Part shown: one piece after another, positions 1-64,000 of the stretch
Numbering within the stretch: the stretch's first letter is position 1
How the letters are laid out: the number at the start of each line of letters is the position of its first letter
Virus record (IMG/VR): IMGVR_UViG_3300023174_000039
Location: 248,001 to 312,000 of that record
Reading direction: 5' to 3' (one strand)
Length of the DNA stretch: 64,000 bases
Made by a program: the position numbers and the translations under genes
Notes under the pieces: model-generated
Databases searched by the model: none
What the model saw: only the letters and a program-made list of their open reading frames with translations
Told to the model about the DNA's origin: nothing

Positions 1-703
1 CTAACTTGATCTCGGTAGCACCTGGTACTGTGTATGTTACACCACTTGCTGATTGGTACTGACTTGGGAAGTGATAAATGTAGGGTGGATCTAGCAGGTT
101 AGGGTGCCACGAATAATTAACAGAGTCAACTTTGATAGTAGCAGGAACTGACCAATTGTCTTTACAGGGCAATGTGGTCACTTGAAACGCATCCACCAAC
201 TTGATTTCAGTGGCACCAGGCACAGTGTATGTTACACCACTGGCTGATTGCCATTGATCTGGAAAGTGATAAATGTAAGGTGGTGCAAATGGATCAGGAT
301 GCCATGAATAATCCACGCTGGCAGTAGCGACACTGTCGGGTATGAACCAATGTTGGTTACAGGGCAATGTGGTCACTTGAAACGCATCCACCAACTTGAT
401 TTCAGTGGCGCCCGGAACGACATATGTTACCCCACTTGCGGGTTGCCATTGATCCGGGAAGTGATAAATGTAAGGCGGGTCTAGCGGGTTAGGATGCCAT
501 GAATAATCAACGGTGGACTTTGAGACAGAGTCTGGTATTAACCAATTGTCTTTACAGGGCAATGTGGTCACTTGAAACGCATCGATTAGTTTGATCTCAG
601 TGGCACCGGGCACAGTGTATGTTACACCACTGGCTGATTGATACTGGCTTGAAAAATGATAAATGTAAGGAGGATCCAATGGATCTGGGTGCCATGAATA
701 GTC
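1..703 (-). repeat. 195-bp coding tandem repeat, about 3.6 copies, plus one diverged copy extending to about 895
   Basis: The block agggcaatgtggtcacttgaaacgcatc recurs at 166, 361 and 556 (period 195 nt = 65 aa). Confidence 0.92.
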
Positions 704-1231
704 TACTCTGTCAAAGTTCACATGATTTGGGCATTTCCAATGTGCGTATTGTCGGGTTGCTTTAGCCTGTTGTGTATGTACCAGCTTGATACCCTGATTG
801 CCTGTGTACACAGGACCACCGGCGCTTTGCCATTGTGTGCCAAAGTGATATTCATATGCTGGTTCACGATAGTCCGGATGCCATGAAAAATCAAAACTAT
901 GTTGATCAATTCCTGCAGGAATCCGCCAGTTATCTACTGTAGACAATCTTGTGATAGTACGATCTACATGATAGTGTGTTTCAGTATAGCCCGCAGCAGG
1001 CACAAGATACACACCTGCATCTGCTTGATGTTGGCTAGGCCAGGCATGTCGCTGATGAGCTTGCCAAGGAACAGGCTCCCAAAGAAAATCCCACTCTCTA
1101 AGATCTGCTAAGTATGTGATCCACCAAAAGAACCTTGTGCGACTCAACTGCTGTGCATGCCCAATATCACTTGCTTCACGCTCATGAGCAAACAACCCTG
1201 GCTTCTTACCTGAATAAAAAATATCAAACAT
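2..1231 (-). CDS. Repeat-containing protein (Trp/His/Pro-rich 65-aa repeats), runs off the left edge; not in the ORF track
   Basis: Minus-strand frame from ATG at 1231 (in-frame TAA upstream at 1250-1252) reads MFDIFYSGKKPGLFAHEREASDIGHAQQLSRTRFFWWITYL... and stays open to the window edge. It contains repeats of DYSWHPxPxDPPYIYHFPxQxQSASGVTYTVPGATEIKL. Confidence 0.85.
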   Translation of the reverse strand, partial: MFDIFYSGKKPGLFAHEREASDIGHAQQLSRTRFFWWITYLADLREWDFLWEPVPWQAHQRHAWPSQHQADAGVYLVPAAGYTETHYHVDRTITRLSTVDNWRIPAGIDQHSFDFSWHPDYREPAYEYHFGTQWQSAGGPVYTGNQGIKLVHTQQAKATRQYAHWKCPNHVNFDRVDYSWHPDPLDPPYIYHFSSQYQSASGVTYTVPGATEIKLIDAFQVTTLPCKDNWLIPDSVSKSTVDYSWHPNPLDPPYIYHFPDQWQPASGVTYVVPGATEIKLVDAFQVTTLPCNQHWFIPDSVATASVDYSWHPDPFAPPYIYHFPDQWQSASGVTYTVPGATEIKLVDAFQVTTLPCKDNWSVPATIKVDSVNYSWHPNLLDPPYIYHFPSQYQSASGVTYTVPGATEIKL

Positions 1232-2336
1232 GATTAGAATAGACGAAATTTACAACAACACTTTTTGGCCCTGGATTAATAATCAAATCCCTGGCACTAG
1301 AACATACTTCTGTGATCCACCTGGCCGCAGTGATCCAGATGCATTGTTTAACTTTGGTCGAGATGACATTCCCGAAAACGATTTTGTGTTTTTCCATGAT
1401 CAAGAACCTGTGCATTTAGATCTTCATAGACCTTTGTTTACACAGGTCAGAGAGTACACCGAAGACATTAGAAAAAGCAACGGCGATGTCAAAAAAGGCG
1501 GGCATGTAATTGTCAGCGAGCATGGAGAATACGTGCGTGAGTTGTGTCGTGCATACGGATGGAAGAGCCATTATTACTTTTATCATGGATGGGCTTGCAA
1601 GGATTGGTTTCGAGGATATGATAAAACTTTCTTGATCCCTCGAGCAAAAGACAGAGCTCCTACACGCACATTTATGAGTCCTAATAGGATTGTTGCCGGC
1701 AAACGAGATCACAGAGTTTTGTTTTTGTATAATGTATTTAAGCACGGGCTAGATCAAAATTATATTTCGGCTCCTAGAATATGTCCTTACGAAAATGTAG
1801 ATATTTCACAGATAGCACTCAAGTATAATAACATATATCCTGACATAGAGCAAGTGTTCTTGGCAGCAGAATTGCCTAGATTGTTTGCCGGCGAAGACAC
1901 TCAGATCATGACCAGCTGTTGGTTGGGCAACTATGCAGAAGCACAAGACAGTTTGGTGTATGTTCCTACAGAGACTGTGTACTTTGGCAAACGATTACAC
2001 ATCACTGAGAAAACATTCAAGGCAATTGCCTTGGAAATGCCATTTGTGCTGGTAGCGCCTGCACACAGTTTGGAGTACATGCGCAGTTATGGATTCCAAA
2101 CATTTGATGGTATATTTGATGAGAGCTATGATCAGGAAACGGATGATAACAAACGTATTGAAAAAGTTACTCAGCTACTAAAAGATCTAGATAATTTATC
2201 CGTAGCAGAACGTCAACAGATACATCGTGCTTGCTTGCCCATTGTTCAACACAATTTTGAACACTTTTATGGCACCGGATTGGAAAACATCCTGTGGCCT
2301 GAACTGATCAACATGCTGAATGAACTTCGTAGCTGA
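1230..2336 (+). CDS. Glycosyltransferase-like protein, TEK family (GT10/fucosyltransferase-like C-terminal motif)
   Basis: PTETVYFGKRLHITEKTFKAI...PF...L...GFQTF...DESYD resembles the GT10 donor-binding ENxxxxxYxTEK motif; three paralogues in the window. Confidence 0.55.
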   Translation: MIRIDEIYNNTFWPWINNQIPGTRTYFCDPPGRSDPDALFNFGRDDIPENDFVFFHDQEPVHLDLHRPLFTQVREYTEDIRKSNGDVKKGGHVIVSEHGEYVRELCRAYGWKSHYYFYHGWACKDWFRGYDKTFLIPRAKDRAPTRTFMSPNRIVAGKRDHRVLFLYNVFKHGLDQNYISAPRICPYENVDISQIALKYNNIYPDIEQVFLAAELPRLFAGEDTQIMTSCWLGNYAEAQDSLVYVPTETVYFGKRLHITEKTFKAIALEMPFVLVAPAHSLEYMRSYGFQTFDGIFDESYDQETDDNKRIEKVTQLLKDLDNLSVAERQQIHRACLPIVQHNFEHFYGTGLENILWPELINMLNELRS

Positions 2337-3474
2337 TTCAATCATCAAAGGTCGGCCATACCCTGCACTGGCACAGCATCAAGCTATACCTTACACACAG
2401 GGCTGGAGAGAATTTGGAAAACATTGGCCACATACTACTCCTGCTGAGTTATTTGGACACATGAGTGATCATGGGTACCAGTATAGTTTGACCACAGAAG
2501 GCAACGGGTACTATGTAATTGGGCTGGGATTCTTTGATTTCACCATTGATTACTTTGCTCTTGTTGACCGTGCATTACTGCAAAGAATTCAGCAAAAGCT
2601 AGTGACTGTGCTGTTTTACTACCACGAAGGCGATAATCCGCACAACATCAAACAGCGTCTGGATTCATTATGCCAATTGCATGGATTGTCAACCGATTGC
2701 TATCGCTTTGTTAGCGGTAACACTGCTGCCAATTCAATCCCGGGCTTTGTGTACTTTCCTGATCATGAACTGTTGTTCTGGCGCAGGAATCAAGATGTAG
2801 CACCTGTTGTGTTGCACACTAACACAAGGCCATATACATTTGTCGCACTAAGCAGAACACACAAATGGTGGAGAGCAGCCATCATGGCAGACCTGTTACA
2901 AAGCAACATGCTGTCACAGAGTTTGTGGAGTTACAACACTGAGTTGCCACTGGGAGATGATCCTGCGGACAATCCCATAGAACAACTGCCCAATGTTGAT
3001 GTTGATGTGTTCATGACAAACGGACCATACAGATGTGACACATTAACAGTGGATGAACACAACAATCATGCATTAACAGTACCCGAGCATTACACGGATG
3101 CATATTTTAATGTTGTAGTAGAAACACACTTTGATGCTGACGGATCTGGTGGTGCTTTCCTAACTGAAAAAACATTCAAACCCATAAAGAATGCACAACC
3201 ATTTGTGCTGGTTGCACCAGCTGGTAGTTTACAATGCTTACGTGAGCTAGGATATCGTACATTTGATTCCGTGCTGGACAATAGCTACGATTTGGAAACA
3301 AACAACACTCAGCGTTGGCTCAAAGTAAAACAAACATTACAACAAATACAACAAGATCCACACGGCATTTTTTTACGCTGTCGTGATGATATACTGCACA
3401 ACCAGCAGTTATTTCAATCCACGAAACTGGACAGATTAAATACTTTACTAAAGAACCTATATGAACAAAATTAA
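2320..3474 (+). CDS. Glycosyltransferase-like protein, TEK family
   Basis: VVVETHFD...FLTEKTFKPI...PFV...LRELGYRTF...DNSYD; paralogue of 1230..2336. Confidence 0.55.
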   Translation: MNFVADSIIKGRPYPALAQHQAIPYTQGWREFGKHWPHTTPAELFGHMSDHGYQYSLTTEGNGYYVIGLGFFDFTIDYFALVDRALLQRIQQKLVTVLFYYHEGDNPHNIKQRLDSLCQLHGLSTDCYRFVSGNTAANSIPGFVYFPDHELLFWRRNQDVAPVVLHTNTRPYTFVALSRTHKWWRAAIMADLLQSNMLSQSLWSYNTELPLGDDPADNPIEQLPNVDVDVFMTNGPYRCDTLTVDEHNNHALTVPEHYTDAYFNVVVETHFDADGSGGAFLTEKTFKPIKNAQPFVLVAPAGSLQCLRELGYRTFDSVLDNSYDLETNNTQRWLKVKQTLQQIQQDPHGIFLRCRDDILHNQQLFQSTKLDRLNTLLKNLYEQN

Positions 3475-4486
3475 CTCCTACACCAGCTGGCAACCTCTTG
3501 AAGAGGTCATTGTGGGTCGCGCCTACTCACCTGATTACTTTGACTTTATTGACAATCCACAAGTGCGTAATCAACTGCAACAGATTCTCTACGAGACTGA
3601 AGAAGACTTGAACGGCCTACAACGAACCATTGAAAAGTATGGTGCTCGAGTACGTCGTCCTAACTTGCCCAGTAAAGACTCGTTTATTTGGCACCAAACA
3701 GAGGGCGGAGGTGCTCCGCTGCCGCCACTGACACCACGCGATTGGCAAATCACCATGGGCGACAAACTGTTGCGGGTGCTCAACATGGAAGAACTAGATG
3801 ACATCTGTGCCGACTTTGGCGATCAAGTTGTTAACCCTCACAAGAGTCGGTGGGACGAAGACTGTATCTTAAATGGTGCGAGTGCCAGCTGTATTGTGCG
3901 TGTGGGTCGCGATGTGTTCTTTGACAACTCAGATTTTTTACGTCCTGATCAAACCAAGTGGATTGTGGACAATGTGCTAGGAGAAGGGTATCGTGTTCAC
4001 GAAGCTATCACAGACGGTCATGGAGATGCTGTGTTTGCTATTCTCAAGCCCGGTGTGTTGCTATCCAGCAAACACGATGTGAACTTGGATCTGGCCAAAG
4101 ATTTTCCTGGCTGGGACGTTTGCAAGATCTGGGACAGTTCAATCTGGGCTGCCATGGAAGTGGGCAAGTTCAAATACGAGCAAACTCCTGGTGCTTGGTA
4201 TGTGCAAGGACAAACACCCACAGCTGAGTTCACAAAGTTTGTGGACACATATTTAAACAAGTGGACTGGCTTTGTGGCCGAAACTGTGTTTGATGTCAAC
4301 TGCCTGGTACTGGATGAAGAAAATGTTATCTTCAGCGCCTACAACCGAGAAGTGTTTGACTACTGTAAAAAACATCGTATCAATCCCATTATCAGTGAAC
4401 TGCGCCACAGCTACTTTTGGGACGGTGGCATCTCATGCTGTACACAAGATCTACGTCGTCGTGGCGGCCTAGAAGATTATCTATAA
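3461..4486 (+). CDS. Amidinotransferase (glycine/inosamine-phosphate amidinotransferase family)
   Basis: N-terminal NSYTSWQPLEEVIVGR, PRD motif, HGD (catalytic His), DVNCLVLDE, C-terminal GGISCCTQDLRR (catalytic Cys). Confidence 0.85.
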   Translation: MNKINSYTSWQPLEEVIVGRAYSPDYFDFIDNPQVRNQLQQILYETEEDLNGLQRTIEKYGARVRRPNLPSKDSFIWHQTEGGGAPLPPLTPRDWQITMGDKLLRVLNMEELDDICADFGDQVVNPHKSRWDEDCILNGASASCIVRVGRDVFFDNSDFLRPDQTKWIVDNVLGEGYRVHEAITDGHGDAVFAILKPGVLLSSKHDVNLDLAKDFPGWDVCKIWDSSIWAAMEVGKFKYEQTPGAWYVQGQTPTAEFTKFVDTYLNKWTGFVAETVFDVNCLVLDEENVIFSAYNREVFDYCKKHRINPIISELRHSYFWDGGISCCTQDLRRRGGLEDYL

Positions 4487-4508
4487 GCATGTTGCAGAGG
4501 ATATAAAA

Positions 4509-5177
4509 ATGAAAATATTGGTCAATGGCGACAGCAACATGTGCGGCGAAGAACTTGAAGACCGCAGTCTGGGTATATCATCACAGGTGGCCAAGATATT
4601 GGGTGCGGATATCAACAATCTTAGTCTCAGTGGCAGTAGCAATGATCGAATATACAACAGCACCATGGATTATGTTCTTAATCAGCCCACACCAGATCTG
4701 GTTCTGATTGGCTGGAGTGAAATGTGTCGTGTGCAATGGTTTTTGGATGATGTGCATCCGTTTGGTGAGTTTGTGGAAATAAACAACCTGGGTGTGGGAC
4801 GTCGTGAGTATCCAGACCATTATGCCAGGCGTCTAGAAAGATGGCACGAAATCAGCAACAATCTAGAATTTCGTACACATCTCAGTTACTACTGGCACGA
4901 ACGCATATATAACTTACACAAGTTTTTGCAAAACCGATGTATTAATCATTTGTTTTTTCATTCATTTCATGACTTCAAAGTAACTGATGCAAATGATCAG
5001 CTTGACTGGTCCAACTGTTTTATGGATCCTTACAGCTGGGACAACACCTATGTGCATTGGTGTGCAGATCAAGGATACAAAGAAATAACGCCTGGATGGT
5101 ATCATTATGAACCTGCGGGACAACGTGCGTGGGCCGAACGCATCGTTGAGTATATTAAACAACACAATATTATATGA
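4509..5177 (+). CDS. SGNH/GDSL hydrolase-like protein
   Basis: N-terminal ILVNGDS, NxSxSGSSN block, C-terminal HYEPAGQ. Confidence 0.65.
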   Translation: MKILVNGDSNMCGEELEDRSLGISSQVAKILGADINNLSLSGSSNDRIYNSTMDYVLNQPTPDLVLIGWSEMCRVQWFLDDVHPFGEFVEINNLGVGRREYPDHYARRLERWHEISNNLEFRTHLSYYWHERIYNLHKFLQNRCINHLFFHSFHDFKVTDANDQLDWSNCFMDPYSWDNTYVHWCADQGYKEITPGWYHYEPAGQRAWAERIVEYIKQHNII

Positions 5178-6289
5178 TTTATTCCGTTGACCAAATTCGA
5201 CATCTACATTTAGAAATAAGCAGTTTATGCAATGCCGCGTGTCCGTTGTGCCCTAGAAATTTCAATGGCTATAAACACAATGCAGGATACACAGAGCACA
5301 ACATGTCATTGGCAGAGGCACAAAAAATATTTCCCGTGGAGTTTGTGCAACAACTAGAGGTCATAGTGATCAATGGGAACTTTGGCGATGCTGTAATGAA
5401 TCCAGACACTGTGCCAATTGTTAGATATTTTAAAGAACACAATCCCAAGATACATATCAATATCAGCACCAATGGTGCCGCAAGAGATGCCAGATTCTGG
5501 AAAGACCTGGCAGCATCTGATGTTGAAGTGAGTTTTTGTATTGACGGCGTTGATGATTTCACGCACGGACTGTATCGACGCAACACAATGTACAGCACAA
5601 TCATGCGTAACTCTGCTACATTTATAGCTGCCGGAGGACGAGCTAACTGGAAGATGATTAAGTTTGATCATAATGGTCCATTTCAGGAACAGGCCCATCA
5701 GCTCAGCATACAAAGAGGATTCACGAATTTTTCACTGATCAACGACGGACGAGACATAGGACCTGTTTACAATGACCAAGGCGATTTACAATACACCATT
5801 GGAGAGGCACGGATCGATTGGCAGCCACCTGCAAGAATTGAACCGTTGTTAGAAATGAATTTTGATGAAAAATTCAAAGGTAATCAGATTATCTGGGTCA
5901 AGAAAGAAGAGATCAAAGAAATCCACTGTGAAGTTGCAGTATCAAAAAGTGTATATGTCAGCAGTACCGGAGATGTGTTCCCTTGTTGTTACATGGGCAT
6001 AAATCCTGCTGAATACAGAAACAATACCAGTCACGGATACAGCATGGAACAAATCAATCAGATTATGGCCAAGAACAATGCACTAGAGCACGATCTTGCC
6101 ACCTGTATTGCATGGTTTGATCACATTGAATCCAGCTGGAACAAAGACTCATTTGAGAATGGCAGATTACTGACCTGCAATCAATCATGCGGAGGCGACA
6201 ATCAGCGTCCGCAGTTTCATGTCAAAGAAGCCACAATATACTATAACGATGTTAACGGGTCCCAAACCCAGGATCAGGCCACCGACTAG
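5174..6289 (+). CDS. Radical SAM protein with C-terminal SPASM/twitch-like domain
   Basis: CNAACPLC (CxxxCxxC), STNG, C-terminal C...GDVFPCC...CNQSC. Confidence 0.9.
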   Translation: MIYSVDQIRHLHLEISSLCNAACPLCPRNFNGYKHNAGYTEHNMSLAEAQKIFPVEFVQQLEVIVINGNFGDAVMNPDTVPIVRYFKEHNPKIHINISTNGAARDARFWKDLAASDVEVSFCIDGVDDFTHGLYRRNTMYSTIMRNSATFIAAGGRANWKMIKFDHNGPFQEQAHQLSIQRGFTNFSLINDGRDIGPVYNDQGDLQYTIGEARIDWQPPARIEPLLEMNFDEKFKGNQIIWVKKEEIKEIHCEVAVSKSVYVSSTGDVFPCCYMGINPAEYRNNTSHGYSMEQINQIMAKNNALEHDLATCIAWFDHIESSWNKDSFENGRLLTCNQSCGGDNQRPQFHVKEATIYYNDVNGSQTQDQATD

Positions 6290-7061
6290 CATTTGGGTTC
6301 GGGGCATAAAAGTTTGTTAAATCAATGGGCCTTGATCCTGGCTCATAGTTTTGATATGTGTCAACTACCAGTGCGCTCATCATTCGATTGTTGTAAGAAC
6401 TAAAATGATTGCATCGACGGTCTTGTATCATGTAGTGCTTTATTATTTCTGCGTCAGTTCCTTTGCCCTCACTGAAACTCACATGAATCAATGGTGTTGT
6501 AAACACCACTCCGGGTAGCGCGGACTTGGAGATTTCTACTGTAAACGGATAGTTGTTAAAATGTATTTGTTTGATGTCTTTAAAAGTCCTGTCTATTTCG
6601 TGGAACCATTGCACTTGTGACCAATCTTGAAAAGAGTAATCAATCAAGTCTGCGGCCCAGGATTGTAGGGATTTTGCCAGCGTTGTTTTGTACTTGTACT
6701 TGGCATCATCTGAGTGCGGTTTCCAATCCAGGTTTAACATTTCATTTCCCACATCTCCATTTTCGCTATTGTACCTGGTGCTGTTGGTGTGACAAAATAC
6801 CATGAGTTCAATGGATTCAATCCATTCAGGATCATACTCCATATGATCAAATAGTTGTTTACGAGAATAATACCAACTGCGACCAGCAAATCCAAAACTG
6901 TACAAGTTCAACTCCAATGCCTCCGCAGTTAAATCCAGCCAACTCTTATTTTTTGGGTCAGAGTCTTTCTGCTGGGCCATCTTGTGCGGTATCACACTGT
7001 CCTCATTCCAACAACTGCAGAAACTGTCACCTACAAATACTATGTTTTTTTTAAATGGCAT
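6252..7061 (-). CDS. SGNH/GDSL hydrolase-like protein (probable start 7061, MPFKKNIVFVGDSF)
   Basis: VFVGDSF block, AGRS, C-terminal NHFS. The ATG at 7061 abuts the upstream gene's stop. Confidence 0.6.
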   Translation of the reverse strand: MPFKKNIVFVGDSFCSCWNEDSVIPHKMAQQKDSDPKNKSWLDLTAEALELNLYSFGFAGRSWYYSRKQLFDHMEYDPEWIESIELMVFCHTNSTRYNSENGDVGNEMLNLDWKPHSDDAKYKYKTTLAKSLQSWAADLIDYSFQDWSQVQWFHEIDRTFKDIKQIHFNNYPFTVEISKSALPGVVFTTPLIHVSFSEGKGTDAEIIKHYMIQDRRCNHFSSYNNRMMSALVVDTYQNYEPGSRPIDLTNFYAPNPNASRWPDPGFGTR

Positions 7062-8463
7062 TGTACCAGCCTGCCAATCTTGGGTAAGTTGCCGCAAAGT
7101 TTTTGCCTCGACGTTGATCGTATTGTTTAAAGAAGCTTTTGAAATCTTTTTGTAATGCCAATACGTTGGCTTCTTCAACATTGCCAGCAAACTCATCTGT
7201 TGTGTGCGCTATGTACTTTTCTTCATGGGGCGCAGTTACTTCCAGCAGATATTTTGAATAGCGTTCAATGTGGTCAATTTCAATATCTGCAAACAACTTT
7301 TTGATATCTGGACCCTTTAAGAAATCTGTAATTTCGTGTGCGTACTGCTCACGCAGTTCTCTAGGTAGTACTACTATGCTCTGAAATGTGGGGAAGCGCA
7401 CAGGATTAACGCTCAGCATGAGTCCACGACTGTGATTGCTATTGGGAGGTGCTGTGCGTTTGCGGTCTGCAAGCCAGTACAGGAACTCAGTAAATCCGTC
7501 GGCAGCGGCTGCACTCAGTGTGCCACATATGCCAGTATTGGCAATCACACCTGAGTTCAGTACCAGGTCTAGATTGCTGTTCCACAGTTCCCAGTCCAGC
7601 CCATCACGCACATACTCCATCTTGTTGCCTGTGCTTTCGGCACTAGTATATACCCATACAGGCACATCAATGCGACTGCATGCGTCTAAGAAACGTTTTA
7701 GTGTGTCTTGATCGTAGGCCAAGTTAGTGGTCATTTCTATACGACAATCAGTCTTGGAAGTGTTGTTGGCCAGCCAATCCAGTAACTTCCAGGTGTGACC
7801 TGACATCATTGGCTCGCCGCCACTGATTCGTATTTGTTTGATGGTTTTGTGCAGGCTAGAATCCCACCATTTAAAGAACGCATCGGCATAGGGGTTGTCC
7901 TCACCAAATGTATATCCTATTGCTTCGTCGCCAGTGGTTAGATAATGATTACGATGATCAGTTGGTAAATTTGTATAAGCACCGTTTTTGCGAATATCTT
8001 TAGCCCAGGTTGTGCTGATGGTTGGGGCACAATAACTGCATCCTAAATTGCAAGTGCGATCAAAACATATTTCCAAATAAGTCAGATCATAATCGTTTTC
8101 AGAACTGGAAGTGAACGCAGTGTTCAGCAACTCTGGACTCATTTGGCCACCCCAGGTGGTCCACACACGATCGCTGAGACCATCTGGTTCAACGTCTTCC
8201 ATTACCCAGCAGAATTGACAATTCTTGGGCTTGAGTCCCTGTTGCATCATGAGTCTCTCTTGTTTTTTAATGGGAGTATTGTGCAGGGCCATTGGGTTGG
8301 TCTTGATTGCTTCCAGGTCTATTAAATGTGGAGGATTATGGTGACAGCTTGTGGTCCATCCTTGGCTGAGCCATAGGCTGCTGTTGTACCATTTAGATCC
8401 ACAAAAACTTGGACTTTTAGAATCCAGGTTGTCAATCTTCCATTGTTTCATATTAATGCTCAT
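7051..8463 (-). CDS. Radical SAM protein with N-terminal twitch-like domain (subtype A)
   Basis: FCGSKW...SCHHNPPH...CQFCW, then CNLGCSYC, SGGEP, YVRDGLDW, C-terminal YDQRRGKNF. Confidence 0.9.
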   Translation of the reverse strand: MSINMKQWKIDNLDSKSPSFCGSKWYNSSLWLSQGWTTSCHHNPPHLIDLEAIKTNPMALHNTPIKKQERLMMQQGLKPKNCQFCWVMEDVEPDGLSDRVWTTWGGQMSPELLNTAFTSSSENDYDLTYLEICFDRTCNLGCSYCAPTISTTWAKDIRKNGAYTNLPTDHRNHYLTTGDEAIGYTFGEDNPYADAFFKWWDSSLHKTIKQIRISGGEPMMSGHTWKLLDWLANNTSKTDCRIEMTTNLAYDQDTLKRFLDACSRIDVPVWVYTSAESTGNKMEYVRDGLDWELWNSNLDLVLNSGVIANTGICGTLSAAAADGFTEFLYWLADRKRTAPPNSNHSRGLMLSVNPVRFPTFQSIVVLPRELREQYAHEITDFLKGPDIKKLFADIEIDHIERYSKYLLEVTAPHEEKYIAHTTDEFAGNVEEANVLALQKDFKSFFKQYDQRRGKNFAATYPRLAGWYNAI

Positions 8464-9110
8464 TGTATTCCTGTCAATTTATTTTTTAATACCGGGACAA
8501 TTACTTGATTGTAGTATCGTTGATGTCCGTCGTTGTTGGGATGGTCGCACACTGATGATTCTGCTTTGGTCCACTTGAAATCAGCAAAAGATAAAAACTG
8601 CGAATCACGCAGTCGATCAAGCACATGGTTATTCAGAGAAGGTATGTGTACAGGGTCAGGCATACACCAGAGAAAATCTGCACCCACCAGCTGGGCAGAA
8701 GCATATGCAGCCAACAATGTTGTGATTGAACTAGCATGCCCTATTCTATCACTGTACAAATATTTGTAGTAGTGTTCTACGGCTGTTTCAAGTTGAGGAA
8801 ATGTGCGATCTGACTGCCAGTTTGGGCCAATTGATTCGGCTGCATTTTCAGTGCGTCTGATTTGAATTCGAGCGGCAAACGACACACAACATATAACCAA
8901 TTTGATATCGTCGGTTAGTTCTTGATGTAATCGTTCCACAATAGATGCATTGCTGTAGCCTGGGCGGGAACGATTGTCCACTGTGACAGCAAACTCTTTT
9001 TGTATTAAACTAGGCCATGCATACTCACTTGGTTTAGCAATATAACCCATGGGGGTATCCGAGCATCCTTGACCAAAGGTAAAACTATCTCCTAATACCA
9101 CAATTTTCAT
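8460..9110 (-). CDS. SGNH/GDSL hydrolase-like protein
   Basis: LGDSFTFG, NRSRPGYSN, C-terminal DHPNNDGH. Confidence 0.75.
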   Translation of the reverse strand: MKIVVLGDSFTFGQGCSDTPMGYIAKPSEYAWPSLIQKEFAVTVDNRSRPGYSNASIVERLHQELTDDIKLVICCVSFAARIQIRRTENAAESIGPNWQSDRTFPQLETAVEHYYKYLYSDRIGHASSITTLLAAYASAQLVGADFLWCMPDPVHIPSLNNHVLDRLRDSQFLSFADFKWTKAESSVCDHPNNDGHQRYYNQVIVPVLKNKLTGIQ

Positions 9111-10586
9111 TTAGCTACAAACCTTTACATTGTACAACTGTTCAAATCTATCGGCATCAGCACGGTCATTTACCATGGGTTCTCCACGTATGTTTAGACT
9201 TGTGTTGAGCAACATGGCACAACCAGTTTCTTCATGCCAGGCTTCTAGTAGACGTCTGATCCCCGATCCGTCTGCGGGAACTGTTTGCACACGACTAGTG
9301 CCGTCATAATGAACGATAGCAGGAAATAAGTCACGATGCCTGCAACGAGCGATGACTTGCATATACCTACTGTTAGGGAAACCGCTAGGCATATCAAAAT
9401 AATTATGAACATGCTCCTCCAGAATAACTGGCGCAAATGGCCTGAATTGTTGTCTGCGTTTGATTGCATTTACACGTTCCTTTATGTCTGCCCCACGTGG
9501 GTCTGCCAATAATGATCTATTGCCCAAAGCCCTGGGACCAAATTCGGCACGACCACTGGCCACACCCACAATTTTATCCCGTAAAAGACCAGCCACGAGA
9601 TCGCCGACAGGATAGTGACCAGGGATATTGTGGCCCAAATAGGCATTGGTCCAATGTATCTGTTTCCTGTAAGCCAATGCTGCCGCACCAAGGCTACTGC
9701 CAGCATCGCCAGGACAAGGCATAATCCATATGTTATCAAAGTATTTTCCCAAGTTACGATTGGCACTACAGTTAAGAGCCACACCGCCCATGTACACTAA
9801 ATTGTTAGACCACGCAAAGTCACGTGCTCTACGCATTACATTATTGATCAACTGTTCTGCAATGCATTGAGCACCGGCAGCAATGTCATAATCTGACAGA
9901 TCTTTCAAGTATTTACGATCTATTCCTGTGTGTAGATTTTCACGGAATCTTATTTGATCTGAGTCTTTTACTAGTGTTTTCATACCAGTAGCCTGTGTGG
10001 CATCGCCATAGGCTGCCATGCCCATCAAGATGTATTCTTCGTCTAATGGGCGTAGGCCAACGCTGCCAGTAGCCGCAGAGTAGAACAGTCCAATTGAATG
10101 TGGATAACGTTGTGTCCAAAGTTTTCGATATGTTGCATAACCTTTTTGATCATATTCTGCTGCCCAGATTGTAATGGTATCAAATTCACCCACAGCATCA
10201 ATGACCACCACTGTGGCACGATTGTATGGCGAGGTTTGAAATCCTGCTGCCGCATGGCAAGCATGATGGTTGTGTGCGCTTGTGGTAGGTGAGCTCAGCA
10301 GAGCCCGAGGCACTTGTTGTTGTAGCACTTGATCAAGTGTGACTTTGTTCCACTCAATGCCTTGACCAGCATACCATTGTCGTAGTTGTTTAATCCAAGG
10401 ACGCTCGTAGTAGGCCACATGATCCACGCTATCAGTCAATGCATCCTCAATCAGTCCAGAGCAAATATCAGCGTCATTCTTGAGTTTTGAATAACGCTCA
10501 GAATGCCCGGCAAAAAGAATATCGCCCTGATGAATTACAGTAGCGGCAGCGTCGTGAAAACCTGCTGAAATTCCAAGTATTTTCAT
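9111..10586 (-). CDS. O-carbamoyltransferase (NodU/CmcH/TobZ family)
   Basis: HD, ERYSK, HHACHA, DAVGE, LMGMAAYG, GGVALNC, GDAG, EFGPRALGNRS, FRPFAP, RVQTV and LNTSLN..GEP motifs. Confidence 0.93.
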   Translation of the reverse strand: MKILGISAGFHDAAATVIHQGDILFAGHSERYSKLKNDADICSGLIEDALTDSVDHVAYYERPWIKQLRQWYAGQGIEWNKVTLDQVLQQQVPRALLSSPTTSAHNHHACHAAAGFQTSPYNRATVVVIDAVGEFDTITIWAAEYDQKGYATYRKLWTQRYPHSIGLFYSAATGSVGLRPLDEEYILMGMAAYGDATQATGMKTLVKDSDQIRFRENLHTGIDRKYLKDLSDYDIAAGAQCIAEQLINNVMRRARDFAWSNNLVYMGGVALNCSANRNLGKYFDNIWIMPCPGDAGSSLGAAALAYRKQIHWTNAYLGHNIPGHYPVGDLVAGLLRDKIVGVASGRAEFGPRALGNRSLLADPRGADIKERVNAIKRRQQFRPFAPVILEEHVHNYFDMPSGFPNSRYMQVIARCRHRDLFPAIVHYDGTSRVQTVPADGSGIRRLLEAWHEETGCAMLLNTSLNIRGEPMVNDRADADRFEQLYNVKVCS

Positions 10587-10684
10587 TTATAGATAAATGG
10601 ATCTCGTTTGCGTAGTTCTTTTAGTTTTTTGCGATAGCGAATTTCCATGCGAATTCTGTCAATTAAATTTCGAATCCATTTCAT
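10583..10684 (-). CDS. 33-aa basic protein ending RDPFIYK, coupled to the carbamoyltransferase; not in the ORF track
   Basis: MKWIRNLIDRIRMEIRYRKKLKELRKRDPFIYK; ATG one nt after the previous stop, and its TGA overlaps the next ATG (ATGA). Confidence 0.75.
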   Translation of the reverse strand: MKWIRNLIDRIRMEIRYRKKLKELRKRDPFIYK

Positions 10685-10685
10685 A

Positions 10686-11756
10686 TTAAGTTCCTTGTGT
10701 GATACACTGTACCTGACGATCACGAAAGTCAGCATCGCTCCAGTGATAGTTGTATATAGCACTAGAGCAACTGGTTGTTATTTTATACACATCTAAATAG
10801 TTATTTAACATGGACCAGATTGTGGCAGCATCTGTTGTGCCAAAACTCCGGATCAAATTCACTTGTGCCACTCTAGGATGGCCAATGGTGAGTGCTTTGT
10901 TTTCGGGGTCAAATCCATTGGCCACAAGCCATTCTCGGAACTGAGCCAGTTCTTTTATCTGCCACGGATAAGCGCCTGGATCTCTTGCCCACTCTATATC
11001 AAAGTCGCCGGCAGCTTCTGTTTGTGCTCGCAGTGTTGTGGTGGTCAATTCGTTTATGCGACTGTCGCGACCTTCATCATGGAACACTTCCCAATGATGT
11101 TTGCCCACTGCTTTGTTGACGCCCACATACACACCGCCTAGGCTGCGATTGATTGTTTCTATGCCAAACAGTTCATAATCTTCTGGCTGTAATTCGAATC
11201 TTGGTGCATTTAACCAACACATGAGTTGGCTGGGACGCACCCATTCAGGTGCATGTTGTGCCTTGCGCATGCTGAGCACAAGACTTTCATACTCGTGACA
11301 CAACAAGTTTAATTGACGAATGTGCCAACGTGTGGCAGCATCTGCGGCTGTGTAAAACGGACTCATTGCACCTGATACGCCTTGAAGGTCTTCAAAATAA
11401 CGGTGCAATCGATTTGTTTTGCTGTGTATGAGTTTGCCTCCAGGCAACCCATCGCCTACAGCACCTGCAGTAATGGTATTTGTGGTATCAAAATGATCTG
11501 TAATTTGATAGCCCATGTCCGCGGCATTGATGGCGGCAATTGACTGATTGATTTGATCACATATGTACTCTGCTGTTCTAGCACCTTGATGCCATCCAAA
11601 CCAACAGTAGTTCTTTTCTAAATGAAGATTGTTTTGTAATATATCATTCAGTGCCGCCAGCCAACGACGGCTAAGGCTGTGATCTTCTACATCTATGTAC
11701 ACTGGCAATAGGTCACCTGTGTGCATGTTTCTCAATGTTATTTCAATTTGTTCCAA
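10686..11756 (-). CDS. Hypothetical protein in the modification cluster
   Basis: 356-aa ORF tiling between neighbours; no family recognised. Confidence 0.75.
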   Translation of the reverse strand: MEQIEITLRNMHTGDLLPVYIDVEDHSLSRRWLAALNDILQNNLHLEKNYCWFGWHQGARTAEYICDQINQSIAAINAADMGYQITDHFDTTNTITAGAVGDGLPGGKLIHSKTNRLHRYFEDLQGVSGAMSPFYTAADAATRWHIRQLNLLCHEYESLVLSMRKAQHAPEWVRPSQLMCWLNAPRFELQPEDYELFGIETINRSLGGVYVGVNKAVGKHHWEVFHDEGRDSRINELTTTTLRAQTEAAGDFDIEWARDPGAYPWQIKELAQFREWLVANGFDPENKALTIGHPRVAQVNLIRSFGTTDAATIWSMLNNYLDVYKITTSCSSAIYNYHWSDADFRDRQVQCITQGT

Positions 11757-13056
11757 TTTGATCCCACCATTCTTTGACGTCAGTCCGTGCGCTCAATATC
11801 TTTGCCATATCAGTAGGCGCTGTGCGTATGCTTTCTAATTTTAACACACGAGCATGGCCTTTTGCAAGCCCTGCACGATAAGTATCTGGCCATTGTTCCT
11901 CAAACGTTGGTCTAGACTGTAGTTGCAACAACATGTCACGCATGACTTGTGTGCGGCATTGCGGCACTAGATCGTTTATCCAGGAATTCAGCAACGGTCT
12001 GGGCAGAGCCAATGGGCTCATTACAATATCTGGACCAAAGCTGAATATCACCTTGGCCAGCAATTCTACCCCATATTCTTCTGCAAGTTGTTCCACTGCT
12101 AGTATTTCTGTCATGCCCGGCAAGGTCAGCGTAAAGTCCAGGCGCATTTGTCTGCGGTTCTGCTGTATGGCTACGCCTTGTGCAAAGTTGTTTCTGAACT
12201 GTTCGTAGTCAAGTCCTGTGCGGATGTATTCTCCTGTGGCTCCTGTTCCGTCAAGACTGGCGCATATCTGCCAGTCGCGGATACAAGCCAAAATATCCCG
12301 ATATAGATTACAGCCCCTATAGTCAACGCGACTAAGATTGGTATTATACCTTGCATATACTCTACCTCCATCTCCTAATTCCACTATTCTTTTCATGTAG
12401 CGCCAGTGCTGTTCGTACATGAGTGGCTCGCCGCCTACCCAGTATATTTCTTCTACTCTGTGTTCTTCTACTGCTTGTGCAAACTCCGCTTCGATCTGTT
12501 GGTCTTGAAAAGCACTTATTTGAGTTCTTATTTCTGGACGCATCCAATTGTTCTTGGGATTTGACCAGTCTGTCATTTCATTTTGTTTTTGTTCTGTTTC
12601 CCACGCACTGCTCAACATATCGCCACAGGTTCTGCATTTAAAATTGCACAGGTTTGAAAAACGATAATCCCAGCTTACAGGCTTCATTGTTGTGTAGCCA
12701 GTGGCGTCTGTTGTGGCTGCTATGTCTTCGTACTTGTGCTTGAACAAATGCCAGAAGTAGGTTCTGTACACATCTGTGTTCAACAGCTTTGAATTGCATA
12801 CATCACACTCAGGCAAAGTTTCACCGGCCAACATGCGACGACGCACTGATCGCATGTGATCACTGTTCCAATGCTGTTCCAAGGTAATGGGAATGTACCG
12901 GCCTGTGCCTGCCGCAGTGTCTATGTACTGTTCAAAACTCTGTGCTGGTTCTCTAGAGGCACAGCACATTCTTCGTTCAGTTTGGGGGCTTAGGTATGTG
13001 TGCGTCCATGGGGCCATACACAATGATTCGGGTTTATTTTGACTCTGCATATGCAA
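11743..13056 (-). CDS. Radical SAM protein with N-terminal twitch-like domain (subtype B)
   Basis: LCMAPWTH...MCC...CDVC, CNFKCRTC, GGEP, YNTN, EYIRTG. Confidence 0.9.
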   Translation of the reverse strand: MHMQSQNKPESLCMAPWTHTYLSPQTERRMCCASREPAQSFEQYIDTAAGTGRYIPITLEQHWNSDHMRSVRRRMLAGETLPECDVCNSKLLNTDVYRTYFWHLFKHKYEDIAATTDATGYTTMKPVSWDYRFSNLCNFKCRTCGDMLSSAWETEQKQNEMTDWSNPKNNWMRPEIRTQISAFQDQQIEAEFAQAVEEHRVEEIYWVGGEPLMYEQHWRYMKRIVELGDGGRVYARYNTNLSRVDYRGCNLYRDILACIRDWQICASLDGTGATGEYIRTGLDYEQFRNNFAQGVAIQQNRRQMRLDFTLTLPGMTEILAVEQLAEEYGVELLAKVIFSFGPDIVMSPLALPRPLLNSWINDLVPQCRTQVMRDMLLQLQSRPTFEEQWPDTYRAGLAKGHARVLKLESIRTAPTDMAKILSARTDVKEWWDQIGTN

Positions 13057-13981
13057 TTATGGGATTTATTATTTCATTTATTATCCGAGACTCTGCCAAA
13101 TTATGATCATAAAATCGATTGTGATTGTGTTCTAACTTTTGTAATGTCAATTGGTCGTGAGGTACTGGATCAAAATTCTTTACGGTACTGACCAATGCTG
13201 TCAATCTCTCGGTGTAATCACTGATATTATCATAACTTTCGTCAAATAGATTGTCAAATGTTTCAAATCCCTGGGACTGGAGATATTTTAAATGTCCCGC
13301 TTGTGCCATTACCACAAAAGGATGATAAAAAGCCATGGGTTTAAATGTCTTTTCTGTGACAAATATTTCAGGAGCATCCACAAGTGTTTCTGCCACTATG
13401 CTAAAATATGTGCTATCATACCAGTCTGGGTTGAAGTGTCGCTGAAAGTTTACATCATTCATATCATTGTCATTGGGCAAGGTTCTACCATGCATGGTAT
13501 AACTCCATACCAGTTGATCTAGTATTTCTGCCAAGTGCACCACCAATGCGTCGCGATGCTGCCGCCGCTGACGCATCGGCAGCAGTGCCAGTTTTTGATA
13601 GGTCCTATTAGGTTGATAACCGGACCAGTTGGCTTTGTTTAGGCTGGCTTCATTGTACCAAAACCAATTCTGATTGTGCAAAACAAAACAATTCTCTACT
13701 GGGTCAGGGAATTTATGCATTATCTGTGGTGACTCCCATAAATTATCTAATACAATTTTATAAGAATCATTGAGGTACGGTCTATACCAGTCTGTATAAT
13801 ACCAGGCTGAAGAACTGGAGTGTCTAAGAGCATTTGCAACTAACACATGATCATTGCGGTTATAATCAACACCCTCTTGCCAATTTACTATATCAAAATA
13901 TGGTTCTACCAATCTCTGTAGTAGTACTTGATGAAATGATGTCCTGTCATCCTGGTTGATTAATAATTTAAGTCGCGGCAT
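13034..13981 (-). CDS. Glycosyltransferase-like protein, TEK family
   Basis: FSIVAET...FVTEKTFKPM...PFVV...GFETF...DESYD. Confidence 0.55.
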   Translation of the reverse strand: MPRLKLLINQDDRTSFHQVLLQRLVEPYFDIVNWQEGVDYNRNDHVLVANALRHSSSSAWYYTDWYRPYLNDSYKIVLDNLWESPQIMHKFPDPVENCFVLHNQNWFWYNEASLNKANWSGYQPNRTYQKLALLPMRQRRQHRDALVVHLAEILDQLVWSYTMHGRTLPNDNDMNDVNFQRHFNPDWYDSTYFSIVAETLVDAPEIFVTEKTFKPMAFYHPFVVMAQAGHLKYLQSQGFETFDNLFDESYDNISDYTERLTALVSTVKNFDPVPHDQLTLQKLEHNHNRFYDHNLAESRIINEIINPIIAYAESK

Positions 13982-15191
13982 GATTATATGAATAATTTAT
14001 CAATGCTGAAAATTCTGGTTCAACCACAGCTAGGTCTTGTTCACGTTTACGGTCCAGGTCACGTATGCGCATACGCATGATGTTGCCGTCAGTGGATGCA
14101 CCCTTCATCATGAATTCCACAATACGATCAAACTCTTCACGGTACTGAGCAGGTACATCAGCAGAGTTTAAATGGTCTGCAATGGCTGTTTTGGCATCAT
14201 CAGGCAGGGTAGCAATAGAGAAGTACCAGGCATCATGCATCATGTTCCAGTACACAAAGTCAAATTGTTGTTCTACAATCCAGTGGGCCAGTTGATCAAT
14301 ATAGCGCACATTAAAGATATTCACTGTGCTACAGCATTGCAGTTGAATATTGGGATAGTCTTCCCTTAATAAACGAAAACGATCAATATTGAACACCACG
14401 TCTGCCCACACAGCATTTGAACGCTGATACTCAAAGCGTTCGCGCAAGTCATCAATCGAAAATGCAATTTCTACTGTTTTGAAATGCTTCCAGATAGCTT
14501 CTGCTTGTTCAGGAAACTGTGTGCCATTTGTGTTGTAGTGTATTTCAACTTGATGTGCAATACCACGATCCACTAGACCCTGTAACATATTGAAGTGTTC
14601 CTGGATCATGAATGGCTCGCCACCAGTGAATTCAATGTAACGAATGTCAGTCAGAATGTGATCAATTTCTGCCCAGAACGTTTCATTTTCTCTGGGCCAG
14701 GCGCCTGCTTGTAGCATTTGATAATGAAAGCTGGCTTTCTTCTCGTCGCCACGCAGTTGTGTGAGTTCTTCAGCGGCAAATTGACTTGAGCTCCAGGATC
14801 CACATATGCGGCATTTTAAGTTGCAAATGTTGCCCAGTTTGAGATCCATGAACATCAAGGGCTTGGCATCTGCTGTCCAGGCCTGATCGTCAATCACGTG
14901 CTTGAGTCGGTTGAGTGTGTGCATGCGTTTGCTGGTGCGTCCTGAACGCTCTTCGTTCCAGCACTTGCGACATGTCTGTGGCTTTTCGCCATCCAAGAAC
15001 TGTTGCCGTAGACCGCGCATGTGAGTGCTGTTTTGTATGTCTTTAAAGTTGGCAGTCATCAAGCTGAATTTCACGTTGTTGTCATCGACAATTTCGTCAT
15101 CAGCCAAACAGCAAGGGCGCACTGTGCCAATCGGGCTAGCTTCAAGACTGACCCAAGGTAGTACGCAGAATTTTTCGTGTGGTAATTTCAT
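13968..15191 (-). CDS. Radical SAM protein with N-terminal twitch-like domain (subtype B)
   Basis: FCVLPW...PCC...CRKCW, CNLKCRIC, TGGEP, YNTNG. Confidence 0.9.
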   Translation of the reverse strand: MKLPHEKFCVLPWVSLEASPIGTVRPCCLADDEIVDDNNVKFSLMTANFKDIQNSTHMRGLRQQFLDGEKPQTCRKCWNEERSGRTSKRMHTLNRLKHVIDDQAWTADAKPLMFMDLKLGNICNLKCRICGSWSSSQFAAEELTQLRGDEKKASFHYQMLQAGAWPRENETFWAEIDHILTDIRYIEFTGGEPFMIQEHFNMLQGLVDRGIAHQVEIHYNTNGTQFPEQAEAIWKHFKTVEIAFSIDDLRERFEYQRSNAVWADVVFNIDRFRLLREDYPNIQLQCCSTVNIFNVRYIDQLAHWIVEQQFDFVYWNMMHDAWYFSIATLPDDAKTAIADHLNSADVPAQYREEFDRIVEFMMKGASTDGNIMRMRIRDLDRKREQDLAVVEPEFSALINYSYNHAAT

Positions 15192-16477
15192 TTTAATGCT
15201 TTCAATTCAGGAATAACATCCAGGATGTTTTCTTTTCTAATTTCGTCCAGCTGTTGAGTCTTGCTCCAGAATTTAGGGATCAAATGACTGTTGTCTGTAG
15301 CTTGCAAATAGTTAATAGCTGATTCAAAACCCTGTGTGGCACGACCCAACCGGTCCTGGGGGCGTAACCATGCCAGGTGCTGTTGATATAACTCAATCAA
15401 TTCAGCTTTGTATTCTGGTGTGGCAATATCAATTCTATAATACGCAGGGTCTTGCAGTATGTTTACGTTTAGATCCTGAGGGTTTAATAGACCTTTTTCA
15501 ACCCAGTCACGATGAAACTCAGGCAAGTGTTGAGCATTCATAATGCTCAACGTGGGCGAAATATAAAAATCTACTTCAGGACAAATGCTCAGCATGTCTC
15601 TGCGATTTTGTTCCACCACTGACCAGTCTGTGCCCTTGCGTATGTATTCGCCACGTGCACCAGAATCGTCTAGACTTGCGCCCACTGCCACTGATTGAAA
15701 CTGTTTCCAGTATTCAAAAACTGAGTTACCTTTAAGGTCTGTGTGTGTGAAGTTTGTGTTGTATATTAGTCGTACATCAAATCGTTGGCGTTTGACCAGC
15801 TCGTCAAGAATATGATAGTGTTCTTCCATCAACAGCGGTTCGCCGCCGGCAAAATAAATTTGTTCTACATAGTCTAGATGCGGCTCTAGTTGTTCCCACA
15901 CATCTGTTTCTGTGCGGCCAGCATAGTTGAGAACTTTGTTTTTTTGTTTCCAATCACCGCCGGCCAATTTGGCTTGATCTTGATACCACGAACTACTAAA
16001 GATATGACCACAACTGCGGCAACTTAGATTGCACAGATTACTGAAGCGAATGTCCCAGTAGGTCATTTCAAATTGGTCAGTATGTCCTGTAGAATCTGTA
16101 GCTTGTACTCGATCCACATGGTGCCCATGGTGCTTGTTTGCTGATTGTCGCCCTGTGAAGAAACCCGATTGTTCTTGTTCGTAGCAACGTCCGCAGGCAG
16201 CATTGGGTATTTCACTCAGCATGTCCTTGCGCAATTGGCGCTGTGCTGGGCTATTCCATATTTCTTTAAGAGTGTTTGTGCGACAATTGCCAATTTGCCC
16301 CACACCCATTTCGGCGTGACAGCACGGGTATGCTTCGCCTGTGGGGTAGGCATGTAAATGAATCCAAGGATAGATACAGAAAGTTTTGGATTCTGTCAAC
16401 AAGAATCTTTCACGTTCTGTCAGTGCGCTCATGTCTCCACGCACTAGATCACTGCTGTTGTATTTGTATTGTGTCAT
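15188..16477 (-). CDS. Radical SAM protein with N-terminal twitch-like domain (subtype B)
   Basis: FCIYPWIH...PCC...CGRCY, CNLSCRSC, AGGEP, YNTN. Confidence 0.9.
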   Translation of the reverse strand: MTQYKYNSSDLVRGDMSALTERERFLLTESKTFCIYPWIHLHAYPTGEAYPCCHAEMGVGQIGNCRTNTLKEIWNSPAQRQLRKDMLSEIPNAACGRCYEQEQSGFFTGRQSANKHHGHHVDRVQATDSTGHTDQFEMTYWDIRFSNLCNLSCRSCGHIFSSSWYQDQAKLAGGDWKQKNKVLNYAGRTETDVWEQLEPHLDYVEQIYFAGGEPLLMEEHYHILDELVKRQRFDVRLIYNTNFTHTDLKGNSVFEYWKQFQSVAVGASLDDSGARGEYIRKGTDWSVVEQNRRDMLSICPEVDFYISPTLSIMNAQHLPEFHRDWVEKGLLNPQDLNVNILQDPAYYRIDIATPEYKAELIELYQQHLAWLRPQDRLGRATQGFESAINYLQATDNSHLIPKFWSKTQQLDEIRKENILDVIPELKALK

Positions 16478-17801
16478 ACCATTCTTTTAAGTTGGGGAAT
16501 ACGCTGCCAAAATTCTTGTGTCTGCGATGATCGTATTGCGAATAGAACTGTTTGAAATCATTGTGCAGTGAAGGCATGTCAAATGTGTCCGAATGAGGGG
16601 TCTTTACTACATCTAGGTAATCAATTAGCCGTTGTGTGTGATTTACTTCGTGTTCGTGCAACAAAGAGTTGGTACAATTGTTTGCAAGCCATTTTTCTAG
16701 CGCCACACGGAATTGTTCACGCAGTTCTGTGGGCATTACAAGTGCAGATTGAAAACTGGGAAAGCGCAAGATATTTAATGTAAAATTCACACGTTCACGA
16801 CCGTATGTGCGTTTTAATTCCAGCAATTGATCTAGTAACTCGGGCAATGTGGGCAGGCACAAGGCATTGATTGTACACATCACGTGTACTGCTTTTACTG
16901 TATTACTCTGCAACAGCAGGTTTATGTTTGAAAGCCATTGTGCATAGTCCAGGCCGTCACGTATGTACTCAGCACTTGTACCAGTGGCTTCCATACTGGT
17001 GTAAAGTTCCACATGCGGCAGTGAACGGATGGCATCAATGAACTCCTGCAGTTTTTCGGTATCAAAACTCAGATTTGAATTGATAGCTAGTTTTGTAGTT
17101 GACTTGCCCTGATTTGTTTTGAACCAATCAATCAGCTTCCAGGTGTAGCCCGACATCAAGGGCTCTCCGCCGGTTATTCTTAGTTCTTGCAAGGTTTTGT
17201 GGAGGTCTGTTTCCCACCATTCAAAGAAGGCGTTGACGTAAGGATTATCCTCACCGAATTTATAAAGTTGAGCACTATTATGCTCATGAGTAAAGTGGTT
17301 GCGACCATCTGACTGTAACTTAACATAAGGTCCATTTCGCTTGATGTCATTGACCCATGTGCTTGAAAATGCAGGATTGCAGTAACTACAAGCAAGCTGG
17401 CAAGTGCGATCAAAAGCAATTTCCAAGGTGCGTAGGTTAACGTCTTCGTGTACAGGTGTGTTAAAAGCTTCATTTAATGATTCTATAGGATATATCTTTG
17501 ATTTATACACACGATCGCTCACAGCATCACGACCCATGTCTTCAATCTTCCAACAGTACTCGCAGCCTGCTGGTCGTTCACCTGCTAGCATTTTTGCACG
17601 ATCATCACGTTTTTGTCGTGTGTTATGCAAGGCAGCAGGATTAATAATTACTTCTTTTTCAGTCACGTGATGTGCTGGTGGATGATGACAACTTGTGGTT
17701 TGTCCTGAGCCCAACCAGATGGTTGCATTGTACCATTTAGCGGCACAAAAACTAGCTGACTTGGTATCAAGGTGTTGTTGACGGAATTCTAGATCGTTCA
17801 T
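16449..17801 (-). CDS. Radical SAM protein with N-terminal twitch-like domain (subtype A)
   Basis: FCAAKW...SCHHPPAH...CEYCW, CQLACSYC, TGGEP; close paralogue of 7051..8463. Confidence 0.9.
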   Translation of the reverse strand: MNDLEFRQQHLDTKSASFCAAKWYNATIWLGSGQTTSCHHPPAHHVTEKEVIINPAALHNTRQKRDDRAKMLAGERPAGCEYCWKIEDMGRDAVSDRVYKSKIYPIESLNEAFNTPVHEDVNLRTLEIAFDRTCQLACSYCNPAFSSTWVNDIKRNGPYVKLQSDGRNHFTHEHNSAQLYKFGEDNPYVNAFFEWWETDLHKTLQELRITGGEPLMSGYTWKLIDWFKTNQGKSTTKLAINSNLSFDTEKLQEFIDAIRSLPHVELYTSMEATGTSAEYIRDGLDYAQWLSNINLLLQSNTVKAVHVMCTINALCLPTLPELLDQLLELKRTYGRERVNFTLNILRFPSFQSALVMPTELREQFRVALEKWLANNCTNSLLHEHEVNHTQRLIDYLDVVKTPHSDTFDMPSLHNDFKQFYSQYDHRRHKNFGSVFPNLKEWYDTIQIQQQ

Positions 17802-18891
17802 TTAAAAATTGCTCTAATAGTAAGGGAAGGTGAGCACGTTGTTGTTGGTTGTACTCCACAAGATGTTGCTGATTGTATTTACAGATGTCGCGGCTGGCTC
17901 GCCAGAAATGTTCAGGACCACTTTTCAAAATATAACGCACTGTTTCTATTATACGCTTGATCCTGGCATGTGGACAATCAATTTGGTCGTAGGATTCATC
18001 TATAATGCCATCAAATGTTTGAAAGCCAGCATGCTGTAGGTCTCGAAGATAGCCGCAATTGGCAGCAACCACAAACGGATGTGCCATCAGAATTGGCTTG
18101 TAGATCTTTTCTGTTCTAAATGAATACGGATAATCAAATATGGTTTCTGACACTAGGCTAAACCAAGAGTCTGTGTAGCAAAAATGATTAACTATGGCAT
18201 CGCCCCAGGTGTTACCAAACAACTCATGCTTGATAAAACCCGATGTGCTCACCGTGGTCAATTGTGGCACAGCACGTGAAATTTCATACTCTGGAGGCAG
18301 TAATCTTATGTGCTCCTGTTTGTCGGGAGTGAGTCTGGATGTGAATTCCATTTCTACTGTGCTGCCTAGATTGGTCCACAATGCACGATCCAATAGTCCT
18401 TGATCACGCAGACCGTCAATTAAACATTTACGATGGGGGCGTAAGCGGCCGTTTAAAAACAAAAACTCATAGGGTCTTGAATCTGTATACTCCCATAATG
18501 CTTGTATCTGTGATGCCCGATTTTCCCTGTATTCAACAATGTTTGAAAAGTAACAATCTGTACTGAAATGATTCCACCCAGGTTCTAGGCCACCAGATGT
18601 CATTAACAGTATGCGGCCATCACGCACATGGTCTTCTATCATGAGTCGTTTCAATTGTAGCAGGATAGTTTCGCTTCCTTCTGCAGGATTACAAAATACA
18701 ATCCGACCCGGATGTTCCGTTGCCCATGTGGTTATTGCTGTCCAGTTGTCTTTTAACAACAGCCGCCCAATGATGTAAATATTTTCTGGATTCAAGTCAG
18801 GCATTTGCCAAAATGAGTCGTCGGCATAGGGCTTGAGTAAATCCCACACTTCAGCCCATTCGTCTACCACAATCTTATGTGTTCCTAGCAT
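17767..18891 (-). CDS. Glycosyltransferase-like protein, TEK family
   Basis: FSLVSET...FRTEKIYKPI...HPFVV...GFQTF...DESYD. Confidence 0.55.
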   Translation of the reverse strand: MLGTHKIVVDEWAEVWDLLKPYADDSFWQMPDLNPENIYIIGRLLLKDNWTAITTWATEHPGRIVFCNPAEGSETILLQLKRLMIEDHVRDGRILLMTSGGLEPGWNHFSTDCYFSNIVEYRENRASQIQALWEYTDSRPYEFLFLNGRLRPHRKCLIDGLRDQGLLDRALWTNLGSTVEMEFTSRLTPDKQEHIRLLPPEYEISRAVPQLTTVSTSGFIKHELFGNTWGDAIVNHFCYTDSWFSLVSETIFDYPYSFRTEKIYKPILMAHPFVVAANCGYLRDLQHAGFQTFDGIIDESYDQIDCPHARIKRIIETVRYILKSGPEHFWRASRDICKYNQQHLVEYNQQQRAHLPLLLEQFLNERSRIPSTTP

Positions 18892-20266
18892 GATACTTGC
18901 ATTCGGCCCACCAGGCTCGCATTTCAGGAAACGTATTTAAAAAGTCTGTGCCTCTACGGCGATCGTGCTCACTAAAGAATCTATAGAAATCGGCTTGTGC
19001 TACAGCATTAGACTGTGATTGACCTTCACGCATCCAGGCAATATCTCGTTCCAGGCGCTGTACTTCGTAGTCTTTGAATCCGTGCAAAGGATTAGCGTCA
19101 GTTGTCATGTTGTCCAGCATGAAGTTTCTGGCACGTTCTAGTTGCACAGCATAGCTTTCTGGCAACAGTTGTAGACTTTGCCAAGCAGGTTCACGGAGCA
19201 CAGGTGTATCAAACCACACACGTTGATATGTAGCAGAATGCTTTTTGCGCAGAGCAAGTATCCATTCTAGCAATACTGGCAAGCCAGTCACTGTGAGATT
19301 GTTCATTGTGATAATAAACGTTAGACTATTGCGGTTTGGTATCTCGTGCAAGAATCGTTCAACGTTTCGGGCCATACGTGCATAGTCCAGGCCATGGCGT
19401 ATGTACTCGGCTTGTGCGGCATGGCCAGAATCCAAACTAACATACTGCATGAAGTGTTCAATACGCGGAGTACATAGTTTTTTGGCATAATCCATGTACT
19501 TTTCAAACAATGTGTCTTCTACTGAAAAGTTAGATGTCACATTCAAGTGCAGTTTGGGATTGTCGTGCTCTAACACATAGTCAAATACTCTGTAGGTATT
19601 ACGATCCATGAGTGGTTCGCCGCCGGTCATGCGGAAGTGTTCCAGCTGTGGGTACAGTGTGGGCCACCATTCCCAAAATGCATCTACGTAAGGGTTAGCA
19701 GTCCGATTAGGAATAGGTCTGCGATCACCACTGAAATGTTCAGGTGCATTATGAGGGCGACTGGTGGGGTAAGCCCCAAGTCTTTCCATTTCATCTTGCC
19801 AGCTTGAACTAAACTGGGGTGAGCAATAACTACATTTAAGATTACAAGCGTGATTAAAATTAACTTCCACATAACTGGGGATAATATCATCTTCGTTTCC
19901 CGTGCTGTTACGAATTTTTTCTAGATCCACAGCGGCCCAAGGTTCACCTGAACGATAGTGCCGATCACTCAGCTTGCCTAGATTTTCCATGTTCCAACAG
20001 TACTGACATTCACTGGGTTTTTCACCAGACAACATCATTTTTCTTTGTGCTTTTTTATGATCAGTATTGTGCAAGCCACCTGGACGTTTTATATCTTCTG
20101 GGCTGATGCGATGCAGTGGAGGATGGTAGCAAGAATTGTTTAGTCCTGTTGGCAAGTGAAAACTAACTTGTTTCCACTTGGCCAGACACAGCGCCGGGCC
20201 AAGTTCTTGTTGCATCTGCTCGGCAGAGCTCATAAACCCGCTTTGATCACCTTTGCTCATTACCAA
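18875..20266 (-). CDS. Radical SAM protein with N-terminal twitch-like domain (subtype A)
   Basis: LCLAKW...SCYHPPLH...CQYCW, CNLKCSYC, TGGEP, C-terminal HDRRRGTDF. Confidence 0.9.
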   Translation of the reverse strand: MVMSKGDQSGFMSSAEQMQQELGPALCLAKWKQVSFHLPTGLNNSCYHPPLHRISPEDIKRPGGLHNTDHKKAQRKMMLSGEKPSECQYCWNMENLGKLSDRHYRSGEPWAAVDLEKIRNSTGNEDDIIPSYVEVNFNHACNLKCSYCSPQFSSSWQDEMERLGAYPTSRPHNAPEHFSGDRRPIPNRTANPYVDAFWEWWPTLYPQLEHFRMTGGEPLMDRNTYRVFDYVLEHDNPKLHLNVTSNFSVEDTLFEKYMDYAKKLCTPRIEHFMQYVSLDSGHAAQAEYIRHGLDYARMARNVERFLHEIPNRNSLTFIITMNNLTVTGLPVLLEWILALRKKHSATYQRVWFDTPVLREPAWQSLQLLPESYAVQLERARNFMLDNMTTDANPLHGFKDYEVQRLERDIAWMREGQSQSNAVAQADFYRFFSEHDRRRGTDFLNTFPEMRAWWAECKYHARNT

Positions 20267-21192
20267 CCTTCTTGCTTGCGTATGACATCAATCTCACGTG
20301 TCATAGCACCTTGGTTGTGCCAATTGCTACGATAATGGCGTTTGAAAAATGCGCTTTGCTCTTGTTCCAAAATAGCCATGGGCAAATCTAACTGAGTTCC
20401 TAAATCAACACCCAGTTGGTTGCTGAGTAATCGCGGTTGGCTGTCTTTAACTGTGAGCCATAATTCAGATAATGCATCAAACCATTGCACCTGTTTGTGA
20501 TCCCAATTGGTAAGCATGGTCATGTATGTGCCTTGTCGTGCGCCAGCAATGGCCCATTCACCGTGGTCAACATCTGTACCCACATTATGCCAGATGGTCA
20601 AGTTCTCTAGGTTTTTCTTGTGTGCTTGTTCTTTGAAGTCTTCCACTGTGGGCTTGGCGCCTTTGTTCAGACACATCTTTACACCCTCACGGAAGCCGGC
20701 ACGCCAAGCATGAAATGCATCACCGTTGGGATAAGTTGTTGAGTAGCAGTCGTACATGGGCCAGTACAAGGGATCAAAACAAAACTCTACTTCAGTTTCT
20801 GTACGGCCGTCTGTGGCTTCGTGTGTGCGCATGTTCATTACAAATTCTTGTGTCCACGAACTTAGACCTCCGTTGCCATACATGAGTCCATTGACGTGAT
20901 TACGGGCTCTCCAGCGGAACACTGCTTTTTCATACTCTGCAGTGGGAAATGACAGTGTTTGATTAAAGAACTCTGGGTCAGGCATGTTGTCGCCATCAAT
21001 GAGAATAAAGCGTTCAGTATCAGACGCTTCGGCAGCTGCCTTGTGTGCGGCATCACTTCCTTTGACCCCATCCACACGCTTGGCCCAAGGTACCATGTTG
21101 CGTATCTTGACCCAAAATTCTTCTTTCTGTGGTTCGTCGTAGGTTAGATAAATGCAGTCTAGATCTGCTACATCAATTTGATTCAAAGCCAT
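20260..21192 (-). CDS. Putative GT-A fold glycosyltransferase
   Basis: N-terminal strand plus YDEP, AHKAAA helix and hydrophobic-DxD motif FILIDGDN. Confidence 0.55.
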   Translation of the reverse strand: MALNQIDVADLDCIYLTYDEPQKEEFWVKIRNMVPWAKRVDGVKGSDAAHKAAAEASDTERFILIDGDNMPDPEFFNQTLSFPTAEYEKAVFRWRARNHVNGLMYGNGGLSSWTQEFVMNMRTHEATDGRTETEVEFCFDPLYWPMYDCYSTTYPNGDAFHAWRAGFREGVKMCLNKGAKPTVEDFKEQAHKKNLENLTIWHNVGTDVDHGEWAIAGARQGTYMTMLTNWDHKQVQWFDALSELWLTVKDSQPRLLSNQLGVDLGTQLDLPMAILEQEQSAFFKRHYRSNWHNQGAMTREIDVIRKQEGW

Positions 21193-21514
21193 GTGTTTGT
21201 TTACTCCATCGTTGGTGCGTATCAGATTCGGAAACTACAATGCTAACATCACGGGGATGACATGGTGTTCCTGTTTCTGTAGGTTTTAATTTACTAATAA
21301 TATTTTCTGTAAGTTCATACAGTTTTCCTTTGTGTACTCTCACATTTGCAGGGTTTCGACTGTATGTTTCGTGGTCAATTTCTATGTATGTACCTGGCAA
21401 ATCTTCCATGCTATAGAATAACGGAATTCCTTGTTGGTCGTAGTACAATCTATAAAAAATGTCATAGACTTTGGGAGTATCTGTTAGAATTTTCCAGAAC
21501 TCTTCATCTGTCAT
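21173..21514 (-). CDS. Hypothetical protein
   Basis: 113-aa ORF overlapping both neighbours in operon fashion. Confidence 0.7.
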   Translation of the reverse strand: MTDEEFWKILTDTPKVYDIFYRLYYDQQGIPLFYSMEDLPGTYIEIDHETYSRNPANVRVHKGKLYELTENIISKLKPTETGTPCHPRDVSIVVSESDTHQRWSKQTHGFESN

Positions 21515-22292
21515 TGGTCCACTCCTTGACTCTGTAATGCAAGGCTCCCCATTGTACTATGGTGTTGATCTTGGCTATGTAGTTGTGGTATTCAAACACA
21601 AACTCATCAAGCCAGGCCTCTGTACGACTGCCGGCATGTTGTTGCTTCATGTGGGTAATCTGTGGGTAACTGGCAAATGGCATGGTACATCGTTCTGCGC
21701 CAATGATATTGGCAGCCATAGCATACACTAGATCCGTGCTTGGAATGTCTTCGGGGAACTTCAATAACTTCCGATATTCTTCCCAGTTTTCAAATATCTT
21801 GCGTACTGTATCAAAAAATTCCTTGGCTGTTTCACTGAGTCTCCAGTATGTGATAGCATTGTACACATCTGGAAGGTCGTTGGCATCAAATACTTTGCGA
21901 TAGTATCTGCTGGCGGCCTGTTGGTTTTTCCAATCTCTGCAACCAGTTGATACCACTAGATCACGATTGCGTAACAGAGTCCACCAGTGATCAATAGGGC
22001 TAGTAATCATCATGTCTGCTTCCAGCTTGATTGTTTCTCTAAACGGTGTTGCACGAAACACTTGCCAGTCGTTGGCCCAGGGGTTTTCTAAATCCAACGG
22101 ATAAGGAAACTCACGCACATAGTCAAACAGCGGCGGATTTGATGCATCTGTAGCATTGGTCAGCAAACAGATTTGCGCATCAGGATGCCAGTATTTGATG
22201 GTCTTGGCCAGTGTTTCGGCACAACTCACATAGTTTGTGCCGGGTATGTTAATTGCTACTATTAGGTAGCCTTGTTCGGCGATCGGTTTCAA
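21504..22292 (-). CDS. GT8-like glycosyltransferase
   Basis: Y..CA..LA.TIK, TPFRETIKLEADM (ExD in place of DxD), YNA, late HMK motif. Confidence 0.6.
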   Translation of the reverse strand: MKPIAEQGYLIVAINIPGTNYVSCAETLAKTIKYWHPDAQICLLTNATDASNPPLFDYVREFPYPLDLENPWANDWQVFRATPFRETIKLEADMMITSPIDHWWTLLRNRDLVVSTGCRDWKNQQAASRYYRKVFDANDLPDVYNAITYWRLSETAKEFFDTVRKIFENWEEYRKLLKFPEDIPSTDLVYAMAANIIGAERCTMPFASYPQITHMKQQHAGSRTEAWLDEFVFEYHNYIAKINTIVQWGALHYRVKEWTNDR

Positions 22293-23088
22293 CGATGTCT
22301 CCTAGATGTTTTTTGCCCATGGCATGGAAATCCAAGCCTTCGAAGCTCATGTGTTTGAGCTTCTGGTCACTGTCTGTGTATTCTATTGCGTATGAATCAC
22401 TGTTGAGATGTTTCAAGTGTCTGCTTAATCGTGTGTTGGGCATGACGCTGGGCAAGGCCCAGGGTATTTCGTCTACCTTCATTGTATGTCCACTCACAAT
22501 GCCCAGTGCAATACTTAATGCAAAGTCGTTGCGATAGGTAGCACGATCAATGTTGTACAAGTCTCTATAATGCTGCCAGTTGTCTCGCACCATTTGCATG
22601 CAATCAAATATATATTGTGCAGTATTGCTCTTACGGAACATCATCACTGTGGCCCACCACATGGGTATGTTGTATTGTCCAAACATGTTTAGTCCACGCA
22701 TGTCTGTTTGTCCAGCAAGGTCAAATGCTTGTCTATGGCACATGAAGTCTTGCTGTGCGTTTAGTAATTGTTTTAGATTGTTACTGGCCACAACATAGTC
22801 AGCATCCAGCACAATAGTTTGATCATACGGGGTCAAACTGTATGCGTCAACACGCCCGGCATTGTGCCAAGTCACTGTTTTGTCATAATCTTCAAAGTAG
22901 CGAGTACCGCCTGATTCAGCATCAGCGCGGATCACACGGTCAAATGCTGTGCCAGTGTATTCAATATTGGTCACTACACTAACAGGTAGATTCAAATGTC
23001 GACGTACATTGCCAGCACTCCATTCAGCCATGGCCAAGTAGTCTGTTTCTTCGTTGTTGAAGGCAAAGATTAGCACACCTGCGGTCAT
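22249..23088 (-). CDS. GT8-like glycosyltransferase
   Basis: TPYDQTIVLDADY (DxD), RND, late HAMGK motif; paralogous to the adjacent gene. Confidence 0.65.
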   Translation of the reverse strand: MTAGVLIFAFNNEETDYLAMAEWSAGNVRRHLNLPVSVVTNIEYTGTAFDRVIRADAESGGTRYFEDYDKTVTWHNAGRVDAYSLTPYDQTIVLDADYVVASNNLKQLLNAQQDFMCHRQAFDLAGQTDMRGLNMFGQYNIPMWWATVMMFRKSNTAQYIFDCMQMVRDNWQHYRDLYNIDRATYRNDFALSIALGIVSGHTMKVDEIPWALPSVMPNTRLSRHLKHLNSDSYAIEYTDSDQKLKHMSFEGLDFHAMGKKHLGDIVETDRRTRLPNSSN

Positions 23089-23390
23089 CGTTGCTTTCTT
23101 AATTCTTCATGCTCTGCAAGCCATCCGTTCATTTGCTCTTGCCATCGTTGCTGTGCTGCCAGTTCAAGTTCTCTAACATCAACCTTTACTGGAGTTTCGT
23201 ACAAGTCTAGCAACACTGCTGTGTCATCAGGGCACACAGCTAGCACGGCCAATAGTTCAGCACCTGCTCTCCACATACCACCTGCATAAGCAAACAACAT
23301 GCGAGCTTCGTATTTTTCTTTTAGTACACGTTTTGCGGCAACGTGATCAAACCTTGCTCGTGCGTGAGCAACTAATTCATTGGTATCCAT
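23085..23390 (-). CDS. Hypothetical protein, first gene of the leftward modification operon
   Basis: 101-aa ORF directly behind a sigma70-like promoter. Confidence 0.75.
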   Translation of the reverse strand: MDTNELVAHARARFDHVAAKRVLKEKYEARMLFAYAGGMWRAGAELLAVLAVCPDDTAVLLDLYETPVKVDVRELELAAQQRWQEQMNGWLAEHEELRKQR

Positions 23391-23396
23391 AGTGAT

Positions 23397-23425
23397 AGTA
23401 TACGCTGGTTTTAGATAAAAGTAAA
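23397..23425 (-). promoter_or_regulatory. Sigma70-type promoter TTTACT-N17-TATACT, probably giving a leaderless transcript
   Basis: Minus strand reads tttact tttatctaaaaccagcg tatact atcact ATG(23390). Confidence 0.6.
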
Positions 23426-23442
23426 GGGCCCAACGGCCCTTT
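23416..23442 (-). terminator. Intrinsic terminator after the tail fibre genes
   Basis: Hairpin aaagggcc-gttg-ggcccttt followed by actttt on the minus strand, about 20 nt after the stop at 23461. Confidence 0.7.
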
Positions 23443-23460
23443 TGGTAAACAAGTTTGCTA

Positions 23461-24435
23461 TTAAGCGAACGTTGCTGCCACAGTTGGAGTTCCCCAGGCG
23501 GCTGTGGTTAGATATGTTGAACTTGGTGGGTAATATGTAACAATAGTACATGGTGCTGTTCCTGGTGTTGCACTAGTTGGGGCTGAGCCACCAGAAATTG
23601 GGTCACCTTCAGGATTTACCCAGGTTGTTGAGATTACCAATGTATCAGAACTTGCACCTTTGGCCAATGTGTGTTGGATATAGTTAGCAGTGTATGGTGC
23701 AGTGGCTGAGAACTGTTTGTAAACAATGGTTGCGGCAGCACCAGCAGTTAATGAATACCAGCCAGTGGTAGTGGCCAGTGTATTAGGCGTACCTGTTCCA
23801 CCAATTTTGGTTGTTCCTGTGTAGCTGGTAGAGGCAATGGTTTGTGCCGCACCGTTTACACGTCCAGAAATCCAAATTGCACCACACAGTGTGTTGGCCA
23901 AGTTATTCCATTCAGGATCACCTGTTTGTCCAGTAGAACTCTTTGCCACTTGAATTTTAACAAGTCCGCCAGCATTAAAGAAATATCTTGCGGCAGCAGC
24001 ACTGGCAAATGTCACAGTGTTTGTAAATGTCATTGTCCAAGCACCGGCAGTTTTACCACCTGTGTTAGAGTTAGTACCAGTCCAGCCAGTGAACTGCGAA
24101 CCACTCGCGGCTGCGTTTCCACGATTGGTAGTCAATGTAGTCAAGTCAGTGTTTAGTGCTGCCAAAATATTAATGATGTTACCAGCAGTTGGTGCGGTTC
24201 TAGCAGTGATTGCTGTGCCTTGATGGCTTCCCATTGAACTAATGGTGTTGACCAAACTAGCCCACTGTGTAGCAGTAACAGTGTTTGTAGCGGCCACAGT
24301 ACCCAATGCTGATTGTCCGTACCCTGCATCAGTTGACCCAGTTGCCCATATGCTATTGACGTTGGCACCGGCCGTGTCATTAGCAAACCCATTGTAGTCC
24401 GTTGCTACAATTAAACTACCGCTTGAATATGTCAT
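23461..24435 (-). CDS. Virion structural / short tail-fibre-like protein
   Basis: Thr/Ala/Gly-rich, N-terminal MTYSSGSLIVATDYN, ARYFFNAGG motif, located in the tail module. Confidence 0.6.
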   Translation of the reverse strand: MTYSSGSLIVATDYNGFANDTAGANVNSIWATGSTDAGYGQSALGTVAATNTVTATQWASLVNTISSMGSHQGTAITARTAPTAGNIINILAALNTDLTTLTTNRGNAAASGSQFTGWTGTNSNTGGKTAGAWTMTFTNTVTFASAAAARYFFNAGGLVKIQVAKSSTGQTGDPEWNNLANTLCGAIWISGRVNGAAQTIASTSYTGTTKIGGTGTPNTLATTTGWYSLTAGAAATIVYKQFSATAPYTANYIQHTLAKGASSDTLVISTTWVNPEGDPISGGSAPTSATPGTAPCTIVTYYPPSSTYLTTAAWGTPTVAATFA

Positions 24436-24448
24436 GCTATTATCCTAA

Positions 24449-26191
24449 TTAATTTATACTTACAATGGCTTCCACTGTGCCTAGATCAACTGTTGATTTA
24501 TCTACTAATGATCTACCAATTACGTTAAATGGGGTTGGTTCTCCGGGTAGTGCGGCACGGGCTACACCATTTCCGGCACTGACCAAGCGGTCACCTTTAG
24601 TAATTTGTCCTACAACCTTAACTGGTACACGCCCAGTCATTGCAACTGGCGGGTGTGTATCGTTCTGACCGGCACCACCATTCATAGTAAAAGCTGGTCT
24701 TGTACTTATCACTCCGAACACATTTTCGCTTAAATCTGTACGAGATCTAGTAATTTCTTTGGCTCCACCAAGTTCAACCACGGTTCCTGGGTCCATAACT
24801 TCGTCTGCTTCAAATCGTTCTGCAACGTCAGCGTATAGTGCAGTGGTCGCAGTAGCAAACACTTGGTTAAAGTAGTTGGAACTTGATCCAATGTTACCCA
24901 CAGCGTTTGATCCTGATTTGGCAATGCTTTGAGTGGTCAATGTTGAAACAGTAATACCTGTACCAGAAACTACCATGACATTTGATGTGCCACCAATATT
25001 AAAGTTGATGTTACCGCCACTTGCACCAACGTTGGCTTCTGAAGTACCATTTGAAATCTTTGTTACTGAAACGGCTGCACTAATACCAGTCAATTGAGAT
25101 CCGTTACCAACAAAATATATGGCATCAATGTTACCTGAACTTGTGATATTACCGGTTGAACTAATCAATCCAGATGTACGTAAATTCCCGCCTTGAACGT
25201 TGGCAGTAGCACTGATATTTGTGCCTTGAACCAATGCACCTGAAATAACATTGCCGCCTGTGACGTTGCCTGTAGCAGTGACCAAGCCTACTGTACGCAA
25301 GTTTCCGCCATCAATGTTACCTGTTGAGCTAACACTAGCTGTTTGGAAAGAGCCTGCAGTAATAATATTTCCGCCGGTGATGTTGCCAGTGGCTGTTATA
25401 GTACCACCAGTACCTAAATTACCACCAATGATTGATCCAGTAACAATTGCAGTACCACCTGATAACAAGTTACCACCGGTGATGTTACCTGAACTAGTTA
25501 GATATCCGTTGACATTCGCACCAGTTGATGTTACTGTAACAGAGGTAGCACCGCCTGCAGTGAGCGTGATATTTCCGCCATTGGTAACATTACCAGCTAG
25601 TGTACTAGAAGCACTCTTGGTAACTGTGATACCTGGATAGATTGTTGGAAAATTTGTGTTTGTAGGAGCAGCTGGAGTAAATGCACTATCAACACTGACA
25701 ATGGCAATTTGCTGATTGTTTACATACAGGCTGGTAATAAAGTGTGGCGAACCGCCTGAGTCGTTGACTGTGCCTGGAATAGCACCTGCAGTACCCTCAC
25801 TGCTGGTATATGCAGGACCAACTACAATAAAACTAGAACCAGTGTATACTTTTAATTGTTGGTTTGTTGTATCGTACCATAAGTCGCCAGTGACATTTGA
25901 TGTAGGTTGTGTGCTACTGGCAGTGGCAGCACTAATAGTTTTAAAGATAGAACCGTTGTAGACTTTTAACAAGTTATTGGTTTTATCCCACCACAGTTGT
26001 CCAGTTAACGGTGCGCCAGGGGCTGTGGTATTGGATCCATTTTCCAGCAAGTGGATAAAGTTTTCGTCTAAAAATTCACCATAGCCAGCGTAGTTCTTAC
26101 CTACCAGCGTCATGCTACTAGATGAATTGATTGTGCCGTCTGGTATTGTTGCAAAAACTGCACCATCAGTAAGATTAATTGTATATGCCAT
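24449..26191 (-). CDS. Tail fibre protein with GNxTGGN repeats and a C-terminal intramolecular chaperone/auto-cleavage-like domain
   Basis: GQLWWD/GDLWYD...LKVY repeats, GN(I/V)TGGN repeats, C-terminal YADVAE...GVIS...VAMTGRVPVKV...KGDRLVS. Confidence 0.75.
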   Translation of the reverse strand: MAYTINLTDGAVFATIPDGTINSSSSMTLVGKNYAGYGEFLDENFIHLLENGSNTTAPGAPLTGQLWWDKTNNLLKVYNGSIFKTISAATASSTQPTSNVTGDLWYDTTNQQLKVYTGSSFIVVGPAYTSSEGTAGAIPGTVNDSGGSPHFITSLYVNNQQIAIVSVDSAFTPAAPTNTNFPTIYPGITVTKSASSTLAGNVTNGGNITLTAGGATSVTVTSTGANVNGYLTSSGNITGGNLLSGGTAIVTGSIIGGNLGTGGTITATGNITGGNIITAGSFQTASVSSTGNIDGGNLRTVGLVTATGNVTGGNVISGALVQGTNISATANVQGGNLRTSGLISSTGNITSSGNIDAIYFVGNGSQLTGISAAVSVTKISNGTSEANVGASGGNINFNIGGTSNVMVVSGTGITVSTLTTQSIAKSGSNAVGNIGSSSNYFNQVFATATTALYADVAERFEADEVMDPGTVVELGGAKEITRSRTDLSENVFGVISTRPAFTMNGGAGQNDTHPPVAMTGRVPVKVVGQITKGDRLVSAGNGVARAALPGEPTPFNVIGRSLVDKSTVDLGTVEAIVSIN

Positions 26192-26216
26192 GTCAGTTAC
26201 CTGTTCCTGTTTTCAA

Positions 26217-26224
26217 TATTTATA
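26217..26224 (-). promoter_or_regulatory. T4-type late promoter TATAAATA
   Basis: Exact TATAAATA 25 nt upstream of ATG 26191, with AGGA in the leader; a gp55-like gene is in the window. Confidence 0.7.
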
Positions 26225-26825
26225 CAGCATTAATATTGCTTAATGTCTGTATACGTAATGTATAATCAATTTGAATCTGTCGATTCAAACTTTTTTGCAC
26301 TGGATGGAAGATCACATGCGTGATCAAACGTAGGTTATCTGCGCTTCCGTTCCAGGCTTTTAGTCCCAATTCGTCAAATACATATTCGCCATTGTAATTT
26401 GTTGAATTATCAAATGCTTGTTGTTCTGGCGGCTCGCCGTAGTCTAGCAAACAACTTACCAAAATGTCTGTATAAACATTTCCAGATGTATGTAACACTG
26501 TCATTTTGTTGTTTTCTGGATCAGTATCTGCTGCCGAATTGTCGTTTATTACCTTGGCATAGGTTTGATTGTACAAGTCAGCATTTTGACCTGTTGTGTT
26601 TGGGGGCAAATATGTAATAACGCCCGTAGGGTCTACACTAGATCCACCGTTGCCAAACGCCATTTGATAGATATACCCGGTGTTACGATCAGCCAGAGTC
26701 TGGGCCATTGCAATTGAAATATTTTCGTAATGAATAGCATTATGATCATCATAAAAGATCTCACCACTTTTTGGGTCGTGTATCTTGACATGTCCTGTAA
26801 TCTTGGCAAGTCCTGAAGTTATCAT
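26220..26825 (-). CDS. Baseplate / tail-fibre attachment protein
   Basis: MAFGNGG, FDELGL and THVIFHPVQKS..R.IQIDYT motifs; lies between the giant baseplate protein and the fibres. Confidence 0.6.
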   Translation of the reverse strand: MITSGLAKITGHVKIHDPKSGEIFYDDHNAIHYENISIAMAQTLADRNTGYIYQMAFGNGGSSVDPTGVITYLPPNTTGQNADLYNQTYAKVINDNSAADTDPENNKMTVLHTSGNVYTDILVSCLLDYGEPPEQQAFDNSTNYNGEYVFDELGLKAWNGSADNLRLITHVIFHPVQKSLNRQIQIDYTLRIQTLSNINAV

Positions 26826-26974
26826 CCTCGTCCCTCCACAATGGTTTTTTGTGTAGTTGGGTCGCTGATTCTAAAATGGGCTTGTACGCTGATTGTGCCC
26901 ATTTCGTTTGGGCGGCGGGGCCGGGCCGGCTGTGGAGCGGGTGTTGCGGGCTTGTTGTGCGTTGTATTTGACAT
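26822..26974 (-). CDS. 50-aa small protein; not in the ORF track
   Basis: MSNTTHNKPATPAPQPARPRRPNEMGTISVQAHFRISDPTTQKTIVEGRG; ATGA overlap with the next gene; preceded by GATAAATA. Confidence 0.7.
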   Translation of the reverse strand: MSNTTHNKPATPAPQPARPRRPNEMGTISVQAHFRISDPTTQKTIVEGRG

Positions 26975-26982
26975 GGTCTTTT

Positions 26983-26990
26983 ATTTATCC
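26983..26990 (-). promoter_or_regulatory. Late promoter variant GATAAATA
   Basis: Lies in the 19-nt gap between the giant gene stop and the small ORF start. Confidence 0.5.
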
Positions 26991-26993
26991 GTG

Positions 26994-29900
26994 TTATAAT
27001 CCGCGTAAGAACCTTGCGGCTTGTGTGTTGGTTTGTTGCAGAGCAATACCATTGGAAACTGTGCTTATTGTACCTGTTCCTGTGCCAGGTCCTGTTGCAG
27101 TAAACAGTATTCCCACTGTGTTTTCTGCGGCGCCAATCCGGGTAAAATCAGTGTTGCCAACAGCATTAATAAAGTAACTTTCTCCGGCAATTGCCGTGGT
27201 TGCCTTTTGAACTATGCCATTACCATACCAGAAGTATCCACGACGTTGAGCAATAGTAACTGATACTCCAGCTGCTGGCGCCAGCAACGGATGATATGGA
27301 TCGTTATCGGTGATAAATTCTACGCCAATTGTGTAAGGGTCTCCTGGCACCACTGGATCCACAGTAAACACAGTATAGCGATATTGACTGGGTGTGTTGA
27401 CTTCTGTAATTGGGTATTGGCGAGTTCCTCCCACATACACTTCAATGCTGTGATCAATGTACACTGTACTGGAATCTTTGGGGTCTACAATAGGCAAGTA
27501 AATGCTTGGGGCATAGAATATAGTAGTTGATCCATCTGCCAATGTGTCATCTTTGATGATGTGATCTTGGTACTGTTCGCCCAGCAAATTGCCACGGCCC
27601 ATGTCGTAGATTGGGGTGCCAATGATGTGCTCTGCGGCAGCAGTACCAGCAGTACCTCGCATGAGTCCTGAAATTGTATTCAATGCAGTATTGCGGTAAC
27701 GATACATAATGCGCTCGCCACCAATGGTACACACACCAAATACTCCATTTGTTAAGTCTGGCTCAGACAAGTTTGATGCATTTAACACATACATTATGTC
27801 AGCTATAGAACTTAATGGTTGAACTAGTTCTGTGGTGGAGTTTGTTGTAATTCTGTAGGTAGCTTGTACTCCTCGCATGTCCTGAAACACCCGGAAAGCC
27901 ATGGCTTCTGGTACAATGCTATTGGTAAATTCTTGTATTACTGCAATATCGCTAGAAGCAATTGCACCGCTGGCAAAAATCACATACTGTCCTTGCACAG
28001 TGTAATCTTGTCCGTCAAACAATCTATAACCATTGAGTGTTACCCATAGACGACTTGCATCAACTCCCAGTCTACCAAGGTCAAATTGATTTGACAGCAA
28101 CGGAATACCTTCAGAATAAGCATATGATCCGGGATCATTGTTGACTACTCCTGTATCAAATGCAGTTGAATCATATGGTTCATCAATAACCACTCCGCCT
28201 ACTACGGGTCCTTGATACACTTGAGTTAAAATGTTCTGTTGTGAAGTATCATTAAACGTAGTCACAGCAATAATTGATCCAACCGATGGCGGGCTAATCA
28301 GTTGCAATTGAGATCCTGCTACATAGTATGCGGCTGCAACACTTACAGAGATTAAAATTCTAGCACCGTAATCAGGCGCTGTAACAAACTGTACTTGACG
28401 ACCCGGAGTGTTAGATCCATTCCAGTTGGTCACACTGTAGTCTCCTGTGATTGAACCAAAACTCTGCACTTGTAGAACGTTATCTACAAACACAGTAATG
28501 TCTGTCACAGGATTGATAATTGATTGCTGATATCCACCACGTTGTGGCAATCCAAAGCTGGTAGTACTGTTGTCACCAATCCACTCAATGCCTTCATAAG
28601 GACGCAATCTAACACCATTGATTTCTACAATCATGTTAGGAATATTTGTACCTGCTACCGAATTGGCCAAGTTAACAGTTTTGCTGGCATTAATAGCCGA
28701 AGTAACTGTGAAATATTCTGTTTGCGGTGTGCTCCAGGAATACTGTTTTGGTGTAGTAAATCCAAGAATAGTTATATTCAACGCATCGGTACTGGTGTAT
28801 ACTCGGTTCAGCGCGATCTTGCTAAGAGTTGTTGGCACAAACTGTTGCCAGTAGGCTGTGTTATGGATATCAATACCGGCAATGACATTTTGTAATGCTC
28901 TATAATATGTTGTAGGCCCTGTTGTGTATACTACATCAAGTGTGCTGTAAGTATTCAACTGGTTCCATATACTTGCTGGATAGTAAGGTTCCCAGGAGTT
29001 AACTGCGGTATACACGCCATTAACAAACAAAACTGCTTGATATATTTCAGTTGAATTAACAGGCACAATCAATTTGTTGCCCACTTTGTCACCAACATAA
29101 TTTTGTCTGTACAACTGACTTCCGCCGCCCAATTCGTAAGCTGTGATGTTTATAATGTCGCCACTGGTCACTCCAGAACGCATTGCAACAGTGCGAGCTA
29201 CCCAATCAACCACATAGTCAATATTTGGCACAAGATCTATTCCTGAGCTAACATTGCTAATTTCAAGATGCACTGGGTTTTCTACCAGTCCGTTCCAATT
29301 CAGCTCAGTGTTGCTCAAGCTGTATGTGTACCGACGGCTGGTAATTTGAAATCCATGACCGTTGGATCCAGCAATGTTGTCATACAATGTCCAGTCTGAC
29401 CCTGGACGAGTATATACTCTTATGTCTAGTGTGTCAAATTCAGAGCCATTTACTAGTTCTTCGGGTGCATAACCTTCATACATTCCAATAAATTTTCCAC
29501 CATCAATGTTGATGTCAGAATATCTTGTGCCCAGGTATACATCACGGAAACTACTGGAGTATGTGGCATCCAGCATTTGCAAACTGATTGCTTGCATAGA
29601 TCCCGTGGCTGTTGTTAGCTCTATTGTAAACCCGCCAACTTTGGCGCAGATAGTAAAATGTGTTTGATCAACTATGTCTTTTACAAAATAGTTAACATCT
29701 TGTTCTATACCGCCAATGGTAGTGCCTAAGAATTTGATAGGTGCAGTTGCTTGCAGTCCCAAAGTATTGGTGCACGTAATTTGGTTGTTGTCTGCAGAAG
29801 TTGCAGTACACTCAAGTTGTGTACTGGTTGGGTCACTTCCCAAGAAATAGTCTCCCCAAACCTGCACACCTGGATAACTTGTACCATCAATCAACAATGG

Positions 29901-32900
29901 CAGGTCAAGACCTGGTTCGTTGACTCCTGGAATATAGTAACCCATTGTGCGATCAACCCCACTAAGTTCATTAGCAGGAACTAATTGCCAATCTTCTAAA
30001 TTAAATGTTGCACTTGTTACTGATGTACCAGTAGGATTGGCAGCTCTCCAAACTTGATCATCGTATCTAACTAATGTACCGTTCTCGTAAGTGACATTGG
30101 CAGTCCATGTGAGTATGTTTGTATGGTACTGATACCGATCGTATTTGATAACAGTTTTAAAGCTACGAACAAGGTCGTTATTCATTAACGCATATGCTCG
30201 CGCTCCAGAGCCATTGCCACCACTGAATATCACATTGGGTGTCGCATAATATCCTGAACCTTCGTCAATGATTGCAACGTACAATACCGACGCTGTACCT
30301 GATGCATTAACTGGTCCCAAGAAAGCCTGTAGTGTAGCAGGCGTTGTTGCATCACCATCAAGAGTTACTGTTGGCGGTTCTGTATAGCCGCTGCCGCCAG
30401 TGATCACTTTGATAAGTTGTAAATTCAACAAGTAATGATTGTACCACTGACTGTACGGCCATGCTTGCCATACTAGACTTGATGGCGGAGTATCACTCAG
30501 TGTATTGTCTTGCTGGTGTGTGCTGTGCAAGTACGGCTCTTGATAACGTGGGTCAGTGGTGTCATCAATGTTTAAAATTGGACTTGTGTACTGGGGAACA
30601 ACCAAACTGGTATTATAGTAAGCCGGTACATCAAAGTCAGTTACGTCACCGCCGTATTCGTCTTGACCGTTGTATCGCAAATTAAATTCACGAATTTGAA
30701 CGTGATAGGGTTTGACTTCTTTGACGTAGTCAAGCACAAATTCTTGATTGTCACGACGATAGTTCTGGAACGGTGCTAGGTTACGAATATTATGATCTAC
30801 ATCAATCAATGATGTTTTGACCAACCACTCAGGTGCTGAGAATTCACTCAACACAAAGTTAAACATCAAAGTTAATGCTTTGTTGCGCTCAAGTGCAAGT
30901 TCGTCAATGAACAATTCTTCGTTGATTGCTTGTATAATCTTGCGAGTTTCAATCACTGGCTCCTGGTCAAAGTATTGTGCGTCAAATACTTCAACGTCAA
31001 ATCCAAAACGTCCCAGTGCATAGTTGTATATTTCTGCAGAGATTTCAATTGTTCCATCTTGTAACCCAACTCGTTCCCATCCAAGATCAGTTAACAAATA
31101 AATTTCAAACTTGCCTTGAGCATTGGCAGTGACCTTTACACTAGATCCAACAGGCACCGTGATTGTTGCCAGGGCACTGTAGTTAGGAACTTCAGCGATA
31201 ACTTTGGTGCTTGAATTGTATCCTGGACGATACCAGTTGACATAACTCCAGTATCTACGAGTATCATAATTTTGCACACGAGTCAACACAAGTTCTTTGG
31301 TACCAACCAAAGCGCCTTGTCCGTTTTGAACTGTGTAAATTGTCCACAAGCCGTTGTTTCGACTATCACTGTCAACTAGATACTTGTATCCAAATGGTAC
31401 TAGACTGATATCTTGAAAACTAAGAATTTCTAAATTAGCAACTCTTAGATTCCAATTGACAATTCCACCGGTAGTTGATGGCGGTTCAGGTTCTCTAGAG
31501 TTCAACAGCAAAAGGCTGCGATTTTCAACTATGGGATACAATGATAACACATTGTTTGTGCGCACAATGTAATTTTTCAGTGCGGCAAATCGGTCCACAA
31601 ACATTGACTGTCGTGGACGGAACTGTACGCCGTATCGTTCTGCATCGTTTAGTGTGGGGTCAGGAACTAAATTACCAGCAGTATCAACACCGCAAAAGCT
31701 GTCTTGCAATTTGCGATACAAGTTGGTGCTTAAGAATGCGTCTGACTTTCCTTGTGCAATTAGTTCATATTCAACGTGAACATTGTTATCAGTGTATTCT
31801 CGATCAAATTCAACACTGATCACTGTGTCTTCTGCTTCAATGATCGTTGTGGCATTGTAAATTGCAACAGTACTTGCATTAACCGGAGCAATATATGCTA
31901 TTCCGCTGGCTTTGGGATTTTCAATATAATTGGCCACTGTTTGTGGTGCCAGAGTTTTACCTTGTTGTGTTGCAACAGTTGTGAGTCCCTTGACCCAGAA
32001 ATAGTAATAGGTATTGAATGTACCATCAACACTTAATTTGGTACTCACAGTATATGAATACACATTCAATGGTTTTCCTTCACCTGTGTATGTTGCAGGT
32101 GGTACACTAGATTGTATCCATTGATACATATCAACGGTACTTCCTGGAAATACTTGTCCCCAACGACGGCTTGCATACACAATGTCATCCTGGTTTGGAT
32201 CAATAAATCTCACTGTGCTAACATCCCACCAGACTTGTCCCACATGATCAGCTAACCAGGTGTTTCCTGAATTGTTAGTTGGGCCAACATTATAACCTGC
32301 GGGGTCAATTGCGCTGATGTAATTGATATTTTGTTTGGCAGCGCCAAGTATCTTACCTTGCAATGGATCAAAGAAATCAAACTGCTGTGTTCTTGCACTG
32401 GTAAGTCGATCGTATGTAAACACCGAATTCAACAGTCGAATATCCACCACTGGTTGTTGTACTCGTATTGGAGTCCAAGCTGGCATGCGAGTTGCATTTT
32501 CGAACACAAATACACGACCATAGTTAGATCCTGAACTGTCAGCGGCAGTAGCATCACTGCCCGACGCTCCAACCATTAACACACCGTCAACATAGCTTAC
32601 AGATGCACCATATACATCATAAGGATAAACGTTGCTGTCAGTTATTTGTAAACCAAATGCAAATTTACCTGGGTTGGCTGCGGTTTCATCTGCGCTGGCC
32701 AAATAATCATATGTGTACACCGCACCACTTTGAACCACTTCTGAGAAGAAGATTGTGCTGTTTTCATCAAAGTCTGTGGTACCATCATCAAATATAGTGA
32801 TCAAATACAATGTGCCACGAGGAGAGCCAACTACTAAGTTAGCAGCCGAGTCATCAATGCTAATACTTGTGCCAAATCCAGCAAAGTCTACAGGATAAGG

Positions 32901-35900
32901 GCTATAGATACTTTGGGTGTATGTAAAAGTATTGAAACCAATTGTGGTAAATGCACTACCAACTGATCCTGGAGCCACCTGAAGTTTGTTGCCCGGTGCA
33001 GCCGAGGCAGGATTTTTAACAGCAATAGTCAGGTATCCTTTAGATACACTGGCCACAACGTTTGGTACAGTTTCTGTAATAGACTGTGCTAGACGTTGCA
33101 GGCTTGTTTGTTCAGCGGTGGGAAATAAAATTACAACGTCTTGATTGTTGACTCGTAGAGTATGTCCGGGTGTCAACACCGGATCCTGGTTTAAAGACAC
33201 TGTGCTACCGTACACACGGCTTTGATTTACATTGCGTTGTACACTTCCAGACTTCCAGCCATCTGTGCTGTCTTGTGGAGCACCAACATACAAACTGCAA
33301 CTGTACACACAGATGTCTACAGATTGTCCAAAGTTAGTGTATTCAGTCACAGTATTTTTGGTAATCTTTTGCATCTGTGTGAACTGGTTGGTTTCAATCT
33401 CAATTACATCGCCAGTTTGTAGATCAGAGTTAATGGTGATATCATTGCCGCTGACAGTGAAACTATTTGAAGCTCCAATGATACTGTTGTTTTGGTTTAC
33501 CAAGAATACATTATTAACAATAACACTTACAGGTGCAGTAACAGTTCCTAGTACTGTGAACATGGTTGAGCTTGGATCAGTTCCGTAATCAAACCGCTGA
33601 ACGTTGCGATCAAACACATACACACTACCAGCATCAACCTTGCCACTGATGTCTTCGTCTTTACATCCAATAATGACTTGTCGGCCATCAACTGTGGTAG
33701 TGACACTATAGCCAAACTGTGCATCGGCTGCTAGTCCGGCAACAGTCAATGTGTTAACATATTCAAAATAACTCTGAGCTTGTACTGAAATTAAGGTACC
33801 TGCGGCAGGATTGTTAACAAATGTCATGTCCTGTGTGCTGGTATTAAATGTGTAATCGATACCTGGACGTTGTAACACAGTATCAACATATACAGAGAAT
33901 GAATAGATGTTATCAACTGTGAAGAAATATTCATTTAGAGAAAATGTTGATGTTAGTGTAACAGGAGTGTATGCAATATTAAATGTTTCAACTTTTCCAC
34001 CTGCGCCCACAGATACCACTGTTAGCACTAAATTTGCTTGGCCGCCAAACTTGCTGGCTGCAAAAGTTATTGTATTTCCTACTGCATACCCAGTACCACC
34101 AGCAGTTACACCTACACCTCCTGAGATACTGCCTGGTTGTCCAACTTCATTACGAACTCGTCTGATAGTAAACTTAGCGCCTGTGCCTGAACCAGAAGTT
34201 GATGTTTGAGCAACGTTATAGTAATTGCCGCCATCAATAATTTTATTGTTATAACGGTGAATGTCAACCAACACACCAACTGCTGGCGCTGTTGCAAATG
34301 TCACTGTGGCCAATCCTGAGTCAACTGTGTAGTCTGTACCAAGTAATTGTTGTGTTCCGTCGAGTGTTACCAACAGCTGAGTAGCAGTGTTAATTTGTAT
34401 AGTTTGAGCTATGCTAAAAGATTTGGTGACTCCATCTCCTCTAGATTTAACAAATTGATCTTGCCAGTCTACTCGACCGTATGCATATACTTTGTTGGCA
34501 GCAGGTGCTCCTATGTATACCCAGCGTTCATCAGTGCTGATTGCTACGCTGTGTCCAAATAATCCTGATTCAGTGTTGTTGGGTGATACCAACAACTGCC
34601 ACGATACATAGGGAATTACACCCGGTTTGCCAAGATTTGGATCACGATAAATTATCGCGGCGTATCCAACATCTGCTTGGCTGGCAGGACCAAGACTCTT
34701 GCTTGCACCAGCAACTGCCCATGTTTGGTTGCCAAATTCCACGGCATTTCCAAATCCGCGAGCGCCGGTAGTGTCAAGAGTTAAAACAGCATCTCCGTTG
34801 GCCACTGGACTTACAGGTGCATACTGATCGCTGTAGTTTTTAACATAAACATACACAGCACCTTTTTCTGCACCAGTTGGGAATCCGTAGCGTGGGCTAC
34901 CTACCAAAGCGGCAAATCTATTACGGGCCTGTGACACGCTCTGTCCATACTGCTCTGTGGCATCTAGTAATTTAGGTGACAACTCAATCACTGTTGAAAA
35001 CTGATTTTCTTTTTGTAAAACTTCCCAATGCCCTGTTCCGTCATTGTCTACCCATAACTTAGCACCTGTTTGAATATCATTTGCATAAGGTAGATTTATA
35101 ATGTCACTGGCCTGTCTCACACGTTGAGTTTTTAATGTAAATCCAATACCAACGCCGTTGATAACTGTTTGGCCACCAGGGGTGAATGTATATGCAATAG
35201 TAACACGGTTAATACCTTGAACAGTTAGTACTTTGTATACACCATCAATTCTTGTGTCAAATTGTTTGATGATCAGTCGATCGCCAACTGACAAACCGTG
35301 TGGCTTGGTAAAGTTTACAATTGATGTTCCATCTAGGTTGTCACACACGTGGTCAATAAAACCTGGAATGTTGACGCAACGATAAATGTCCCAGTCGTAG
35401 TTGTTGACCTTGGCCACCCATACGGTGGCACCAACACTCACCAATCCTAAATTGGCAGCAATAGTAGATCTTGTTCCGAGATCAAAAGTAGCAATGTCAG
35501 CATCTTCAAGATTGACATATCCTGCATTTGGCAATGCAGTATCAGTTACTTGTGTGATTGTGGTAGGCAAAAAGTCTGGAGAAGTCAATTTATAACTTTG
35601 TCTCCAGACATTGTCTAATAAAATAGTCTGGTCTGCTTGACTTTGTTCTTGTGGTTGAATAACTTGTACTAAACTTGGATTTGCACTTAGCAATGCACGA
35701 TTTAGTTTTAGTTCAACAAAACTGCGGTTAGCATTGGCTCCGTATACTGCACGTTGTACCGCCCAGTTTTCATAGATCTGATAGTCTGCAGATTCTTTAC
35801 CAAGATTAGCATTGCTCAACAACTCTGCTGAAAGAATTGTGCCTTTGGTGCCCAAAAACTGTGAATAAACATTTACCTGGCTGACATCATCCAAATTCAG

Positions 35901-38900
35901 TGCTGCCATGTACTGGCGCGGACGGAATCCAATCAAGCCATAACTCAGCAAATCGTTGTCATTCTCAAGATTGGCACTGTTGATACTGTATGAATTTTGT
36001 AATTGGTTGGCCTTGTTTGAGATATTGGGCAATAATCCCAATGCAATCTGATTGTAATCGCTCTTGACCCACTTGTTGAAATCAAAGTCAGTACTGGGAT
36101 CAACAATGACCTGCGCACTCCAATACTGGTCTTTGTACTTGACAATTTGTCCTTTGCTGTACTTCTTGAGACCAGACCATTCTTCAACATTGTCTTGGTT
36201 TAGAATGAAACCTTGTGCATCCACAGTGCCATTCCACTCAGTGGTTGTTACACCAACAAAATTCAATCGGCTTTGTCTAGCACCTGTAATTGGTTGATAT
36301 ATTAAATCTCCAAACACTGATTGATTGTTCAACACAATCATGTGTTCAAAATTTGTGAATCTTAAATCAGCAAAACTTAAACTTTGATCAGTCAATGGCT
36401 GTAATGTCAATGTGTTATCAAGACGAACAATATTGATATTACGAGCAGGCAGCTCACGTTTGTTTTGATCTAGTATGACATTCTCGCTGGTCTGTGTGAC
36501 AATGCTGTCAACCACTGCGCCTGGTTTGGTAATTGTCAACGCACTGGCCAGTGGGTTGAGATTGATCAGGCAATTGTTTTCCCATCCTTGCTGACTCCAA
36601 TACAAGAACTCAACAACCATCTGGTCCCAGTCTAACTGATAGCCGTTGACTCTGTCATCAAACGTGAGTCCTTGATCTGTTAGTAGTTTGCCATAGCTCA
36701 ACAAGAAATCACAAACACTGGTTTGGTTAGTAAACACATACCCATAAGGAACTTGTGCCACTGTATTTGTATAAGTGGTAGGGACTCTCACAGTAACATC
36801 GCCAACTGTATATGGCTTTAATCTACCAGCTGACTGGCTTACTAAAATATTAAAGTACGGCTGAGTGGTTGAATATCCATATACAGCATAACCGCCTTCA
36901 ACAATTTGTATCACAACTGAGCTATAAATTAGTCGATCAAATGGCTGATTTTTGTACAGCAACAAATCATAACTTTCGTCAGGAATCAACAATGTTGCAT
37001 TCAAGCTGTTGGGGCTAGATTTTTCTGTGTATAATTTGATATACTGTTTGTCGGAATAACTAGCCAGTCTATAGCACAAGCGAACATCAATGCTGGCAAG
37101 ATCTGCTTCAAGGGCAGAGGTGCTGTTTATACCAGTGATACGATTATAGTCCACAATCCAGTTAATAAAACTAGCTTTGCTTGTGCCGTCACCGTACACT
37201 TGTATGCCATTGGCATCAAGTCGATACCGGTCATTGTAAAGAAATTGATCAAACTCTGCCTGATAACGATATAAATCTCTATCAGCGTACAGTGCGTAAA
37301 ACTTAGCTGGAATTGTCAATGCATACAATCTCATGACAGCAAATGGATAAGCACTAGAGTTCCGCCATGATGATTCAACAGGACTACCGTCGCCGGCACT
37401 CCAACTCTTTTGAAATGTTGTTTCGTTGTAGTTGCCAACTACACATTCAAACGGGCTTACTAAATTGCCTTCAGTATCAACTGGTATCACTTGAGTGAGT
37501 CCTGGACGCACATAGGCTGGTAGTACATATGTTCCTGCTGGATCTGCTACAATACCTGCTTCTAAATCATCCCATAGCACCATGTTTTCAGATGTGTAAG
37601 GTCCTACACCATATACAGTTTCCCACCAGGTTGGTTTGATACTGAATCCCAGCATCTCCCAAGGAGTTTTGGCAGGATCTTGTGTGTCATAAAAGTATCT
37701 ATAGATGCCACGCCAGGAGCCAATTAAGTTTTGACCAGTAGATAGTTTGTTTTGTGATCCACTATAGTTCCAGGAGAATTCGTTGTTTACAATATAATTT
37801 TGTGTGTTGTAATCAAGTTTGTTCCAGCCCACATAACTTAAAAAATCAACATTCAATATGGAATTAATTTCTTGTGATGAGTAACCGGTGTTGCGGAATT
37901 GTCCAGGAATAACATCACTGGCATTGATAGGCACTGGGTTGCCATCAAGTTTCAAGTTGTTGTAGATTCGAGTTTCAAACTCAAGTAACACTTGGTCTCG
38001 TACGTCACCAAATACTGGGGTTTGACTACCATCATGCCCAATGATAACTTCGCTGGAGCCGGATGTGGTGTCAATTGCAGTTATTACTGGACGGAATGTT
38101 GGGTACAGACCCATCTTGGTAGGAGTGTTTGGAACAAAACTTCCGTAAGTCGCTGAGTATTCTTGAACAGAGATAACATCGCCAATGGCCAATGGCACAA
38201 GTACTGTAATGCGTGGGCCATCTGTAGCAACAGTATAATCAATGCCACGAGTTAGTAATGCTTTGTTTTTGTAAACTAACAGTCCCAGATAGTTAGATGA
38301 TGTATAATTGTAAACTTGTACTGTATCAAATACATTGGTTGTGATCAAACTTACTGTGTAATTGTTTTCAATGTACACTGACCCTGATGGCAACATGTCT
38401 GACCAATAGAACGGATTAGATTCTAATCGTCCCAGAGTAATGTTGGCCATGGCCTCTACCAATATCTCTGCAGGAGTTTCTGTGTACAAAGTTAAATTGG
38501 TAACTTCGTTCATCAATAAGTCTTTGAACTTTTGGTATTCTCGCGAATTGTACTGCAAGGCAGCAAAAATATTATATTCTTTACTACGATTAAAATATCC
38601 AGCCAGTGTCAACGGACTACTTTGTTGTAGGATAATCAATCCATAAGGGCCAATGTTTCCAAGGTCTCGAGTGTTGTTGGCACCATTGATTTTACCAGAC
38701 AGTGTAATTAAGTTTTCACATATGGATTCGTAATGCGTACGAATGGTACCCAAAGTGAATACATCGCTGTTGCCATTGAGCGGGTTGTTCTCCAAATTGA
38801 TAGGCACTTGATAAAATGCCACTTGACTTGTTTGGTCGCTTAACACCAATACTTCCACAATATCGCCAATGGCATAGGTATTATCCAACGTGATAGTAGA

Positions 38901-41804
38901 TGAGTTAGACGTGGTTTCTAAAGTGTATGTTCCTGGATCTTTAAATTTACTACCAACGTAGATTTTTACAGCTGGAACAATGCCGTCGCTTTGTGCTTGA
39001 ATATCCAGCAACAAAGGTCTACCAGTGTAGGTAAATTTAAACTGTTGTCTAACCTGAGTTGGTGTAATTGCTGTGTTCCATCCTAGCAGTCGATCATACA
39101 ATAATCTTGTGGCATACTCTCTAGGAAATCCAGAGCTGATGGACGAAGTTGTACTAACGTTATCACGCACATATAAAAATGTATCTTTGTATAGATTATT
39201 TTCAAATACAATGTCACCAACGTTGTTCAAATTCAAATACTGTAACGGAAATTGTAAAATTGGATCTAATATACCTGTAGATCCTTCGGCATAACTGAAT
39301 AATTTTGATCCAGCAAATGTTGTTGATGGGTATACTGCTTTGTTTCCAAAGCTCACCCCATTGGCGTCGTACACATTGAACAATGGTGCTTGTTGAACTT
39401 TGGTTTTCAGTTGCGCTTTGGTCCAAACAACTCCATCATACCAAAATGTAATGCCTCTAAGAGTTGAGCCATCTAGACACACAGTACTCTCGTCGACTAA
39501 TACATCACCGTCATTGGCCAGCGTCAAATTAATAACAGGCTGAGAAATTATTGGAGATATTGAATCGGGAGACACAAAATTAACAACCCAAATCTTATTT
39601 CGAACATTGGCATCTGCATCCTTGGCAAAGATAACTCGGCTGCCTTGAACAAAATTGTATCCGTCTACGGTATAACCAGTTGACCCTTCTACATTACTAA
39701 ACGCATCAGTTTCTGCAAAGTCAATGACATTGACCGGCTGTTTGCCTTCTGTACCCATGTTGTACAACCGTAGTCCAGGGCGAAATTGAATAATTGGACG
39801 TTTGGCTCGGTACTGATTGTCAATGGTAACATCTGTATTATTGTATTTTGCAGTGGCGTTGATAACATCTATATGAAACCAGCGATTGCCTCTGGTCCAG
39901 GCATTGAGATCCAAGCTGGCACGGCTGATGGTTAGATAATCCAAATCTGACGGCTCTGATGCAAATGTACTGGTATCAGCATCTACCACATATGTTTCTG
40001 GGCAGATAAAATCTGTCACTGGCAACAACTTTATGGCCGTACCAACCCCACTGATATAATATTCGTTGCCAATGTAACTTGCTGGCACCACATCTCCACG
40101 GAATACAATTTTCAACCCATTGGTAAACTCTACACCATTTGGGCTGGTATATGTTTTTTTGCCAATGATTTCATCAATGTACAAAGTAGAACTTTGTGAT
40201 TGTTCAATCAGTCTGATTCGACCAAATATTCCTGGATCTGTCCCATCTTGATAGTACAACGTATCCTGCGACGCAGTCAGCAACGGTATTTGTTTAAACA
40301 CCCCAGCATCGTTCTTAAACCATCCGGTACTGGCATAAGTGTTACCATACAAGATAGTGAACTTTTCTAGATCATTGATAGTACCTACATTGGTTAGGCT
40401 AATGTAAATAAAACCATTATTATTAATATAGTTAATCTGCCAGATATCTCGACGCTGGGACAATGGTACTTCAGTTTGTTGTGTATATAACAAACTATCA
40501 TATCCTCCCACTTGACTTGTACTGCCTTGTGACAACGGATCAAAGTATGTGGTTTTGGTCCAACCGCCTACATCAGTATCCAGTGATGTGCCTTCAAAAA
40601 TCAGTGTTCTACCATCAAGTGCAGTGATGCCATCGATACCGCCGTGAGTGGCAATAAAATCAGCCACAGTGATATTGTTGATTTGATCAAATCTCAAATC
40701 AGTCAATAAATCAACTGTGCCAATGCTGGGTAGATTATAGTAAAACTGTTGCGCAATTTTGGTAGGAGCGTTAAATGTTATGGTGCCAAGATCTTCTCCA
40801 TTATTGGTTACACCATACACATCTCTAGAACTGATATTTGGGGTAGAGGGCATTTTTCCATTGAACCCTGGCGCGGCTTGAATCCAAAAGCCTGGACCAG
40901 TTCCTGGGGTACCATCAACAATGTTCAGTTGTCCACGCATGTTTGATTGCGTGGAGCTAGAATAGTACAAGGTATCTGGGGCGTCTTGGGGCACAACAAA
41001 TGTTACCAATCCAGTAACAGCACCATTATTGGTTACACCTATACTGTAAACATTGTTTAGTCCTGTGGTTGCGGCTGTTTTAATATAGAACGGATACACA
41101 CCATTTAAATTTAAATTAAACACATAGGTGTTGCCACGAACCAAAGTCAATGTAGGATTGTTAACATAGTCAATGACATATGCACTGGTTCCAGAATTAG
41201 TCACACGATAGTTTACAGTTTCTTTATCGTTTTGTGCCACTTGAAAAGTGTAACTGCCGCCACGCACCAGATCAACTGTGGGATTATCTCCGTTAAGACC
41301 AGAGAATGTGTACACACCATTGGCTCTTGTGACTACAAAATTGTCCGATGCCGGAACTCCAGTCGCTGCCACATCTACTGCTCCTGGCCCGCCAGGTAGC
41401 CAAAAATACTGACTGAAGTTGATGAACGTATCCCAGTCAATGAATGGGTCCCAGGTATAGTATTCGCTTTCAAATAGTCTGTCAGGTCGTGCAGAATTGC
41501 CGCCTTGATATGCAATTGAATCCAGCAGGCCCGGGTAAGTGATAGCATCTTCAATGGTATTGGTATCTGGCTTGAGACTGATAATACCTGGCTCAAGTTG
41601 ATAATCAGCACGAGCTTTGGTTGGCTCTACGACATATTTTTCGTTGGGGTTAACACCTGGACCCACTGTGCGGCCAATGAATCCTTGAGTCTTTTTAAAT
41701 TTGGGCTCTTGTATCAACTGATCCAGCGTGGCCGCTAGGAACTGTTTGTTTACATCAGTCTGAAAAATTTCAGGTAAAAAATCTACGCTTCGTACTTTTG
41801 CCAT
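26994..41804 (-). CDS. Giant (4936 aa) baseplate wedge/fibre-like structural protein
   Basis: Uninterrupted 14.8-kb ORF directly downstream of the gp6-like gene. It has FG-GAP-like repeats (FGxSVxxS...VGA) and many VxVNG/DG...GxDY beta repeats. Confidence 0.8.
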   Translation of the reverse strand: MAKVRSVDFLPEIFQTDVNKQFLAATLDQLIQEPKFKKTQGFIGRTVGPGVNPNEKYVVEPTKARADYQLEPGIISLKPDTNTIEDAITYPGLLDSIAYQGGNSARPDRLFESEYYTWDPFIDWDTFINFSQYFWLPGGPGAVDVAATGVPASDNFVVTRANGVYTFSGLNGDNPTVDLVRGGSYTFQVAQNDKETVNYRVTNSGTSAYVIDYVNNPTLTLVRGNTYVFNLNLNGVYPFYIKTAATTGLNNVYSIGVTNNGAVTGLVTFVVPQDAPDTLYYSSSTQSNMRGQLNIVDGTPGTGPGFWIQAAPGFNGKMPSTPNISSRDVYGVTNNGEDLGTITFNAPTKIAQQFYYNLPSIGTVDLLTDLRFDQINNITVADFIATHGGIDGITALDGRTLIFEGTSLDTDVGGWTKTTYFDPLSQGSTSQVGGYDSLLYTQQTEVPLSQRRDIWQINYINNNGFIYISLTNVGTINDLEKFTILYGNTYASTGWFKNDAGVFKQIPLLTASQDTLYYQDGTDPGIFGRIRLIEQSQSSTLYIDEIIGKKTYTSPNGVEFTNGLKIVFRGDVVPASYIGNEYYISGVGTAIKLLPVTDFICPETYVVDADTSTFASEPSDLDYLTISRASLDLNAWTRGNRWFHIDVINATAKYNNTDVTIDNQYRAKRPIIQFRPGLRLYNMGTEGKQPVNVIDFAETDAFSNVEGSTGYTVDGYNFVQGSRVIFAKDADANVRNKIWVVNFVSPDSISPIISQPVINLTLANDGDVLVDESTVCLDGSTLRGITFWYDGVVWTKAQLKTKVQQAPLFNVYDANGVSFGNKAVYPSTTFAGSKLFSYAEGSTGILDPILQFPLQYLNLNNVGDIVFENNLYKDTFLYVRDNVSTTSSISSGFPREYATRLLYDRLLGWNTAITPTQVRQQFKFTYTGRPLLLDIQAQSDGIVPAVKIYVGSKFKDPGTYTLETTSNSSTITLDNTYAIGDIVEVLVLSDQTSQVAFYQVPINLENNPLNGNSDVFTLGTIRTHYESICENLITLSGKINGANNTRDLGNIGPYGLIILQQSSPLTLAGYFNRSKEYNIFAALQYNSREYQKFKDLLMNEVTNLTLYTETPAEILVEAMANITLGRLESNPFYWSDMLPSGSVYIENNYTVSLITTNVFDTVQVYNYTSSNYLGLLVYKNKALLTRGIDYTVATDGPRITVLVPLAIGDVISVQEYSATYGSFVPNTPTKMGLYPTFRPVITAIDTTSGSSEVIIGHDGSQTPVFGDVRDQVLLEFETRIYNNLKLDGNPVPINASDVIPGQFRNTGYSSQEINSILNVDFLSYVGWNKLDYNTQNYIVNNEFSWNYSGSQNKLSTGQNLIGSWRGIYRYFYDTQDPAKTPWEMLGFSIKPTWWETVYGVGPYTSENMVLWDDLEAGIVADPAGTYVLPAYVRPGLTQVIPVDTEGNLVSPFECVVGNYNETTFQKSWSAGDGSPVESSWRNSSAYPFAVMRLYALTIPAKFYALYADRDLYRYQAEFDQFLYNDRYRLDANGIQVYGDGTSKASFINWIVDYNRITGINSTSALEADLASIDVRLCYRLASYSDKQYIKLYTEKSSPNSLNATLLIPDESYDLLLYKNQPFDRLIYSSVVIQIVEGGYAVYGYSTTQPYFNILVSQSAGRLKPYTVGDVTVRVPTTYTNTVAQVPYGYVFTNQTSVCDFLLSYGKLLTDQGLTFDDRVNGYQLDWDQMVVEFLYWSQQGWENNCLINLNPLASALTITKPGAVVDSIVTQTSENVILDQNKRELPARNINIVRLDNTLTLQPLTDQSLSFADLRFTNFEHMIVLNNQSVFGDLIYQPITGARQSRLNFVGVTTTEWNGTVDAQGFILNQDNVEEWSGLKKYSKGQIVKYKDQYWSAQVIVDPSTDFDFNKWVKSDYNQIALGLLPNISNKANQLQNSYSINSANLENDNDLLSYGLIGFRPRQYMAALNLDDVSQVNVYSQFLGTKGTILSAELLSNANLGKESADYQIYENWAVQRAVYGANANRSFVELKLNRALLSANPSLVQVIQPQEQSQADQTILLDNVWRQSYKLTSPDFLPTTITQVTDTALPNAGYVNLEDADIATFDLGTRSTIAANLGLVSVGATVWVAKVNNYDWDIYRCVNIPGFIDHVCDNLDGTSIVNFTKPHGLSVGDRLIIKQFDTRIDGVYKVLTVQGINRVTIAYTFTPGGQTVINGVGIGFTLKTQRVRQASDIINLPYANDIQTGAKLWVDNDGTGHWEVLQKENQFSTVIELSPKLLDATEQYGQSVSQARNRFAALVGSPRYGFPTGAEKGAVYVYVKNYSDQYAPVSPVANGDAVLTLDTTGARGFGNAVEFGNQTWAVAGASKSLGPASQADVGYAAIIYRDPNLGKPGVIPYVSWQLLVSPNNTESGLFGHSVAISTDERWVYIGAPAANKVYAYGRVDWQDQFVKSRGDGVTKSFSIAQTIQINTATQLLVTLDGTQQLLGTDYTVDSGLATVTFATAPAVGVLVDIHRYNNKIIDGGNYYNVAQTSTSGSGTGAKFTIRRVRNEVGQPGSISGGVGVTAGGTGYAVGNTITFAASKFGGQANLVLTVVSVGAGGKVETFNIAYTPVTLTSTFSLNEYFFTVDNIYSFSVYVDTVLQRPGIDYTFNTSTQDMTFVNNPAAGTLISVQAQSYFEYVNTLTVAGLAADAQFGYSVTTTVDGRQVIIGCKDEDISGKVDAGSVYVFDRNVQRFDYGTDPSSTMFTVLGTVTAPVSVIVNNVFLVNQNNSIIGASNSFTVSGNDITINSDLQTGDVIEIETNQFTQMQKITKNTVTEYTNFGQSVDICVYSCSLYVGAPQDSTDGWKSGSVQRNVNQSRVYGSTVSLNQDPVLTPGHTLRVNNQDVVILFPTAEQTSLQRLAQSITETVPNVVASVSKGYLTIAVKNPASAAPGNKLQVAPGSVGSAFTTIGFNTFTYTQSIYSPYPVDFAGFGTSISIDDSAANLVVGSPRGTLYLITIFDDGTTDFDENSTIFFSEVVQSGAVYTYDYLASADETAANPGKFAFGLQITDSNVYPYDVYGASVSYVDGVLMVGASGSDATAADSSGSNYGRVFVFENATRMPAWTPIRVQQPVVDIRLLNSVFTYDRLTSARTQQFDFFDPLQGKILGAAKQNINYISAIDPAGYNVGPTNNSGNTWLADHVGQVWWDVSTVRFIDPNQDDIVYASRRWGQVFPGSTVDMYQWIQSSVPPATYTGEGKPLNVYSYTVSTKLSVDGTFNTYYYFWVKGLTTVATQQGKTLAPQTVANYIENPKASGIAYIAPVNASTVAIYNATTIIEAEDTVISVEFDREYTDNNVHVEYELIAQGKSDAFLSTNLYRKLQDSFCGVDTAGNLVPDPTLNDAERYGVQFRPRQSMFVDRFAALKNYIVRTNNVLSLYPIVENRSLLLLNSREPEPPSTTGGIVNWNLRVANLEILSFQDISLVPFGYKYLVDSDSRNNGLWTIYTVQNGQGALVGTKELVLTRVQNYDTRRYWSYVNWYRPGYNSSTKVIAEVPNYSALATITVPVGSSVKVTANAQGKFEIYLLTDLGWERVGLQDGTIEISAEIYNYALGRFGFDVEVFDAQYFDQEPVIETRKIIQAINEELFIDELALERNKALTLMFNFVLSEFSAPEWLVKTSLIDVDHNIRNLAPFQNYRRDNQEFVLDYVKEVKPYHVQIREFNLRYNGQDEYGGDVTDFDVPAYYNTSLVVPQYTSPILNIDDTTDPRYQEPYLHSTHQQDNTLSDTPPSSLVWQAWPYSQWYNHYLLNLQLIKVITGGSGYTEPPTVTLDGDATTPATLQAFLGPVNASGTASVLYVAIIDEGSGYYATPNVIFSGGNGSGARAYALMNNDLVRSFKTVIKYDRYQYHTNILTWTANVTYENGTLVRYDDQVWRAANPTGTSVTSATFNLEDWQLVPANELSGVDRTMGYYIPGVNEPGLDLPLLIDGTSYPGVQVWGDYFLGSDPTSTQLECTATSADNNQITCTNTLGLQATAPIKFLGTTIGGIEQDVNYFVKDIVDQTHFTICAKVGGFTIELTTATGSMQAISLQMLDATYSSSFRDVYLGTRYSDINIDGGKFIGMYEGYAPEELVNGSEFDTLDIRVYTRPGSDWTLYDNIAGSNGHGFQITSRRYTYSLSNTELNWNGLVENPVHLEISNVSSGIDLVPNIDYVVDWVARTVAMRSGVTSGDIINITAYELGGGSQLYRQNYVGDKVGNKLIVPVNSTEIYQAVLFVNGVYTAVNSWEPYYPASIWNQLNTYSTLDVVYTTGPTTYYRALQNVIAGIDIHNTAYWQQFVPTTLSKIALNRVYTSTDALNITILGFTTPKQYSWSTPQTEYFTVTSAINASKTVNLANSVAGTNIPNMIVEINGVRLRPYEGIEWIGDNSTTSFGLPQRGGYQQSIINPVTDITVFVDNVLQVQSFGSITGDYSVTNWNGSNTPGRQVQFVTAPDYGARILISVSVAAAYYVAGSQLQLISPPSVGSIIAVTTFNDTSQQNILTQVYQGPVVGGVVIDEPYDSTAFDTGVVNNDPGSYAYSEGIPLLSNQFDLGRLGVDASRLWVTLNGYRLFDGQDYTVQGQYVIFASGAIASSDIAVIQEFTNSIVPEAMAFRVFQDMRGVQATYRITTNSTTELVQPLSSIADIMYVLNASNLSEPDLTNGVFGVCTIGGERIMYRYRNTALNTISGLMRGTAGTAAAEHIIGTPIYDMGRGNLLGEQYQDHIIKDDTLADGSTTIFYAPSIYLPIVDPKDSSTVYIDHSIEVYVGGTRQYPITEVNTPSQYRYTVFTVDPVVPGDPYTIGVEFITDNDPYHPLLAPAAGVSVTIAQRRGYFWYGNGIVQKATTAIAGESYFINAVGNTDFTRIGAAENTVGILFTATGPGTGTGTISTVSNGIALQQTNTQAARFLRGL

Positions 41805-44800
41805 TAAATGACTCCACTGCCTGGTGCTGTTCTTAGATTGGTGCTGGTCAGGGCTTCAATCACTTCTATATTAGTTATGTCTGCTGCATTCACAAAAATT
41901 TCGTTGGGCTCAGATCTAATCTCATACAAGTCACCAAAACTTTTCTGTGTGTCAAGTGGTACTAGCACTATTGAACTAATGATAGTGCCAAGTGTTCTGT
42001 GTAAGTATCCTGCTAGTTCAGAGAAATAAAATGTATCGCCAAAGTTCCATTTGTCAATGCTGAAATAGCTGTTCATTGCTGCCACCACACTGCTCTTGAT
42101 TTCACTGGTACTGGCTGTTGAGTTCTGTGCTTTGATCACTTTGATTGTGGCTCTCAGTTGTTGTGCGGCTTTGGCACCAAACAATGGTTTAAAGTTCACT
42201 GAGTTCAACACAATGTTGTCTGAAATCATTTTGTAATCTTGTAAGCCTTGGTATGCTGTTGACAATTCATCAATGGTAGGAACGTCAGGTTCTGTCACTG
42301 TACCTGTGGTGTCTTTGATCCAGTTCTGATATGCGGTATAATATGCCTGTGTAACCACGTACAGGTCAATGATGTTTGTGGTGCCAGGATCAATGCGATT
42401 GGTCAATGGCGAGTTGTGACGATACTGGAAATACAAGTTTTGTCTTCCTGCTCTTGCAATCCATCCTGACTGTTGAACCAATGTTCGTGTGCCAGCAACA
42501 TTGATACTGAGTAGATAAAACAAGTTTTGAGAATAAGCATAGAACACTTGTCCTGGACTCCACTCTGATTTTACCAATTCAATGTCGTCTAATGTAGCGT
42601 AGTCTGAGTTGACTACCCCTTCTTCAACCAACAAGTAACGTTGTAAGTTGTCAAAGTCCACTGTTTGCTGGAGGAACACCCAAGGTCCTGTGCTGGGAGT
42701 AGTTGGAACTGGTCCTACAATCTCACTAAAGAAATCTGGATTATCAGGTACACCATCATTGTCTGAATCGCGGAAACTTACCAAGACCTGGAAGTCATCA
42801 ACATATCCGTCACTCTCTACAGGCTGTCCAATGATATTCATGTAGATATCACTTTGCAACGGCTTGCTGTCAGTTGGTTGTGTATTCATTGCCAACACAT
42901 TGATAAAGTCTTTGATAATTGTGCCAGTTCGACTGTCGTAGACCAATTGGTCATCATAGAAGAAGAAACGTGTTTGTAACACACTGCCAAAGTTATATGC
43001 AAGTCCGCGGAAAGTCACTGTGTAGTTTTGATTTTCAACCACAAACTGTGCTAGCCAACTGGCATCCTTGTTTGTGCCTGATGTATCCCCGGCATATGTT
43101 TGACTCCACGTAGCATTGGCGTTGAGATTTGTACTGGTGATCAAATACCATGTACCTGGAGGAATAGTTACACCTTGTGCTGTGACGAGTTCTGTACTGG
43201 CGTAACCAATACCAAAATTGCGGAACAATTCAATTTGATCGCCCATTTGTTGCTCTAGTGACAATGGCAAGTCTGTGATAAACACAGGAATGATGCTGTC
43301 AACCACTGCTCCTGTTGGCACAAAGTTATTGAGAGTTACTGGGCCAGTGCCTGATGGTAAGTTGCCAATACCGCCATTGTACCCGTCTCCCACGATGGCT
43401 TGTGGAGCTGCCCATATCTCAGAACTTTCTTCTGGTTTAGTAGGTGGCCCTGGTTGCAATCTGTTGTTACGATCAAAATGGTATTCTATCCCGTTGATTG
43501 TTGGGGCAGTGAATTTAATAATGCTGCCGACTTGTACGTATTTAAAAACCGTCGTGGTGCTATTACCAACCGGAATAGCATTTCCGTTGGCATTTTCAAA
43601 GTACCCAGTGGTTTCGTTGGCCAGTGTGGTACTCTGTTGCCAGGTACTTAATGCTGTGGCTGAATCTACAACGTTGACTGTGGGTCTAGGAAAGTTGGCA
43701 TAATAAAATTGTTTCATTGTGGCTTTGCCCACTTGTGGTTGAGCAGAGTTAGTAACAAAGTCAGCAATTTCGTTGCGGTTGATCCACGAGAACAATACTG
43801 TGGGGAGAATATTTTGTTCCCACAACGCACCGTCACTGGAGAAAGAGTTAGTTGATGAATACTTGCCAGTATTGTCCACTAGATCCAGGTACCGGCTGGT
43901 ACCAATTGAACTACGGTTTAGAGCCTTGGATTTAATAATACTATTGTAGGCAGTGTAAGGAAACAGATTGTAGTCTTCACCATTGACCATACGGTTTTGT
44001 GTGTAGTATCTGGCAGGAGCACGTTGCTTGATTGCGTCAATTGTTTCACGTGCTTGTGCATTGCTCACTGGTTGAGTGATGCCACAAGTGAATGTGATTG
44101 TTTGAATGTTACCATTGCGGTCAGTGTAACTGATTGGCAATGTAACGTTTTGCATTTCTTCAGGATTGATAATGTACTGCAATCCGTTTGATGCACGAGT
44201 ATAGCAACGGAAGATACCAACTGGAATCTCTGAGAACACTCCGTCGCCAAAAACTAGAGTAATTTGGTCATTGCTACGACTGGTGGTAGAATAAATAGGA
44301 CGCAATGCCACAGTTTGTTCTGCGGCTGCTGTGTATACACTTTCTACATACTGCCATTCGCGGTTGATATTGCCTAGATTGGTAAGTTCAAACAACCAAC
44401 GGTCGGTGTTGTTGACGCCTTCTACATTGATGTTTACAGTGCGGTTGCTTGTGCGTTCCGCCAAGTTAAAATCTGTGTTCTGCAATGTGCCTTGCTTGAA
44501 CATAAAGAAGTAGCCGGTGTTGGCAGAACTAAATCCCAATTGATCATTACGGAACAACACGTTGAAACTTGTGTTTGGAACTGGTGGTGGCTCATATAGA
44601 TAGTCTCGGCCTACACTGGTGGATGTGGTGGCTTCAAATGGCATATTAACACCATCAACTGTGGCAGTATAAGGGATCACTGGCAAAAAGCCTGGCACTA
44701 GATTCACTGCATACTCAGCAGTATCCACACCTAGTATTGTTTGTTTGTTGCCTGGACGACCAACACGTTGAGTATCAACCAATGAAGCATTGATAATTGC

Positions 44801-45271
44801 TGTGAACTGTTCTTGCCAGTCTGGATTTGTAGGATCTGCCCAGTCAACTGTGACGTTAGATAAGTTCACTCCGTTATAGTCAACAACATTTTCTGTTGTG
44901 GTAACATTGAATACTTTTAACAGGCCTTGAGCGGCTGTGTTGCGCTTGGGACTGTAGCTTACTAGGTTAGCAAGACGCACAACAGAATCACGACGTTCTG
45001 CTGTGTCCAAATAATTCTCACGAGTATTAAGGTCAGTACGGAAAGCAAGCGATTGCCCCATAAACGCAATAATGTCTAACAGCGCAATAAATTCACTTGA
45101 CTCAATGTAGTCATTGAATGTTTCTGGATAGTACAAACGTAGATAATCTACAAAACTCTTGCGTAGAGTTTCAAAATCGTAGCTTTGGAAGTCTGCTTCT
45201 CTATACGTCTGATAGATTTGCTTCCAATCTTCTACTCCAAATATTGCCGTTTGTCTAGTGGTTGTTGCCAT
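41804..45271 (-). CDS. Baseplate wedge subunit, T4 gp6-like
   Basis: DFETLRKSF, LLDIIAF, RENYLDTAERRDSVVRLA..VSY.PKR, FGDG, ETIDAIKQRAP..Y.TQNRMV..EDY. Confidence 0.85.
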   Translation of the reverse strand: MATTTRQTAIFGVEDWKQIYQTYREADFQSYDFETLRKSFVDYLRLYYPETFNDYIESSEFIALLDIIAFMGQSLAFRTDLNTRENYLDTAERRDSVVRLANLVSYSPKRNTAAQGLLKVFNVTTTENVVDYNGVNLSNVTVDWADPTNPDWQEQFTAIINASLVDTQRVGRPGNKQTILGVDTAEYAVNLVPGFLPVIPYTATVDGVNMPFEATTSTSVGRDYLYEPPPVPNTSFNVLFRNDQLGFSSANTGYFFMFKQGTLQNTDFNLAERTSNRTVNINVEGVNNTDRWLFELTNLGNINREWQYVESVYTAAAEQTVALRPIYSTTSRSNDQITLVFGDGVFSEIPVGIFRCYTRASNGLQYIINPEEMQNVTLPISYTDRNGNIQTITFTCGITQPVSNAQARETIDAIKQRAPARYYTQNRMVNGEDYNLFPYTAYNSIIKSKALNRSSIGTSRYLDLVDNTGKYSSTNSFSSDGALWEQNILPTVLFSWINRNEIADFVTNSAQPQVGKATMKQFYYANFPRPTVNVVDSATALSTWQQSTTLANETTGYFENANGNAIPVGNSTTTVFKYVQVGSIIKFTAPTINGIEYHFDRNNRLQPGPPTKPEESSEIWAAPQAIVGDGYNGGIGNLPSGTGPVTLNNFVPTGAVVDSIIPVFITDLPLSLEQQMGDQIELFRNFGIGYASTELVTAQGVTIPPGTWYLITSTNLNANATWSQTYAGDTSGTNKDASWLAQFVVENQNYTVTFRGLAYNFGSVLQTRFFFYDDQLVYDSRTGTIIKDFINVLAMNTQPTDSKPLQSDIYMNIIGQPVESDGYVDDFQVLVSFRDSDNDGVPDNPDFFSEIVGPVPTTPSTGPWVFLQQTVDFDNLQRYLLVEEGVVNSDYATLDDIELVKSEWSPGQVFYAYSQNLFYLLSINVAGTRTLVQQSGWIARAGRQNLYFQYRHNSPLTNRIDPGTTNIIDLYVVTQAYYTAYQNWIKDTTGTVTEPDVPTIDELSTAYQGLQDYKMISDNIVLNSVNFKPLFGAKAAQQLRATIKVIKAQNSTASTSEIKSSVVAAMNSYFSIDKWNFGDTFYFSELAGYLHRTLGTIISSIVLVPLDTQKSFGDLYEIRSEPNEIFVNAADITNIEVIEALTSTNLRTAPGSGVI

Positions 45272-45298
45272 TGTTCTGTAACCTTTGTGTCACTGAAG

Positions 45299-45306
45299 TA
45301 TTTATG
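45299..45306 (-). promoter_or_regulatory. Late promoter variant CATAAATA
   Basis: Intergenic, 27 nt upstream of ATG 45271. Confidence 0.6.
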
Positions 45307-45325
45307 GTTACTAAAAACGGCGTAG

Positions 45326-45700
45326 TTATACGTAGGAGGCCACTCGTTGTTGTTGATCAAAGAATATGCTGAGAATTTCGGCGTTTTGCGTGGGCACTGC
45401 TGTGAGTTGTATCTCGATCAAGATACCATTTTCCTGTGGATAAGTTTGTATATCACTGATGTAGATGCGCGGATCACCGCCTGCTACACGTTGTATTTCT
45501 GCTTCTATTCCGTTTTGTGTTTGTGTTGTTTGTGGTTCAAACAAAAAATCCCAAATCACTGTGCCATATGCTGGGCGACCAGGCAGTTGTCCTTGACGGA
45601 TATTAAATGCATTCAACAGGTCACGTTTGATCAGATCAAAGTCAGTTAATGTAAACTTTTTGTATTGTCTAATGGTGTTGAACCCAATGAATGTAGTCAT
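45326..45700 (-). CDS. Baseplate wedge subunit, gp25-like
   Basis: IKRDLLNAFNIRQG...PAYG..IWDFLFEP...DPRI pattern and length. Confidence 0.85.
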   Translation of the reverse strand: MTTFIGFNTIRQYKKFTLTDFDLIKRDLLNAFNIRQGQLPGRPAYGTVIWDFLFEPQTTQTQNGIEAEIQRVAGGDPRIYISDIQTYPQENGILIEIQLTAVPTQNAEILSIFFDQQQRVASYV

Positions 45701-45705
45701 GATAA

Positions 45706-45713
45706 TATTTATA
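45706..45713 (-). promoter_or_regulatory. T4-type late promoter TATAAATA
   Basis: Exact TATAAATA, 5 nt before ATG 45700. Confidence 0.65.
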
Positions 45714-47049
45714 TGCTTTGTAACGAGGCATTAAATCGGCGAATGTTTTCAATTTCGTTATCTAATAATTCAATCAATGCTTGAGCGTTTGCGATTGCCA
45801 ATTCAGCTCGGGTACTAAGTGTTTTAGAAGTAGTTGCTACTGAAATTGCTACTGCGGCCAAACTGTCAACGACTGGAGTAATTTCGGACTTTAATGCTGT
45901 TATTCGTGCTTCTCTAGCGTCAACTGTGTCTGACAACATGGGTTCAGCAATGATAGCATTGGCCTTGGACTCAACATCACTGAGTTGCATATACAATGTT
46001 TTTAGTTCTTGTTCAGCAGCTGGGTCAGGTGTACCTTTGTTATAGTTTAAACTGGGGATCTTATCGTTTCCAACTACTCTACCAACGGCAGCATTAAGAG
46101 TTGTTCTGTTAACAGTCCCCACTGATCCAGTGATCTGTTTGATGTTCAATGTCTCGTTAGCCAGTTTCTCATCAACTAGATTTACTGCAAACGATGCATC
46201 TTTAGCTGTTTGGTTGAACTTTGACAGTAGACCCGAACTTAACGTTGATGTTTGTCCTGTTGCCCAGGCCAGAGTTGCAGTAACATCTTTGGCTGCGTTT
46301 AATGCAACTCCTCCGAGCACTGTTGCAGATAATTTATCTATAGGCAACCCCAATGATTTAACTTGATCTAATCCTGTGGTCATGAGACTCTGTTGTACTT
46401 TGCTTTGCGCTGCCGGGTTGTTTAACATATTCTGAACTTGGTTAATTCCATCTTTACCAGTCCATACCGAAGGGCTGTTCAACACACTGGTTATAGAATT
46501 TTGTCCCGTGGAAACATATTTGGCTGTCATGCCTGGCTTGATGTATCCTGCTTTTTCTAACTGCCCAACATCAAGTCCAAAATTGCCGGCACCCCCAAGA
46601 TTACTCACAATTGATGATGGTTGAGCCAATAACTTACTTGCCTGAGCAAGGGTACCAGTGACCTGTGAAGGATTTAGATTTCCAATGCTAGCAAGTGCTG
46701 GTAATTCTTTAACAAAGTTTCCTGGATTTATACCAGCAGTAATTCCTGTTTTACTGAGTGCAGATGTTATTCCATTGGTTGCTTTGGAAACTGATGCTCC
46801 TATACTGCTTATACCTGAAGTCAACTGAGATTGTGCTGATTTCAACCCATCAGCCACTTGACTTGCCGCATTTAGTACGTCACCTGATTTAAATCCTGTT
46901 AGGCCGCCTGTTTTGACTTGTTTTTCAAATATAGCCTGCGCTTGTGCCTGTGTCAAAGTGCTGGGTCCAGAAATTTTAAATGTTTTTGCACTGTCGGCAT
47001 CTGCTGGTGCGCCCGGCACCTGATCAATATTGAATGTAAATGTTCCCAT
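45709..47049 (-). CDS. Baseplate-associated hypothetical protein
   Basis: 446-aa ORF between the gp5-like and gp25-like genes; C-terminal coiled coil. Confidence 0.7.
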   Translation of the reverse strand: MGTFTFNIDQVPGAPADADSAKTFKISGPSTLTQAQAQAIFEKQVKTGGLTGFKSGDVLNAASQVADGLKSAQSQLTSGISSIGASVSKATNGITSALSKTGITAGINPGNFVKELPALASIGNLNPSQVTGTLAQASKLLAQPSSIVSNLGGAGNFGLDVGQLEKAGYIKPGMTAKYVSTGQNSITSVLNSPSVWTGKDGINQVQNMLNNPAAQSKVQQSLMTTGLDQVKSLGLPIDKLSATVLGGVALNAAKDVTATLAWATGQTSTLSSGLLSKFNQTAKDASFAVNLVDEKLANETLNIKQITGSVGTVNRTTLNAAVGRVVGNDKIPSLNYNKGTPDPAAEQELKTLYMQLSDVESKANAIIAEPMLSDTVDAREARITALKSEITPVVDSLAAVAISVATTSKTLSTRAELAIANAQALIELLDNEIENIRRFNASLQSI

Positions 47050-47050
47050 G

Positions 47051-48550
47051 TTATTCTGCCTGTATTTCTACGCCTTCAGGAACAGGTTCTGCTCCTGGTG
47101 GAGGTGGTGGTTTACCTTCTTCAAGACTCAGCTTGACATCAACCCCTTCGTTGTGATAACTGTAGGGTTCGTGTGTGGGTGCTCTGCTCACAATACTTTC
47201 AAGTCCGTCTGCTAGAGTTTGCCAACCTTTACTGGTGTCAAACTCTGTGTCGTCCATGGTGGTTTTAACCACGGGCTTGGGTGCTGTTACTGAGGCTGCT
47301 GATGGCCCGTTCAAATCAATACCACCAGCTGAGAATATCAGCGTACTACCACCTTTCCAGGAACCGTTTGAACTATCTAACGCAAGTGATCCATCTGCTT
47401 TGACTCCAATGTAACTCTTGCTGTACAAGGTTAAATTTTCCTGTGCTGTAGCAGTCAAATTCATTTCTGCTTCTAATGTGATATTTTCTTTGGATTTGGC
47501 AGTGATGTTACGACCTGCATACATGTTGATATCTCGGTCGGCATGAAGATTGATATCTCCACGGGTGCGAACATTTACAGAGTTTGTGGCAAACACATCC
47601 ACAGTGCCTTCAGATCCAAACTCCAACCATGTGAGTCCATTGGCATGTGTGATATAAAAGAAATCGCCCGAATCACTCATGGTAATTTGATGACCCTTGG
47701 CAGTTCGCAAACGGAACAATGCATTATCGCCGTCTTGATTACCGTCGTCCATGACCAATGTATGGCCGCCCATGCGTCCAATAACTTTGACATCTTGTGG
47801 TTTTAGTGTGCCCGCATCAATGCGATCTCTAATCTCACCTGGTTTGATACCGCCTTGGTAAATGGCAACACCTGGAGTACTGACACCAAATACTGCACTA
47901 GGCGATTCTCGTTGACAGCTACTGGCAATTGGGCCGCGCTCGGGGTCATTTATTAGACCTTGTTGGAATAGCGCGGCGGCCACAACACTGTGGACTGGCT
48001 TGGACTGTTCAAAGAAACGTGGATTGTTGATTACCCCAAGATTAGTGTCGTTGATTTCAGTTACAGGTGCTTGACTAGCATCTGCTAGATACACTTTTTG
48101 GTTTTCGTTTTGTGCCACAAAATTTGTTGCAGAGCCAATTGCAGGGATCATGTGGTTGATACCTTGTTCAGGTACTACACCAATGTAATAACCTTGATCT
48201 CGATCACCGTTGATAAAGATACAAACTACGGTGACTCCCAGATCTGGCGGTGTGAACCACATACCATAACTGTTTCTGTTGCCAGGATATGTGCCTGGAC
48301 CTGTGCTGGTTCCTGACTTAGGTGTGGCGCCATAAAAACTAGGCAAATAATCCACTGTGGTCCACTTGGTTTCGTCAGTCATGTTGCCATCGTTGAAGTT
48401 GGTAATGAATACTTGTAGTCTCCCTGCTCGTGTGGGGTCAATGTTGTTCATTACTATGCCCAAAAACGGACCGTTCTCTGATGGGTATCCGCCACGGTCT
48501 AATTTATAATTCCCGGGACGTCCACGACTGCGTTGTGTATTTTCTGCCAT
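47051..48550 (-). CDS. Baseplate central spike, gp5/VgrG-like
   Basis: N-terminal OB-fold motif DPTRAGRLQV...W...YGMW..PPD.G..V, GH.LVMDD, beta-helix repeats, C-terminal PTHEPY. Confidence 0.85.
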   Translation of the reverse strand: MAENTQRSRGRPGNYKLDRGGYPSENGPFLGIVMNNIDPTRAGRLQVFITNFNDGNMTDETKWTTVDYLPSFYGATPKSGTSTGPGTYPGNRNSYGMWFTPPDLGVTVVCIFINGDRDQGYYIGVVPEQGINHMIPAIGSATNFVAQNENQKVYLADASQAPVTEINDTNLGVINNPRFFEQSKPVHSVVAAALFQQGLINDPERGPIASSCQRESPSAVFGVSTPGVAIYQGGIKPGEIRDRIDAGTLKPQDVKVIGRMGGHTLVMDDGNQDGDNALFRLRTAKGHQITMSDSGDFFYITHANGLTWLEFGSEGTVDVFATNSVNVRTRGDINLHADRDINMYAGRNITAKSKENITLEAEMNLTATAQENLTLYSKSYIGVKADGSLALDSSNGSWKGGSTLIFSAGGIDLNGPSAASVTAPKPVVKTTMDDTEFDTSKGWQTLADGLESIVSRAPTHEPYSYHNEGVDVKLSLEEGKPPPPPGAEPVPEGVEIQAE

Positions 48551-48559
48551 TATAGGTCC

Positions 48560-51500
48560 TTAGAAGTCTTTCTCTATAGTTTGTGGATTTGAATCAGTTT
48601 GTAGTTCAGCATTGGCATCAATCATGTTTTGATCTACGCCCATTTTAGGTGGTGCTAAAAACGCATTCAAACCAATGTCTTGGCCGTCACTGCTGGTTGT
48701 AGAATTTTGTTGCGGTCCTGGTGCTGAATCATCATTGGGTGTGGTGCTGGTAATAGATGCACTGGCAGTATTAGAATTATTAACTTCTGCTTCTATCTCT
48801 GCCTTTGTCTTGCCACCAGTTTTATTTGTTGATGTGCTGTCTTCAGATCTACTGCTAGCACCATCATTGCCAACACTGTTGCTTGGTTGCGTTACTGCAT
48901 TCTTCAAATTTTCAGTTGGATACAGATACAATGATCCATCAATGGTTTGTTCAAATCTACCTTGACGAAATTCTGAAGTACACTTGATTGCCTGGTACAC
49001 ATAGCTGTTTATAGGTTTACGTGGGCCGCCTTCTTTTCCATACGGGTTAGCAAGTCCTGTGTTTAAATTGTAGTCTTGTGGCTTTTGCCATTCAATGGAA
49101 AACATCACCTGCTGCGAATCAAAATTTATAGTGCCGTCAGGTAAAAACCCACCGTAATAAAAATTGCCAATGCCAACTCCGCTAGATACACTGCCTTGTT
49201 GTATCCATCCTGGATCACCAACAATTTTTATTTTGCCTTTGGCCAAGTCACTGGGGCTGTACAAAGACTCTGCCGCATTGGCACTGACTTCATTGGCATC
49301 TAACTCGGCACCTGATCGTGTTTGATCACTTGCAGCCTGGTAAGAATATTTTGTTAGTTCTCTCATACTACTGGTATATTTTTGTCGTAGTTTCTTAAGG
49401 TTGTTGTTGCCAGGTTCTTTACCACTTACTGTCATGTTATACAAGTGATTGAATGTGGCTTGGTAGTCAATCACATCTGTGTTTTCTCCAGTGAACCAGT
49501 AAAGATATTGTTTGTGTACTCCCAAGAACTTGGGAATAGGATAGAACTTGCTGTTGAAGTTTTGTATGATGTACGGACTGATAATGTATCTAATGGTATA
49601 AGAATAATCGTTGCGCTTGTAATCATATTTGCCAGGAATTGCTTCCATGGTAATTTCAAACCAATTTAAATTTGCAGTTGCCGGAACTTTGTTTTCAGAC
49701 GAGTTGTCATCTTCTCCGTCTTTGTTTATTTTTTCTACGTTGGGAGTCTCTGAGTTTTGTATTGCTGCCTGCTTGTAGATATAACTGCTGTTGCGAATGG
49801 TCAAATCAATAGCTTGCAGTATTTGTTGACCTGCAGTTACATTGAAATTTCTTACATTGTTGTCAGTGCGTTGTCTAGCAGTGTCTTTGCTCTTGGGATC
49901 CTTGGCTGCGGCTGGAGACATAGGAGTTGCACTTTGGTTTTTTACTTTACCAGGCAAAGTAATCAATGCATCTCTAATGGCTTCAGCTCCATTGGTAAAC
50001 ACAATTTCGTATGTGTCTGGTACTTGATAAATTCCTTTGGCTACTAGTTCGGCCTGAAGTTCATTCATGGCACCCATAAGTCCGGCAGTGATGGTTTTCT
50101 TAGGAGTTGGCGCCGCACTGGCTTTGGCTGGGCTGGGCAGTGCTACTCCAGTTACCGAGTTTAGACCGCCAGTTGCGCTGTCTGTACGTCTTGGATCGTT
50201 TGCATTACGCCCGCCGGCTGCCGCTGCATTTTGTCTTGTTAGCCGAGCAGTTTCAGCATTGCTTTGATTGCTGTTTGTAGGAGTAGTTGTGGTACTTGCT
50301 CCGGGGTTTGACGTAGTAGTTGCACCAGTTCCGTATTTGGCCGACCCGCCAAGCAATCCGCTTACAGTTGAATCTGACAGTTCTATATCATAAGGAACAG
50401 TGCCACGTGCGGTTGTACCGGCAATCAACTGTCCCACTGGTCCACATTCAAAATCATAGCTTACCAACTTGTTGCTCACACCCCAGTTGATTTTTTTAAT
50501 AATAAAAGGAATAAACTTTTCACAAATGGCATTGGGGTCACTCAGTCCGTCTTTGCCTTTGGCACCTGGTCGTATCAAGTTACCTGCTTCGTCATATCCA
50601 TACCAACGTATGACCATGAGATATTGTGCGGCTGTGTAGTTAACTGCACCTGTAGAATCTCTGGGTGCTTGATCTTGTACAGCTTGGTATAATCTGTCAA
50701 TTAGTGTGATGCCACCAGGTTCAATTACAGTGAACTTCATGTTGGTAACCATGTGCGCTGCATTGGTTTGCTTGCCTGGAAACTGATTTTCAACGGTGAT
50801 ACTTTCAATATAAAAGTCATCCGCAAAAAATGGATTACGTCCAGCATCTGGATCTTTGGCTCCAGGGGTAGCAATTGCTGACGATGTGTCTACACCCGGA
50901 GTAGGGTCTCCAGCATTCAAATTACTTGTACTGGCACTTGATAGCGCACCTTTAGCTCCCCCAACATTGGTAGGTGCTCCGCCAGATTGGAACAGCAAAT
51001 TGTAGCCGTTGACTTTCTTTTGTTTGCTTTGTATTAGTGCTTGGTACTGTGCCGGTGTCATCAAATACACCGAAGCATTATATGTTGAACTAGCAAACTT
51101 GGCTAGAATATTAGGCTGAGGAACAATAGGTTGTGGATCGTTAAACCCATTGTTAGTTTTTACAGATTGTGTTTCGGGTGTTGGGGGAATATTATCGTCA
51201 ACTTGCCCGTTGCCAGCAGTGGTTGGTGTGATTGGAGCACCGGTAGAACTTCCATTGGCTTCGCTGCCAATATTGGTATTAGTATCAGAATTAAGATTAA
51301 ATGTTGTTGTATTTGCACCTGTGTTTGTGTTTGTGTTTGTGTTTGTATTTGCACCTGTGTTTGTGTTTGTGTTTGTGTTTGTATTTGCACCTGTGGTCAC
51401 AAAACCATCACCAGTGTTTACCGGAGGAACTGGCATTGCTTGTCCAGACACTCCCTCATAGGTAGCTTGTGTGGTATTAAACGTTTTAGTAGCTTGATCA

Positions 51501-51862
51501 GTTCCTGCACTTGCAACTCCCACATCAGGCTGAGTGGCATTTGTAGGAGTGGTTGTTGCTGGAGGCGTTGTTACACGCCCGTCAGGACCTGCTTGCAATG
51601 GCGGCGGCTTGTTGGAATTGTTTGTTGCATCATCGTTGACTGTTTTACCAGCAGATTCTCCTGGGGTTGTTTGAATAGAATTTAGTTGTGCTTCCAGTGC
51701 TCTAATTTGCCCAGGAATAGTGGCAACTTCGGTAGTGTATCTTGCTATGATAGCCTGATTGCTTTGTAAACTTTTGTTTAATGTAGAAAGGCCATTTTGA
51801 GCAACACGATAGCGATCCTGAAGGGCGGCAATCTGTTGTTGAATTTGTGCCGAGGTAGCCAT
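48560..51862 (-). CDS. Baseplate hub (gp27-like) protein with low-complexity extensions
   Basis: F.VIEP.G..L, KIKIVGDP.W, Y......SEF..G.FEQ motifs; lies between the gp53-like and gp5-like genes. Confidence 0.65.
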   Translation of the reverse strand: MATSAQIQQQIAALQDRYRVAQNGLSTLNKSLQSNQAIIARYTTEVATIPGQIRALEAQLNSIQTTPGESAGKTVNDDATNNSNKPPPLQAGPDGRVTTPPATTTPTNATQPDVGVASAGTDQATKTFNTTQATYEGVSGQAMPVPPVNTGDGFVTTGANTNTNTNTNTGANTNTNTNTNTGANTTTFNLNSDTNTNIGSEANGSSTGAPITPTTAGNGQVDDNIPPTPETQSVKTNNGFNDPQPIVPQPNILAKFASSTYNASVYLMTPAQYQALIQSKQKKVNGYNLLFQSGGAPTNVGGAKGALSSASTSNLNAGDPTPGVDTSSAIATPGAKDPDAGRNPFFADDFYIESITVENQFPGKQTNAAHMVTNMKFTVIEPGGITLIDRLYQAVQDQAPRDSTGAVNYTAAQYLMVIRWYGYDEAGNLIRPGAKGKDGLSDPNAICEKFIPFIIKKINWGVSNKLVSYDFECGPVGQLIAGTTARGTVPYDIELSDSTVSGLLGGSAKYGTGATTTSNPGASTTTTPTNSNQSNAETARLTRQNAAAAGGRNANDPRRTDSATGGLNSVTGVALPSPAKASAAPTPKKTITAGLMGAMNELQAELVAKGIYQVPDTYEIVFTNGAEAIRDALITLPGKVKNQSATPMSPAAAKDPKSKDTARQRTDNNVRNFNVTAGQQILQAIDLTIRNSSYIYKQAAIQNSETPNVEKINKDGEDDNSSENKVPATANLNWFEITMEAIPGKYDYKRNDYSYTIRYIISPYIIQNFNSKFYPIPKFLGVHKQYLYWFTGENTDVIDYQATFNHLYNMTVSGKEPGNNNLKKLRQKYTSSMRELTKYSYQAASDQTRSGAELDANEVSANAAESLYSPSDLAKGKIKIVGDPGWIQQGSVSSGVGIGNFYYGGFLPDGTINFDSQQVMFSIEWQKPQDYNLNTGLANPYGKEGGPRKPINSYVYQAIKCTSEFRQGRFEQTIDGSLYLYPTENLKNAVTQPSNSVGNDGASSRSEDSTSTNKTGGKTKAEIEAEVNNSNTASASITSTTPNDDSAPGPQQNSTTSSDGQDIGLNAFLAPPKMGVDQNMIDANAELQTDSNPQTIEKDF
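51309..51395 (-). repeat. In-frame nested tandem repeat: 36-bp unit containing a 6-bp microsatellite, encoding TGANTNTNTNTN
   Basis: gtatttgcacct at 51309, 51345 and 51381, with (gtgttt)4 between copies. Confidence 0.9.
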
Positions 51863-51865
51863 TGA

Positions 51866-52165
51866 TTAAAACCCCAGTGATGTTTTGAGAGTGTTGAGTT
51901 TAGGCAAGTAAATTTTTACACCTGACTTAAAATCCAACGGTGGTGCTGTGAGTGTGTTAGGGTTGCGTTGATAAAATACCCACCACAAGGCAGCATCTTG
52001 GTACAAGTCAAATGCCAACAGGTCTGGTCGATACTGGTATGTTTGATTGATGATAAATTCCAGGTCATCAGTTTCTTTGGGAATAGATCGGTTGACCATG
52101 ACATCCAAGAAAAACTGACTATATCCAGTTTGATAGTACGGGCTTGTTGACACATAGTTAGACAT
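51866..52165 (-). CDS. Baseplate wedge subunit, gp53/LysM-like
   Basis: YRPDLLAFDLY...LWWVF..RN...G..IYLP pattern. Confidence 0.8.
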   Translation of the reverse strand: MSNYVSTSPYYQTGYSQFFLDVMVNRSIPKETDDLEFIINQTYQYRPDLLAFDLYQDAALWWVFYQRNPNTLTAPPLDFKSGVKIYLPKLNTLKTSLGF

Positions 52166-54918
52166 TACCAGAATCCTCCTTTGATCAACGCACCCGATGC
52201 AAATTCTTTCATGTTGAACTGTGTGCTCACTTGACTGCGTGTGTTGATTGGCAGCAGAGTAATACTGAGTTCAATCTTGGTTGGCACATAGGTTGCCTGC
52301 GAAGTGTTATTGACGTTTTGATTTATCATACCTGGAGTTGGCGGAGTTGCTGTAGCACCCACTGGGGGTTTGGTTGGTGTTCCTAACAATCGTGTTAGGC
52401 TAGCAGATCCAGCATTGGCCGCAATAGCACCTGTTCGGGCACGTTGTGTTAACAAATTTGTACCATAGTTGTTGGGTGCATTTGCTCTTATATAGTCAAC
52501 ATCAGGCGGTAGGCTGTAGTTAAACTGCGATACCACACACGGATGCTGATTAAACTGGTACGCACCCAGGCCACTTAGATAAGTCAGCGGGGGCGGTGCA
52601 CCGCGATATGCATCTTTGGCACCGTAGAACATTTTGGTTACACTGCGGAAGAAGTGAATTACTGCTAACAAGTAGGCGGCTTCTTGTGTGTCTTGTGCGG
52701 TAAATGTAGCACGAATATTGATGTCATTCACGCGGCTGTTCTTGTAGAAGTATCCACGGAAGTTTGAGTGTGTGAGATCATACATTTCATAGTTGGCATT
52801 GTATGATGTTTCAATTGACGGAGTGTAAGGGAATATCACACCATCGGTGTCGTATAAGGGTTTTAATATGCCTGCTTCGGCACCATCTTTGCCGGCTTTG
52901 TACAGGTAGTTTGCCCCAGGTGCCAGTTGCAATCGCACACGCCAATCTGAACTGGCAGGCTGTTTGTAACGTGCTTGTAGTGTGGCTTGGTTCAGTGCAT
53001 TATTTTTAGCGGCTGCAGTTTCGGCAGCATCTCGATCAGCATTGATTTGATCTTGTATAGGGCCTGTGGTTCCATCATCAGCGGCGGCACCCAGTGCTGG
53101 ATCAGTTTTAGAGTCAACATTGGTGGCTTCATATTGTTCGGCACCTTCAGCAGCGGCAGCTGCCAATTCAGCATCAACTTCTTCCGGCGATAACAGCGGC
53201 GGTTCTTCTAGTGCGTTTTCATTGGCACGAACTTGTTCATCAACTCCGGCAAATTCATCTACAGCTTCTGGATCAAAGTGCTGAGGTTCTGCATTGGCGT
53301 CAATAAGATTTTGATCAACTATAGAGTTTTGAGGGTCTGCATTAGCGTCAACAAAATTCTGGTCAACTGCTTGCGGATCAAAACTTTGAGGTGCTGCATT
53401 AGCGTCAAGAAGATTCTGATCAACTGCTTGTGGATCAAAGTTTTCCGGCGCCGTGTTAGCGTCAATAAAGTTTTGATCAACTGCTGCTGGGTCTCTCGAT
53501 TCAAACAGTGCCGCAGTTTCAGCTTCGGTCAATTCTGTTACGGTAACATCAGCTTCAACAAACGAATCAACTAAGTTTGGATCAGCACCATCAAACAATG
53601 CATTGGTTTCTTCTTCGCTGAGAATTGTTAATGTAGTTTCTGCCTGAACTTCTGCATTGGCGTCAAGAAAGTTCTGATCCACAGCAGTTTCTGGATCATT
53701 GTCGGCGACTACTAATGCATTGAGATTTTGGTTGTTAGCGGTGAATGCATCAGAGTTTTCTACAATTACTGCTTGATTTATTTCAACAGATGTCAGCTGG
53801 CGGTTATTGTTATCTGTTGCATTGTCAATGTTGGTCTGTGCTCGATCGATTACAGATGCATTTTCTGCAATTGTGGCCAGTTGTGCGGCATTGTTTGCTT
53901 CAAGTAATGCTCGTCGATCAGCAGGCAAGTTGTCATCTGCGAGTTCACGATTGTTCTGATCAATGATTGCTTGTGCTTGCCGTTGCTGTTCTTGTGCCTC
54001 TGCCAATGATTCTTGATTGGCCAAGATTGATCGATTGTTGGCTTGAATATTTTCTTCTGCTCGGGCAATTTCGGTTTGTGCACCAACAACATTTTGTAAA
54101 TTTTGATCCTCGTCATCTGTTAATACAGTGTTTCCGGCCAAAAGTTTTGCGGCATCCTGAGCAACAGCGGATGTGTCAGGTGTTGGTACTGGATTGCCCG
54201 TGGTAGTACCACTCTGTGTCACTGATGAGTTGGTGGTTTTACCTAGTCCAGAATAATATGTACCGCCAGTTTCTTCATTGATAGCAAAGCCAGGCATCAA
54301 GTTACCATCGTCGTCATATGCAGGAAACTGACTGGGATCTGAAGAGGGCTTAACCAGTGTTTTACTTGTTGCTGGTCCGGGATCAAAAACTGATTCGCCA
54401 ATGTTGGCTACAGCCGACGGTGCAGTTGTAGAAGAAGTAGTGCCTCCTACACCTAAAATATCTTTGGCTGAACTGAATAACGATCCAACCAGTTTGGCAG
54501 TTCCTGCAGGATTGGCCACTGCCATTGCCAAGGCAGTTGCACCTGCAATATCTAACAGTCCATTACTACTACTCATAGTTGGACCAGTTCCAGTGTTAGT
54601 TTGTACGTTGTATGGTTTTGCTTGTTTAACCCCAGAATCAACTGCTGGTGATACTGCTTTTCCTGTGGTTCCTGCGGCCACTGCTACCTTATTGTTGGCA
54701 GCATTTAGTGCCATTTGTGCGCTTTTGACTGTGGTGCTACTGGTAGTCACAGCATTTTGTGCCGCCGTTAATGCCGCAGTTTGTGCGGCTGTAGGAGTTC
54801 CGCCCTTGGCTGTTATAGTTGCAATTGCTTGCTGAGACGCGGCCAATGAAGCAACTGCATTGTTATATGCTCGTTGAGCTAGCACAGCGGCATTGTTTAG
54901 TTTTGGATCGACGGCCAT
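52165..54918 (-). CDS. Tail-tube initiator / baseplate cap-like protein with a long low-complexity N-terminal region
   Basis: C-terminal domain DWRVRL...GVIFPYTP...FTAQ...HFFRSVTKMFYG...PPP...VP..I.LSITL.P; adjacent to the gp53-like gene. Confidence 0.6.
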   Translation of the reverse strand: MAVDPKLNNAAVLAQRAYNNAVASLAASQQAIATITAKGGTPTAAQTAALTAAQNAVTTSSTTVKSAQMALNAANNKVAVAAGTTGKAVSPAVDSGVKQAKPYNVQTNTGTGPTMSSSNGLLDIAGATALAMAVANPAGTAKLVGSLFSSAKDILGVGGTTSSTTAPSAVANIGESVFDPGPATSKTLVKPSSDPSQFPAYDDDGNLMPGFAINEETGGTYYSGLGKTTNSSVTQSGTTTGNPVPTPDTSAVAQDAAKLLAGNTVLTDDEDQNLQNVVGAQTEIARAEENIQANNRSILANQESLAEAQEQQRQAQAIIDQNNRELADDNLPADRRALLEANNAAQLATIAENASVIDRAQTNIDNATDNNNRQLTSVEINQAVIVENSDAFTANNQNLNALVVADNDPETAVDQNFLDANAEVQAETTLTILSEEETNALFDGADPNLVDSFVEADVTVTELTEAETAALFESRDPAAVDQNFIDANTAPENFDPQAVDQNLLDANAAPQSFDPQAVDQNFVDANADPQNSIVDQNLIDANAEPQHFDPEAVDEFAGVDEQVRANENALEEPPLLSPEEVDAELAAAAAEGAEQYEATNVDSKTDPALGAAADDGTTGPIQDQINADRDAAETAAAKNNALNQATLQARYKQPASSDWRVRLQLAPGANYLYKAGKDGAEAGILKPLYDTDGVIFPYTPSIETSYNANYEMYDLTHSNFRGYFYKNSRVNDINIRATFTAQDTQEAAYLLAVIHFFRSVTKMFYGAKDAYRGAPPPLTYLSGLGAYQFNQHPCVVSQFNYSLPPDVDYIRANAPNNYGTNLLTQRARTGAIAANAGSASLTRLLGTPTKPPVGATATPPTPGMINQNVNNTSQATYVPTKIELSITLLPINTRSQVSTQFNMKEFASGALIKGGFW
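53255..53490 (-). repeat. 57-bp coding repeat (AVDQNxxDANAxPQxFDPQ), about 4 copies, with another core copy near 53660-53700
   Basis: Seen directly in the translation of 52165..54918. Confidence 0.8.
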
Positions 54919-54936
54919 TATTAGTTTCCTATATGT

Positions 54937-54944
54937 TATTTACC
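54937..54944 (-). promoter_or_regulatory. Late promoter variant GGTAAATA heading the baseplate operon
   Basis: Followed by acatatAGGAaactaata ATG(54918). Confidence 0.55.
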
Positions 54945-54987
54945 GGGTTTAAAATGTGGGCCGTTTATCCGTAATCGCACAAACAGG

Positions 54988-55015
54988 TTGACAAATGTTG
55001 TAAATATGCTACACT
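54988..55015 (+). promoter_or_regulatory. Sigma70-type promoter for the late sigma factor gene
   Basis: Perfect TTGACA (54988-54993), 16-nt spacer ending TGC, TACACT (55010-55015); AGGAG ribosome binding site near 55028. Confidence 0.65.
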
Positions 55016-55044
55016 ACATTATATTTTAGGAGTTCATACACAGT

Positions 55045-55944
55045 ATGTCTTTATTGCCCAAGCCGGCCGCCAAGGTCAACTATCTCAACAACAGAGATAT
55101 TTTAAAAGAGATTCACCACAGCAAAAACACTTACTGCTGGTACAGAGACAGAGATCTAGATCATCAGTTTGATTTAATCTTACCTAGCGTGGACAAAATA
55201 AATCAACGCACTGTGGTTGAAGCACGTAAAAACCGTGCGGACCGTATCAAACGAGAAACAGGCGAAATTATTGATCAAAAGAAGATACCCAATACAGATC
55301 TAGTGTTTCGTATCACGTGTTGGGATCATATTCCCAAGGCACCTAAGAAAATTACCAAAGCTGAAGCAAAAAAGAAAAAGCTAGAAGAAATACTGGATCT
55401 AGATGATGCGGTTGAAGATGACCCGCTAGCAGACCTAGTAGATGTGCCGGTACTGAACATGAACTATGTGCGTTTGAACTTCCCACCGTTTGAACACTAT
55501 CGACTAGATGAAAATAAAAATACTTTTTTGGTTGGGCGAAGTCACTGGCAGGGCGACTTGGAAACAGGAGAGTTTTCTAGAGATCATGGCAACATGACTC
55601 GTAAACTTGCAATGATGTTTATGAAGCTGTGTGAGCGTTATGCCACACGGTCAAACTGGCGTGGCTACACCTACAACGAAGAGATGCGTGGACAGGCTCT
55701 ACTACAACTCAGCCAAATTGGTCTGCAGTTTGACGAGTCAAAATCGCAGAACCCTTTTGCTTATTACACTGCGGCCATTACCAACAGCTTTACTCGTATC
55801 CTAAATATTGAGAAGAAGAATCAAAACATACGCGATGACATTTTGGAAATGAACGGATTGAATCCATCATGGACTAGACAGAATTCCGGCAAGGCAGGTA
55901 TGGCAGCCATGTCCGGACCGGTTGTGTCTAGCTTGGATGAGTAG
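55045..55944 (+). CDS. Late-transcription sigma factor, T4 gp55-like
   Basis: NYLNNRDIL, NWRGYTYNEEM, FDESKSQNPFAYYT...F.R....EKK; sits upstream of gp47/gp46. Confidence 0.85.
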   Translation: MSLLPKPAAKVNYLNNRDILKEIHHSKNTYCWYRDRDLDHQFDLILPSVDKINQRTVVEARKNRADRIKRETGEIIDQKKIPNTDLVFRITCWDHIPKAPKKITKAEAKKKKLEEILDLDDAVEDDPLADLVDVPVLNMNYVRLNFPPFEHYRLDENKNTFLVGRSHWQGDLETGEFSRDHGNMTRKLAMMFMKLCERYATRSNWRGYTYNEEMRGQALLQLSQIGLQFDESKSQNPFAYYTAAITNSFTRILNIEKKNQNIRDDILEMNGLNPSWTRQNSGKAGMAAMSGPVVSSLDE

Positions 55945-55950
55945 TATAAT
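55922..55950 (+). promoter_or_regulatory. Sigma70-type promoter (TTGTGT-N17-TATAAT), probably leaderless, for gp47
   Basis: Perfect TATAAT at 55945-55950; ATG 55957 follows after 6 nt with no Shine-Dalgarno. Confidence 0.55.
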
Positions 55951-55956
55951 CAATAG

Positions 55957-56973
55957 ATGAGTAATCTATTTAAAAAAGCCGCAATCTTCACAGACATCCA
56001 CTTTGGTCTCAAGTCAAACAGCACATTGCACAACGAAGACTGTTTGGCTTTTGTCAAATGGGCCACTGCCAAGGCCAAGGCAGAAGGCTGTGACACTTGT
56101 CTGTTTCTAGGTGATTGGCACAACAATCGATCAAGCCTAAACATTGTCACACTAAGCTACAGTCTGCGAGCATTAGAACACATGAATGCCAACTTTGATC
56201 GTGTGTTTTTCATTCCTGGCAATCATGACTTGTATTATCGTGACAAGCGTGATATACAAAGTGTAGAATGGGCCAAACACTTGCCAAACATTGAAATATG
56301 CAACGACTGGTTCAGTGATGGCAATGTTATCATTGCTCCTTGGTTGTGTGGCGACGATCATAAACGTATTCCCAAACTAAAAGGTCAGTACATGTTTGGG
56401 CATTTTGAACTGCCTGGATACATGATGAATGCCATGGTAGAGATGCCAGATCACGGAGAGATCCGCAGGGAAGACTTCAACAACTTTGATCATGTGTTCA
56501 CTGGTCACTTTCACAAACGTCAGACCAAAAAGAACATTACCTACATTGGTAACTGCTTTCCGCACAACTATGCTGATGCCGGTGACGATGATCGTGGATT
56601 GACTATTTTAGAGTGGGGGCAAGATCCGGTGTATCATGCGTGGCCCGCACAACCCAAATATCGGGTGTTAGGGTTAAGCTCGGTAATTGACAATGCTGCC
56701 ACACTGCTTGCTCCTGACATGCATGTTCGTGTACAATTAGACATTGAGATCTCATACGAAGAAGCCAACTTCATTAAAGAAACATTTATCAAGCAGTATC
56801 AACTGCGAGAAATGGCATTGATTCCTAACAAGAACTCCGGGGTTGACACAGACATGGCACCCGGAGAAGTAAAGTTTGAATCTGTTGATCAAATTGTTAC
56901 AGACCAACTCACCAACATTGAATCTGAATTTTACGATCCAAAACTGTTGCTAAAGATTTATCAAAACTTATGA
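55957..56973 (+). CDS. Recombination endonuclease subunit gp47 (Mre11/SbcD-like)
   Basis: Metallophosphoesterase motifs DIHFG, GDW, GNHD, GHFE, GHFH. Confidence 0.93.
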   Translation: MSNLFKKAAIFTDIHFGLKSNSTLHNEDCLAFVKWATAKAKAEGCDTCLFLGDWHNNRSSLNIVTLSYSLRALEHMNANFDRVFFIPGNHDLYYRDKRDIQSVEWAKHLPNIEICNDWFSDGNVIIAPWLCGDDHKRIPKLKGQYMFGHFELPGYMMNAMVEMPDHGEIRREDFNNFDHVFTGHFHKRQTKKNITYIGNCFPHNYADAGDDDRGLTILEWGQDPVYHAWPAQPKYRVLGLSSVIDNAATLLAPDMHVRVQLDIEISYEEANFIKETFIKQYQLREMALIPNKNSGVDTDMAPGEVKFESVDQIVTDQLTNIESEFYDPKLLLKIYQNL

Positions 56974-57680
56974 GATTTCAAGACACACGTTTCTGGAAAA
57001 ATTACAGTGAGTACACTCGTATTACACTGAACTCGTCTATGCGATCAACCGTTGATGCTGTAATTTACTGGCGGTTGTTAAATTATTTTAAGTTTAATAA
57101 GTTTTTAGAAATTGGGGTATATCAAGGATTAACTACTGGATTGATATTTGACACAACACCTACTGCTCATGTGACTGCAATTGATCCAACAGATCGGTTG
57201 GCATTATTTTATAAAAATTATCCAGAATACCAATCACAGTTTACTTTTATTAACCAACCAAGTCAAAAAGTTGAGTTAGGTGACACCATGTATGATTTTA
57301 TTCTAGTCGATGGCGACCATTCCTACGAGATAGTGGTAGATGATATTTTAAAATGTTTACCAAGGCTGGACACTAGTGGGGTGTTAGCAATTGACGATTA
57401 CAAACTGCCGGGGGTTGCAAAAGCAATAGAATACCTGTATAATTTAAAAACTGACTGGGTTCCATTTTTACGATCTGAACAAACTGAATTTTGGCATCAT
57501 TGCAGGTGTGATCGTGGTGACTTTTTAGATTCCTTGTTCACTGATTCAATTAGTAAATTTATTTTTATTAGAAACACAGTTGACCAATATAACAATACCA
57601 TATGCTCTGCAACCACACTAGGCATATTTACTGATCAAACTGAATACTTTGATATGGCCTTACAGCACTATAACATATGA
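56970..57680 (+). CDS. Class I SAM-dependent methyltransferase (Methyltransf_24-like)
   Basis: LEIGVYQG, AIDP, YDFILVDGDHSYE...D...L...G.LAIDDY. Confidence 0.8.
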   Translation: MRFQDTRFWKNYSEYTRITLNSSMRSTVDAVIYWRLLNYFKFNKFLEIGVYQGLTTGLIFDTTPTAHVTAIDPTDRLALFYKNYPEYQSQFTFINQPSQKVELGDTMYDFILVDGDHSYEIVVDDILKCLPRLDTSGVLAIDDYKLPGVAKAIEYLYNLKTDWVPFLRSEQTEFWHHCRCDRGDFLDSLFTDSISKFIFIRNTVDQYNNTICSATTLGIFTDQTEYFDMALQHYNI

Positions 57681-59758
57681 TCCAAATTAAAAACTTGACT
57701 GTTAAAAACTTCATGAGTGTGGGCAATGCCACACAAGGTATTGACTTTGACCGTAACGACCTTACACTTGTGCTGGGCGAAAACTTGGATCTAGGCGGTG
57801 ACGGATCACGCAATGGCACAGGCAAGACCACTATCATTAATGCGTTGAGTTATGCTTTGTATGGACAAGCACTATCAAACATTCGCAAAGATAATCTTGT
57901 GAACAAAACCAACGGCAAGAATATGTTGGTTAGTCTAGACTTTGTTGTGAACGGGCAAGAATACAAGATCGAACGTGGGCGCAAACCCAATGTGTTGCGG
58001 TTTTATGTCAACAATCAAGCGCAGGTATCTACAGACGAAGCGCAAGGCGATAGTCGAGAAACACAAGATGCAATTGAACGGATTATGAATATGAGTCATG
58101 ACATGTTCAAACATGTGCTGGCGCTAAACACTTACACCGAACCGTTCTTGAGTTTAAAAGCCAATGACCAGCGCAACATAATCGAGCAGTTGTTGGGTAT
58201 CACTTTGCTGAGTGAACGTGCAGATGCCATCAAAGAACTTAATCGACAGACCAAAGATGGCATCAGTCAAGAAGAATTTCGTATTCGTGCTGTGCAAGAA
58301 GCCAACAAACGCATCGAAGAACAGATTGAAAGTTTGAAACGCAGACAAGTACTCTGGCAGAAGAAGTACGATAGTGATGTAGCATATCTCGTGGCACAAT
58401 ATGATGATCTAGACAAGATTGATATTGAAGTAGAATTACTAGCTCACAAAGATCTGGCCTTGTGGACCACAAGAAAACAACAACAAGATGCGTATACTGC
58501 ACTTGTTGGTCGCCAAACTGCTTGGAAGCAAAAACAACAAAAAGATATCAGTGAGTTGGAATCAGGTTACAACAATCTCAGTCACATTGACATTACTGCA
58601 GAACTACAAGCACATGCGGACTTGGCTGCTCACACACAACAAGCCAAGGACATTGCTGACCTTGAAAAACTCATTGCTAGATGTGTTACCGACGAGGCAA
58701 AAGAACAGAAAACAATTGATAAGCTCAAAACCGAAATTGATGAATTAAAAAATCACAAGTGTTATGCTTGTGGGCAAGACTTTCACGACGCCAATCATGA
58801 AACAGTGCTAGCAACAAAAGAAAAGGCTCTACAAGAAGCCGCACTGCAAGCATTGAGTACCAATGGTCAGTGGATAGAAAATACAGATGCATTGGCTGCA
58901 TTAGGTGTGCTAGGTACCAAACCCACCACACACTACCGTACAGAAACAGAAGCAATTCGACATTCAAGTGAACTAGAAAATATTCAACACAAGATTGATG
59001 CCAAACGTGCAGAAACAGATCCCTATGCTGAACAACTAGCAGAACATGCCCTTGTAGAAGTCGGCACACAACCTGTTACACATTACGACACAGAGGCTCA
59101 AGCTGTTGAGCACCGCAGTCGTATGAACACATTGCTGACACAGATTGCTACCAAAGGTGAAGAGAAGGATCCTTACACAGAACAGATTGTTGAAATGCAA
59201 CAACAAGCATTGCAGACTGTGAGTTACGATACACTCAACGATCTTACCAGATTGCAAGATCATCAAGACTTCTTGCTCAAACTATTGACATCAAAAGATT
59301 CATTTGTGCGCAAGAAAATTATTGATCAGAACTTGAGTTACCTGAACGCACGACTCACACACTATCTAGATCGCATTGGATTGCCACACACTGTGAAGTT
59401 CCAGAACGATCTAAGTGTAAGCATTGAAGAACTGGGTCGTGAACTAGATTTTGATAACTTATCACGTGGTGAACGCAATCGATTAATCTTGAGTATGTCA
59501 TGGGCCTTCCGTGACGTATGGGAAAGTCTGTACTCACCAATCAACTTGTTGTTTATTGACGAGTTAATTGACAACGGTCTAGACACACAAGGCGTAGAAA
59601 ATGCCCTGGCTTTGCTGAAGAAGATGAGTCGCGAACGCCACAAGAGTATCTGGCTTGTAAGCCATAGAGACGAGCTTGCAGGGCGTGTGGAAAACATTCT
59701 CAAAGTTGTAAAAGAGAATGGCTTTACCAGCTACAACACCGACATAGAACTGGCATAA
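57677..59758 (+). CDS. Recombination ATPase subunit gp46 (Rad50/SbcC-like)
   Basis: NFMSVG, Walker A NGTGKTT, zinc hook CYAC, signature LSRGE, Walker B LLFIDE, VSH. Confidence 0.93.
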   Translation: MIQIKNLTVKNFMSVGNATQGIDFDRNDLTLVLGENLDLGGDGSRNGTGKTTIINALSYALYGQALSNIRKDNLVNKTNGKNMLVSLDFVVNGQEYKIERGRKPNVLRFYVNNQAQVSTDEAQGDSRETQDAIERIMNMSHDMFKHVLALNTYTEPFLSLKANDQRNIIEQLLGITLLSERADAIKELNRQTKDGISQEEFRIRAVQEANKRIEEQIESLKRRQVLWQKKYDSDVAYLVAQYDDLDKIDIEVELLAHKDLALWTTRKQQQDAYTALVGRQTAWKQKQQKDISELESGYNNLSHIDITAELQAHADLAAHTQQAKDIADLEKLIARCVTDEAKEQKTIDKLKTEIDELKNHKCYACGQDFHDANHETVLATKEKALQEAALQALSTNGQWIENTDALAALGVLGTKPTTHYRTETEAIRHSSELENIQHKIDAKRAETDPYAEQLAEHALVEVGTQPVTHYDTEAQAVEHRSRMNTLLTQIATKGEEKDPYTEQIVEMQQQALQTVSYDTLNDLTRLQDHQDFLLKLLTSKDSFVRKKIIDQNLSYLNARLTHYLDRIGLPHTVKFQNDLSVSIEELGRELDFDNLSRGERNRLILSMSWAFRDVWESLYSPINLLFIDELIDNGLDTQGVENALALLKKMSRERHKSIWLVSHRDELAGRVENILKVVKENGFTSYNTDIELA

Positions 59759-60768
59759 TGTTAGCTACTTGGCACTTTCACATTGAGATCTCCAGCAAGT
59801 GTACCTTGCAGTGTCCTCGTTGTGCTCGTCAAGAAGTACCCAACAGTCTTGTGAATACAGAACTAGACCTAGAATTTTTTAAACGTAATTTTACTCCAGA
59901 GTTTATCAAAAACAATGTAGAGAAGATTACGTTTTGTGGCGACGATGGTGATCCTATATATGCACATGATCTAATTCCTGTTATAGAATATATCAAAAGC
60001 GTCAAACCTGTTGAGTTTGTGATTGTCACCAATGGATCGCATAAAAAAACTGCATGGTGGACAGAACTAGGCCAATCTCTAGATTCCAGCGACAGTGTGC
60101 ATTTTAGTGTAGACGGATATGACAATGACAGCAATAACCTGTATCGTGTCAACAGTGATTATGATAGTGTTGTTGATGGCATAAAAACTTTGCGAGCATC
60201 AAGCGATTGCAAGATTGTGTGGGCCGCTATTGCTTTCAAATTCAACGAAGAACAATTAGACTCCATGAAAGAGTTTGCACAATCTATAGGTGTTGACCGG
60301 TTCCAGTTAACCAAGAGTACCAAATTTGGCAGTGTGTATCCTTCATATGGCATAAACGATCCATTGCAACCCAGTGTAAAATACATTAGCAGTACTCACC
60401 GATTTGAACGTGAGGCAACGGTGTTTACAGATACAGGATCCCAAGACTCTGTATCCCAGACAAACATACAATTATTCAAACAAACAACAAGTCGCAATGG
60501 TATTACTCCATTGTGCATGATAGGCAACAAAGGACTGTACATTGATGCCCGCGGCAGGTTATTTCCCTGCTGTTGGGTAGCTAACCGATACAATCACAAT
60601 TCAGACTGGCAACAACAGGCAACAAACTTTGATTTACACAACAAAACATTAATCAATGTACTTGCAGATACATTTTGGTCTACAGAATTTCAAACATTCA
60701 AGTGGCAAGAATGCCAAAGCAAGTGCAAAACTTCAGTAGTAGACGAGAAATACGCAACTTCTTGGTAA
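59758..60768 (+). CDS. Radical SAM protein with C-terminal SPASM/twitch-like domain
   Basis: CTLQCPRC, TNG, C...GRLFPCCW...CQSKC; paralogue of 5174..6289. Confidence 0.9.
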   Translation: MLATWHFHIEISSKCTLQCPRCARQEVPNSLVNTELDLEFFKRNFTPEFIKNNVEKITFCGDDGDPIYAHDLIPVIEYIKSVKPVEFVIVTNGSHKKTAWWTELGQSLDSSDSVHFSVDGYDNDSNNLYRVNSDYDSVVDGIKTLRASSDCKIVWAAIAFKFNEEQLDSMKEFAQSIGVDRFQLTKSTKFGSVYPSYGINDPLQPSVKYISSTHRFEREATVFTDTGSQDSVSQTNIQLFKQTTSRNGITPLCMIGNKGLYIDARGRLFPCCWVANRYNHNSDWQQQATNFDLHNKTLINVLADTFWSTEFQTFKWQECQSKCKTSVVDEKYATSW

Positions 60769-60808
60769 CGGAGATAACTATACAGCAAGGATAAATCGCA
60801 TACAACAC

Positions 60809-61237
60809 ATGACATGGCTATATCAAGATACCCCAATTGAGATGTTGCCCGATGAGTGTGTTGGATTTGTTTACTTGATTACAAATAATCTCACTGGACG
60901 CAAGTACATAGGCAAAAAATTAGCAAAATTTAGCAAAACAACATACAAGACAGTTAAGCAAAAGAATGGCATCAAGAAGAAGAAAAAGATACGATCAAAG
61001 GTCGACTCAGACTGGAGAGAGTACTATGGGTCAAGCCCAGAATTAACTTCAGACGTAATCAAACTAGGCACCGAAAACTTTACCAGAGAAATACTTTTTT
61101 ATTGCAACTCTAAATCGGAATGTAGTTACATTGAAGCAAGAGAACAATTTGCAAGAAGAGTATTAGAATCACAAGATTATTACAATGGCCACATACAAGT
61201 GCGTGTGCATGGCAGTCATATTATAGGCAAATTATGA
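60809..61237 (+). CDS. Stand-alone GIY-YIG family nuclease
   Basis: GFVYLITNNLTGRKYIGKK, YYGS, FTREIL, catalytic-type Glu in YIEAREQ, YYN. Confidence 0.8.
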   Translation: MTWLYQDTPIEMLPDECVGFVYLITNNLTGRKYIGKKLAKFSKTTYKTVKQKNGIKKKKKIRSKVDSDWREYYGSSPELTSDVIKLGTENFTREILFYCNSKSECSYIEAREQFARRVLESQDYYNGHIQVRVHGSHIIGKL

Positions 61238-61503
61238 CCAAACTTGATTGGAACCGACAACCTTGGATCAGTACAATGAACTCAGAGTACTGGACAAATC
61301 CAAAGACCGGGTTTGACAAGGCTTGGCACGAGCAACAAAAACACAAAAAAGCACAGACAGAGAAAGAAAAGCAGTTTTTAGGCATACATGCAACACACGA
61401 GTTAGATCGCATTCAGCTAGAGTACGGTCCTCATGCAGGCAAACTTATTTGTAAAACTTGTAAAAATAAATTTCTAAAGTGGCTTCCAAAGGAAGCATTT
61501 TAA
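61234..61503 (+). CDS. Small hypothetical protein, possible Zn ribbon
   Basis: ATGA overlap with the nuclease gene; H...H...CKTC motif. Confidence 0.65.
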   Translation: MTKLDWNRQPWISTMNSEYWTNPKTGFDKAWHEQQKHKKAQTEKEKQFLGIHATHELDRIQLEYGPHAGKLICKTCKNKFLKWLPKEAF

Positions 61504-61504
61504 T

Positions 61505-61900
61505 CTAACACTGAAGGTTAGCGGGCCAGTTTGTAATACCGCTGTGGAAAAACCGGGGAATAACCGGACACGTAACATATTGAAGCACTCCCGTCAGTAG
61601 ATCTGACTATCCTGAAAAATTGGAAGTGAGTCTGAGAGCAGAACCCTACGCTCAACGCTTTGATATAGTATGAATGTTAGCATACGAGAACACCGGCTAT
61701 AAAAACTTAAACACTAGGAACGAGGTTTAAGGTAGCAAGAGATTGCAATGTCGACGTAGGTTGGGAAAGGTCAGAGCCCAGTAGCACACGGTGTATAAAA
61801 ATACCTACTTCCAATGTCGTGGCTGTGACAACTCACATGAAGACAAAAACGGAACCGCGCAAAACGGTTCCGTCTGACTAAAACAATCTACATGAATACT
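61505..61900 (+). ncRNA. Candidate large structured non-coding RNA of unknown family
   Basis: Nested helices attggaagt(61619-27)/acttccaat(61807-15), tctga/tcaga and cctacg/cgtagg, plus at least six local hairpins, in the only long ORF-free gap. Strand inferred from a GAGA tetraloop and G-U pairs. Confidence 0.6.
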
Positions 61901-61929
61901 TAATCGCTTCGCTCTTGAATTAAAAAAAC

Positions 61930-61971
61930 ATTGACGAGCAAAGCGAGTCAATAGAACTTCGTAGAAGTTCT
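61930..61971. terminator. Two tandem hairpins at the convergence of the + and - operons
   Basis: attgac...gtcaat (61930-52) and agaacttc-gta-gaagttct (61953-71), abutting the stop of the nucleosidase gene. Confidence 0.5.
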
Positions 61972-62531
61972 TAAACAGTTACTCCAAGTTCAAGTAGTTT
62001 AGCAATAAAGAACTTTTCTCCATTGGATACAGATTGTTTCCAAGAGTCATGAGCTTGATCATCTGCTTGATCAGTAATGTATTTGAAGCAACGGAATTTG
62101 ACCTTGTACCGTAAACATGCCTTGGCAATTGCATATGCCTCCATATCAACTACGTCTGCAGGTATGTCAAGTTTGGGATTCATCACAAAGTTATCTCCGG
62201 TACTGCATGTGAGTCCATTGGTACCTGTGCTCAGTATGATATCATCTTCAAATGGAGTTTGTCCGTCTGCACATCCCATGGCCTGACACGTGATATCTCT
62301 TTGTACAAATTGAGTACATTCATGTAGACCGGGACCAGCAGTAATACCACCTGCTGTGCCTATATTGATAATGCGATCTGGTTGATAACGTTCGATCACT
62401 TGTGCGGCAGTTAATGCCGCATTGACCTTGCCAACCCCGGTATAGAACACATTCATCATGTGTCGTAGGTTAGGAGCCTCGCTGGGCAAGGCTATCAAGA
62501 TCACAGTTTTCATACAAAGGTATCTGGCCAA
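61971..62531 (-). CDS. mtnN: 5'-methylthioadenosine/S-adenosylhomocysteine nucleosidase (probable start 62513, MKTVILIAL)
   Basis: AL.SE, TGVGKVNAA, IINIGTAGG, STGDNF, VDMEAYAIA, KYITDQAD. Confidence 0.85.
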   Translation of the reverse strand: MARYLCMKTVILIALPSEAPNLRHMMNVFYTGVGKVNAALTAAQVIERYQPDRIINIGTAGGITAGPGLHECTQFVQRDITCQAMGCADGQTPFEDDIILSTGTNGLTCSTGDNFVMNPKLDIPADVVDMEAYAIAKACLRYKVKFRCFKYITDQADDQAHDSWKQSVSNGEKFFIAKLLELGVTV

Positions 62532-62845
62532 TCACGGAACAATGCGTGTTGAATTGTTCCTGACACAAATTGATTGAAACTTTTGTGTTTGACTTCTAGT
62601 TCACCTGCAAGAGGTGCAACACGTTTGAATGCCAAGTCCATTTGGCCCATGTCTTTGAACTCCATCAAGATCATCCATTCTGGCATGTTGGCAATACTTC
62701 TAAAGCCCATCTTGCATCTGGTAATGCGATAGTCTTCTAGTTTGCCTTCTGATTTCAAATGATCAAAGAAACTCTTCATGCCGTTAACCCAGTCCAAGTC
62801 TGAGATGTCGCCTTCTTTATCTGCCCAAATTGTGTAAATGTCCAT
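62510..62845 (-). CDS. Small alpha/beta protein (DUF6614-like)
   Basis: HLKSEGKLEDYRITRCKMG...EFKDMGQMDLAF...H pattern; family recalled from memory only. Confidence 0.5.
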   Translation of the reverse strand: MDIYTIWADKEGDISDLDWVNGMKSFFDHLKSEGKLEDYRITRCKMGFRSIANMPEWMILMEFKDMGQMDLAFKRVAPLAGELEVKHKSFNQFVSGTIQHALFRDWPDTFV

Positions 62846-63276
62846 TATAGTGGTCCTAGTATTTCAAAACCTTCAAGGTCCTGTTTATACAGATGTGCCT
62901 GATCCAAGTACAGGTACTGGAATCCGCGCTCTCTGTAGATTGCACATTCTGTTTGTAAGCTCGTAATACCCAACCGTAGTCGGGGCTTGCGATAGTTCCA
63001 AGCAAATTGTGCGGCTAATAAATTTTTGTCGTCGTAACGTTTCATTATTGAAAACGCTGCCAGTTCGCCGTTGTCTCGGTATCCTATTAGATCCACACCT
63101 GGTTCTGTAAATTGGCTGTCAAACAACGGCATCACACTGGCAAAGTGTTTGTAGGTACAATAGGTTCTGTATATGTCCTGTAGTTCTGCAATATTGGGCT
63201 GAGTGATATAAAACCAGTCAACTGTGGGTTTGTATGTTGTTTTTTCCAAATTGATTCTAGCAAACTGATAGGTCAT
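62845..63276 (-). CDS. GNAT-fold protein resembling the C-terminal domain of arginyl-tRNA-protein transferase (ATE/Bpt)
   Basis: YRDNGELAAF...RLGITSL..E....RERGFQYLYL...YK...GFE. Confidence 0.55.
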   Translation of the reverse strand: MTYQFARINLEKTTYKPTVDWFYITQPNIAELQDIYRTYCTYKHFASVMPLFDSQFTEPGVDLIGYRDNGELAAFSIMKRYDDKNLLAAQFAWNYRKPRLRLGITSLQTECAIYRERGFQYLYLDQAHLYKQDLEGFEILGPL

Positions 63277-63776
63277 GTTCTTGGGTCTTTTCTATGTTGA
63301 AATAAGCCAGTGAGATACTCTTCGGGCCAGGTGTCATAAAATCCTCGCTTGGCCATTAACTGTGCTTTTGAATCAAGATCGCTCAGACTTTGTACTAATG
63401 CAAGCGCATATGTACCTTGATTCATACAGATTCCGTTGACAATTTCAACATCGTTGGGATGATCTTCAAGTGTTAACAAATCTGCATTTAACAAAAAATC
63501 TCTGTTGGCCTGATCTAAGCTACTTGCAAACAGGTCGTGTGGCCATTCTTTAGGATCATATGCATACACAATAACTTCTTTGTCGCCCATGCCATACCGG
63601 GCACGATTTTTAAGATCAAAGTAAGGATCAGCACCAATGAACACATCGTAGCTGTTTTTGAGTCTTGAGCTACGAGCATATGGGCAAGGAGGGAAGTTGC
63701 CCAGGGCAGGATGCGGAACTTCTACAAAGTTCACAATCCACTGCTCAATATCTCGTTTAACTTGATCTATATCCAT
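63273..63776 (-). CDS. Hypothetical protein (DUF1415-like)
   Basis: W...FV.......PCPYAR N-terminus and a DHP motif. Confidence 0.5.
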   Translation of the reverse strand: MDIDQVKRDIEQWIVNFVEVPHPALGNFPPCPYARSSRLKNSYDVFIGADPYFDLKNRARYGMGDKEVIVYAYDPKEWPHDLFASSLDQANRDFLLNADLLTLEDHPNDVEIVNGICMNQGTYALALVQSLSDLDSKAQLMAKRGFYDTWPEEYLTGLFQHRKDPRT

Positions 63777-64000
63777 TAGAAGAACGGTAGTTTGCTGTTT
63801 TTAGTTGTTTCAAGATTGTCTTTGATTAACTCACTGATCATCTGACGTTCATGATGACTCATGTTCATAACATCATCATAACTGGCTCCGCCACGCATGT
63901 ACCACGACATTTTTAAGCCTTGACGTCTTAGGTCACTGGCCTCCTGGTCCATCCTGTCTACCATAGCAGAAATCTGCTCAGCTGACGAAATCAGGAGGCG
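63776..64000 (-). CDS. Baseplate hub assembly catalyst-like (gp51-like) protein; frame open to the right edge
   Basis: SWYMRGGASY.D.MNMS..ER..I.ELIK motif; the upstream frame RLLISSAEQISA has no stop. Confidence 0.5.
   Translation of the reverse strand, partial: RLLISSAEQISAMVDRMDQEASDLRRQGLKMSWYMRGGASYDDVMNMSHHERQMISELIKDNLETTKNSKLPFF

What the first reader, a model, noticed from the sequence alone, without database searches (positions are those of the whole stretch)
61505..61900. Unrecognised ~400-nt highly structured RNA candidate
Seen: the only long non-coding gap in 64 kb holds mutually compatible nested helices: attggaagt 61619-27 / acttccaat 61807-15 (9 bp), tctga 61631-35 / tcaga 61771-75 and cctacg 61645-50 / cgtagg 61755-60. 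They enclose gtatg/catac and gctat..cttaaac/gtttaag.gtagc. Further hairpins are agcgg/ccgct, ccgg/ccgg, gtcag/ctgac, ggtgt/atacc, tgtga/tcaca and acggaaccg/cggttccgt (61849-73). A-rich linkers, G-U pairs and a GAGA tetraloop suggest RNA. I cannot match it to tRNA, tmRNA, RNase P or an intron. Inference: a new large phage ncRNA (ribozyme, scaffold or replication primer).
Basis: partly seen in the sequence, partly recalled or inferred. Interest (0 to 1): 0.85.

Follow-up and report, generated by a model that had tools for sequence, protein, structure and literature searches.

The report
New large structured RNA in jumbo phages
The gap holds a real, uncatalogued RNA gene of about 395 nt whose knotted fold is kept by compensatory mutations in more than 200 related freshwater jumbo-phage contigs, usually just after a small GIY-YIG nuclease gene; what it does is still unknown.

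Summary
Window 61505-61899 (+ strand) is a genuine structured-RNA gene. No Rfam family, tRNA or tmRNA matches it, and no GenBank phage holds it. IMG/VR holds at least 98 contigs with this form (type A). At least 120 more hold a sister form (type B) at the same locus. On 53 non-redundant type A sequences, a 21-helix model with at least four pseudoknots is 93.7% canonical. 54 of its 103 pairs show double compensatory changes, against 27±2 in shuffles. G·U outnumbers A·C 404 to 101, so the + strand is the folded one.

His three long-range helices do not: the 9-bp helix is replaced by other partners. The single-sequence folding energy is unremarkable (z = -1.18).

The RNA is the last gene of the rightward unit. 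It follows a catalytic-domain-only SegE-type GIY-YIG gene in about 92% of loci. It also occurs after other genes, and one identical GIY-YIG protein precedes both RNA types. I therefore read it as an independent trans-acting RNA rather than a proven nuclease partner.

One feature is unexplained. Two 7-nt cores 55 nt apart (61835-41 and 61890-96) flank a hairpin and are identical in 179/179 loci, across ten sequence variants.

The parts
61505..61899 (+). Type A structured RNA gene: conserved block from the 5' CUAACA to the end of repeat core 2
   Evidence: Conservation starts and stops at these positions in 53 non-redundant homologues. The 21-helix model is 93.7% canonical, with 54/103 pairs showing double changes.
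61505..61510 (+). PKa 5' strand (CUAACA), pseudoknot with the P9 loop at 61675-80
   Evidence: 6 bp, 100% canonical, 3 pairs with double changes.
61516..61519 (+). P1 5' strand (GGUU), closing helix with 61876-79
   Evidence: 100% canonical; only G·U/G-C alternation, no double change.
61520..61543 (+). P2 hairpin (61520-24/61539-43) with a 14-nt loop
   Evidence: 100% canonical. Loop invariance is partly by construction, because the 22-mer used to fetch the loci lies here.
61545..61549 (+). Pd 5' strand (UGGAA), pairs with 61809-13
   Evidence: 99% canonical but invariant, so there is no covariation test.
61553..61567 (+). P3 hairpin (CCGG/CCGG)
   Evidence: 4/4 pairs with double changes.
61577..61666 (+). 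Domain closed by P4 (61577-83/61660-66). It holds P5 (61587-90/61628-31), P6 (61593-97/61603-07), P7 (61610-12/61622-24) and P8 (61636-39/61650-53).
   Evidence: 95-100% canonical. Compensatory cells: P4 8, P5 6, P6 63, P7 4, P8 29.
61668..61685 (+). P9 hairpin; its loop UGUUAG is the PKa partner
   Evidence: 5/5 pairs with double changes.
61690..61794 (+). Domain closed by P10 (61690-95/61789-94) and P11 (61696-99/61782-85). It holds P12 (61706-12/61725-31) and P13 (61735-38/61743-46).
   Evidence: P11 4/4 and P12 7/7 pairs with double changes. P10 and P13 are kept through indels and register shifts: 75% and 73% canonical in fixed columns.
61753..61779 (+). Knotted core: PKp 61753-55/61770-72, PKq 5' strand 61756-60 (partner 61804-08), PKr 61763-65/61777-79
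   Evidence: 99-100% canonical. Compensatory cells: PKp 51, PKr 14. PKq shows UA to CG double changes.
61804..61813 (+). CCUACUUCCA: 3' strands of PKq and Pd.
61816..61844 (+). Unit U1, folded on itself as P14 (61816-20/61840-44 and 61824-28/61833-37). It contains repeat core 1 at 61835-41.
   Evidence: The hairpin is kept in shifting registers. The core is identical to core 2 in 89/89 loci.
61849..61873 (+). P15 hairpin between the two units
   Evidence: 96% canonical, G·U 33 against A·C 12. On the - strand it scores as a terminator-like site.
61871..61899 (+). Unit U2, an imperfect direct repeat of U1. Its 5' part is the P1 3' strand (61876-79). Repeat core 2 lies at 61890-96.
60809..61237 (+). 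SegE-type GIY-YIG gene, 142 aa, catalytic domain only. Usual upstream neighbour of the RNA.
   Evidence: PF19835, E = 6e-33, residues 3-129; phrog_447. Lies upstream of 83/88 type A and 95/105 type B RNAs.
60774..60782 (+). ATAACTATA motif about 30 nt before the GIY-YIG ATG (left edge of the GIY-YIG block)
   Evidence: Only copy in the window. Conserved in relatives directly after the stop codon of different upstream genes.
61234..61503 (+). ORF89, overlapping the GIY-YIG stop (ATGA). An optional gene between the GIY-YIG gene and the RNA.
   Evidence: Present in 39/83 type A loci and 0/95 type B loci. 53% aa identity to L015, against 85% nt identity for the RNA.
61482..61496 (+). Terminator-like hairpin plus T-run, ending 8 nt before the RNA
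   Evidence: a consensus match only.
61904..61970 (.). Hairpins between the RNA and the convergent nucleosidase stop (61931-51 and 61954-70). Shared by type A and type B loci; not part of the RNA core.
   Evidence: Homology with type B loci resumes at 61885. Both hairpins covary.
61971..62531 (-). Convergent PNP_UDP_1 nucleosidase gene, the downstream boundary

Best explanation
Shown. Window 61505-61899 is the gene of a new large structured RNA, about 395 nt long. It is read from the + strand as the last element of the rightward gp46(SbcC-like)/radical-SAM gene block. It folds into three helical domains tied together by pseudoknots:
- the 5' end to the P9 loop
- a GAC/GUAGG/GGG knot at 61753-79
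- a shared CCUACUUCCA strand
- a 5'/3' closing helix.
It belongs to a family with at least two 5'-domain types (A and B) that share a homologous 3' module.

Inferred.
- It acts in trans through its three-dimensional shape, as a ribozyme-sized or protein-scaffolding RNA. It is not an intron, a leader or a terminator.
- The SegE-type GIY-YIG gene in front of it is a neighbour that has settled next to a conserved gene, the way free-standing Seg endonucleases of T4 sit beside conserved genes (own knowledge). It is not an obligatory subunit.
- The 3' module shows the same 7-nt word twice: once folded into hairpin P14, and once single-stranded at the 3' end. I infer that both copies are read by one and the same partner, most simply a nucleic acid that base-pairs with them. 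No partner was found.
For: Real RNA:
- 103 pairs are 93.7% canonical. 54 pairs and 367 cells show double changes, against 27±2.3 pairs and 95±7.6 cells in shuffles, and 33-40% canonical when partners are slid.
- RNAalifold finds 22, 23 and 33 compensated pairs on three alignments.
- G·U 404 against A·C 101.
- There is no + strand ORF of 30 aa or more, and the alignment has 1-nt indels.
- The RNA is 85% identical to L015, while ORF89 is 53% and the nucleosidase 66% identical in aa.

New: no Rfam, tRNA or tmRNA match. No GenBank phage holds it. Five literature searches found no description.

Family: at least 98 type A and at least 120 type B contigs. A covariance model of the type A 3' module finds type B modules full-length at the right place, E = 0.002-0.007.

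Independent gene:
- About 8% of the RNAs have no GIY-YIG within 1.6 kb and directly follow other genes, including a PDDEXK_15 endonuclease.
- Unrelated genes of 250-360 aa can sit between the GIY-YIG gene and the RNA.
- One identical GIY-YIG protein precedes both RNA types, and the type changes 24 times on the GIY-YIG tree.
- GIY-YIG homologues in 465 GenBank phage records match; in the two regions inspected (Melnitz-3 and S-SSM7) no such RNA follows them, and neither RNA type matches any GenBank phage.

Not a leader: the downstream gene is convergent in 31/56 type A and 76/87 type B loci.

Two-copy word: identical in 89/89 and 90/90 loci across 6 and 4 variants. MI between the copies is 0.92-1.02 bit, against a background of 0.09-0.16.
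Against: - No transcript data exist. The promoter and the 3' end are not defined; only a terminator-like hairpin lies just upstream.
- The single-sequence energy is ordinary.
- The 92% adjacency to a nuclease gene that lacks a DNA-binding domain is stronger than the synteny of any other neighbour. A functional link therefore cannot be dismissed.
- No complementary partner for the repeated word was found within -900 to +600 nt.
- The loci were fetched with exact 22-mers, so invariance in those stretches, and the family counts, are biased by ascertainment.
- My shuffle control ignores phylogeny.
Confidence: 0.5

Rival explanations
1. The RNA is the partner of the upstream nuclease: a scaffold, guide or specificity subunit. 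On this reading the DNA-binding-domain-less GIY-YIG protein (in some phages a PDDEXK endonuclease) works as a ribonucleoprotein, by analogy with the HEARO RNA, which turned out to be the IscB guide RNA (own knowledge).
For: - Same strand and 0-50 nt spacing in most loci: 83/88 type A and 95/105 type B.
- 76/89 GIY-YIG downstream regions hit an RNA profile, and most of the rest carry the module about 1.2 kb further on.
- The Pfam catalytic-domain model covers residues 3-129 of the 142-aa protein.
- In L200, L221 and L147 another endonuclease family takes the same position.
- Sequence beyond 61899 varies between loci, as a guide would.
Against: - One identical protein is found with both type A and type B RNA, and the type switches 24 times on the protein tree.
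- Unrelated genes lie between the nuclease gene and the RNA.
- Some RNAs have no nuclease gene within 1.6 kb.
- Homologous proteins occur in 465 GenBank phage records; the two regions inspected lack the RNA.
- MI between the repeated cores and the GIY-YIG columns is at background.
Confidence: 0.2
2. It is a cis-acting 3' end of the rightward operon. It would be a stabilising or processing structure, or an insulator against convergent transcription, with P15 and the downstream hairpins acting as terminators.
For: - It is always the last element of the + strand unit and mostly faces a convergent gene.
- P15 scores as a - strand terminator.
- Covarying hairpins lie at 61931-70.
Against: - About 395 nt, 21 helices and several pseudoknots with conserved joining strands are far more than 3'-end protection needs.
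- The RNA stays the same while the upstream gene changes.
- P15 has no U-run on the + strand, and its A-run is not conserved.
Confidence: 0.12
3. The 3' module acts as DNA. Two identical direct repeats flanking a hairpin could form slipped-strand or hairpin DNA. Such DNA could serve as a site for the neighbouring structure-specific nucleases (gp46/47 of SbcCD type, or the GIY-YIG protein), or for replication or recombination.
For: - Identity of direct repeats, rather than complementarity, is what slipped pairing needs.
- The locus lies beside recombination-nuclease genes.
Against: - No deletion-hybrid or triplicated alleles were found in IMG/VR.
- P15 shows G·U well above A·C, as expected for RNA.
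- The rest of the element clearly evolves as RNA.
- This idea covers only about 85 of the 395 nt.
Confidence: 0.08
4. It is a self-splicing intron (group I or II) carrying, or following, a GIY-YIG homing endonuclease gene, as in the T4 td intron with I-TevI (own knowledge).
For: The size, the pseudoknots and a GIY-YIG gene next door.
Against: - No match to the intron models even at E<=10.
- The flanking ORFs are complete and differ between loci, so there are no exons to join.
- The helix order does not map onto P3-P9.
Confidence: 0.02

Closest known systems
GOLLD and ROOL (large ornate RNAs of phages and prophages; Rfam; cryo-EM study bioRxiv 10.1101/2024.12.08.627333, found)
   Same: A large phage-borne non-coding RNA, with many covarying helices and pseudoknots, known only from sequence comparison, of unknown function.
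   Different: There is no sequence or structure match. This RNA is shorter, about 395 nt against roughly 580-800 nt (own knowledge). It is not next to tRNA genes, since the window has none. It comes in types with swapped 5' domains.
HEARO RNA / IscB omega-RNA and TnpB omega-RNA (OMEGA systems)
   Same: A conserved structured RNA directly beside a small nuclease gene on the same strand, with variable sequence beyond one end of the scaffold.
   Different: The nuclease here is GIY-YIG (or PDDEXK), not RuvC/HNH. No Rfam match. No transposon ends. The RNA also occurs without the nuclease, and one protein goes with two RNA types.
Free-standing Seg homing endonucleases of T4 beside conserved genes, e.g. 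segB in the tRNA cluster (own knowledge)
   Same: A small GIY-YIG gene with its own upstream motif, wedged between a variable upstream gene and a conserved RNA gene, with presence/absence polymorphism.
   Different: Seg proteins carry a C-terminal DNA-binding part (own knowledge); this 142-aa protein does not. The family (phrog_447) is widespread in Kyanoviridae at other positions.
T4 gene 60 translational bypass element with mobA (own knowledge)
   Same: Two matching sites flank a gap of about 50 nt that contains a hairpin, next to a homing-endonuclease gene. Here the 7-nt cores lie 55 nt apart around P15.
   Different: No ORF runs through the site. The match here is 7-9 nt, not one codon.
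Group I introns with GIY-YIG ORFs (I-TevI in the td intron)
   Same: A ribozyme-sized pseudoknotted RNA in a T4-like phage with a GIY-YIG gene.
   Different: No exons, no model match and a different helix order.

Membership tests
Group I intron | Match to the Rfam covariance model (RF00028) | tested here: not met
   No hit at gathering score or at E<=10, in the window or in type B loci.
Group I intron | Interrupts a gene whose exons join to an intact product | tested here: not met
   The flanking ORFs are complete. The upstream gene differs between loci, and the downstream gene is mostly convergent.
Group I intron | Core helix order P3-P4-P5-P6-P7-P3'-P8-P7' | tested here: not met
   The covariation-supported order is different: PKp-PKq-PKr-PKp'-PKr' ... 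PKq', with no hairpin between the knot strands.
Group I intron | Self-splicing with guanosine | not testable with these tools
   Needs an in vitro assay.
tmRNA / tRNA | tRNA-like domain and tag reading frame | tested here: not met
   ARAGORN finds nothing in the window. No Rfam hit.
RNase P RNA | Match to any Rfam RNase P model | tested here: not met
   No hit at E<=10.
IscB/TnpB omega-RNA (OMEGA) | Adjacent RuvC-type IscB/IsrB/TnpB gene | tested here: not met
   The neighbour is PF19835 GIY-YIG. In some relatives it is PDDEXK_15.
IscB/TnpB omega-RNA (OMEGA) | Variable guide at one end of a conserved scaffold, matching a target | tested here: inconclusive
   Sequence after 61899 varies between loci, but no target is known and none was found in cis.
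GOLLD / ROOL | Match to the Rfam models; tRNA genes nearby | tested here: not met
Gene-60-type bypass element | Matching sites flanking a hairpin-containing gap of about 50 nt | tested here: met
   Cores 61835-41 and 61890-96 are identical in 89/89 loci, with P15 between them.
Gene-60-type bypass element | Lies inside a translated reading frame | tested here: not met
   No + strand ORF of 30 aa or more lies in 61505-61900. A 14-codon frame starting in core 1 is not conserved.
Free-standing Seg-type homing endonuclease beside a target gene (arrangement of the neighbour gene) | GIY-YIG catalytic domain | tested here: met
   PF19835, E = 6e-33.
Free-standing Seg-type homing endonuclease beside a target gene (arrangement of the neighbour gene) | Presence/absence at a fixed site next to a conserved gene | tested here: met
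   The RNA occurs with and without the gene. The left edge of the GIY-YIG block is conserved after different upstream genes.
Free-standing Seg-type homing endonuclease beside a target gene (arrangement of the neighbour gene) | Separate DNA-binding domain | tested here: not met
   The protein has 142 aa and the catalytic model covers residues 3-129. No solved relative is informative.
Free-standing Seg-type homing endonuclease beside a target gene (arrangement of the neighbour gene) | Cuts the endonuclease-free allele | not testable with these tools
   Needs a cleavage assay.
Intrinsic terminator | GC-rich hairpin followed by a U-run on the transcribed strand | tested here: not met
   P15 has no U-run on the + strand. 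It scores only on the - strand, and the corresponding A-run is not conserved.

The most novel reading that the evidence does not exclude
The RNA is the programmable part of a new mobile or defence-type system. Its two identical 7-9-nt words would be an address read by base pairing. That address would direct the neighbouring domain-poor nuclease (GIY-YIG, or PDDEXK in some phages). Alternatively, it would mark matching take-off and landing sites for an RNA-level excision or 'hop' across the 55-nt hairpin module. Either way, a rule of 'two copies must be identical', kept through at least ten sequence variants, would be a new kind of RNA specificity device.
Probability: 0.12. Interest if true: 0.95.

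Novelty: categorically new. Interest (0 to 1): 0.8.

Why it matters
Structured RNAs above 300 nt with many pseudoknots are few. Almost every one that has been understood turned out to be a ribozyme, a ribonucleoprotein core or a guide RNA.

This one is abundant: more than 200 contigs of freshwater jumbo phages. It has a well-constrained fold that could go straight to probing or cryo-EM. It sits beside a nuclease gene that lacks a DNA-binding domain.

It also carries a clean and so far unexplained genetic rule: two direct 7-nt words must stay identical. That rule gives a direct experimental handle, namely mutating one word, the other, or both. If the RNA proves to direct a GIY-YIG nuclease, that would be a new class of RNA-dependent nuclease. 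If not, it is still a new RNA family for Rfam and a marker for this phage clade.

Tried and rejected
- Rfam at gathering score and at E<=10, on the window and on relatives: only chance miRNA/CRISPR-repeat hits below threshold.
- ARAGORN: nothing.
- blastn of both RNA types against GenBank phages: no match.
- Cellular genomes: one 1.6-kb contig in a Flavobacteriales MAG, probably a mis-binned phage contig.
- Coding: no + strand ORF. The - strand ORFs of 35-48 aa are mechanical.
- nhmmer, type A against type B: not significant, E = 0.11. Only the covariance model of the 3' module linked them.
- Search for a cis partner of the repeated core: an exact or G·U complement within -900 to +600 nt, and MI against all columns, found none.
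- Alternative pairing of the P14 5' strand with unit 2: fails in several variants.
- Third copies of the core: only the GIY-YIG start-codon context and an invariant type B stretch, neither of which covaries.
- Genome-wide motif: 10 matches against 7.7 expected.
- Deletion or triplication alleles: the 4 hits were chance matches in coding DNA.
- The ATAACTATA motif as a general phage promoter: only one copy in 64 kb.
- Pfam and PHROGs on the genes of 258-343 aa directly upstream of the RNA in three GIY-less loci (homologues lie between GIY-YIG and RNA elsewhere): no family.
- Five literature searches for a GIY-YIG-associated RNA: nothing.
- The catalogue of 10,006 viral candidate RNAs (PMC10690425) may contain this RNA unnamed. 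Its supplement is not held, so this could not be checked.
- I did not use the count of structure pairs. The 512-column structure string would have had to be typed, so the same counts and controls were computed in a script.
Full report
WHAT IS THERE

The window is part of IMG/VR contig 3300023174_000039, a 331.7-kb jumbo phage. Its SbcC/gp46-like protein is closest to that of Pseudomonas phage PA5oct, at 45% identity.

Gene order around the finding:
- + strand: a methyltransferase, gp46-like, a radical-SAM protein (59758-60768), a 142-aa SegE-type GIY-YIG protein (60809-61237), and ORF89 (61234-61503).
- A 467-nt gap.
- Then the stop codon of a convergent PNP_UDP_1 nucleosidase gene (61971-62531, - strand).

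The gap is the largest between ORFs of at least 80 aa in the window.

FIRST TESTS ON THE SINGLE SEQUENCE

Rfam 15 gives nothing at gathering score over the whole window. At E<=10 over 61200-62100 it gives only chance-level hits. ARAGORN finds no tRNA or tmRNA.

The minimum free energy is not unusual: z = -1.18 on the + strand and -0.77 on the - strand. On this evidence alone the finding would be weak.

RELATIVES

No GenBank phage matches at the DNA level. IMG/VR loci fetched through the nucleosidase and through the GIY-YIG protein (at least 600 hits, best 80 kept) show two things.

First, L014/L015 carry the same element at 85% nt identity. In the same loci ORF89 is 53% and the nucleosidase 66% identical in aa.

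Second, closer relatives of the window (nucleosidase 88-97% identical) carry, at the same place, an unrelated-looking ORF-less block of 340-410 nt, which I call type B. Type B is itself 75-98% conserved.

A profile search shows about 20 further loci that have the type B 3' half joined to yet another 5' half. The only hit in 185,579 cellular genomes is a 1.6-kb contig of a MAG.

IT IS A STRUCTURED RNA

RNAalifold finds compensated pairs on three alignments:
- 22 on ten type A sequences
- 23 on ten type B sequences
- 33 of 65 predicted pairs on 53 non-redundant type A sequences (alignment A4).

I then searched A4 for all runs of at least 3 antiparallel columns that are at least 90% canonical and carry double changes. 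From these I assembled a 21-helix model in window coordinates and scored it:
- 103 pairs, 93.7% of 5264 cells canonical.
- 54 pairs and 367 cells with changes on both sides.
- Column shuffles give 27±2.3 pairs and 95±7.6 cells. Sliding the 3' partner by 1-3 columns gives 33-40% canonical and 15-25 pairs.
- G·U cells outnumber A·C cells 404 to 101. The + strand, the strand of the GIY-YIG gene, is therefore the one that folds.

No + strand ORF of 30 aa or more exists, and the alignment has 1-nt indels. Two caveats apply. The shuffle ignores phylogeny. Stretches inside the 22-mers used for retrieval are invariant by construction.

THE FOLD

- PKa: the 5' CUAACA (61505-10) pairs with the loop of hairpin P9 (61675-80). 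It has three covarying pairs.
- P1 (61516-19/61876-79) closes the molecule. It shows only G·U/G-C alternation.
- P2 and P3 are hairpins.
- A first domain is closed by P4 (61577-83/61660-66) and holds P5 to P8.
- A second domain is closed by P10/P11 and holds P12, P13 and a compact knot: PKp 61753-55/61770-72 (51 compensatory cells), PKr 61763-65/61777-79, and PKq 61756-60/61804-08.
- The strand CCUACUUCCA (61804-13) is shared between PKq and Pd (61545-49).

His hairpins agcgg/ccgct, ccgg/ccgg, gtcag/ctgac, gtatg/catac, cttaaac/gtttaag, tgtga/tcaca and acggaaccg/cggttccgt are real. His long-range helices are not supported:
- The 9-bp helix 61619-27/61807-15 is 84% canonical, with 34 A·C cells and one compensatory cell. 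When its 5' strand changes (GGAAG to GCAAG, GGUCG or GGCCG), the 3' strand does not follow. Instead the local UCC at 61610-12 does (P7).
- tctga/tcaga: 85% canonical, 2 compensatory cells.
- cctacg/cgtagg: 67%, none.
- gctat/gtagc and ggtgt/atacc are displaced by P11/P13 and by P10/PKq.

TYPE A AND TYPE B ARE ONE FAMILY AT THE 3' END

nhmmer does not link the two types (E = 0.11). A covariance model built from the last 110 nt of 32 type A sequences does. It finds type B modules full-length at the expected position: 27 bits, E = 0.002-0.007 for the best five, with a further ten at the right place at a weaker E. E-values from this short calibration are rough.

Both types end with the same plan: unit 1, a strong hairpin, then unit 2. 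Type B has its own covarying helices.

THE UNEXPLAINED RULE

Units U1 (61816-44) and U2 (61871-99) are imperfect direct repeats on either side of P15. U1 folds on itself as P14. The 5' part of U2 is the P1 strand, and its 3' part ends the conserved block.

A 7-nt core is identical in the two units in 89/89 type A loci across six variants: ACATGAA 76, GCATAAT 4, ACATAAA 3, ACAGAAA 3, GCATGAA 2 and ACATAAT 1. The same holds in 90/90 type B loci, with all four combinations of two A/G sites (36, 20, 19 and 15 loci). The flanks stay different: CUC before core 1 and UCU before core 2.

Mutual information between the two copies is 0.92-1.02 bit. To every other column it averages 0.09-0.16, with a maximum of 0.58; this covers the GIY-YIG gene, the RNA body, the module itself and the flanks. 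The alleles are therefore nearly unlinked to their surroundings yet always equal to each other.

What I excluded:
- a complementary cis strand
- alternative pairing with the P14 5' strand
- a covarying third copy
- a genome-wide motif
- deletion or triplication alleles.

A common reader acting in trans, an excision or hop between matching sites, and slipped DNA all remain open.

RELATION TO THE GIY-YIG GENE

Of the RNA loci with at least 500 nt of upstream sequence, 83/88 type A and 95/105 type B loci have the gene upstream on the same strand. It is mostly 0-50 nt away. Otherwise it lies behind ORF89 (39 type A loci) or behind an insert of 850-1000 nt. Conversely, 76/89 GIY-YIG downstream regions hit an RNA profile, and several of the rest carry the module about 1.2 kb further on.

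The protein is only a catalytic domain: the Pfam model covers residues 3-129 of 142. It belongs to phrog_447. The gene block starts with a motif, (G)GCATAACTATA, that occurs once in the window. In relatives this motif directly follows the stop codon of different upstream genes.

Several results argue against an obligatory partnership:
- About 8% of the RNAs lack the gene within 1.6 kb and follow other genes. In L200, L221 and L147 this is a PDDEXK_15 endonuclease.
- Unrelated genes can separate the two.
- One identical GIY-YIG protein precedes both type A and type B.
- The RNA type changes 24 times on a tree of 129 proteins, against 38.2±2.6 for shuffled labels.
- Homologues at 38-48% identity match in 465 GenBank phage records, mostly Kyanoviridae. 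In the two regions inspected (Melnitz-3 and S-SSM7) no such RNA follows the gene, and neither RNA type matches any GenBank phage.

The RNA is not a leader: the next gene is convergent in 31/56 type A and 76/87 type B loci.

READING

Shown: a new family of large, pseudoknotted RNA genes, read from the + strand, specific to a clade of freshwater jumbo phages.

Inferred, with about even odds: it acts in trans through its shape and is independent of the nuclease gene. That gene sits beside it as Seg-type endonucleases sit beside conserved genes in T4 (own knowledge).

The ribonucleoprotein reading keeps about 0.2. The reasons are the tight adjacency, the missing DNA-binding domain, and a second endonuclease family found in the same slot. 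The 3'-UTR, DNA-element and intron readings are weaker; the reasons are given with each rival.

NOVELTY

None of the 4227 Rfam families matches. No GenBank phage holds the RNA. Five full-text searches found no description. A catalogue of 10,006 unnamed viral candidate RNAs (PMC10690425) could include it, but this could not be checked.

Noticed in passing
window 26994-41804 (-): A single ORF of 4936 aa, followed by ORFs of 1155 and 1100 aa on the same strand.
   Followed up: no
window 60774-60782; L023-L102 about 30 nt upstream of the GIY-YIG ATG: The motif (G)GCATAACTATA has one copy in the window. It is conserved at the left edge of the GIY-YIG block, directly after the stop of different upstream genes. 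AGGCA also recurs at the 5' edge of the RNA in loci without the GIY-YIG gene.
   Followed up: partly
window 61234-61503 (+): ORF89 overlaps the GIY-YIG stop by ATGA. It has a His/Cys-rich C-terminus and no Pfam or PHROG family. It is present in 39/83 type A loci and in no type B locus.
   Followed up: partly
L004:4640-4976:- and about 120 other loci: Type B RNA occupies the same locus in the closest relatives of the window phage. It has its own covarying fold and a conserved GGGGGUACCGGUCAACCGCCUCC stretch. A third type joins another 5' half to the type B 3' half.
   Followed up: partly
L200:1209-1718:+ (also L221, L147): A PDDEXK_15 endonuclease gene (phrog_244) lies directly upstream of the type B RNA, where the GIY-YIG gene usually is.
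   Followed up: partly
L159:6954-7985, L122:7780-8556, L177:3433-4443: Genes of 258-343 aa with no Pfam or PHROG family lie directly upstream of the RNA in these GIY-less loci. In other loci (e.g. L183, L130, L162) homologous genes lie between the GIY-YIG gene and the RNA.
   Followed up: partly
window 56970-57680, 59758-60768, 61971-62531: A Methyltransf_24 gene, a radical-SAM gene and a PNP_UDP_1 (MTA/SAH-type) nucleosidase gene cluster around the RNA. This may be a nucleotide- or nucleic-acid-modification module.
   Followed up: no
window 61931-61951 and 61954-61970: Two covarying hairpins lie between the RNA and the nucleosidase stop. They are shared by type A and type B loci and are probably terminators for the convergent units.
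   Followed up: partly
window 61837-61881: A 14-codon frame (MKTKTEPRKTVPSD) starts at the ATG inside core 1 and runs through P15. Its start and its stop are lost in several relatives, so it is not a gene.
   Followed up: yes
L323 (CAIUKX010000570.1): The only hit of the RNA in a cellular genome is a 1.6-kb contig binned into a Flavobacteriales MAG. It is probably a mis-binned phage fragment.
   Followed up: no
window 60809-61237; GenBank phages: Homologues of this GIY-YIG protein are labelled 'NAD synthetase' in many cyanophage records (T4-like gene cluster 213; phrog_447). The Pfam match shows this label is wrong.
   Followed up: partly
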